Source: Candidatus Nanosynbacter lyticus (GTDB lineage: Bacteria > Patescibacteriota > Saccharimonadia > Saccharimonadales > Saccharimonadaceae). From it: a stretch of DNA of 32,000 nt. The notes beneath the pieces were generated by a model that did not search any database, had not been told where the DNA came from, and saw nothing but the letters and a program-made list of their open reading frames with translations. The DNA is taken from contig NZ_CP007496.1 in NCBI RefSeq assembly GCF_000803625.1, forward strand, positions 540,001-572,000, written 5' to 3'. Of this stretch, positions 1-32,000 are shown piece by piece (the stretch's first letter is position 1; every line of letters starts with the position of its first letter). A program made the translations under genes and the position numbers.

Positions 1-298
1 CGACTACTTTATAGTCCTTCGGCAGTTGATTCAGATCAAACTGTAAAATATCTTCATTGATCACTTCCAGGTTTTTGCCGGGAAATTGTCCTGGCAACTT
101 GCGCGCCAAATCCGCGTCAAATTCTACCGCCACCACGCGCCCAGCTCGTGACAACAACCGACTAGTCAACGTGCCAAGTCCTGGCCCAATTTCCAAAACC
201 ACATCATCGTTACTCAGTTCCGCTGCCTCGGCAATTTCCGCCAATATTTCTGGGTCGCGCAACCAATGCTGCCCCAACTCTTTCTTTGGACCCGCCAT
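1..298 (-). CDS. rsmA: 16S rRNA (adenine-N6,N6)-dimethyltransferase RsmA/KsgA, N-terminal ~99 codons; gene runs off the left edge
   Basis: Hand translation of the minus strand from ATG 298-296 gives MAGPKKELGQHWLRDPEILAEIAEAAELSNDDVVLEIGPGLGTLTSRLLSRAGRVVAVEFD... The LGQHxL box and the EIGPGxGxLT SAM motif are KsgA hallmarks. It is missing from the ORF track only because no stop lies in the window. Its ATG abuts the TAG (301-299) of the upstream gene. Confidence 0.85.
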   Translation of the reverse strand, partial: MAGPKKELGQHWLRDPEILAEIAEAAELSNDDVVLEIGPGLGTLTSRLLSRAGRVVAVEFDADLARKLPGQFPGKNLEVINEDILQFDLNQLPKDYKVV

Positions 299-1321
299 CT
301 AGCGACCATCTCCATTCGTCCAGTCAGTCGCCAAATCAAAACCATGCGGATGACGCACGGCAAAGCCGCCGGTATCATACACCTTGCCAGGACCCATACT
401 GGTTTCCACCACCGAACAGCGCGGATAATTACCATAATTTGCCGCCACTAAAATATAGCCGTCCTTGTCTACTTTAGCGCCGTCTGCTCGCACCGTGTAG
501 CCACCGCCGCCGCAAGCATTAATCACCACATTCATCGGCAAATCGTAATAAGTCTCACGATGGGCCACGCCTTTAGAATCGGTAAATATCTGCGCGCCCT
601 TGCTTTTAGTCAGTGGGTTTTTAGGCTTGGTGCCAATTATTTCAACTTGCTTTTTTGGCTGCCGCATAATCTCACTAGACATTTCCCTACGTCCTACCTC
701 ACGCTCACCATCAACTTCAACTTGATACGTTATCTTTCGCACACCCTTCTCACCCAACTGCCTCACACTCTTAAAGCCAATTGGTTGAGAATCGTCCTTT
801 ATCTGTTCAATCTGAAAATCAATATCAGCTTCTTCCGTCACCGTTCGCTGTTTAGCTCGCTCAATCTTCATCACCAACCCCGCACCATTCACCAAAAGAT
901 TTTCAGAATTTGTAAACTGCGTCTTATCTTCACGATAAAGCGTCATTCCTGCAGCCTTAGCAATCAAAGCTGGTGTTTGTTCGGCAGTGGTAATTTTTAA
1001 GCGTTTATTACCGTCAACGATTGTTATTGGGCGGGCGCGGAAGATGTTAACCTGGTATTTTGAACCTGTGAGCTCCATATCAATATTTGGTTCAACGGTG
1101 TCCATTTTCTCATCAATAGAAATCTTAGCGGCCTGCAGAGCCTGACGCACCGTTAAAGCATTTGTCACAATTGTTTTTTCTTCGCCACGATCATATACAC
1201 GAACCAAATGTCTACTAGGACTTTTTCCTTCGGCAAACGACAACATTGGCATTGCAAGCATAATCAACATAGCAAAGCCAATAATTTTTCCAAAAAATAA
1301 ACCTTTTGCTCGCATAATCAA
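299..1321 (-). CDS. Membrane-anchored/secreted DUF348-G5-3D (double-psi barrel-like) cell-wall protein, YabE-like
   Basis: N-terminal hydrophobic anchor or signal (IIGFAMLIMLAMPMLSFA). DUF348-like repeats (VRVYDRGEEKTIVT...; NIFRARPITIVDGNKRLKITT...). G5-like module (GFKSVRQLGEKGVRKITYQVEVDGEREVGRREMSSEIMRQPKKQVEIIGTK). C-terminal Asp-rich 3D-like motif (KVYDTGGFAVRHPHGFDLATDW). Confidence 0.75.
   Translation of the reverse strand: MIMRAKGLFFGKIIGFAMLIMLAMPMLSFAEGKSPSRHLVRVYDRGEEKTIVTNALTVRQALQAAKISIDEKMDTVEPNIDMELTGSKYQVNIFRARPITIVDGNKRLKITTAEQTPALIAKAAGMTLYREDKTQFTNSENLLVNGAGLVMKIERAKQRTVTEEADIDFQIEQIKDDSQPIGFKSVRQLGEKGVRKITYQVEVDGEREVGRREMSSEIMRQPKKQVEIIGTKPKNPLTKSKGAQIFTDSKGVAHRETYYDLPMNVVINACGGGGYTVRADGAKVDKDGYILVAANYGNYPRCSVVETSMGPGKVYDTGGFAVRHPHGFDLATDWTNGDGR
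960..1051. repeat. 92-nt tract near-identical (3 mismatches by eye) to 2147-2238, inside paralogous genes
   Basis: gcaatcaaagctggtgtttgttcggcRgtggtaatttttaagcgtttattaccgtcaacRattgttattgggcgRgcgcggaagatgttaac occurs in both genes. It encodes the shared peptide NIFRARPITIVDGNKRLKITTAEQTPALIA. Confidence 0.9.
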
Positions 1322-1371
1322 TCAGCATCTCACAGAGTGCATTAAGGGGATTATACCAAATTACGAGATTA

Positions 1372-2538
1372 TTATCTATAGATGTCCTGCAAACCCATCT
1401 TTATCTTGCAAGTAGGCCACGGGCTCCAACCACGCCTTTGGTATAATTTCCAAGCGGCTTCATCTTGTTCAGCCGGCGTGGCATTACCGTACTTGCTCGG
1501 GTCGGCAACCGACGCCCACGTGCCTCTATTAAACTGATAAGCACCGTAATAGCCATTTCCAGTATTTGAAGTATAACTGCCCTCACAACTCCTTAGTCGA
1601 GATAACGCTTCAGAAAAACTGCCAGAAAATGTGTTCGAGCTTTTGGCGCCTACGATCTCAATCTGTTTTTTAGACTCCTTCGTTATAACGCTAGCGATCT
1701 CCTTACGGCTGACCTCTACTCCATTTTTCATCTCAATTTCATAAGTGACATTTTTCTTGCCATTTTCACCAGCCTGTTTTACTTCCCGATAGCCCAAATC
1801 TCGGTTAGCATCCTGAACTTTTTCAGTCTGGAATTTCACATCTTCCTCCACGGTCACGGTTTGCTTACCATTGCGCCACAATTCAATTTTCATTCCGGGC
1901 ACGATTCTTGCCGACTGATCAACAGATAGCGTATCATCTTTCTGTAAGGTAATATTTTTATCATTCAATAACTCATCGACTGTTTTTGCGTGAGTACGAA
2001 CCACAGACTCCTTACCATATAAAACAAAATTCACCACAGACGCCCGCTCTACTTTCATGACTGTGTCTGCGCCATCAACCACTACGTTATCACCTTTACC
2101 CATTGTGGTTTTATCCTCAGTAAAAACCTCAATTCCCGCCGCCTTCGCAATCAAAGCTGGTGTTTGTTCGGCGGTGGTAATTTTTAAGCGTTTATTACCG
2201 TCAACAATTGTTATTGGGCGAGCGCGGAAGATGTTAACGTTATATTTCTCAGCCACCATCTCCGAATCTAAGCCAGGCTCAACGACGTCTTGCCGTTCAT
2301 CAATAGAAATCTTAGCCAATTTTAAAGCCTCACGAACTGTCCGCGCTTTAGTAACAATTGTCTTTTCGACGCCTCTATCGTATATATTAACCAATCTTTC
2401 GCCAGCCTTAGCAACTGGTTTAGCCGTGTCAGCCAAAGCTTGATTGACAAATAATAAACCACCAACCAGCGTCAATATAGCGCCAGCGGTGAGCATAATT
2501 TTAGTTGAATAATATCTTGCTTGTAATCTTAAATTCAT
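1372..2538 (-). CDS. rpfB: RpfB-like resuscitation-promoting factor (TM anchor, DUF348 repeats, G5, Rpf lysozyme-like transglycosylase domain)
   Basis: The C-terminus CEGSYTSNTGNGYYGAYQFNRGTWASV...GWSPWPTC matches the Rpf domain signature (CE..., NTGNGYYGxxQFxxGTW, GWxxWPxC). Upstream lie a G5-like module (GYREVKQAGENGKKNVTYEIEMKNGVEVSRKEIASVITKESKKQIEIVG) and three DUF348-like repeats. Confidence 0.85.
   Translation of the reverse strand: MNLRLQARYYSTKIMLTAGAILTLVGGLLFVNQALADTAKPVAKAGERLVNIYDRGVEKTIVTKARTVREALKLAKISIDERQDVVEPGLDSEMVAEKYNVNIFRARPITIVDGNKRLKITTAEQTPALIAKAAGIEVFTEDKTTMGKGDNVVVDGADTVMKVERASVVNFVLYGKESVVRTHAKTVDELLNDKNITLQKDDTLSVDQSARIVPGMKIELWRNGKQTVTVEEDVKFQTEKVQDANRDLGYREVKQAGENGKKNVTYEIEMKNGVEVSRKEIASVITKESKKQIEIVGAKSSNTFSGSFSEALSRLRSCEGSYTSNTGNGYYGAYQFNRGTWASVADPSKYGNATPAEQDEAAWKLYQRRGWSPWPTCKIKMGLQDIYR
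2147..2238. repeat. Second copy of the 92-nt near-identical tract (partner 960-1051)
   Basis: Direct comparison of the two stretches shows 3 mismatches, while the flanking paralogous sequence is much more diverged. Confidence 0.9.
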
Positions 2539-2572
2539 ACGTCATAAGCGCCACGGCGCAGATATTATTATA

Positions 2573-4675
2573 TCAAATTTTCTCCAGGCGCGCGAATTCA
2601 ACATTCAACTTCTTAATGTTTCCGTCGTCAAATTTCACCGTCACGCCAAGACCTTCGCTATCAATAATTTCACCTGAACCGAAGCTTGGGCTGCGAACAC
2701 GATCGCCCACCTCTAATCCAATATCCTCCGCATAAAATTCAGGCTCTATCATCGGTTGAGCTGGCTTATCGACCCCACCCGCTAACAGCCCCATTTCATC
2801 CAAGAATCGCGACGGCACATTATAGCCAATCTGCCCAAACTGTGTCCGGGAGTTAGCACAGCTAACAAACAATTCCTCTCGCGCCCTAGTTACCCCCACA
2901 TAACACAGCCGACGCTCTTCCTCAATATCGTCAGCCTTACCACTATCAAACACTCGTGCGTGTGGCAAAATTCCCTCTTCCAGCCCCGCCAAGAAAACCA
3001 CCGGAAATTCTAATCCTTTGGCAGCATGTAGCGTCATCAAAGTCACCTGCTGATCAGCTGTAGTATCCGCCGAAGACATCAGCGCCATTTCTTCTAGGAA
3101 AGTCGCCACATCAACATAAGCCTTCGCCTCCGCTACGAGAACACCAGTATTTTCCATCCGTTCATCGGCCTGAGGCGTGCCGTCATTGATAAAATCTCCA
3201 TAACCAGTTTGTTTCATTATCTTTTCAATTAACTCTGCTGGCGAACCATCAATTTCCCGCTGTAATTCCTCCAGGATTTTTCCCAACTCTAGCAAAGGTC
3301 GTTTTGCTCGCGCCGTCAAATTATCCGCCTCTTCAACCGCCAAAAGACCACCGATTATATCTCGGCCCGAAGCCGCGTTCCATTCCAAAAACTTAGCCAT
3401 ACTGACTGCGCCGATTCCACGCTTTGGAGTATTGACGATTCGCAAAAAACTAACCCGATCACTTGGCTGATACAGTAAACGCAGGTAAGCCAGCACATCT
3501 TTAATGACCGCCCGATCCAAAAACCTTAGACCACCAACAATTTTATACGGAACATAACTCTGCCTAAGCGCCCGCTCAATCGCATAGCTCTGGGCATTTG
3601 TCCGATACAAAACCGCCACATCGCCATACTGGCGGCCATTAGCAATTTGCGCCTGAATCTCATTTGCAATAGCTATCGCTTCTTCCGACTCGCTATACAG
3701 TTGCCATAACTTTGGATCAACGCCGTCACCATTTGCCGTCCACAAATTCTTGTCAGTCCGATGGATATTGTGGCTAATTAGTGAATTTGCCATATTTAAG
3801 ATTGCGCCCGTCGAGCGATAATTTTGCTCCAATTTAACCACGGTTGTCCCCGGAAAATCGCGCTCAAAATTAAGAATATTCGTATAATCAGCGCCACGAA
3901 AACTATAAATCGACTGCGCGTCATCACCAACCACACACAAATTACGCCGTTCGTTAACCAATAATTTTATTAGCGCGTACTGCACAGCATTTGTGTCCTG
4001 ATACTCATCAATTAGAATGTACTCAAACTGACGCTGCCATTTCTGGCGAATATCCGACTTGGATCGTAATAGCTCCACGGTCTTTATCAATAGATCATCG
4101 AAGTCGAGCGCCGCCACCTCTTTCAAGGATTTTTCATAGGCGAAGAACAACTCAGCAATTTTCTGCTCGCGAGGACCGCGCGCCGACATTGAAAAATCTT
4201 CCGCGCTGCGCATTTCATTTTTAGCGTTTGAGATAACTGACAGCACTGCCCGTGGCTTAATATCTTTATCCGTCAGACCGCGCGCTTTCATAATCTGTTT
4301 CATCAGGCTTACTTGATCGTCAGTATCGTAGATTAAAAACCGCCTGTCCAGCCCAATACTTGCGCCGTCCATCCTTAGTATCCGTACACAAATACTATGA
4401 AACGTCCCCATCCACGGCATAAATTGACGATTATCAGCGTTCTCACTCAGCAACTGTGCCAATCGCTGCCGCATTTCCTTAGCCGCTTTATTAGTAAAGG
4501 TTACTGCTAAAATTCGACTAGGAAAAACCTTCAGTTCACCGATCAAATAAGCAATTCGATGTGTCAGTGTTTTTGTTTTTCCAGAACCAGCGCCCGCCAA
4601 AATCAATAGCGGTCCGTCGCCATGCGTCACCGCCCGAGCTTGCTCGTCATTTAAACCATCCGTAAAATTAGTCAT
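2573..4675 (-). CDS. pcrA: ATP-dependent DNA helicase PcrA/UvrD (SF1A)
   Basis: Walker A AGAGSGKTKTLTHRIAYL, motif II DEYQDTN, VGDDAQSIYSFRGA, TLHAAKGLEFPVVFL, RRLCYVGVTRA, plus a small C-terminal Tudor-like tail. The stop is TGA. Confidence 0.9.
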   Translation of the reverse strand: MTNFTDGLNDEQARAVTHGDGPLLILAGAGSGKTKTLTHRIAYLIGELKVFPSRILAVTFTNKAAKEMRQRLAQLLSENADNRQFMPWMGTFHSICVRILRMDGASIGLDRRFLIYDTDDQVSLMKQIMKARGLTDKDIKPRAVLSVISNAKNEMRSAEDFSMSARGPREQKIAELFFAYEKSLKEVAALDFDDLLIKTVELLRSKSDIRQKWQRQFEYILIDEYQDTNAVQYALIKLLVNERRNLCVVGDDAQSIYSFRGADYTNILNFERDFPGTTVVKLEQNYRSTGAILNMANSLISHNIHRTDKNLWTANGDGVDPKLWQLYSESEEAIAIANEIQAQIANGRQYGDVAVLYRTNAQSYAIERALRQSYVPYKIVGGLRFLDRAVIKDVLAYLRLLYQPSDRVSFLRIVNTPKRGIGAVSMAKFLEWNAASGRDIIGGLLAVEEADNLTARAKRPLLELGKILEELQREIDGSPAELIEKIMKQTGYGDFINDGTPQADERMENTGVLVAEAKAYVDVATFLEEMALMSSADTTADQQVTLMTLHAAKGLEFPVVFLAGLEEGILPHARVFDSGKADDIEEERRLCYVGVTRAREELFVSCANSRTQFGQIGYNVPSRFLDEMGLLAGGVDKPAQPMIEPEFYAEDIGLEVGDRVRSPSFGSGEIIDSEGLGVTVKFDDGNIKKLNVEFARLEKI

Positions 4676-4679
4676 GTAT

Positions 4680-5963
4680 CTATTTTATCAGCAAAAAGTA
4701 GGAAACAGCACCACCAGCAACACCGACTACTAGGAATAAAATAATTAACAACAGAGTTAGCAGACCAGTTTTCTTCTTTTCTTCGCTGCGGGGCGGCTTT
4801 ACTTCCGTAGATACCGCAGCAAACATAGGCGCTGGCTCAGAGTCGACCATTTCATTTTCAGAAGAATATTGCTGTGGCGTGTCATTAGACCGAGAGGCAG
4901 GCGAGCTAGGCTGCATATTAGATTCACTATCAGCAACTTCATTCATTTCTGATACACCAGGGATGCCCGCTTCTTCAATTGCTATAATTTCTGGACTGAG
5001 GTCCATCATTGAATCTGGAGTCTCACTTAAAGCTTCCTTATCCATAGTGTAATTAGATAAATCAGAATTATACTGATGGCTCAATTTCATATCTTCCAAG
5101 CCTACAGACCCAGACTCAAGCTCGTCTTCCTCTACGCCAGATTCAGACTCTATAGAGCTTTGATCAACAGCACCAAGAGGCCTCTTCTCGACTTCAACAT
5201 TGGCAATAAATGGAGACTCTAACGGTTCGGCTATTGGAGAAGCGACAGAATCATTGCTTTCAGATAATGACTGCGCTATCTTATCGGTCAATGATAGCTC
5301 TTCAACAGGAGCGTCTTCTATCGCCGCAAGAGCCGACTCGTTCTGTATGTCCTCTAAATCAGGAGCATCGTCTAAACTATCAAGCTGATTATCTACAGCC
5401 GACAACTCCTCCTCAACCGGTGAAGTGCTACCTGTCATATTAACTACATCCACCAAATCAGCTGAAGGCTGAATTGATACGCCAGTTCGAGATGGCGCCG
5501 ACGATGCTGACTTCTGAATATTGTTAACCGATGACGGACGAACGACATCCATGAATCGGCCCGTCGGGCGCCTGGCAATTACTGGGGAAGTTTTATTTTC
5601 TTTTGGCGTCGAATCTGGGGTTTGATCAAGTGTACTGCTAGGCGCAACAGTAGCGGCGGGTGCAGAAATGATCTCAGGTTTTTCAACCAGACTATCCTGA
5701 GGAGACTGCTGTTCCGATTTAGGCTCAGCACTTGACACTAAAGAATTTGAGTTAGAAGAAGGCGAGTCTAAAGCAGGAGCAAAAGGCGTAACTGGCGGCG
5801 CAAAACTTGAGCCAACAGTACTAGTTTCTATGGTTTTGTTCTCCTCCACAGAAGGTGTTTCGACGTCATGCTTTACTTCGGCATCCACTGAATTCTTTTC
5901 TTGCTGCTTACTCATTAGAGAATTAACCGCTCTATCCAACTCGTCAAAATCAATATCTGTCAT
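4680..5963 (-). CDS. Highly acidic Ser/Pro/Glu/Asp-rich, predicted disordered protein with a single C-terminal TM anchor (hypothetical)
   Basis: A 427-aa ORF only 4 nt upstream of pcrA and 13 nt downstream of tpiA. Low-complexity composition throughout. The C-terminus EEKKKTGLLTLLLIILFLVVGVAGGAVSYFLLIK is a tail anchor with Lys residues on the N-terminal (predicted cytoplasmic) side. Confidence 0.6.
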   Translation of the reverse strand: MTDIDFDELDRAVNSLMSKQQEKNSVDAEVKHDVETPSVEENKTIETSTVGSSFAPPVTPFAPALDSPSSNSNSLVSSAEPKSEQQSPQDSLVEKPEIISAPAATVAPSSTLDQTPDSTPKENKTSPVIARRPTGRFMDVVRPSSVNNIQKSASSAPSRTGVSIQPSADLVDVVNMTGSTSPVEEELSAVDNQLDSLDDAPDLEDIQNESALAAIEDAPVEELSLTDKIAQSLSESNDSVASPIAEPLESPFIANVEVEKRPLGAVDQSSIESESGVEEDELESGSVGLEDMKLSHQYNSDLSNYTMDKEALSETPDSMMDLSPEIIAIEEAGIPGVSEMNEVADSESNMQPSSPASRSNDTPQQYSSENEMVDSEPAPMFAAVSTEVKPPRSEEKKKTGLLTLLLIILFLVVGVAGGAVSYFLLIK

Positions 5964-5976
5964 ATGCCCCCTATTT

Positions 5977-6735
5977 TTAACCTTTATGCGCCTTTGAAAT
6001 TATCTCCTTAAATTGATATGCGTCTAAGCTTGCCGCCCCCACTAATAAACCATCAAGTTCGTCAATCGCCAAGTAGTCTGCAGCGCTCGCTGGCGTAATA
6101 CTGCCTCCGTACAAAATACGCACTGATTCTGCCGCCTTTTTGCCATACAGATGGGAAATGTGCCGCCGAATCATTTGTGTGGCTTTTTTTACATCAATAG
6201 CCTTAGCATTATCACCAGTACCAATTGCCCAAACCGGCTCATAAGCCACAACCACTTCGCCAAGCTCTTCCGCCGTGACATTTGCCAATCCACTAGTCAG
6301 CTGATCCGCTAAAACATCTTTTGTTTCGCCAAGCGTTCGCTCTTGAATAGTCTCGCCAATACACAGGACTGGACGTATCCGATTACGAATCGCCGCCTGA
6401 ACTTTCAACCGGATATCCTTCTCGCTCTCAATAAAAATATATCGTCTTTCTGAATGTCCAATTAGAACATAATCAGCAATTCCCCGAAGATGCGCCACCG
6501 GAGTCTCGCCAGTGTAAGCCCCAGAGTCTCGCCAATAGCAGTTTTGGGCTGCCAATTTAGCAATCCGCCGATTGATCTGCAAACTTAAACTCTGCAGCGT
6601 CAAAATCGTAGGCGCCAATACCACTTCAACATCCCGATGAGACGGCAGCATATTCATTAGCTTATGCAAATATAAGCTTGCCTCATGCATATTGAAGTTC
6701 ATTTTCCAGTTACCGATAATTAACTTTTTTCTCAT
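5977..6735 (-). CDS. tpiA: Triosephosphate isomerase
   Basis: GNWKMN, IGHSERR and AYEPVWAIGTG motifs. SD-like AAGGA lies 8 nt upstream of the ATG. Confidence 0.92.
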   Translation of the reverse strand: MRKKLIIGNWKMNFNMHEASLYLHKLMNMLPSHRDVEVVLAPTILTLQSLSLQINRRIAKLAAQNCYWRDSGAYTGETPVAHLRGIADYVLIGHSERRYIFIESEKDIRLKVQAAIRNRIRPVLCIGETIQERTLGETKDVLADQLTSGLANVTAEELGEVVVAYEPVWAIGTGDNAKAIDVKKATQMIRRHISHLYGKKAAESVRILYGGSITPASAADYLAIDELDGLLVGAASLDAYQFKEIISKAHKG

Positions 6736-6759
6736 GAGATAATCCTTATGCTTAGTTTA

Positions 6760-7998
6760 TCACCTCATGCCGTATGAGTCTAGTAAACTTTCAATTCCGG
6801 GCAATTTTTTACCAGCCATCAAGGCCATACTAGCACCGCCACCAGTGGAAACGTGCGTGAAGCTAGCCCCATCATGACCATCCCACTTCAATATAAAATC
6901 CGCCGTATCCCCGCCGCCAACAATTGAAGTCGCCTCATTATTCTGGGCAATCGCTAGGGCAGCTCGTGCTGAACCAATCGCAAAATTATCAATTTCTGCA
7001 TATCCCAGCGGCCCATTCCAAATAACAGTTTTGGCGTCCGCTAATATTTTTGTAAAAGTCTCAATCGTCTGACTGCCAATATCAAGTGCCATATCATCAC
7101 CTTTTATGTGATCAACGCTAACTTCTCGTCTGTGACAATCTTTAGAAATCTCTTTCGCCACCGCCACATCCACTGGTAAAACCAAAAACTTATCGACATT
7201 CTCGGGGCCAACTTTAGCGGCTGCCAGGTCATAGATTTCTGACACAACCTTCTCCATCCCCGGCTCAAAAACACTCTTGCCAATATTTACACCACGACAA
7301 TGAAGAAACGTATTTGACATTGCGCCGCCTATTAAAATTCGGTCAGCTTTTTTTATCAAGCGCTTTATCAGAGAAATTTTGTCGCTTACTTTTGCACCGC
7401 CGATAATTGCCACCAGCGGATGCTTAGGACTACTCATCGCTTTAGTTATCGTTATGTATTCTTTCTCGAGCAATAAACCTGCTAACCCTGGCACGCAAAG
7501 AGAAATGGCATGCGTGCTAGCGTGCGCTCGATGCGCCACCGCAAATCCATCCTGCACAAAGTAATCCGCCCGAACCGCTCGCTGAATCGACTTAGCAAAC
7601 ACCAAATCATCCGCCTCTTCTTCGTCATAAAAACGCAGATTTTCCAGCATAATGACACTTCCCAGTGGCGCACGGCGAACAGTCTGGCGAACTGATTCGC
7701 CTACACAATCGCCCAGCAGCCTCACCGGACGACCCAGCAATTTAGACAGATGATCCGCTACAACCTTCAAACTAAGTTTAGGATCCCTACCCTTTGGTCG
7801 CCCCAAATGCGACATGACAATAACCTTACAATTCTGCTCCAGAAGATAGCGCAAGGTGGGCAGCGAAGCACGAATTCTTAGGTCGTCAGAAATTTGACCG
7901 CGCTTTGTTAGCGGAACGTTATAATCAGATCGCAGAAGAATAGTCTTGCCGCGTAAATCAACATCGCGAATCGTTTGCTTTGGAAATTTTCTGCCCAC
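6760..7998 (-). CDS. pgk: Phosphoglycerate kinase
   Basis: RSDYNVPL, MSHLGRPKG, GGGDTA and STGGGA motifs. GTG start with TAAGGA 9 nt upstream, overlapping the pyk stop. Confidence 0.92.
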   Translation of the reverse strand: MGRKFPKQTIRDVDLRGKTILLRSDYNVPLTKRGQISDDLRIRASLPTLRYLLEQNCKVIVMSHLGRPKGRDPKLSLKVVADHLSKLLGRPVRLLGDCVGESVRQTVRRAPLGSVIMLENLRFYDEEEADDLVFAKSIQRAVRADYFVQDGFAVAHRAHASTHAISLCVPGLAGLLLEKEYITITKAMSSPKHPLVAIIGGAKVSDKISLIKRLIKKADRILIGGAMSNTFLHCRGVNIGKSVFEPGMEKVVSEIYDLAAAKVGPENVDKFLVLPVDVAVAKEISKDCHRREVSVDHIKGDDMALDIGSQTIETFTKILADAKTVIWNGPLGYAEIDNFAIGSARAALAIAQNNEATSIVGGGDTADFILKWDGHDGASFTHVSTGGGASMALMAGKKLPGIESLLDSYGMR

Positions 7999-8009
7999 CC
8001 AGTTTTTCC

Positions 8010-9431
8010 TTATGACAATGTTTTAACTTGGATATTGTCAGTTCGACCTGGCTCTGGATGGTGTCCGCTCACCAGCACAACCGTTACTGGGTCTTTACCA
8101 AAATAGCCTTCCTGCTTCAGCTCTTCAGCCAATTTAATGGCTGCGTCCGTATTATTTGGTCGAACATAAGGACGAGAGGCGTAACTTAACGCTAACTTTT
8201 GTGCAGTTTTAACATTTTCAGTCACACAAACAATTGGCAAATTAGGACGATATGCACCAACATTTGCGGCAGTTGCCCCAGTGTTGGTTTCTGCGATAAT
8301 AGCTCGTGCTTTAATTCTTCTTGCTAATTGTGCTGCTGTGTAGCTTAAAATCGCGTCAGTCTTCTCGCGCATTTCAGCCTTTTCTACCAGCATCACTTCG
8401 CTATGTTCTTGGGTGTAAATAATCGTCTTTCGCATTGCTTGGACGGTTTCAATAGGATATTTACCATTGGCAGTTTCATCAGACAACATAACTACGTCTG
8501 CGCCCTGAATAACAGCATTCGCCACGTCGCTTACTTCGGCGCGGCTTGGCTCTGGATTATCAACCATGCTACCCATCATTTGCGTGGCAACAATAACCAA
8601 CTTACAATATTTACGACACAGAGCGATAATCCGACGCTGCATAACTGGCACAATTTCCGCACCAGCCTCCACCGCCAAGTCACCGCGAGCCACCATCACG
8701 CCGTCACTAGCCTTAACAATTTCCTCCAAGTTCTCTGGTTCAACAGCGGACTTGGTTTCAATCTTAGCAATAATATCAGCAGTTGAACCTAGCTCTACCA
8801 ACCGACGGCGCAAATCGATAATATCATCGGCTTTCTGCACGAAGCTCAGCGCCACATAGTCAAAGTCCTGACCTGCGGCCCATTCCAAATCGGCAATATC
8901 TTTCGGGGTTAAAATATCACCGCCAAAATCCGTATCCGGCAAGTTAAGTCCCTTACGGCTCATCAAAAAGCCATCATTCTGAACCTCAACACGGATTGCA
9001 GTTGGACTAACAATTTCCCGCACAATCGTCTTAATTTTACCGTCAAACATATAGAGCGGTTCATCGACTTTCATCTTTTCTGCCAAATTGTACTGCACCG
9101 GCAGATTAAAGCTGCCGTCGTGCTCGGTAATTTCCGAATCCAAAAATAGCATATCGCCAGCCTTAACGTTCAACATATTATCCTTTAAGACACCTAAGCG
9201 GATTTTCGGACCTTGCAAATCTTGCAGAATCGCTACTGGCTTACCGAGCTGCTCACTGGCAGTACGCACCCAGTTGATTTGCTCAATTCGCTCCTCATTA
9301 GCGCCGTGGCTAAAATTCATGCGAATACCGTTAACGCCGGCGTCAAGCAGCTGATAGACCTTTTCTTGGCTAAACGTTGCCGGACCAATTGTTGCTAATA
9401 TTTTTGTTCGTTTAAATATATTCTCGCTCAT
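8010..9431 (-). CDS. pyk: Pyruvate kinase
   Basis: KILATIGPA, RMNFSHG, MVARGDLAVE and VATQMMGSM motifs. The start is placed at M36 of the tracked ORF (ATG 9431), because a promoter and a tRNA terminator lie inside the 35-codon upstream extension, which is not homologous to pyruvate kinases. Confidence 0.9.
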   Translation of the reverse strand: MSENIFKRTKILATIGPATFSQEKVYQLLDAGVNGIRMNFSHGANEERIEQINWVRTASEQLGKPVAILQDLQGPKIRLGVLKDNMLNVKAGDMLFLDSEITEHDGSFNLPVQYNLAEKMKVDEPLYMFDGKIKTIVREIVSPTAIRVEVQNDGFLMSRKGLNLPDTDFGGDILTPKDIADLEWAAGQDFDYVALSFVQKADDIIDLRRRLVELGSTADIIAKIETKSAVEPENLEEIVKASDGVMVARGDLAVEAGAEIVPVMQRRIIALCRKYCKLVIVATQMMGSMVDNPEPSRAEVSDVANAVIQGADVVMLSDETANGKYPIETVQAMRKTIIYTQEHSEVMLVEKAEMREKTDAILSYTAAQLARRIKARAIIAETNTGATAANVGAYRPNLPIVCVTENVKTAQKLALSYASRPYVRPNNTDAAIKLAEELKQEGYFGKDPVTVVLVSGHHPEPGRTDNIQVKTLS

Positions 9432-9438
9432 TTTTAAA

Positions 9439-9447
9439 ATTATATCA
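9439..9447 (-). promoter_or_regulatory. Extended -10 promoter (TGaTATAAT) of pyk; leaderless geometry
   Basis: The minus strand reads TGATATAAT-tttaaaa-ATG. Only 7 nt separate the -10 hexamer from the A of the start codon. Confidence 0.55.
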
Positions 9448-9502
9448 CGAAATAGCGGTGATGTGAAATGCTTGGCACACTCATGCATAGCCAAAAAATC
9501 AA

Positions 9503-9529
9503 CAAATAAAAAATCGCTAGACAGGCGAT
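9503..9529 (-). terminator. Weak hairpin plus T-tract downstream of tRNA-Glu
   Basis: The minus strand reads ATCGC-ctgtcta-GCGAT followed by TTTTTTATTT. The stem is only 5 bp. Confidence 0.35.
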
Positions 9530-9551
9530 AGTTCAAATTATTACTCTTAAT

Positions 9552-9626
9552 TGGTGACCTTACCGGGAATCGAACCCGGATTGCCAGGATGAAAACCTGG
9601 TGTCCTAACCGTTAGACGATAAGGCC
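9552..9626 (-). tRNA. tRNA-Glu (anticodon UUC), CCA encoded
   Basis: Folded by hand. Acceptor GGCCTTA/TAAGGTC, D arm GTCT..GGAC, anticodon arm CCAGG-TTTTCAT-CCTGG, 4-nt variable loop, T arm CCGGG-TTCGATT-CCCGG, A73, CCA. Confidence 0.9.
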
Positions 9627-9638
9627 ACGACTTCAGAT

Positions 9639-9647
9639 ATCATAGCA
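9639..9647 (-). promoter_or_regulatory. Extended -10 promoter (TGcTATGAT) for tRNA-Glu
   Basis: TGCTATGAT lies 12 nt upstream of the mature tRNA 5' end. Confidence 0.5.
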
Positions 9648-9740
9648 AATTATTGTAAAAATGTCTATAGTCAAGCGGACAGTTGTCGGTAATTCGCCCA
9701 GAGTCAGTCGCCCCGCTCTTATTGGATAGTGATGCTTTAA

Positions 9741-9748
9741 TGTATAAT
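9741..9748 (+). promoter_or_regulatory. -10 element (TG-TATAAT) for the small ORF; leaderless geometry
   Basis: TGTATAAT-aagtct-ATG(9755), a 6-nt spacer. Confidence 0.45.
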
Positions 9749-9754
9749 AAGTCT

Positions 9755-9970
9755 ATGGTAAAACAGAAGAAGAAACGCAATAAAAAATATTCTGGCGCAG
9801 ACGCTACAGTTCAACGACCAAAAATAACACGTATCACAGCAGCAAATCGCTCCAAATTATCTCAATGGCTATTTGACCGAAAGAAGATTATTCGCATAAT
9901 TGGCATAACCTTGCTAATTGTCGCTGCAATTATAATTACTGTTTCTGGAATCGTCAGCCTATTTCGCTAA
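9755..9970 (+). CDS. Small Lys-rich, C-terminally TM-anchored protein (hypothetical, 71 aa)
   Basis: MVKQKKKRNKKYSG...IIRIIGITLLIVAAIIITVSGIVSLFR. The start is chosen at the in-frame ATG placed 6 nt after a TATAAT. The upstream part of the tracked ORF (9683-9754) would cover that promoter. Confidence 0.5.
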   Translation: MVKQKKKRNKKYSGADATVQRPKITRITAANRSKLSQWLFDRKKIIRIIGITLLIVAAIIITVSGIVSLFR

Positions 9971-12126
9971 CGAACTGGCAGCTTAAATCCGAAGGTACTA
10001 CCCTTTCCTTCTTCTGATTCAAAAATCATTTCCCCATCGTGCGACAAAATGACTTTCTTCGCCAAGAATAACCCGACGCCCGTACCATCGGGCCGTCGTT
10101 TTTTAGCATTAGTGCCACGGAAAAACTTGCCAAATAGATTTGCCTGCTCCGACTTTGGCACACCAATTCCCGAGTCCTTTACTGAAAACTCAATCATTTT
10201 ACCACTACTCTTTAAAGTAATCACCACCTTTTTGTGTGGGTTTGAATAATAAATAGCATTGTCAATCATATTCAGCATAACTTGGCGAATCTTCTCAGAA
10301 TCAAACGCTAGCGAAGGTATCTTTTTATCAATCTTTAAGACCATCTCGACCGAGCGCTGATCTGCCACAACCTTAAGTAATGAGACTTCATCACGGAGAA
10401 TCTGTGCGATATCCACACTCTGTTTATCAATGGTAAACTTTCCAGTCTGAAGCCGCGACACATTAAGAAAGTCATTAATTAACCGCACCATTCGTTCACT
10501 AGAAGAAAATGCCTCTCTAAGAACCGCTCGCTGGGTTGGCGATATTTTCCCCAAATCTCCTTCCAGCATCATATCCAAGTAACCTTTAATGCTAGTCAGT
10601 GGCGTTCTTAACTGATGTGAAGCCATAGAAATAAACTCATTTTTCGCCTCATCCAGACGCTGCAGCTGGCGGTTACTAAACCTCAGCTCTTTTGTTGCCT
10701 CATCAATTCTACGCTGCAAACTTTTATTTAGCTCATTTATTTCTTCCATTGAAAGAGAGTTGCGTATTGACACGGCCAGCTCACCAGAAATTGATTCCAA
10801 CATTTCAATATCCCGAGAGCTATAACCCAAGCTCTTATGCTCCCCTAAAAATAAAATTCCTGTTTCTTGATTTTGATGTAAAAGAGGTATGACAATTTTT
10901 GTACGATGAATATCTAAGAGTTTTTTTAGCTCTGGGTCCTTAACTTGATTCGCTAATATAACCTCTGGAAAACTGCAATTTTTATAGTAATAGTCCATAA
11001 TCCTACGCACGTCCTCCTCGACAACCGACAAGCGCCGCCGACCAGTTCGACCATAAATTCCCTTTTCTGGAATACAAAACGCCACTTTCTCCGCTTTCAA
11101 TGAACTTGCTATATAATTGCCGACCCGCCGCGTCAGCAATTGTAGGTCCACCGTGTAAGTTAATATCTTACTAATCTCGCGCGCAAAAGTATCAGCGTCA
11201 TACTCACCATAATAAAAAACCCTATCCGTCAACTTATTAAAGAACCTCTTAATGGGCTGATATAAGAACGCCAAAAGTATAGCTAGAACCATGTTCATGA
11301 AATTCAAACGACTATCAATTGTCAAGGTCCGCTGGAAAATAACAATCGAAATCACATAAGCAGAGATTATGTAAACGACAGCTAGCGCGATTAGCAGTAG
11401 CATGTATGAAACACTGCGAGCCACTGCCGTTTTTACGTCCATTAATCTATATTTTACGATGCTATACATAATTGCAAACAGAAAGAGGATAATTGCCACC
11501 GGTCCAACCCACACGTATCTATAATCGCCAAGAGCTGGCAACAATAAGTCAACTACAAACCCCGGAATACTAGATACCAACAAGCCAGTCATGTAAATGG
11601 CCACCTGCTTACGGCGAATAGTATCAGACTTCCGCCACGCCACATAACCAAACCACATAACAACTAAGAAAAATACTGAGAAAAAAGTAGCAAAAACTAT
11701 ATAATTGACAGCATTAATAGGAATTTGTGAAAAATCTACTGGTGTCGTAATCTCTGATGCGTTAATAATAAACTCAGGCGCCAAAATAATATATATAGAC
11801 AATACTATAAATAACGAACTAGATATAAAGATAAAACTCCTTACGGACTTCGTTAGGGGAAGAAATGACTTAGCGGTAAAGATAGCCAACGCTGGACAGA
11901 AAACCGCCGAAGCAACATAAAACCACCGCGAAGCAATGTCTAGTGCTGCTCCATTATCCGCCAAAGAAAACATCTCTAGTCCAGCCGACCACACAGCCAA
12001 GCATAAACAGACTAAGAAAAACCACTGTTTAGTATCGTAATGGCGTTTAGATTTTTTAAGCACTAGCATGCCTAAAATTAGCGCCATTAGCGCAACCATA
12101 CCCAGTACTAATGCTCGAGACATCAT
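9967..12126 (-). CDS. Sensor histidine kinase: polytopic N-terminal membrane domain (7TM-type), GAF-like domain, HisKA, HATPase_c
   Basis: About 8 hydrophobic helices in the first ~300 aa. H-box FISMASHQLRTPLTSIKGY, N-box MLNMIDNAIYYS, G1 DSGIGV, G2 GTGVGL. The GAF-like segment ends at ILFLGEHKSLGYSSRDIEMLESISGELAVSI. Confidence 0.88.
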   Translation of the reverse strand: MMSRALVLGMVALMALILGMLVLKKSKRHYDTKQWFFLVCLCLAVWSAGLEMFSLADNGAALDIASRWFYVASAVFCPALAIFTAKSFLPLTKSVRSFIFISSSLFIVLSIYIILAPEFIINASEITTPVDFSQIPINAVNYIVFATFFSVFFLVVMWFGYVAWRKSDTIRRKQVAIYMTGLLVSSIPGFVVDLLLPALGDYRYVWVGPVAIILFLFAIMYSIVKYRLMDVKTAVARSVSYMLLLIALAVVYIISAYVISIVIFQRTLTIDSRLNFMNMVLAILLAFLYQPIKRFFNKLTDRVFYYGEYDADTFAREISKILTYTVDLQLLTRRVGNYIASSLKAEKVAFCIPEKGIYGRTGRRRLSVVEEDVRRIMDYYYKNCSFPEVILANQVKDPELKKLLDIHRTKIVIPLLHQNQETGILFLGEHKSLGYSSRDIEMLESISGELAVSIRNSLSMEEINELNKSLQRRIDEATKELRFSNRQLQRLDEAKNEFISMASHQLRTPLTSIKGYLDMMLEGDLGKISPTQRAVLREAFSSSERMVRLINDFLNVSRLQTGKFTIDKQSVDIAQILRDEVSLLKVVADQRSVEMVLKIDKKIPSLAFDSEKIRQVMLNMIDNAIYYSNPHKKVVITLKSSGKMIEFSVKDSGIGVPKSEQANLFGKFFRGTNAKKRRPDGTGVGLFLAKKVILSHDGEMIFESEEGKGSTFGFKLPVR

Positions 12127-12137
12127 GCTAATGCTTA

Positions 12138-13499
12138 TTATAGCATTTTATCTGGTTTTTCAACCGCAAAAACCGAGTAAACACTACTTGCGGTAATATT
12201 TGCGGTAATATTATCCTTTGATACACCAGCCGCTTGAAGCAATTTAAGACTTCTGGCAATTGGACGCATGATTACGTTTGGAGTCCAACCCATTAAACCA
12301 TGGAGAAAATCTTTTTGCGGACGATTTGCATTCATATTGCCGGTAATCATTAGACCGCCATCTCGCAAGAATCCCCAAGATTCCTCCGTTAATTTTTTAT
12401 GCACCATATCAGGAAGATATTCGCGCAAGCCAGAATCCTCCATGACATCTACTTGCCGACCTTTTAAAACTTTCTTCAGACCCAACGGACGCCCAAACTT
12501 ACTAAAAAGCCTATGGCAATGAATCTCCACGTTATTTTCCAGTCCCATTTTCTTTGCTAGATTCTGCGCTGCCGCTAAAGCCAGCGGATCTTGATCAATC
12601 AAAATAGCCGTTGGAGCCTGGCCAGTTTTTTCTTTTAGTTCTTTTAGCATCTCTAGGGTCGGCAGTCCGGTTCCGCAACCAAAGCTCATGACTAGCATAT
12701 CGTCAATTGACCGATTCTCATTTTGCATATCAATATCCAATATGTGATCAATGGTTATTTTTTTCACCAAATCTCCCCGCTCACGGATACCCAGCGAATC
12801 CATGCAATATTTAATAACCTCAGCAAATTTTGGCGTCACCGGCGCTTTGATAAATTCGCGAACATTATTGATTCTCTCATCTACCGCTCGTGCTGCTTCT
12901 TGTTGAGTTTTATCGTGATTTGCCACTTCGGCTTCAATCATCATGTATCTCAACGGAACACCGTCAATCTTTTCGTCAAATAACGATTCGCCTACTGGAC
13001 CGCTCATTGTTGGATATCTGCCCGGAAAGGCCAACTTGCCACCCTCTATAACCGCCAAAGAAAATGCCGGCCCAATTGATAAGAACGTTGAAGCTGAGCC
13101 CCGTTGCTTATGCCACGGCTGAGAGTTAGTCTCTTTCTCACCGTACAGCAACTCATCACGGTAAGTTTCTAAGAAGTCATCAAGTTCTTTATTCCAACGA
13201 CCCGCCAATTTACTTATAAAAGGAATTTTACTCACAACAGCAACTGCAGCCCTACCCATATTACTGCGAATAAACCTATTTCGCACTTCTCTTAATTCTC
13301 TTCCGCCTCTTTCCAGATAGCTATATACTTTTTCAATCTTCTCTGGATTATCATATGCAGGATCGTTCTTTTCGCCCACCCGAACCTCATATCCTTGAGC
13401 TCTGAGGTCTGCAATTTCTCCATTTAATTTTTTATTAGCTTCGAAGTCAAACCCATCAACAAACTCGCGACCGCCACAATTATTCCCAAATTTTTCCAT
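12138..13499 (-). CDS. Two-part protein: unknown ~270-aa N-terminal region plus C-terminal class I SAM-dependent methyltransferase-like fold
   Basis: Motif I VMSFGCGTGLPTLEML, acidic post-I ILIDQDPLAL, motif II-like VDVMEDSGLREYL, LRDGGLMITGN. The stop lies 11 nt before the kinase ATG. I do not recognise the N-terminal region. Confidence 0.6.
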   Translation of the reverse strand: MEKFGNNCGGREFVDGFDFEANKKLNGEIADLRAQGYEVRVGEKNDPAYDNPEKIEKVYSYLERGGRELREVRNRFIRSNMGRAAVAVVSKIPFISKLAGRWNKELDDFLETYRDELLYGEKETNSQPWHKQRGSASTFLSIGPAFSLAVIEGGKLAFPGRYPTMSGPVGESLFDEKIDGVPLRYMMIEAEVANHDKTQQEAARAVDERINNVREFIKAPVTPKFAEVIKYCMDSLGIRERGDLVKKITIDHILDIDMQNENRSIDDMLVMSFGCGTGLPTLEMLKELKEKTGQAPTAILIDQDPLALAAAQNLAKKMGLENNVEIHCHRLFSKFGRPLGLKKVLKGRQVDVMEDSGLREYLPDMVHKKLTEESWGFLRDGGLMITGNMNANRPQKDFLHGLMGWTPNVIMRPIARSLKLLQAAGVSKDNITANITASSVYSVFAVEKPDKML

Positions 13500-13506
13500 G
13501 TCAAAA

Positions 13507-13515
13507 ATTATACCA
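13507..13515 (-). promoter_or_regulatory. Extended -10 promoter (TGgTATAAT) of the methyltransferase-like/kinase operon; leaderless geometry
   Basis: The minus strand reads TGGTATAAT-ttttgac-ATG(13499). Confidence 0.55.
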
Positions 13516-13524
13516 TAATTATTA

Positions 13525-13533
13525 TGCTATACT
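13525..13533 (+). promoter_or_regulatory. Extended -10 promoter (TGcTATACT) of the response regulator; leaderless geometry
   Basis: TGCTATACT-tagagc-ATG(13540). It sits back to back with the divergent promoter 15 bp away. Confidence 0.55.
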
Positions 13534-13539
13534 TAGAGC

Positions 13540-13914
13540 ATGATAAAAATTGCCATCATTGAAGACGACCCAACCATCAGCCAGATGTACCGAATGAAAT
13601 TTGAGTCAGATGGATTTGAAGTCCGCCTGGCGGCCAACGGCCAGATTGGTATAGAAGTTGTCGAAAAATTCCAACCAGATATCATTCTACTGGATTTACA
13701 AATGCCAGAGATGGATGGCACAGAAGCCTTAAAACACATTAGGTCTAAGGATTGGGGGAAAACTATTCCCGTTATTGTCCTGACTAATTTAGGCGAAGAA
13801 GAGGCGCCGCGCGAATTGAAAAAACTAGGCATACACAGCTATATCGTAAAAGCCAACCTTACACCGCGCCAAGTCGCTGAGCAAGTTAAATCTGCTATAA
13901 AGACTACTTCCTAA
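13540..13914 (+). CDS. Stand-alone receiver-domain response regulator (CheY-like, no output domain)
   Basis: Acidic pocket IIEDD, phospho-acceptor Asp in IILLDLQMPEMDG, T in VLTNLG, K in YIVKA. At 124 aa there is no room for an effector domain. Confidence 0.88.
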   Translation: MIKIAIIEDDPTISQMYRMKFESDGFEVRLAANGQIGIEVVEKFQPDIILLDLQMPEMDGTEALKHIRSKDWGKTIPVIVLTNLGEEEAPRELKKLGIHSYIVKANLTPRQVAEQVKSAIKTTS

Positions 13915-14723
13915 TCTTTAGCCTGATTAGCAATCTTTAAACACGCCGTAATTAAATTATCAAACAGAGCCGATACCGTCAGCGGACCAACGCCACCTTT
14001 TTTCGGAGTTATTAAAATATCTTCACGCAGTCGCACTTCATCCGACACATCACCCACTATTTTCCCATCTTCCGAAGCCGTTCCCGCATCAACAACCACC
14101 GCTTTTGGCTTAACCATCCGATCAGTGATTAAACCCGGAACACCAGTCGCCGACACAACAACGTCATAGTTAATCAACTGCGATAAATCATCTCCTTTTT
14201 CAAACACCGTAGCGTCAATACCAGATTTCAGCCACATCTTCTCTAAAGGAGCCCCGACCAGACGACCTCGCCCAATAATCGCAATTTTTTTGCCCTTAAG
14301 ATCAATACCATAGCCAGCCAACAGCCAATTAATAGCTGTCGGTGTGGCCGCCTGAAAATCCGTCCGCTGACGCAGACCATCAACATCTTTATCTATCCGA
14401 ATACTCTCCAGCAATTCCTCAGTTTGTCGAGGATTACTAATTGGTAGCTGTAAAATTATCCCCTGAACGTCATCACGATTATTTAGCGCGTTAATCACAC
14501 CTAAAACCTGGCCCGCCTCCGCCCGATGGATCTCCACATCAATCAAAATATCCGCACCGTATCGCTGCTTCAAACGCATGTAAGTTTCAATAACGGGATT
14601 CTCAGTGTCCGTCACAATTGCCAGGCGCGGTTGAATATGCCAAGCTTGCCTCAGAGCACGAACCTGCTTTGCTTGCCGCTCCTTAATAAAGCCGGCTAAT
14701 TCTGAACCATTTAGCTCTTTCAT
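13911..14723 (-). CDS. folD: Bifunctional 5,10-methylene-tetrahydrofolate dehydrogenase/cyclohydrolase
   Basis: FolD-like sequence throughout (LAIVTDTENPVIETYMRLKQRYG, IGRGRLVGAPL, GGVGPLTV). The start is set at M21 of the tracked ORF (ATG 14723) because TGCTATACT-taagcta-ATG gives the same leaderless geometry as neighbouring genes. Confidence 0.88.
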   Translation of the reverse strand: MKELNGSELAGFIKERQAKQVRALRQAWHIQPRLAIVTDTENPVIETYMRLKQRYGADILIDVEIHRAEAGQVLGVINALNNRDDVQGIILQLPISNPRQTEELLESIRIDKDVDGLRQRTDFQAATPTAINWLLAGYGIDLKGKKIAIIGRGRLVGAPLEKMWLKSGIDATVFEKGDDLSQLINYDVVVSATGVPGLITDRMVKPKAVVVDAGTASEDGKIVGDVSDEVRLREDILITPKKGGVGPLTVSALFDNLITACLKIANQAKD

Positions 14724-14730
14724 TAGCTTA

Positions 14731-14739
14731 AGTATAGCA
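14731..14739 (-). promoter_or_regulatory. Extended -10 promoter (TGcTATACT) of folD; leaderless geometry
   Basis: The minus strand reads TGCTATACT-taagcta-ATG(14723). Confidence 0.55.
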
Positions 14740-14770
14740 ATTTTACTATCTTGAGTACAGATATAGTATG

Positions 14771-14779
14771 TGCTATAAT
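14771..14779 (+). promoter_or_regulatory. Extended -10 promoter (TGcTATAAT) for tRNA-His
   Basis: TGCTATAAT lies 18 nt upstream of G-1 of tRNA-His. Confidence 0.5.
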
Positions 14780-14797
14780 TCAAAAAGCTTGGTCTAT

Positions 14798-14876
14798 GGC
14801 GGATGTAGCTCAGTTTGGTTAGAGCGCTGGATTGTGGCTCCGGAGGCCGTGGGTTCGAACCCCATCATTCGCCCCA
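14798..14876 (+). tRNA. tRNA-His (anticodon GUG) with genomically encoded G-1 and CCA
   Basis: Hand fold: G-1 opposite C73, acceptor GCGGATG/CATTCGC, anticodon arm CTGGA-TTGTGGC-TCCGG, T loop TTCGAAC. Confidence 0.9.
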
Positions 14877-14926
14877 AGTCTTACAGCAATTTGCTAGTAC
14901 CAAAAATTATTTTTACGGTAAAATAG

Positions 14927-14954
14927 TAGACATTTTTATCGATTGTTGTATAAT
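14927..14954 (+). promoter_or_regulatory. Promoter for tRNA-Lys (-35 TAGACA, 16-nt spacer, -10 TATAAT)
   Basis: TAGACA (14927-14932) and TATAAT (14949-14954). The tRNA 5' end is 8 nt downstream of the hexamer. Confidence 0.5.
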
Positions 14955-14962
14955 GAAATCGT

Positions 14963-15039
14963 GGGCCAGTAGCTCAGCTGGTTAGAGCACCTGCCTCTTA
15001 AGCAGGGTGTCGAGGGTTCGAGCCCCTCCTGGCCCTCCA
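14963..15039 (+). tRNA. tRNA-Lys (anticodon CUU), CCA encoded
   Basis: Acceptor GGGCCAG/CTGGCCC, anticodon arm CCTGC-CTCTTAA-GCAGG, T arm GAGGG-TTCGAGC-CCCTC. Confidence 0.9.
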
Positions 15040-15048
15040 AAAAAATAG

Positions 15049-15073
15049 CCTCACACGGAGTGAGGATTTTTTT
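15049..15073. terminator. Bidirectional rho-independent terminator
   Basis: AAAAAAATAG-CCTCAC-acgga-GTGAGG-ATTTTTTT. An A-tract lies on one side and a T-tract on the other. It sits between tRNA-Lys (+) and the stop of the 137-aa ORF (-). Confidence 0.75.
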
Positions 15074-15075
15074 AT

Positions 15076-15489
15076 TTAGCTAAATGGATTATACCCACGA
15101 GAAGGCGGCTCACGAAAAACTGTCTGCGAACTTGCTGCATTAAATGATTGGCGAGAATTTGCCAAAGATCCGCCGCCACCCCTTCCCAAAGCAGTACTAT
15201 TAATCTGACGATTTCCGCCAGCTAGACTTGGACTACTATTATTCGCGCCGACTCCAGATGTCGCCCCTATTTCTGCACCAACCCGTCTTACTCCAGCCGA
15301 ACTATTAGCCACCATAGAGGTTCGGTAGCTTTTGACATATTGCCGCTCCGAAATCGTTTGGCGGCGATTAACTTTTAAGCTCCGCTCCGTCAAACCATAC
15401 GCTTTAGGTCCATCAATCGACCCATTCCTGGGACCAGATAATCTCATCATCATTTCCCGCGTCATCTGCGGTTTCCAATTTGCGTCCAT
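15076..15489 (-). CDS. Hypothetical basic, Gly/Ser/Asn/Arg-rich low-complexity protein (137 aa)
   Basis: The ORF is flanked by an SD-like AGGGGGT just upstream of the ATG and by the bidirectional terminator just past the stop. I recognise no family. It is embedded between tRNA genes. Confidence 0.45.
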   Translation of the reverse strand: MDANWKPQMTREMMMRLSGPRNGSIDGPKAYGLTERSLKVNRRQTISERQYVKSYRTSMVANSSAGVRRVGAEIGATSGVGANNSSPSLAGGNRQINSTALGRGGGGSLANSRQSFNAASSQTVFREPPSRGYNPFS

Positions 15490-15512
15490 ATACCCCCTAT
15501 TGTTATATGAAA

Positions 15513-15589
15513 TGGCGCCCCGAGTAGGATTCGAACCTACGACCTTAGGCTTAGAAGTCCTCTGCTCTATCCAGCTGAGCTATCAGGGC
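15513..15589 (-). tRNA. tRNA-Arg (anticodon UCU), CCA encoded; anticodon stem has only 3 Watson-Crick pairs
   Basis: Acceptor GCCCTGA/TCGGGGC, D arm GCTC..GAGC, anticodon arm GAGGA-CTTCTAA-GCCTA (27-43 G/A and 31-39 A/G mismatches), T arm GTAGG-TTCGAAT-CCTAC, G73, CCA. Confidence 0.8.
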
Positions 15590-15597
15590 GTATTCAC

Positions 15598-15606
15598 ATT
15601 ATATCA
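15598..15606 (-). promoter_or_regulatory. Extended -10 promoter (TGaTATAAT) for tRNA-Arg(UCU)
   Basis: The minus strand reads TGATATAAT-gtgaatac, followed directly by the tRNA 5' end. Confidence 0.5.
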
Positions 15607-15612
15607 TCTTTC

Positions 15613-15621
15613 TGCTATAAT
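15613..15621 (+). promoter_or_regulatory. Extended -10 promoter (TGcTATAAT) for tRNA-Gly
   Basis: TGCTATAAT lies 11 nt upstream of the tRNA-Gly 5' end and is divergent from the tRNA-Arg promoter within a 43-nt spacer. Confidence 0.5.
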
Positions 15622-15632
15622 CATACAAGCTT

Positions 15633-15707
15633 GCGGGTGTAGTACAGCGGTTAGTATGCAAGTTTTCCAAACTTGAGATCGGAGTTCGATTCTCCGCACC
15701 CGCACCA
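15633..15707 (+). tRNA. tRNA-Gly (anticodon UCC), CCA encoded
   Basis: Acceptor GCGGGTG/CACCCGC, anticodon arm CAAGT-TTTCCAA-ACTTG, T arm CGGAG-TTCGATT-CTCCG. Confidence 0.9.
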
Positions 15708-15740
15708 ATTTTAAGATAATTCCCATCCATAAAGGGCATC

Positions 15741-17546
15741 ATGGATCCATATTTTTACACAGAAAAACCAAAATACCAACTACAAGACATCGAAGATGCC
15801 TCTGAATTTTATGACATCATTGAACGTAGTAGCTTGACTCATCAGCTGTCTAGCTCCAGACCGTATATCTACTGGACGATGGAAATTTACGACAAAGCCA
15901 ACGGCATCAAAGGTGGTGGCGGCTTGGGCGTGCTGGCGGCGGACACACGGCGAGTGGCCGAAAAATTAGACGTGCCATTTGTGGTAGTGACGCCATTTTA
16001 CCGCAGTGAATCGCACCAAAAAATTACCAACCTAGAGCAGGAAGAATTTTCAGAAACTGTATCACCAAAAGACTATGGCTTTGAATACATCGACGAAGTG
16101 TCCATTAGTTCACGTGGGTTTCCTGATGCTAGTTTGAGTATTTTCAAAAAGGTACTCGGCTCAACGCAATTTATTACCATCTCAGAGCCAAACTTTGGGA
16201 AATTGTACGAAGGTGAAGGCTCGGGCGATCACCGACTTTACCAAGAAGTCGCGCTTGGATTTGGCGGCTATAAAGCGCTCAAGCTACTCGGCATCAAGCC
16301 AGCCGTCATCCAGCTCAACGAAACCGCAACAATATTTGCGGCACTGGCGCGACTGGACGAGCTATGTGCCAACGGCATGAACCTGTATGAAGCAATCGTC
16401 TACGTGCGCAAGCACACGCTCTATACCAACCACACCCTGCTACAGGCAGCTGAGCCAGAATTCCACCGCTCACAATTTGAAAAATTGGTACTGCCAAATC
16501 TCAAAAGCAACGCCGTGCGCTGCTGGCTGATGGAGCAATTTCGTAACGACCGCTTGCGACCGAATTTGCTGGCAATCGAACTGACCGAAGCCAAAAATGG
16601 TGTCAGTAAACTGCACGCACGAGTGGCGAATTTCCGCGACCGCAACAACGACAAGGTCAAATTTCACGCAATTACCAATGGCATCGACCTGGAGACATGG
16701 ACGCTACCAGAAACTCTTCAGACATATCACAATAACAATATCATAGATAAATTTGGCCTACCTACAGATGATTTTTCTCGGCAATTAAATCTCATCCACA
16801 GTGCCGATATAAGATATCTAAAAAAGCTGGGGCGTAAAGAGCTCAATCGAGTTTTATTAAAACGCCAGGATCAATACAACAAATCCATCCAGGTCCCAGA
16901 AAATGCAATATTATTCGACTTCAAGCGGCGATTCGCCAATTATAAACGACCCTACATGCCATTCGAAAACCCCAACGCACTACGGCAAATCCTAATCAAT
17001 CACAACGCGCACTACATACTGACAGGAAAAGTCCACCAGGGCGACGTAACTATGTACCAAAAACTATTAGAGGTCCTAAAGTTAATTGATCAAGATCCAG
17101 TTCTACGCGAAAGAGTTCATTACATACAAGATTATGATGAAGAATTAGGACGAGCCTTAGCAATCGGATCTGACATCGCCATAAATATACCTATTGTTGG
17201 ACTAGAGGCCTGCGGGACATCATGGGAAAAAGATATCGCTAACCTAAAAATACTTATTTCCACGAACGATGGCGGCGTAGCAGATATTCAACCAATTGCC
17301 TGCTTGGAAGTGTCTGGTAAAAATTATGAGGCTGAGGTCTTATCGCTATACGTTAATATGCATAAAGCTGCAGCCATAGTGAAAAATGATCAGCTGCTGG
17401 AAAAACATATACGTCACCAGTTAAATAATTACTTACCAATAATTTCTGGCGCCAGGATGATGAAGGATTATCTAAAATTTATATTTCCCAAAACACAAAC
17501 TCAGCCTAAAAAAGAGCCCTCTGTTAAGCGAATTGTTATTCAATAA
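15741..17546 (+). CDS. glgP: Alpha-glucan (glycogen/maltodextrin) phosphorylase family protein, GT35, short form (601 aa)
   Basis: GGGGLGVLAADTRR (the GGLG.LAGD-type motif), NGVSKLHA, ITNGID. GLEACGTSWEKDIANLKILISTNDGGVADI aligns by eye with the EASGTxNMK...TLDGANVEI PLP-lysine region. Confidence 0.7.
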   Translation: MDPYFYTEKPKYQLQDIEDASEFYDIIERSSLTHQLSSSRPYIYWTMEIYDKANGIKGGGGLGVLAADTRRVAEKLDVPFVVVTPFYRSESHQKITNLEQEEFSETVSPKDYGFEYIDEVSISSRGFPDASLSIFKKVLGSTQFITISEPNFGKLYEGEGSGDHRLYQEVALGFGGYKALKLLGIKPAVIQLNETATIFAALARLDELCANGMNLYEAIVYVRKHTLYTNHTLLQAAEPEFHRSQFEKLVLPNLKSNAVRCWLMEQFRNDRLRPNLLAIELTEAKNGVSKLHARVANFRDRNNDKVKFHAITNGIDLETWTLPETLQTYHNNNIIDKFGLPTDDFSRQLNLIHSADIRYLKKLGRKELNRVLLKRQDQYNKSIQVPENAILFDFKRRFANYKRPYMPFENPNALRQILINHNAHYILTGKVHQGDVTMYQKLLEVLKLIDQDPVLRERVHYIQDYDEELGRALAIGSDIAINIPIVGLEACGTSWEKDIANLKILISTNDGGVADIQPIACLEVSGKNYEAEVLSLYVNMHKAAAIVKNDQLLEKHIRHQLNNYLPIISGARMMKDYLKFIFPKTQTQPKKEPSVKRIVIQ

Positions 17547-19059
17547 CTACTTCAATTTCAGCACCCAAAGAATTTAAGCGAGCAGCCAGTTCTTCGTAGC
17601 CACGGTTAATTGAATACACATCCCTTAGAATAGACACGCCTGGCGCCGCCAGCATCGCAAGCAATATAACAACAGACGGACGAAGCGCTGGTGGAGCAAC
17701 AACATCAGCAGATTTCCATTTTGTTGGACCAGTGATATAAACGCGGTGCGGATCGACTAGCTCAATTTGCGCGTTCAACTTACTAAGCTCGGTGAAATAA
17801 ATTGCTCGGTTTTCATAGCTCCAATCATGCACCAACGTACGACCTTTAGCAACCGTTGCAATAAGCCCCAGAAACGGCAGATTATCCATATTAATTCCAG
17901 GAAACGGCAAAGCATGCAGCTTGTCTTTGGCGGCCTGGAGCTTGGAGCGATACAGCATAATGTCCACCAAACGAGTCTGCCCATTGTCAGCCAGATATTC
18001 CTCGCTCAGCTCAAACTTAAGACCCATCTCTGCTAACGTAGCTAACTCAATTTCCAAAAACTCAATTGGTGCACGACGAATAGTAATTTCTGAATCTGTC
18101 ACCACGCCAGCCGCAATAAAACTCATCGCCTCAATTGGATCTTCGCTTGGGTAATAATCCAAATTTTTGCTAATTCGTTTACGTCCTGTAATTTTTAGAG
18201 TCGTCGTTCCAATTCCCTCTATTTTTACACCCAGCTTCTTTAAGAAAAAGCAAACATCCTGAACCATGTAATTTGGGCTAGCATTGCGAATGATAGTCGT
18301 ATCTGGAGAAAGCGCCGCCGCCATAATAATATTTTCAGTTACTGTATCGCCACGCTCCGTTAAAAGAATCGTCCGATCGCCAGAATGGACATTGGTTTTC
18401 GCATGATAATAATCAGTTTCTGCCGTTACACTCATGCCAAAATGTCTTAACCCGCTCAAGTGAGGCTCCACTGTGCGCTTACCCAAGTTACAGCCGCCCG
18501 CAAACGGCAGCTTAAAATCCTCATATTGGTAAAGTAGTGGGCCTAGGAACATAATCACCGTACGCGTACGCTTAGCAGCGGTAATATCCATATCCTCCAG
18601 CTTTAGCCTAGCAGGGGGAATAATCTCCAAATCACTACCGTTCAACCAGCGAGTTTTAACACCAATTGAATTTAGAACCTCAATAATCCGATTAACTTCC
18701 TCAATTCGTGCCACCTTCCTGAGGGTTGTCTTACCCTTATTTAGCAAGCTTGCGCAAAGGAGCCCCACTGCAGCATTTTTACTTGTCTTGACCTGTATCT
18801 CACCAGACAATTTTTTTCCGCCAGACACTCTAAAATTCATTTTTCCAGAATGATTCACAGTCACGATATTATTATTAAGCACTTCACTAATACGAGCAAT
18901 CATCTCAATACTAATATTCTGACCACCGTTTTCAATACGATTAATGGCACTCTGAGATGTACCAATTGCTTCAGCCAACTGCATCTGCGTTAACCCTTGC
19001 TTTTGGCGATTTTCAGCAATTAAATTGCCGATTTTTTGAAGATACTTATCTTTTATCAT
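17536..19059 (-). CDS. murA: XRE-family helix-turn-helix domain fused in frame to UDP-N-acetylglucosamine 1-carboxyvinyltransferase (MurA)
   Basis: Residues 1-73 carry an HTH_3 motif: GLTQMQLAEAIGTSQSAINRIENGGQNISIEMIARISEVL. From M74 (MNFRVSGGKKLSGEIQVKTSKNAAVGLL...) the protein is a full MurA, with the KNAA lysine, the FAGGCNLGKR active-site Cys/Arg loop, and ALRPS. No stop separates the two parts. Confidence 0.85.
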   Translation of the reverse strand: MIKDKYLQKIGNLIAENRQKQGLTQMQLAEAIGTSQSAINRIENGGQNISIEMIARISEVLNNNIVTVNHSGKMNFRVSGGKKLSGEIQVKTSKNAAVGLLCASLLNKGKTTLRKVARIEEVNRIIEVLNSIGVKTRWLNGSDLEIIPPARLKLEDMDITAAKRTRTVIMFLGPLLYQYEDFKLPFAGGCNLGKRTVEPHLSGLRHFGMSVTAETDYYHAKTNVHSGDRTILLTERGDTVTENIIMAAALSPDTTIIRNASPNYMVQDVCFFLKKLGVKIEGIGTTTLKITGRKRISKNLDYYPSEDPIEAMSFIAAGVVTDSEITIRRAPIEFLEIELATLAEMGLKFELSEEYLADNGQTRLVDIMLYRSKLQAAKDKLHALPFPGINMDNLPFLGLIATVAKGRTLVHDWSYENRAIYFTELSKLNAQIELVDPHRVYITGPTKWKSADVVAPPALRPSVVILLAMLAAPGVSILRDVYSINRGYEELAARLNSLGAEIEVVIE

Positions 19060-19065
19060 GCGTAG

Positions 19066-19074
19066 ATTATATCA
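19066..19074 (-). promoter_or_regulatory. Extended -10 promoter (TGaTATAAT) of HTH-murA; leaderless geometry
   Basis: The minus strand reads TGATATAAT-ctacgc-ATG(19059). Confidence 0.55.
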
Positions 19075-19094
19075 CTAATGATATATACAGGCAA

Positions 19095-19103
19095 TGATAT
19101 AAT
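19095..19103 (+). promoter_or_regulatory. Extended -10 promoter (TGaTATAAT) of glyA (short leader with SD)
   Basis: TGATATAAT is followed by GGAGG (19114-19118) 7 nt before ATG 19126. Confidence 0.55.
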
Positions 19104-19125
19104 GGATATTATTGGAGGCACATAC

Positions 19126-20394
19126 ATGAAAGATAAGCAAATTGAGCAACTTATAAAAGCAGAAAAAATCCGCCAAACAGACGGTTTGGAATTAATTCCT
19201 AGTGAAAATTATGTGTCATCAGACGTGCTGAAAGCGCTAGGTAGCGTTTTTACCAACAAATACTCTGAGGGCTATCCTGGACGCCGCTATTACGGTGGAC
19301 AAGAAAACACTGACCAAATTGAACAAATTGCAATCGACCGCGCCAAGCAATTATTCGGAGCTGATCACGCTAATGTTCAGCCACATTCTGGAGCCCAGGC
19401 CAACGAAGCCGTCTATTACGCGTGGTGTGAGCCAGGCGACACCATTCTGGCGATGGACTTGGCACATGGCGGACACTTGACGCACGGCGCGTCAGTAACT
19501 CGTAGTGCGCGCGAGTATAATTTCATTCGCTACGGTATTAAGGATGTAGAAACTGGTGAAATTGATTATGAAGAGATTCGGCAATTGGCGTTAAAACATA
19601 AACCAAAAATTATCTTAGCTGGCTTTTCAGCGTACCCCCGAGAATTAGACTATGAAAAATTTGCCGAAATTGGCAATGAGATTGGTGCCATGCTGATGGC
19701 GGATATGAGTCACATTGCTGGATTGATTGTTGGTGGCGTTGCTAAAAATCCATTCGACTACGGTTTTCATGTTATTACCACCACCACACACAAAACCTTA
19801 CGTGGTCCGCGTGGCGGTTTAATCCTCAGCCGTGGCGTTGTCGGTAACCCACTGAAAAAGCCAGAAAAAACTCTCGAGAATCTACCGACGTTGATTGATA
19901 GAGCAGTATTCCCCGGCACACAAGGCGGTCCACACATGCATACCATCGCCGCTAAAGCCGTCGCGTTTGGTGAGGCGCTACAGCCAGAATTCAAAGATTA
20001 CGCTGAGCAAATTGTTAAGAACGCAAAAAAGCTAGCAGAAGAATTGCAAAAACGAGATTTTAAACTAGTTACTGGAGGCACTAACAACCATCTTATTTTG
20101 GCAGATGTTTACAATAGTTTTGGAATTGACGGTAAAGAAGCGGAAATTGCTATGGATAAGATAGGCCTAACCCTAAACGCCAACGCTACACCAAATGACA
20201 GTTTGACACGCTTTCGACCAAGCGGCATTCGCCTAGGAACTCCCGCCGTTACCACACGCGGAGCCAAAGAGGCGGATATGGAAAAAATAGCCGAATGGAT
20301 GAAACAGGCAATCAATCATCGTGACAGCGAAGAGAGACTAGTCAAACTCCGCCAAGAGGTCAAACATTTCTGCCAAACATTAAGCGCCATTTAA
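19126..20394 (+). CDS. glyA: Serine hydroxymethyltransferase
   Basis: LIPSENYVS, GGHLTHG, and TTTTHKTLRGPRGG (PLP lysine). The start is set at M17 of the tracked ORF because it has a GGAGG SD at the right spacing and a promoter inside the upstream extension. Confidence 0.92.
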   Translation: MKDKQIEQLIKAEKIRQTDGLELIPSENYVSSDVLKALGSVFTNKYSEGYPGRRYYGGQENTDQIEQIAIDRAKQLFGADHANVQPHSGAQANEAVYYAWCEPGDTILAMDLAHGGHLTHGASVTRSAREYNFIRYGIKDVETGEIDYEEIRQLALKHKPKIILAGFSAYPRELDYEKFAEIGNEIGAMLMADMSHIAGLIVGGVAKNPFDYGFHVITTTTHKTLRGPRGGLILSRGVVGNPLKKPEKTLENLPTLIDRAVFPGTQGGPHMHTIAAKAVAFGEALQPEFKDYAEQIVKNAKKLAEELQKRDFKLVTGGTNNHLILADVYNSFGIDGKEAEIAMDKIGLTLNANATPNDSLTRFRPSGIRLGTPAVTTRGAKEADMEKIAEWMKQAINHRDSEERLVKLRQEVKHFCQTLSAI

Positions 20395-20409
20395 TTCCTA
20401 AAACATAAT

Positions 20410-20443
20410 AAAACTCCGGTACTATGACCGGAGTTTTATTATT
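20410..20443. terminator. Bidirectional rho-independent terminator between glyA (+) and the pilin gene (-)
   Basis: AAAACTCCGGT-actatg-ACCGGAGTTTT, an 11-bp stem with T-rich runs on both strands. Confidence 0.8.
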
Positions 20444-20456
20444 GGTATATGACTGA

Positions 20457-20882
20457 TTAACAGCCAGTACCAACTATGCGAGTCTCAACAGTATTCTTAC
20501 TGTAGTCGTAGTACTCAATCTTTGCACCCGTTGGGTCGCCGGTACCACACTTAGTGTATTTAACTGTTGTAGTTGGAGTACTTGAACCAAAAGTACCAGT
20601 ACCTAATTCAGCAACATTGGCTGGAGCAATGTAGTAAGACTTCTTTGTGTCTGCACCAGTCAAGTCTGAAACCTGAGCTGGATACTTACCCTCTTCGGTG
20701 TTGTACAGTTCAGCTTTCTTAGCAACTGAGTCAACTGTTGATTTAGCAGCTGATGTCTTTGCCTGGTTCTGCAAACCGTTGTATGCAACCAAAGAAACAA
20801 CTGTCAAAATCGCGATAATCACGATAACAATCAAAAGCTCAACGAGCGTAAAACCTTGATTTTTAATATTCTTTGTAGTCAC
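20457..20882 (-). CDS. Type IV pilin (major-pilin candidate; PilA/PilE-like)
   Basis: Class III signal MTTKNIKNQG|FTLVELLIVIVIIAIL with Glu+5. C-terminal Cys pair (KCGTG...GTGC) typical of the pilin D-region. GTG start with AGGGGG SD 10 nt upstream. Its own 78-nt upstream spacer and a strong terminator. Confidence 0.85.
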   Translation of the reverse strand: MTTKNIKNQGFTLVELLIVIVIIAILTVVSLVAYNGLQNQAKTSAAKSTVDSVAKKAELYNTEEGKYPAQVSDLTGADTKKSYYIAPANVAELGTGTFGSSTPTTTVKYTKCGTGDPTGAKIEYYDYSKNTVETRIVGTGC

Positions 20883-20960
20883 GATAATGTGCCCCCTAAA
20901 TTGTGTTAGTTTGATTTGTAATTTGATAATACTACAACGTATTTAAAAGCGCAAGCATTT

Positions 20961-22691
20961 TTAATATATATATCGATTCTGGACTGGACGAAGGAATAAT
21001 GACTCTGTTGGACTAAACCTATTATTCTCACTACCTGAAGTTCCGTCACCAATCTGCCCATTATCATTTAATCCCCAACAGTAAGAACGCTTATTTGTCA
21101 TAATTGCACAACCGCGGTTTGCTCCCGCCGCAATGTCCACTACCGACTCTGTTGGCGGCAATCCACCAATACCAACATAAACAGGCTTCGGACTGGTAGA
21201 AAATTGTGGAGTATTAGAATTAATCCCCAGCTGACCAAGCTTATTATCACCCCAGCAATATACCTTCTTATTGCCATGATCGTTCACTAAGGCACAAGAG
21301 TGAGCAATCCCAACCTCAATTCGTAGCGGAACTCCCGGTAGACTATTAACTTGTACTGGCTGAAAATGCGCACCAAAGGCACCATGGCCCAGAGGACCAG
21401 ACTGCCCGCGACCAGCACCACCCCAACAATACACCTTACCTGAGGCAATAGCGCAGGTATGAGATACGTAGGCATGATCTGACGCCCAAGTATAACCATC
21501 TTGAGATATATCAGTTACATTTTCTAAGTCCTTAACTCGAGTAGCGTAACTGTAGTGATTACCAGATATTGGACCAATACCCATCTGGCCAAACCTGGCT
21601 AGACCCCAACAATAAGCCCTTTTTTCAGTAGTTATAGCACACATTGTTTGCGAGCGCGATCCACCGGTTGCCAACTTAGTTGCAAAATAATTACTAGGAA
21701 GTCTATTATGGCCGCCTGAGTTAATCTGCACTGGCGTAGCACGAAATCCAGGGTTTCCAGGATTTCCGAAGCCCAATTGGCCCATATTGTTCCGACCCCA
21801 GCAGTAAATTTTACCAGACACAATAGCACAGGAGACGTCACCAGTTCCTCCAATTGACGTAACGTCTTTACCTACGAGAGCGCCACCAACCTCAACCGGA
21901 ACACTAGAATAATTACCCTCCCCAGATGACCCATTGCCTAGCTGACCGTCTTTATTACTACCCCAACAATATACTTTTTTATTACTGCCCAGCTGAGTTA
22001 GTACGCAGCTGTGGTGCTGTGCTGTAAATATATCAATAATCTTTCCATATTTCATGTCACCAACAGAACGAACTTTTACTGGAATATTGGAGTCGTTGGT
22101 AGTGCCATCCCCTAATTGACCCATATTATTACTACCCCAACACCATACGTTGTTTGACAGAATCGCACAGGTGCGGTTAGTGCCACTCACTGTGCGCGTT
22201 GCGTCGATATCAGCCGGCCAGGTCACAGACTTTTTAACAATAACTGTATAGGTTTTTATTACTCTGCTACCGCTCATCACTTCAGTTCTACCAATAGCGG
22301 AAATCTGAGCAGTAGCGGCTGACAGTGCTGACGCTTTAGTCGAAGCCTCTAATTTACCAACCTCAAAATTTGTTCGCAATTTACCATTTTCAAATACATA
22401 TTTATTCCCACTAAACTTTACCGCCCCCAAACAGTCAGTTTCCGGGCGAAGCGGGCCTGCACTGCCGGCAGCTGGAGTCCACGATTGCTCTGCATTATTA
22501 GCATCCAGACAGGCGTTGGCATATGCTGTACCCGCCTCACCAGCTTCTTGGGCTAATTTATAATAATATTCCTCCTGCGAGTAGATATATGACTGCGTCA
22601 CAACTCTCATAGCGCCCGCCAAAACCACTAATATAAAGGTGCTCATAAGCACGATTAGCACCAAGGAGTAGCCGTCTTTTTTTCGCATCAT
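20961..22691 (-). CDS. PilX/GspK-like minor pilin module fused to a seven-repeat RCC1-type beta-propeller
   Basis: N-terminus MMRKKDG|YSLVLIVLMSTFILVVLAGAM has no Glu+5. It is followed by a PilX-like helix and sheet (AQEAGEAGTAYANACL ... IGRTEVMSGSRVIKTYTVIVKK). Seven RCC1 repeats follow: WCWGSNNMGQLGDG, YCWGSNKDGQLGNG, YCWGRNNMGQLGFG, YCWGLARFGQMGIG, YCWGGAGRGQSGPLGHG, YCWGDNKLGQLGIN, YCWGLNDNGQIGDG. Confidence 0.8.
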   Translation of the reverse strand: MMRKKDGYSLVLIVLMSTFILVVLAGAMRVVTQSYIYSQEEYYYKLAQEAGEAGTAYANACLDANNAEQSWTPAAGSAGPLRPETDCLGAVKFSGNKYVFENGKLRTNFEVGKLEASTKASALSAATAQISAIGRTEVMSGSRVIKTYTVIVKKSVTWPADIDATRTVSGTNRTCAILSNNVWCWGSNNMGQLGDGTTNDSNIPVKVRSVGDMKYGKIIDIFTAQHHSCVLTQLGSNKKVYCWGSNKDGQLGNGSSGEGNYSSVPVEVGGALVGKDVTSIGGTGDVSCAIVSGKIYCWGRNNMGQLGFGNPGNPGFRATPVQINSGGHNRLPSNYFATKLATGGSRSQTMCAITTEKRAYCWGLARFGQMGIGPISGNHYSYATRVKDLENVTDISQDGYTWASDHAYVSHTCAIASGKVYCWGGAGRGQSGPLGHGAFGAHFQPVQVNSLPGVPLRIEVGIAHSCALVNDHGNKKVYCWGDNKLGQLGINSNTPQFSTSPKPVYVGIGGLPPTESVVDIAAGANRGCAIMTNKRSYCWGLNDNGQIGDGTSGSENNRFSPTESLFLRPVQNRYIY

Positions 22692-23515
22692 AAGTTATTA
22701 ATCTTTCGTATAGTTAATGTTTGTGATTCAGAAATCTGTTTACTTGGCGACTGTAATTTTAAAGTAACTACTACATTATCAGCAGAATCAAGTATCCCTG
22801 GGTAGCTTTTAACTACATCGTATTGATCAGGTATTTTCGTTTTCCCCTCGTAATACTCAACTTCGAATTCAGAAACACCGGTTGCTAAAATTGAATCTTG
22901 ATGAACCTTCATGGCTCGGTCTTTAAATTTATTAGCCTCTACATTATTCATACAGAAATAATTACCAGCAGACCCCGAGTATGGATGTCCATACGGGTCA
23001 ATCATGTCGTTATAGATAGTACGTCTATGCAATTCTCCGTTATTTAAGAAATATATTATTATTTTTTTATACTTAGGCTGCTGAGTCTTCTTAGTCGCAC
23101 AGTCGCCGCCTGGAGTTCTTAGATAAACAATCTGCCTCGAGTCTGCACCATGTCCCATAGTGGTCGCATATTGTAGCAATATCAGGACCCTATTTGTCCC
23201 GTTGACGTATGGTGTATTCATGTAGCTCCAGCTATGCCCAGCTCCAGAAAAACTCCTATCTACAGCGAACGTATCATAACCGTCATAGCCACTGGCTTTA
23301 AATCGCACTGCCTGCCGTACATCAGTTTCAATTGCATCCATGGAGTTGTGAAGATTGCGGTTAATATCAACCCTAGCCCGACTAATAGAAGCGCTTTGAT
23401 TTGACGAGACCAGCATCTGGCTAAAGACACCGACGACCATAGCAATAATTACCATTACTAATACTAATTCGGTTATTGTGAATCCATTTTCTTTAGAATG
23501 CTGCGTATGTTGCAT
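22688..23515 (-). CDS. Minor (pseudo)pilin, PilW/GspJ-like by size and position
   Basis: MQHTQHSKENG|FTITELVLVMVIIAMVVG prepilin N-terminus with Glu+5. 275 aa. 4-nt overlap with the downstream gene. Confidence 0.75.
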   Translation of the reverse strand: MQHTQHSKENGFTITELVLVMVIIAMVVGVFSQMLVSSNQSASISRARVDINRNLHNSMDAIETDVRQAVRFKASGYDGYDTFAVDRSFSGAGHSWSYMNTPYVNGTNRVLILLQYATTMGHGADSRQIVYLRTPGGDCATKKTQQPKYKKIIIYFLNNGELHRRTIYNDMIDPYGHPYSGSAGNYFCMNNVEANKFKDRAMKVHQDSILATGVSEFEVEYYEGKTKIPDQYDVVKSYPGILDSADNVVVTLKLQSPSKQISESQTLTIRKINNL

Positions 23516-23960
23516 GTGTCACCTTTCTTCCACTGCCAACCCCAGAAGACGGCAATCCATATTCTACTACTGACTCTACCTTAACCGGCATACCTAAGCT
23601 AGACTTGCCACCACCACTACTACTAGCATCCTTACATCCATACGGCGCCGAAGCATACACCTCCTGCCTCACCATACCTGGCAAGCCATCAACACTCTCC
23701 GTTCTTTCCATAACTCTATATCTAGTACCAGATGAACCAGTGTTACACTTAAACCATGACGGCGGAGAGTCGTTCGCGTAACGACGCATATTATTGTAGG
23801 CCAGAAAACTTGCCTTCGTTTGCTGCGCACTCAATACTGAAATTGTACTGACCTGAGCTTGCATACTTAATATGACAACCATAAAAATACCAATAACAAC
23901 CAGTGTCACTGCCACCTCAACTATTGTAAAGCCCTCGCTTCTATTTACTAGTCGCGCCAT
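23493..23960 (-). CDS. Minor (pseudo)pilin, PilV/GspI-like by position
   Basis: MARLVNRSEG|FTIVEVAVTLVVIGIFMVV prepilin N-terminus with Glu+5. 23-nt overlap with the downstream gene. Confidence 0.75.
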   Translation of the reverse strand: MARLVNRSEGFTIVEVAVTLVVIGIFMVVILSMQAQVSTISVLSAQQTKASFLAYNNMRRYANDSPPSWFKCNTGSSGTRYRVMERTESVDGLPGMVRQEVYASAPYGCKDASSSGGGKSSLGMPVKVESVVEYGLPSSGVGSGRKVTHATYAAF

Positions 23961-24433
23961 ATACTATCCACCTTTTTTTCTGCCCCAGTGGACAAATCTT
24001 TATACGTGATACTATGCCTGACGCAAGTTGCTGCAACTATATCAGATGGCGCGCCAGATGCCGGCTTAGTGCAGTCATGTCCATCAATATTTGAGGCTTC
24101 ATATAATATTTCGCCGTTACTTCCGCCAGCCCAGTCGCTACGACTACACTTTATCATTTCCTTTTTCAAAGAATCGCCTCCTACAATTGACGAAAAATTC
24201 CTGGTTAAATCACCACACGACGGATATTCATGCCCGATGCCGCTTGTATTGTTATATTTATAATACCTCTCCAGCTTTAGTGATAGCTCGGAAATATTAG
24301 CTCGCTGTTTTTCTCTTTTAATGAGATTTGAAAATCTTTCACTACCAACAAAGGTGAGGCCCGCTAAAATTGACACGACTACAATAATTATCGCCAACTC
24401 GATTAACGTATAACCACCCATCCTACGATTCAT
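23948..24433 (-). CDS. Minor (pseudo)pilin, FimU/GspH-like by position
   Basis: MNRRMGG|YTLIELAIIIVVVSILAGL prepilin N-terminus with Glu+5. The start is placed at ATG 24433, since the tracked ORF starts 2 codons earlier at a TTG that would lie inside the promoter spacer. Confidence 0.75.
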   Translation of the reverse strand: MNRRMGGYTLIELAIIIVVVSILAGLTFVGSERFSNLIKREKQRANISELSLKLERYYKYNNTSGIGHEYPSCGDLTRNFSSIVGGDSLKKEMIKCSRSDWAGGSNGEILYEASNIDGHDCTKPASGAPSDIVAATCVRHSITYKDLSTGAEKKVDSIWRD

Positions 24434-24440
24434 ATTCAAT

Positions 24441-24446
24441 ATTGTA
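24441..24446 (-). promoter_or_regulatory. -10 element (TACAAT) of the minor-pilin operon; leaderless geometry
   Basis: The minus strand reads TACAAT-attgaat-ATG(24433). There is no TGn extension at the canonical position. Confidence 0.4.
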
Positions 24447-24475
24447 GCGCAGTTTTACAAAAAAGCCTATGCTTA

Positions 24476-25501
24476 TTACAAAGAAAGTTCCAACGGTTCT
24501 TGTTCAATTCTTATACCAAATTTATCATACACCGTTTGAATAATTTGCTCACGAATTGCCGCTAAATCGCCATAGCCAGTTGCCGACTCATTTACCAGCA
24601 CAAGAGCATTTTTTTCATAAACCCTCATACCATGACTAGCAAAACCTTTCAGTCCAGCTCTATCAATCAGCCAGCCTGTTGGTACTTTATATCTTCCGTC
24701 AGACATAGCATAATTTGGCACATCACTATACTCTTTTTGCAGTTGTTCCAATTGCCATTTTTCGATCAAAGCGTTCTTGAAAAAAGAGCCTGCGCTAGGT
24801 ATCTCAGCCGGATCTGGCAATTTTTCCGAGCGAATATTAAGCACCGCTACACGAATTACCGACAAATTAACTTCACGAATATCATTATCTTCAATATATT
24901 TTTGTAGCGAAGCATAAAATGGCGGCCTTGGTTCTGCTTTATTTAATCTTAGAGTAATATTTAAAATACAGTAACGGCCCTTTTGACTATCACGAAAAAT
25001 ACTATTGCGATAAGAGAAATCACATTCATCAGCAGAAATCGTCACAATTGAATCAGTTTTCGAATCGTATGCTTCTAAACTAACTAAAGTATCAGCGATC
25101 TCTTGTCCGTAAGCGCCAACATTCTGAACGGGTGCAGCACCGGCAGTTCCCGGAATTCCCGACATAGCCTCAATTCCCTGAAGCCCCAGACCAACAGCCC
25201 GTTCAACAACTTCATCCCAAACTTCGCCCGCACCAATCTTGATATCTGTCGTATCGTCATTATCAGCAACGACCTCAAACCCCTCGATCTTATTCAACAG
25301 AATGATTCCCTCAAATGTTTCGTCGCGTGTGATGACATTACTGCCGCCACCCAGCACAAAGATGGGTAAATTTTCCTTTCGGGCATTCCGATATAAAGTT
25401 ACAACATCGCTAGCAGAATTTACAGCCACCATATAGCGTGTTTCACCGCCTAATTTCATAGTCGTATACTGCTTCAATGGTACGTTCGTCATGACATCCA
25501 T
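24476..25501 (-). CDS. murB: UDP-N-acetylenolpyruvoylglucosamine reductase
   Basis: LKQYTTMKLGGETRY, VLGGGSNV and GIEAMSGIPGTAGAAPVQNVGAYG are typical MurB FAD-binding and substrate motifs. Confidence 0.9.
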   Translation of the reverse strand: MDVMTNVPLKQYTTMKLGGETRYMVAVNSASDVVTLYRNARKENLPIFVLGGGSNVITRDETFEGIILLNKIEGFEVVADNDDTTDIKIGAGEVWDEVVERAVGLGLQGIEAMSGIPGTAGAAPVQNVGAYGQEIADTLVSLEAYDSKTDSIVTISADECDFSYRNSIFRDSQKGRYCILNITLRLNKAEPRPPFYASLQKYIEDNDIREVNLSVIRVAVLNIRSEKLPDPAEIPSAGSFFKNALIEKWQLEQLQKEYSDVPNYAMSDGRYKVPTGWLIDRAGLKGFASHGMRVYEKNALVLVNESATGYGDLAAIREQIIQTVYDKFGIRIEQEPLELSL

Positions 25502-25507
25502 GTGTAT

Positions 25508-25516
25508 ATTATATCA
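25508..25516 (-). promoter_or_regulatory. Extended -10 promoter (TGaTATAAT) of murB; leaderless geometry
   Basis: The minus strand reads TGATATAAT-atacac-ATG(25501). Confidence 0.55.
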
Positions 25517-25536
25517 TTTTACTCGGTCGCCATCTA

Positions 25537-25545
25537 TGCTATAAT
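25537..25545 (+). promoter_or_regulatory. Extended -10 promoter (TGcTATAAT) for the tRNA-Arg pair
   Basis: TGCTATAAT lies 10 nt upstream of the tRNA-Arg(UCG) 5' end. Confidence 0.5.
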
Positions 25546-25555
25546 ACCTCTGTAT

Positions 25556-25632
25556 GCACCCGTAGCTCAGCGGATTAGAGTACTTGGCTTCGAACCAAGG
25601 GGTCGCAAGTTCGAATCTTGCCGGGTGTACCA
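25556..25632 (+). tRNA. tRNA-Arg (anticodon UCG), CCA encoded, G1-U72 wobble
   Basis: Acceptor GCACCCG/CGGGTGT, anticodon arm CTTGG-CTTCGAA-CCAAG, T arm GCAAG-TTCGAAT-CTTGC, A73. Confidence 0.88.
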
Positions 25633-25656
25633 TTTTATTGAATTAACAAGACACAC

Positions 25657-25733
25657 GCCCCGTTAGCTCAACTGGATAGAGCGTTGGTTTCCGGTACCAA
25701 AGGTTGCAGGTTCGATTCCTGTGCGGGGTACCA
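25657..25733 (+). tRNA. tRNA-Arg (anticodon CCG), CCA encoded, G1-U72 wobble
   Basis: Acceptor GCCCCGT/GCGGGGT, anticodon arm TTGGT-TTCCGGT-ACCAA, T loop TTCGATT, A73. Confidence 0.88.
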
Positions 25734-25739
25734 GATTAG

Positions 25740-25760
25740 CCCGTTATTGTGACGGGTTTT
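25740..25760 (+). terminator. Short hairpin plus T4 after the tRNA-Arg pair
   Basis: CCCGT-tattgtg-ACGGG-TTTT. The stem is 5 bp and the T-tract is short. Confidence 0.4.
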
Positions 25761-25818
25761 AATTATATCTATAAATTGCTTACTTTTTATATTAAATAGT
25801 GGTATAAATGTGAGCACT

Positions 25819-26544
25819 ATGGAGACCGGCAAACAAAGACCCGCAAATGATTTCCATAGCGCAATGGAAGCAGTTATAAAAGCAATACGCGAGAAAAAAT
25901 TCGGACAAGCGGCGATATTAGCCTCCCCGGCCTATAATTTAACACCAAACTTATCCGAACAAGCCCGTGCTGCCCGTGATTTAAGTGCCGCCTACCGCCA
26001 TCAAGGCGACTACGATGAATCCGAAAAATGGGCCACTGAAGCAGTGGAGCAACATGAAGCTTTGGTCGAAGAAGGAGAGAATCGCAGTACGCTACGTGAA
26101 CTGGGTGCGAGCGTCGCAACGCTCGGAACCCTGCAGCTACAGCATATCGTAACAGACCCTTCTTATGATAATCAGGAAAACTCTCAACGGGCAGCAGAAA
26201 ATCTAAGCAAAGGTCTGCGCTATATTGAAGAGTCTCGCGAGCATGCTGCAGACAAGAACCGCAAGATTGACCAATATGACATTAACTTTACTGCTCGTAC
26301 AGGCTTCGCTGAAGCGTTGGCTGGCGATACAAAGAGGAGTCTAGCACTGGGCGCAAGAGCTGTGCGGTTGGCGTTTTTGTCTGAATCACCAAAGATTGAC
26401 ACTTCAAATCCAAATATGACAGCCAAAGAACGCTTCAAATCTAAGGCTCGCGCGTTTGTAAGAGGCGTTGGCGCGGTAGCTGTGGCGGCAGTGGCGCCAT
26501 CTAATAGGGAGTTGGCTAAATCTATTGTCGAGAGGCTTAATTAA
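25819..26544 (+). CDS. Hypothetical all-helical (TPR-like?) protein
   Basis: A 244-aa tracked ORF starting at GTG 25810. I prefer ATG 25819 because TATAAA (25803-25808) sits immediately upstream. I recognise no family motif. The C-terminus has an Ala/Val-rich segment (FVRGVGAVAVAAVAPS). Confidence 0.5.
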   Translation: METGKQRPANDFHSAMEAVIKAIREKKFGQAAILASPAYNLTPNLSEQARAARDLSAAYRHQGDYDESEKWATEAVEQHEALVEEGENRSTLRELGASVATLGTLQLQHIVTDPSYDNQENSQRAAENLSKGLRYIEESREHAADKNRKIDQYDINFTARTGFAEALAGDTKRSLALGARAVRLAFLSESPKIDTSNPNMTAKERFKSKARAFVRGVGAVAVAAVAPSNRELAKSIVERLN

Positions 26545-28979
26545 TTGGCCGATGGAATCACTGGAGCTTGAGGAGTTTGGCTACTTAAAATCTGACGAAT
26601 TTGCTCAGCGGTAATAATTGTAGTTGATCCAGGCGCAATTGTACCAGCTAGCATTTGCTTAGCGACAGTATTCTCAACCGCTCGTTGGACAACGCGACGC
26701 ATCGGACGGGCGCCCAGGCGCGGATCGTAGCCAGCTTCAACCAATAGCTTCTTACCTTCCTCTTCAACTGCAACTTGAATTTTTTGCGGTGCCAAAGTTT
26801 TATTAACACCAGCCAAAATCAAATCGACGACCTGCAATAGCTCCTCCTTGCCTAGCGGCCGGAACAAAACAATTTCATCAAAACGGTTCAAAAACTCTGG
26901 TCGGAATAGGTTAGCGTTGATTAACTCATCAATAAACGTTTGCTCAAATTGCTCCAGCTGATAACCACGCTCGATATATTCACGAATTCTATCCGCTCCA
27001 GCGTTTGACGTAGCAATGACAATCGTATCGCGAAAACTAATTTCCCGGTTATTTTCATCACGCAGGATACCCTCGTCCAATAGCTGCAGTAAAGTCGTCA
27101 ACACCTGCGGATGAGCTTTTTCAATCTCATCCAGTAGCACCACTGAAAACGGCTTTTTTTGCACCTGAGCCGTCAAGCTACCTGAGTCGCGCGCCCCATC
27201 GGCAATCAGCCGCGCTACATCATCTGGGCGGACAAACTCGTTTAAATCTAAGCGAATCATACTACCTTCGCCGCCAAAATAAACATCCGCCAAAGCTTTG
27301 GATAATTCAGTCTTACCAACACCAGTCGGACCGAGGAACAGGAAAGCGCCAATTGGGCGATTTTGGTTCCTAACGCCAGTACGCGCCCGACGAATAGCAT
27401 CGGAAACAACCGTAACCGCCCGCGACTGATTAATCATGCGCTGGTGAATCAGAGATTCCAAATTCAGCAGCTTTTCCCTCTCGTCACTTAGCGATGCCAC
27501 GGAAATCTTTATACCGAGTGTCTTCTCAATAGCGTCATCCACTGATTGTGCCGTCACCAGCCCATCACTAGCATAGCTTGCCGCTGCCTCTAAAATTTTT
27601 AGAGCCTTACCCGGCATTACCAAGTCCTGAACATATCGATCGCCCACTCGGTAAGCCTCCGCCAAAGCTTGATACATATACCTAACTTTATGTTGTGCCT
27701 CAAACAGCACCAGTTGATCACGCATAATTTTCATAGTTTCCGATTCACTAGACGGCTGAATAGCGATGGTATTTAAGGCGTGAGCTAGCTGCGGTTTAGT
27801 CTGAGAAATTTGCAAGAAACGCTGCTCGTCCATTGTCAAAATCATCCTCAATCTGCCAGCTTCTAGAATTGGCAGTAGTACATTACTCAAATCAACAGAA
27901 CCAACGCCCTCTTCAAAAAATAGCTGTGCATTATCCAGGCATAAAATAACATTCTTTGATAAAAACGCCTCATTTAAGATCATTGTTACCAGATTTTCCA
28001 ATTCACCGCGACCCGACGCTACGCTAACCAAAGATGAAGAGTCAAGTATAAAAACTTGCTGATACATCAACGACCCAGGAACGCCCTGATGTCCATCAAT
28101 CAACATCTCTGCAAACGCCGAAACTACCGTACTTTTCCCAGCGCCATCAGCACCAATTAACGCAATGTTCTGACGACCACCTGAGCTAAATATTTTCATC
28201 ATTTGCTCAAGCGCACTTTCATGCGCCGCCAACTTTGTAGTAAGCATCTGACCGGAAATGTTAGCGCTAATATTCTGCGCAAAGCGGCTCAGCAGCGGAG
28301 TATAACCGAACGACCAATCTCTGGCAATTCCGCCAGTCCGTAACGGTTTTTTGTTATGCTCTTCAATTAATGCCTTTATACGCTCGTACCACTTGATAGT
28401 CTCTTCGATATCCTGAAAATCAATTTTCATATTTGCCAGCAACGAATCATGCTGCGGCAACTGTTTTACTATAGCCGCGGCTAAAACCGCACTGGTAATC
28501 TTCGGACTTTTAGTGCTCTGCCAAATCTCAATTGCCGCTTTCCAGACCTGCTCGGTTTGGTCTGGATTGTCAACGGAAATATTATGTAAAAAGTTTGGCG
28601 TTAAACCCAGGCGCAAGGCTAAAAACTGTCCAGCTCGAGTGCCCGTAATCGCTTCAGCAATATCAGTTGGTGTTGGTCGGCGTGGCAACTTCCCCAAAAC
28701 GTCAGCCGCCATCACATCATCAATAGTCTGCGGATTCTTATTAATCTCCGCCGTCTTCAAATCTTTCTCCCACCAAATAGACAGCATAACCATCGGACCG
28801 CTTAGACCCAGCATCAGCCAGCCGACCGATCCGTGTTCAATCAGCATCCACACCCCAAGCACCACTATCATGATACCAATTGCTATTACCACAACGTGCC
28901 AAGCATTGCCGAATCTAACTGAAAACCTTGCCTTTTGGGACCTCAAACTATCGTAATTAAATTTTGGCTGCACATTCAT
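26541..28979 (-). CDS. Membrane-anchored double-AAA+ Clp/Hsp100-family ATPase (atypical: 2 N-terminal TM helices, no M-domain, no ClpP-docking tripeptide)
   Basis: TM helices WHVVVIAIGIMIVVLGVWMLI and WLMLGLSGPMVMLSIWW. Clp_N-like repeats. D1 Walker A IGADGAGKST and Walker B ILCLDNA. D2 Walker A LGPTGVGKT and Walker B VVLLDEIEKAH. D2-small ARPMRRVVQRAVEN. The start at ATG 28979 forms an ATGA overlap with the upstream gene's stop. Confidence 0.85.
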   Translation of the reverse strand: MNVQPKFNYDSLRSQKARFSVRFGNAWHVVVIAIGIMIVVLGVWMLIEHGSVGWLMLGLSGPMVMLSIWWEKDLKTAEINKNPQTIDDVMAADVLGKLPRRPTPTDIAEAITGTRAGQFLALRLGLTPNFLHNISVDNPDQTEQVWKAAIEIWQSTKSPKITSAVLAAAIVKQLPQHDSLLANMKIDFQDIEETIKWYERIKALIEEHNKKPLRTGGIARDWSFGYTPLLSRFAQNISANISGQMLTTKLAAHESALEQMMKIFSSGGRQNIALIGADGAGKSTVVSAFAEMLIDGHQGVPGSLMYQQVFILDSSSLVSVASGRGELENLVTMILNEAFLSKNVILCLDNAQLFFEEGVGSVDLSNVLLPILEAGRLRMILTMDEQRFLQISQTKPQLAHALNTIAIQPSSESETMKIMRDQLVLFEAQHKVRYMYQALAEAYRVGDRYVQDLVMPGKALKILEAAASYASDGLVTAQSVDDAIEKTLGIKISVASLSDEREKLLNLESLIHQRMINQSRAVTVVSDAIRRARTGVRNQNRPIGAFLFLGPTGVGKTELSKALADVYFGGEGSMIRLDLNEFVRPDDVARLIADGARDSGSLTAQVQKKPFSVVLLDEIEKAHPQVLTTLLQLLDEGILRDENNREISFRDTIVIATSNAGADRIREYIERGYQLEQFEQTFIDELINANLFRPEFLNRFDEIVLFRPLGKEELLQVVDLILAGVNKTLAPQKIQVAVEEEGKKLLVEAGYDPRLGARPMRRVVQRAVENTVAKQMLAGTIAPGSTTIITAEQIRQILSSQTPQAPVIPSAN

Positions 28980-29350
28980 AGCGAAACCCCCATTTGCCAC
29001 AGCACAATTCCCACAAACGGCAATAGCGGCAAGATCAGCCACAGAATAATTCCCAGAATCATCCACAAAACCCTCAGTAATATCATCAATATTCCGACAA
29101 TTATCACTACAGAGCGTACCACCATGCCAACCACGCGTGAAAATAACTTATCGAAAAATGCCGACAACTGAACTGGCGCAGCACCGCCAACTGGAGACGC
29201 TGAAATCTGACGAAACGGATTAAATAACGTTTTTAATAACAATCCGACCGAAAAAAAGTCTGCCGTTCGCAAAACCCCCAAAAAACCTTGCTGAATGTGT
29301 TGCAATAATCCACTGCCATACCACCACTGAAAGATCCCCACCAAAAACAT
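28976..29350 (-). CDS. Small polytopic membrane protein (hypothetical, ~124 aa)
   Basis: MFLVGIFQWWYGSGLL...FFSVGLLLKTLFNPF...VVGMVVRSVVIIVGILMILLRVLWMILGIILWLILPLLPFVGIVLW. The start is set at M18 of the tracked ORF, 6 nt after TGCTACAAT. The stop overlaps the Clp-like start (ATGA). Confidence 0.6.
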   Translation of the reverse strand: MFLVGIFQWWYGSGLLQHIQQGFLGVLRTADFFSVGLLLKTLFNPFRQISASPVGGAAPVQLSAFFDKLFSRVVGMVVRSVVIIVGILMILLRVLWMILGIILWLILPLLPFVGIVLWQMGVSL

Positions 29351-29356
29351 ATTGAT

Positions 29357-29365
29357 ATTGTAGCA
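29357..29365 (-). promoter_or_regulatory. Extended -10 promoter (TGcTACAAT) of the membrane protein/Clp-like operon; leaderless geometry
   Basis: The minus strand reads TGCTACAAT-atcaat-ATG(29350). Confidence 0.5.
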
Positions 29366-29381
29366 TATTAGCCCAGCAGAG

Positions 29382-29387
29382 TATAAT
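29382..29387 (+). promoter_or_regulatory. -10 element (TATAAT) of murT-gatD; leaderless geometry
   Basis: TATAAT-ggattat-ATG(29395). The alternative ATG at 29386 overlaps the hexamer itself. Confidence 0.45.
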
Positions 29388-29394
29388 GGATTAT

Positions 29395-30657
29395 ATGGCA
29401 AGACAGATGATCAGTACTATAATTGGCAAAGGGGTCAAGAAGGTTGCAAGATTACGCGGCGGCGGTTCAGCTCTGCCAGGCTTAGTGATTGAGAAAATTG
29501 ACCCAAAGTTCATCCAGCGCACACTGAAAGACCTACCACAAGGCGTGGTAATTATCAGCGGCACTAACGGAAAAACAACAACCACAAAAATCGTCGTGGA
29601 ATTGCTCGAGTCAGTTGGATTAAGGGTTTTTACGAATCGGACTGGCAGTAATTTTTCCCGAGGCGTAGCAGCTGCGCTGCTGGACGAAGTCAACCTCCGT
29701 GGTAAACTGGAAGCCGATATTGCAGTCCTGGAACTTGACGAGGCCTGGGCGGTGAAATTTGTGCAAATGGTTCGCCCACGATTCTCGCTATTATTAAATG
29801 TGATGCGCGATCAGCTAGATAGATTTGGAGAGATTGATAATACAGCGTCGCTGCTTCAGAAAATAGCCGAAGCAACTACCGATACTGTTGTTCTTAATCG
29901 CGACGATCCACGGATTTTTAAGATTAGTAAAAACATTCAGGCTAAAAAAGTATTCTTCGGCACAACCGACGAGCTACTTAAATTAATGCCGACCGACGAC
30001 AACTTAAAATACGGTGCAGCAATTGCTAACCAAAGCGTAAACGTCGATGTTTTATTAAAAAAGATTAGCGGCCAGGAGGCGACTCTACAGATTGACAACA
30101 AAGAAACTGCTGTCAATTTAAAGCTTACCGGCGTTTATAATTTACTTAATGCCGCAGCAGCTACAGCCCTGGCGCGACAAATTACCGGACCGGAAGTTAC
30201 AGACACCATATTGTCAGCGCTCGAAAATATTAAGCCAGCCTTTGGTCGCGGTGAAACAATTTTCCTAAACGGCACTCCAATTGAACTTATTCTCGTTAAA
30301 AATCCAAGCGGTTTTCGACTGGCGCTTTTGTCATTTGCCAAAAATAGCAGCGCGACGATGATCGCGGTTAATGACAATTACGCAGACGGGCGAGATGTTA
30401 GTTGGTTTTGGGATGTTGACTTTTCGGCTCTGAAAAAGGTAGCCATGATTAGTGGGGTGCGCGCTTATGACATGGCGCTGCGTCTTCAATATGACGAAGT
30501 TGCGATTGAAAAAATTGACACCGATATTACGCGGGCGTTAGATGATTTTATCAACGACCGCCCAGAAGAACCAAAGCAAATATTCTGTAGCTATACCGCC
30601 ATGACTGCAATTCGACGCCTGCTTAGCGAAAAAACCGACGTAGAGGAAATATTATGA
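29395..30657 (+). CDS. murT: Lipid II isoglutaminyl synthase subunit MurT (Mur-ligase family with C-terminal DUF1727)
   Basis: ISGTNGKTTTTKIV P-loop, LNVMRDQLDRFGE, and the C-terminal DNYADGRDVSWFWDVDF motif. ATGA overlap with gatD. The start could also be ATG 29386, three codons earlier. Confidence 0.85.
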   Translation: MARQMISTIIGKGVKKVARLRGGGSALPGLVIEKIDPKFIQRTLKDLPQGVVIISGTNGKTTTTKIVVELLESVGLRVFTNRTGSNFSRGVAAALLDEVNLRGKLEADIAVLELDEAWAVKFVQMVRPRFSLLLNVMRDQLDRFGEIDNTASLLQKIAEATTDTVVLNRDDPRIFKISKNIQAKKVFFGTTDELLKLMPTDDNLKYGAAIANQSVNVDVLLKKISGQEATLQIDNKETAVNLKLTGVYNLLNAAAATALARQITGPEVTDTILSALENIKPAFGRGETIFLNGTPIELILVKNPSGFRLALLSFAKNSSATMIAVNDNYADGRDVSWFWDVDFSALKKVAMISGVRAYDMALRLQYDEVAIEKIDTDITRALDDFINDRPEEPKQIFCSYTAMTAIRRLLSEKTDVEEIL

Positions 30658-31379
30658 CAAAAATAACAATTGCACAACTTTATCCACGAGACATGAATTT
30701 ATACGGCGACTGGGGTAACACGCTGGTCCTAAAAAAACGCCTAGAGTGGCGCGGTTTTGAAGTCGAAATTATCGACCACAATCCAGGCGATTCAACAGAC
30801 TTTTCTAAGATTGATATTTTCGTCGGTGGTGGCGGTCAAGACTCTGGCCAGACGATTATCCAAAACGACCTTTTGAAACGAGCAGACGAGCTCCAACAAT
30901 TAGCAAACGACGGCGTGCCGATGCTAATGATTTGTGGTATGTATCAGCTCTTCGGCCGCTTTTTCCGCACACTTAAGGGCGAAGAGATTGTTGGCGCTAA
31001 TATTTTACCGATTGAAACAATTGCTGGCGAGGAACGAATGATTGGCAATATTATTATCAAGAGCCAAGAATTTGGCGAGATTATCGGATACGAAAATCAT
31101 AGTGGGCAGACCTTCCTTGATAAAACTGTCACGCCGCTAGGGCAAGTGATTAAGGGTGCTGGTAATAATATGATTGATACGAATGAAGGCGTTCGGTATA
31201 ACAATGTTATAGCCACATATCTCCACGGCCCAATCCTACCGAAAAACCCACAAATTGCTGATTTTCTAATCAATGAAGTCCTAAGACGACGCGATATCAG
31301 CATAGACTTTGGAGTAGATAATATTGACGATGAGATAGCCCACAAGGCACGTGAAATATCCCTAAAACTTCCCAGATAG
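30654..31379 (+). CDS. gatD: Lipid II isoglutaminyl synthase glutaminase subunit GatD (CobB/CobQ-like type 1 GATase)
   Basis: Nucleophile elbow MLMICGMYQLFG, YENHSGQT, and His in YLHGPILPKNP. Translationally coupled to murT. Confidence 0.85.
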   Translation: MTKITIAQLYPRDMNLYGDWGNTLVLKKRLEWRGFEVEIIDHNPGDSTDFSKIDIFVGGGGQDSGQTIIQNDLLKRADELQQLANDGVPMLMICGMYQLFGRFFRTLKGEEIVGANILPIETIAGEERMIGNIIIKSQEFGEIIGYENHSGQTFLDKTVTPLGQVIKGAGNNMIDTNEGVRYNNVIATYLHGPILPKNPQIADFLINEVLRRRDISIDFGVDNIDDEIAHKAREISLKLPR

Positions 31380-31383
31380 TGTA

Positions 31384-32000
31384 ATGAAAAATATATGCGC
31401 AAATCTTAAGAATTTATATGCATTTCTTCATAAAATACCCAGCTGGGTCTGGCTAATTCCCATATTAATTTTAGCTATTAGCGCTCGCACTACCCAATTA
31501 ACCAAGGCTGATATTTGGCACGATGAGGGCTATACTGCTACCATTATCAATCAGCCCTTGATTGACATTATCTCCACGACAACCACGGACGTACATCCAC
31601 CATTTTATTACATTATCATGCATTTTTGGCAATTGCTTTTTGGCAGTTCAGTCACTGCGCTCAGAAGCTTTAGTGTCGTATGTGGCGCCATGACAGTCGC
31701 CATGCTATTTCTCTTACTGCAAAAGCTATTCTCTAAAAGAATCGCTATATTTGGAGCTTTTTTAGCAGCTTTAGGACCATTCCTGATCCGCTATAGCGAT
31801 GAGGCGAGGATGTATGCTTTAGCGGCGCTGATTGGCGTAGCAGCCACCTATGCATTTATTATGGCGGTCGAGAGAAAAGACAAAAAACCCTGGTGGATAT
31901 TATACGGATTTTTAGTGGCAATTGGCATTTACACACAGTACTTCCTGGCACTGCTGCTTCCAGCTCACTTCGTCTATTTATGGCTAAAAATTGATGGAAA
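31384..32000 (+). CDS. GT39/GT83-type (ArnT/PMT-like) polytopic glycosyltransferase, N-terminal ~205 codons; continues past the right edge
   Basis: Hand translation gives MKNICANLKNLYAFLHKIPSWVWLIPILILAISARTTQLTKADIWHDEGYTATII...DVHPPFYYIIMHFWQ... The DE..(Y) acidic loop followed by HPP(F/L)YY after TM1 is typical of this family. It is not in the ORF track because no stop lies in the window. Confidence 0.7.
   Translation, partial: MKNICANLKNLYAFLHKIPSWVWLIPILILAISARTTQLTKADIWHDEGYTATIINQPLIDIISTTTTDVHPPFYYIIMHFWQLLFGSSVTALRSFSVVCGAMTVAMLFLLLQKLFSKRIAIFGAFLAALGPFLIRYSDEARMYALAALIGVAATYAFIMAVERKDKKPWWILYGFLVAIGIYTQYFLALLLPAHFVYLWLKIDG

Follow-up and report, generated by a model that had tools for sequence, protein, structure and literature searches.

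On the evidence of their sequence, the five minus-strand genes at positions 20457 to 24439 of the 32,000-nucleotide stretch of Nanosynbacter lyticus TM7x DNA that we analysed (the window) are the pilZ2-pilV2-pilW2-pilX2-pilA2 operon, T4P locus three (TM7x_02995 to TM7x_02975), which provides every pilin of the thin, non-essential T4P-2 pilus. The operon was already known, having been published and knocked out (ISME J 2025;19:wraf119, PMC12206443). The fourth product, PilX2, is a modular protein in which a pilin module is joined to a seven-bladed RCC1 propeller, a putative host-binding adhesin of the thin pilus and functional counterpart of PilY1, and we consider this explanation as a whole to be very probable. 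New in the present work are a set of at least 535 protein clusters defined by the Glu5-less PilX2 pilin module, with varied C-terminal modules, and the independent recombination of pilin module and propeller among Nanosynbacter strains. The features of the locus are listed below.

23948-24439, minus strand: ORF 1, pilZ2 (TM7x_02995), minor pilin, 163 aa from TTG 24439
23493-23960, minus strand: ORF 2, pilV2 (TM7x_02990), minor pilin, 155 aa
22688-23515, minus strand: ORF 3, pilW2 (TM7x_02985), minor pilin, 275 aa
23062-23068, minus strand: A7 homopolymer in pilW2, around codon 150, the sole difference between window and CP040011.1
20961-22691, minus strand: ORF 4, pilX2 (TM7x_02980), 576 aa
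22197-22691, minus strand: pilX2 pilin 'carrier' module, residues 1-165 (AF2, conservation)
21012-22196, minus strand: pilX2 C-terminal module, residues about 166-560, seven-bladed RCC1-type beta-propeller (Pfam, AF2, Foldseek)
20961-21011, minus strand: pilX2 C-terminal tail, ending ...FSPTESLFLRPVQNRYIY, plus stop codon (alignment A1)
20892-20897, minus strand: Shine-Dalgarno AGGGGG, 9 nt upstream of the pilA2 GTG start, within the 78-nt gap
20457-20882, minus strand: ORF 5, pilA2 (TM7x_02975), major pilin of the thin T4P-2 pilus, 141 aa
20405-20442, both strands: bidirectional intrinsic terminator, hairpin with 16-bp stem

The products of ORF 4 and ORF 5 are exact sequence matches to AJA06892.1 (TM7x_02980) and AJA06592.1 (TM7x_02975), and that of ORF 2 matches exactly QCT41714.1, named 'type IV pilus modification PilV family protein'. 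Since the proteins are identical, and since the gene-name/locus-tag table and knockout primers of the PMC12206443 supplement agree with the window sequence, the operon is the published locus three; the DNA is the same, and the locus itself shows no differences. A second TM7x assembly, CP040011.1, was 99.991% identical to window positions 20653-32000. The two are set apart by one poly-A indel, which gives CP040011.1 A6 instead of A7 and therefore a frameshifted pilW2 (split into 114 and 151 aa in its gene calls), whereas the window gene is intact. The intact A7 form is also present in seven metagenome contigs. Both pilW2 and the five-gene order are kept in about 80 species-level genomes (Nanosynbacter/Saccharimonadaceae for the latter).

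A preliminary description of this DNA had given the arrangement of the genes, and the ORF coordinates confirmed exactly its overlaps of 13 nt (pilZ2/pilV2), 23 nt (pilV2/pilW2) and 4 nt (pilW2/pilX2) and the 78-nt gap between pilX2 and pilA2. The Shine-Dalgarno sequence that it had assigned to the 141-aa pilin was located, as was the strong bidirectional terminator after the fifth gene. This hairpin has a free energy of -21.5 kcal/mol (z = -6.06 relative to shuffled sequences), is preceded by an A-run and followed by a U-run, and is common to pilA2 on the minus strand and the convergent glyA/SHMT on the plus strand, the SHMT ORF ending at 20394. The region had been extended to 24446, where no start codon exists; public gene calls start pilZ2 at the alternative ATG 24433, giving 161 aa.

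Each of the five products opens with a prepilin-type N-terminus, and as had been described only the fourth lacks Glu5. The Glu5-bearing junctions are GG|YTLIEL in ORF 1 (MNRRMGG|YTLIEL in full), EG|FTIVEV in ORF 2, NG|FTITEL in ORF 3 and QG|FTLVEL in ORF 5, where it follows a ten-residue leader (MTTKNIKNQG|FTLVEL); in ORF 4 the junction is DG|YSLVL, and position 5 is occupied by Leu. A prepilin motif scan of all 79 window ORFs of at least 60 aa picked exactly these five and no others, so the pattern is not due to chance. Pfam N_methyl matched four of the five, ORF 1 falling just short of the 21.2-bit cutoff at 21.0 bits, and gave no match to ORF 4. We take N_methyl to be the signature behind IPR012902, the modular-pilin criterion of the survey by Raynaud et al. 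Motifs and N_methyl matches together support the proposal of a type IV pilin operon with four minor pilins and one major pilin.

Family assignment of the small pilins was less clear. The best NCBIfam matches of PilZ2 were GspG and GspH, at the N-terminus only, and its profile matched only pilin N-terminal helices in PDB; PilV2, which has two conserved cysteines (C72 and C109, alignment A4), matched PilV (TIGR02523) at E = 2.3e-5, below cutoff; and PilW2 matched GspJ (7e-5) and Verru_Chthon cassette protein C (1.2e-5), again at the N-terminus only. Published assignments are T4aP_fimT for PilZ2 (5.4e-8), PilV for PilV2 (4e-5) and T4aP_pilW for PilW2 (3.7e-7), with no match for PilX2 (Table S1, PMC12206443). 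PilA2, with a C-terminal cysteine pair (C112, C141), matched N_methyl at 1.5e-8 and, N-terminally, GspG, ComGC and PilA.

These matches bear on whether the four minor pilins are true orthologues of FimU/PilV/PilW/PilX (GspH/I/J/K), forming a canonical and indispensable priming complex pre-assembled on the platform before PilA2 polymerises. The number, order and sizes of the genes resemble the canonical set, Glu5 is absent from the fourth pilin only, and the weak best matches (FimT, PilV, PilW, GspJ) agree with the proposed fimU-pilV-pilW-pilX-like order; however, no minor-pilin match extends beyond the N-terminal helix or reaches its family cutoff. In none of the four minor pilins did we detect sequence or Foldseek similarity of the globular domain to GspH/I/J/K or FimU/PilV/PilW/PilX, and PilX2 gave no PDB or Foldseek match to GspK or PilX, so that the comparison which the preliminary description had suggested lent globular-domain homology no support. 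Pfam T2SSK and PilX_N likewise had no match in 68 PilX2-family members.

Published genetics also bear on this point, every gene of locus three having been deleted singly (PMC12206443). Cryo-ET showed that strains without pilA2 or pilB2 have no thin pili at all, whereas removing pilZ2, pilV2 or pilW2 one at a time gave no phenotype (PMC12206443). The pilX2 deletion still made thin pili, with lower thin-filament counts, and host binding was halved by deletion of pilA2, pilX2, pilB2 or pilC2, falling from 10.6% to 4.8% (pilA2), 4.6% (pilX2) and 3.9% (pilB2); pilA2 and pilX2 are the most highly expressed genes of the locus (PMC12206443, PMC11623550). The reduced filament counts would fit a canonical priming complex, and the T4P-1 paralogues pilV1, pilW1, pilX1 and pilZ1 in locus one could mask single knockouts. 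The silent deletions and the piliated pilX2 deletion nevertheless count against the indispensability of such a complex, and we regard a canonical, indispensable priming complex of true orthologues as rather unlikely. For the same reasons a priming or tip role of PilZ2, PilV2 and PilW2 is a candidate only.

The preliminary description had placed the fourth protein among GspK/PilX-type subunits and had overlooked its domain structure. The PilX2 carrier module was modelled by AF2 (41-sequence alignment; pLDDT 89.1, pTM 0.78) as a 56-residue alpha-1 helix (residues 9-64) and a four-stranded beta-sheet (105-111, 116-118, 126-140, 143-158), which bears out a pilin fold beyond the N-terminal helix; Cys61 and Cys87 are invariant. 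The C-terminal module contains seven CWGxNxxGQ[LMI]G repeats and matched WD40_RLD (E = 2e-60), RCC1 (8e-49) and, in seven stretches, RCC1_2 in Pfam. Its pLDDT is mostly 80-95, and the top Foldseek matches, at E = 1e-31 and with TM values reaching 0.91, were the propellers of UVR8, RPGR, HERC and RCC1. The tail is invariant or near-invariant in alignment A1, and PTE[SA]LFLRP..N.[YF][IVL][YF] is conserved in distant RCC1-bearing relatives; model confidence is low here (mean pLDDT 57 for residues 561-570 and 25 for 571-576). The PilY1 domain PF05567 had no Pfam match in the window, in agreement with the absence of a separate PilY1 gene noted earlier.

Relatives of the carrier form at least 535 homologous clusters in which the module is always N-terminal, followed by RCC1, ricin-B, phage tail-collar, ConA-like, PA14 or CBM modules; the lectin or receptor-binding modules among these (all but RCC1) were counted in favour of the adhesin reading. 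Divergence is faster in the propeller than in the pilin module, and the two recombine independently. The PilX2 ligand may possibly be a host cell-wall glycan. The word 'lectin' does not occur in the ISME version (PMC12206443), and the preprint describes exogenous monosaccharides assayed as inhibitors of TM7x host binding.

PilX2 might instead be a pilus-independent adhesin held in the membrane by an uncleaved signal anchor and merely co-regulated with its pilin-gene neighbours, given that SignalP predicts no PilD site (PMC12206443), that N_methyl and Glu5 are lacking, and that an orphan relative (P0217) lies away from any pilin operon. Against this, the Gly(-1) of a Gly-[FY] junction is kept in at least 90% of a varied set of 68 family members, the N-terminal module has a predicted pilin fold, pilX2 overlaps pilW2 by 4 nt and stays adjacent to it in about 80 genomes, and the binding defect of its deletion phenocopies those of pilA2, pilB2 and pilC2. 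GspK, which also lacks Glu5, is moreover a bona fide pseudopilin, and we judge a free-standing membrane adhesin to be improbable. Our preferred reading is that PilX2 is a pilin, probably cleaved by PilD and displayed at the pilus tip.

No ATPase, platform protein or prepilin peptidase was found within the window, as had been stated, but the locus is less detached from its machinery than was supposed: in the same genome PilB2 (T2SSE + MshEN, 592 aa) and PilC2 (T2SSF) start 7.75 kb beyond gatD, about 14.7 kb from the pilin operon. As had been surmised, pili are central to this organism, TM7x being an oral episymbiont (PMC12206443). In the mechanism we propose, PilA2 would be the major subunit, polymerised by the PilB2 ATPase, the PilC2 platform and PilM2N2O2, encoded about 15 kb away, with PilD supplied by locus one. 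The small, Glu5-bearing PilZ2, PilV2 and PilW2 and the Glu5-less PilX2 would most likely cap the filament as a four-member tip complex, PilX2 residues 1-165 serving as a pilin 'lollipop' that anchors the protein in the filament and the propeller facing outward as host-binding adhesin.

We find it scarcely credible that these genes build a competence (Com-like) pilus, or the pseudopilus of a type II secretion system, instead of an adhesive pilus. PilA2 does match the N-terminal models of GspG and ComGC, and machinery locus two includes recAX, but T4P-2 mutants transform at unchanged frequency (PMC12206443, PMC11623550), the pilA2- and pilB2-dependent filaments are extracellular, and a secretin, GspD or GspL context is absent.

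Compared with known systems, the adhesive pilus operon shares with T2SS GspH/I/J/K four minor subunits, the largest without Glu5 and with an extra domain, and PilW2, the third, has GspJ as a best match. The extra domain of GspK is, however, an alpha-helical insertion inside the pilin fold and that of PilX2 a C-terminal propeller, and the TM7x system yields a true extracellular pilus, unlike the T2SS pseudopilus. With Pseudomonas aeruginosa fimU-pilV-pilW-pilX-pilY1-pilE and the Myxococcus priming complex of PilY1 and minor pilins it shares four minor pilins in one operon, the fourth without Glu5, a seven-bladed propeller adhesin and a pilin gene at the 3' end. In TM7x a separate PilY1 gene is absent, and the propeller is of RCC1 type and fused covalently to the PilX-position pilin, whereas that of Pseudomonas is of PilC/PilY1 type (PF05567 / IPR008707); one polypeptide would do the work that in Pseudomonas falls to a separate PilY1 carried by PilX. 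The last TM7x gene encodes the major pilin and that of Pseudomonas a fifth minor pilin. Unlike in Pseudomonas and Myxococcus, the minor pilins are individually dispensable, pilX2 is dispensable for extrusion, and the envelope is probably Gram-positive-like, to judge from the MurT/GatD and G5-Rpf proteins. PilX2 also resembles the modular pilins PilB (vWA) and PilC (ConA-like lectin) of Streptococcus sanguinis (Raynaud et al. PNAS 2021, PMC8179133) in having a small pilin carrier and a bulky adhesive C-terminal module. The PilX2 carrier differs in lacking Glu5 and lying outside Pfam N_methyl, and its effector is an RCC1 propeller; for both, the prediction is display at the tip and a direct part in adhesion.

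The five minus-strand pilin genes of the window make up the operon that encodes the T4P-2 pilins of N. lyticus TM7x, a locus which has already been characterised. The 576-aa product of the fourth gene was an exact sequence match to AJA06892.1, 'hypothetical protein TM7x_02980 [Candidatus Nanosynbacter lyticus]', the 141-aa pilin was an exact match to AJA06592.1 (TM7x_02975) and the 155-aa protein was an exact match to QCT41714.1, which is named 'PilV family'. Alignment of window positions 20653-32000 with CP040011.1, a second TM7x genome assembly (705,178 bp), gave 99.991% identity with one 1-nt indel. These genes were defined as 'T4P locus three (TM7x_02975-02995)', with five pilins, in 'Saccharibacteria deploy two distinct type IV pili...' (ISME J 2025;19:wraf119; PMC12206443; preprint PMC11623550). 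Proteins, gene order and genomic context all correspond to locus three, the names and tags in Table S1 of that paper agree with the window, and two of the knockout primers can be read in the window sequence (PMC12206443). The biology of the locus is already in print for this very strain, knockouts and cryo-ET included, and our observation adds no new biology to it.

Genes of the pilin operon, with window coordinates, product, locus tag and entry in Table S1 of PMC12206443
23948-24439, minus strand: pilZ2 (TM7x_02995), 163 aa from TTG, or 161 aa from the ATG at 24433 used as start in public gene calls; TXSScan T4aP_fimT, 5.4e-8
23493-23960, minus strand: pilV2 (TM7x_02990), 155 aa; BLAST to PilV of P. 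aeruginosa, 4e-5
22688-23515, minus strand: pilW2 (TM7x_02985), 275 aa; TXSScan T4aP_pilW, 3.7e-7
20961-22691, minus strand: pilX2 (TM7x_02980), 576 aa; no match, TXSScan included
20457-20882, minus strand: pilA2 (TM7x_02975), 141 aa, GTG start; best match TXSScan T4aP_pilA, 3.6e-19

ORF calling confirmed the overlaps of 13, 23 and 4 nt and the 78-nt gap ahead of pilA2 given in the preliminary description, which had also made the minor error of ending the locus at 24446, where there is no start codon. Prepilin-type N-termini were evident in all five proteins, both on reading and in a motif scan of the 79 window ORFs of at least 60 aa, and as they occurred in these five ORFs only, all in the pilin operon, chance occurrence of the motifs was rejected. 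The class III signal peptide of type IV pilins and pseudopilins, which comprises a short basic leader, Gly(-1), a hydrophobic alpha-1N and usually Glu5 (PF07963 / TIGR02532), was found in 5/5 proteins, with Glu5 in 4/5; in four of the five, a short basic leader ending in Gly is followed by [FY]-T-[LI]-x-E and a hydrophobic stretch of about 20 residues. As had been claimed, only the fourth protein lacks Glu5, PilX2 reading DG/YSLVL with Leu at +5 while the other four retain Glu5. The Pfam N_methyl model PF07963 matched four of the five: it was passed by pilV2, pilW2 and pilA2, pilZ2 scored 21.0 against a cutoff of 21.2, and the same search with pilX2 returned no match.

The leader of PilA2 is 10 residues long, and the protein has Glu5 as well as a C-terminal Cys pair. 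Its own Shine-Dalgarno sequence (AGGGGG, 9 nt ahead of the GTG) and the strong bidirectional terminator 3' of the gene (a hairpin of 16 bp flanked by an upstream A-run and a downstream U-run, -21.5 kcal/mol, z = -6.06) were both found as described, the terminator being shared with the convergent SHMT gene. A 161-aa PilA2 call in CP040011 was rejected because translation would have to begin at a non-canonical ATA; from the GTG at 20882, which has the AGGGGG, it yields the 141-aa protein, which is present in 53 contigs. At the other end of the operon only 36-42 nt (window 24440-24475) lie between the murB stop and the pilZ2 start, no terminator-like hairpin was found between them, and murB may share a transcript with the minor-pilin genes. 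The pilA2 gene has the Shine-Dalgarno sequence and upstream gap of its own.

The window genes included no ATPase, platform protein or prepilin peptidase, in line with the preliminary description, and a search of the genome located pilus assembly genes outside the window. PilB2 (a 592-aa T2SSE/MshEN ATPase) and PilC2 (a T2SSF platform protein) start 7.75 kb beyond gatD, about 14.7 kb from the pilZ2 start, a position which matches locus two of the published study (TM7x_03095 onward), and locus one houses PilD and PilT together with another full complement of machinery genes (PMC12206443). Since PilB2, PilC2 and the locus-one genes are present, the objection that the genome might be without any assembly genes elsewhere does not hold.

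The neighbours of the pilin operon in the window encode MurT/GatD, G5-DUF348 Rpf-like proteins, MurB and an HTH-MurA fusion, a set which points to a Saccharibacterium. Features observed around the operon were as follows.

17536-19059, minus strand: 507-aa MurA-like enolpyruvyl transferase (EPSP_synthase fold) with an N-terminal HTH_3 (XRE-type) DNA-binding domain fused to it, an unusual enzyme-regulator fusion
26541-29066, minus strand: 841-aa ClpB-like double AAA+ protein with N-terminal hydrophobic, apparently membrane-spanning segments
9967-13914: 719-aa 7TM-GAF histidine kinase, then a 453-aa methyltransferase-domain protein, with a divergently oriented, stand-alone 124-aa receiver protein
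4680-5963: 427-aa ORF with no Pfam match

In the ClpB-like protein these segments lie where a Clp N-domain would be expected. A small TPR gene is convergent with the ClpB-like gene, the 3' ends overlapping by 4 nt. The histidine kinase, methyltransferase and receiver set is a compact sensory module in a genome of about 705 kb.

Colinearity of the four minor pilins with fimU-pilV-pilW-pilX and GspH-I-J-K, as previously proposed, was borne out by gene position and by weak profile matches that agree with it, as do the published TXSScan matches to fimT and pilW (PMC12206443), but these did not demonstrate orthology of the globular domains. ORF 2 (pilV2) matched PilV TIGR02523 at 2.3e-5 (24.9 bits, cutoff 52.2), ORF 3 (pilW2) matched GspJ at 7e-5 (22.7 bits, cutoff 64.85), and ORF 1 (pilZ2) matched GspG and GspH, the GspH matches scoring 15-21 bits against a cutoff of 80. 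All of these were confined to the N-terminal 40-70 residues and were far under the family cutoffs, and no equivalog-level match that included the globular domain was obtained to FimU/GspH, PilV/GspI or PilW/GspJ. When profiles of pilZ2, pilV2 and pilW2, each built from eight orthologues, were compared with the PDB, only alpha-1 helices of assorted major pilins were returned, with no GspH/I/J/K.

PilX2 occupies the place of GspK/PilX, being without Glu5, the largest of the set and the last of the four minor pilin genes. Pfam PilX_N PF14341, T2SSK and NCBIfam GspK gave no match to pilX2, and neither PilX_N nor T2SSK matched any of 68 diverse PilX2-family members at E <= 1e-3. An AlphaFold2 (AF2) model of residues 1-165 (the N-module), made with a 41-sequence alignment, had a pLDDT of 89.1 and a pTM of 0.78 and consisted of an alpha-1 helix of 56 residues (9-64) together with an antiparallel sheet of four strands; the predicted topology is that of a type IV pilin. 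Conservation of Gly(-1), which precedes an aromatic residue, is at least 90% within the family, and Cys61 and Cys87 do not vary. A profile of the N-module searched against PDB sequences returned no pilin and only weak RCC1-repeat matches to BLIP-II. Foldseek against the PDB gave nothing better than E = 0.18 for this module, likely because pilin crystal structures are without alpha-1N and the long helix dominates the query.

The description of the fourth protein as a GspK/PilX-type subunit was correct as to its size and missing Glu5, but it overlooked seven RCC1 repeats, and PilX2 is not simply GspK/PilX-like. From residue ~166 these repeats matched Pfam WD40_RLD PF25390 (E = 2e-60, 205 bits, cutoff 150), Pfam RCC1 (8e-49) and, in seven stretches, RCC1_2 PF13540, and seven CWGxNxxGQxG motifs are visible in the PilX2 alignment. 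AlphaFold2 pLDDT was mostly 80-95 over this part, and Foldseek matched it to UVR8, RPGR, HERC1/2 and RCC1 (best E 1e-31, target TM up to 0.91), with a TM of 0.86-0.91 to UVR8. PilX2 thus carries an RCC1-like domain (RLD) in which seven repeats give a seven-bladed propeller. As the preliminary description had noted, there is no separate PilY1 gene; PF05567 was without match at E <= 0.1 in all five operon proteins, and all of the Foldseek top 50 for PilX2 were propellers of the RCC1-like kind, PilY1 being absent. The operon does encode a propeller, which is joined to the fourth minor pilin and comes from a propeller family other than PilY1. The earlier tip-complex interpretation is partly right and partly supported, the fused propeller having been missed.

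The C-terminal tail of PilX2 (window 20964-21011, residues 561-576, PTESLFLRPVQNRYIY) is nearly invariant, with the pattern PTESLFLRPxxNxY[IV][YF] and low AF2 confidence over the last ~10 residues. Distant RCC1-bearing relatives retain it as PTE[SA]LFLRP..N.[YF][IVL][YF], and the last residue is aromatic in many other PilX2-family members too. This tail may be a docking strand or a sorting signal.

All five locus-three pilin genes were reported to be non-essential. Deletion of pilA2 or pilB2 removed every thin (T4P-2) filament as seen by cryo-ET, and thin filaments persisted in the pilX2 deletion at about 2.7 per cell (PMC12206443). Host binding fell from 10.6% to 4.8% (pilA2), 4.6% (pilX2), 3.9% (pilB2) and 3.7% (pilC2) on deletion, single deletions of pilW2, pilV2 and pilZ2 had no effect, and competition with other Saccharibacteria required pilA2 and pilX2 (PMC12206443). 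A T2SS pseudopilus or a Com pilus was rejected on the published phenotypes. The knockouts also argue against an indispensable priming role of the minor pilins; back-up by paralogues of T4P-1, the other pilus system, is possible.

Related loci were collected from ~80 species-level Candidatus Saccharibacteria / Nanosynbacter genomes, and the five-gene order was kept in essentially all of them where the contig permits a view. Sequence identity was decoupled between parts of the locus. One PilX2 relative (P0069) shares 100% of its pilin-module residues with TM7x PilX2 and 69% of its propeller residues, and in another (P0007) the two identities are 80% and 96%, respectively. In three related loci (L013, L014, L029) PilX2 is 77-78% identical compared with 93-99% for the other four pilins, and in a further locus (L085) pilA2 is 97.9% identical compared with ~70% for the other pilins. 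On these sequence comparisons the decoupling suggests recombination at module and gene boundaries, a mosaic pattern consistent with selection on an exposed adhesin and on the major pilin. The sole difference from CP040011.1 is a coding-strand A7 inside pilW2 (window 23062-23068), which is A6 in that assembly, where the gene is split into 114 + 151 aa. The A7 form is present in seven metagenome contigs. The difference reflects a sequencing error or else slip-strand variation, and knockout of this gene gives no phenotype.

A word-indexed search with the PilX2 N-module alone returned just nine truncated fragments, and exhaustive phmmer was used instead. At least 535 clusters (50% identity) matched the module at E <= 1e-3; in the best 150 of the 535 the match lay at or near the N-terminus, in proteins of 62-1045 aa. 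The family consensus, G/FALPTVLI...QYYxQLAxEAAEAGxAYAxxCL...TDCxG, has no Glu5 and has Pro at +4. A Pfam scan of 68 members found an RCC1 propeller in 39, Ricin-B lectin in 13, Phage tail collar and Gly_rich_2 in 8 each, Gp10_C in 6, Laminin_G_3 / ConA-like in 3, PA14 in 2 and CBM_4_9 in 1. One family gene (P0217, in locus L091) is an orphan adjoining an ATP synthase operon. We tentatively suggest, with a good measure of doubt, that the Glu5-less PilX2 module defines a large carrier family whose grafted C-terminal receptor-binding modules are interchangeable, that pilin module and propeller recombine independently among oral Nanosynbacter strains, and that the locus may be a swappable host-range cassette for episymbiont attachment. 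The size and variety of the family, and the independent recombination of pilin module, propeller and pilA2 among strains, could inform further work on host specificity in Patescibacteria.

In the mechanism we propose, PilA2 is polymerised by PilB2/PilC2/PilM2N2O2 into the thin filament, a step demonstrated genetically and by cryo-ET (PMC12206443). PilX2 would be cleaved by PilD, as is the Glu5-less GspK, and would be helix-anchored at the filament tip alongside PilZ2, PilV2 and PilW2, with its propeller turned outward as a host adhesin; here the position at the tip, the processing, the complex of four proteins and the ligand are inferences of ours. The locus encodes the long-range tether by which an ultrasmall episymbiont locates its bacterial host and competes for it, and a PilY1-like adhesin function would be built into a minor pilin.

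Membership of PilX2 in the PilC/PilY1 family itself (PF05567 / IPR008707) was rejected on the missing PF05567 match, the RCC1-type fold and the pilin N-terminus. PilC/PilY1 has a C-terminal PilY1-type propeller and is itself no pilin, whereas PilX2 combines an RCC1-type propeller with a pilin N-terminus. The survey of modular pilins by Raynaud et al. 2021 demanded the IPR012902 signature (PMC8179133); PilX2 has no Pfam N_methyl match, so surveys based on N_methyl would miss the PilX2-type family, and that survey probably did. The PilX2 carrier family nevertheless agrees with the 'modular pilin' concept of the same authors (PMC8179133).
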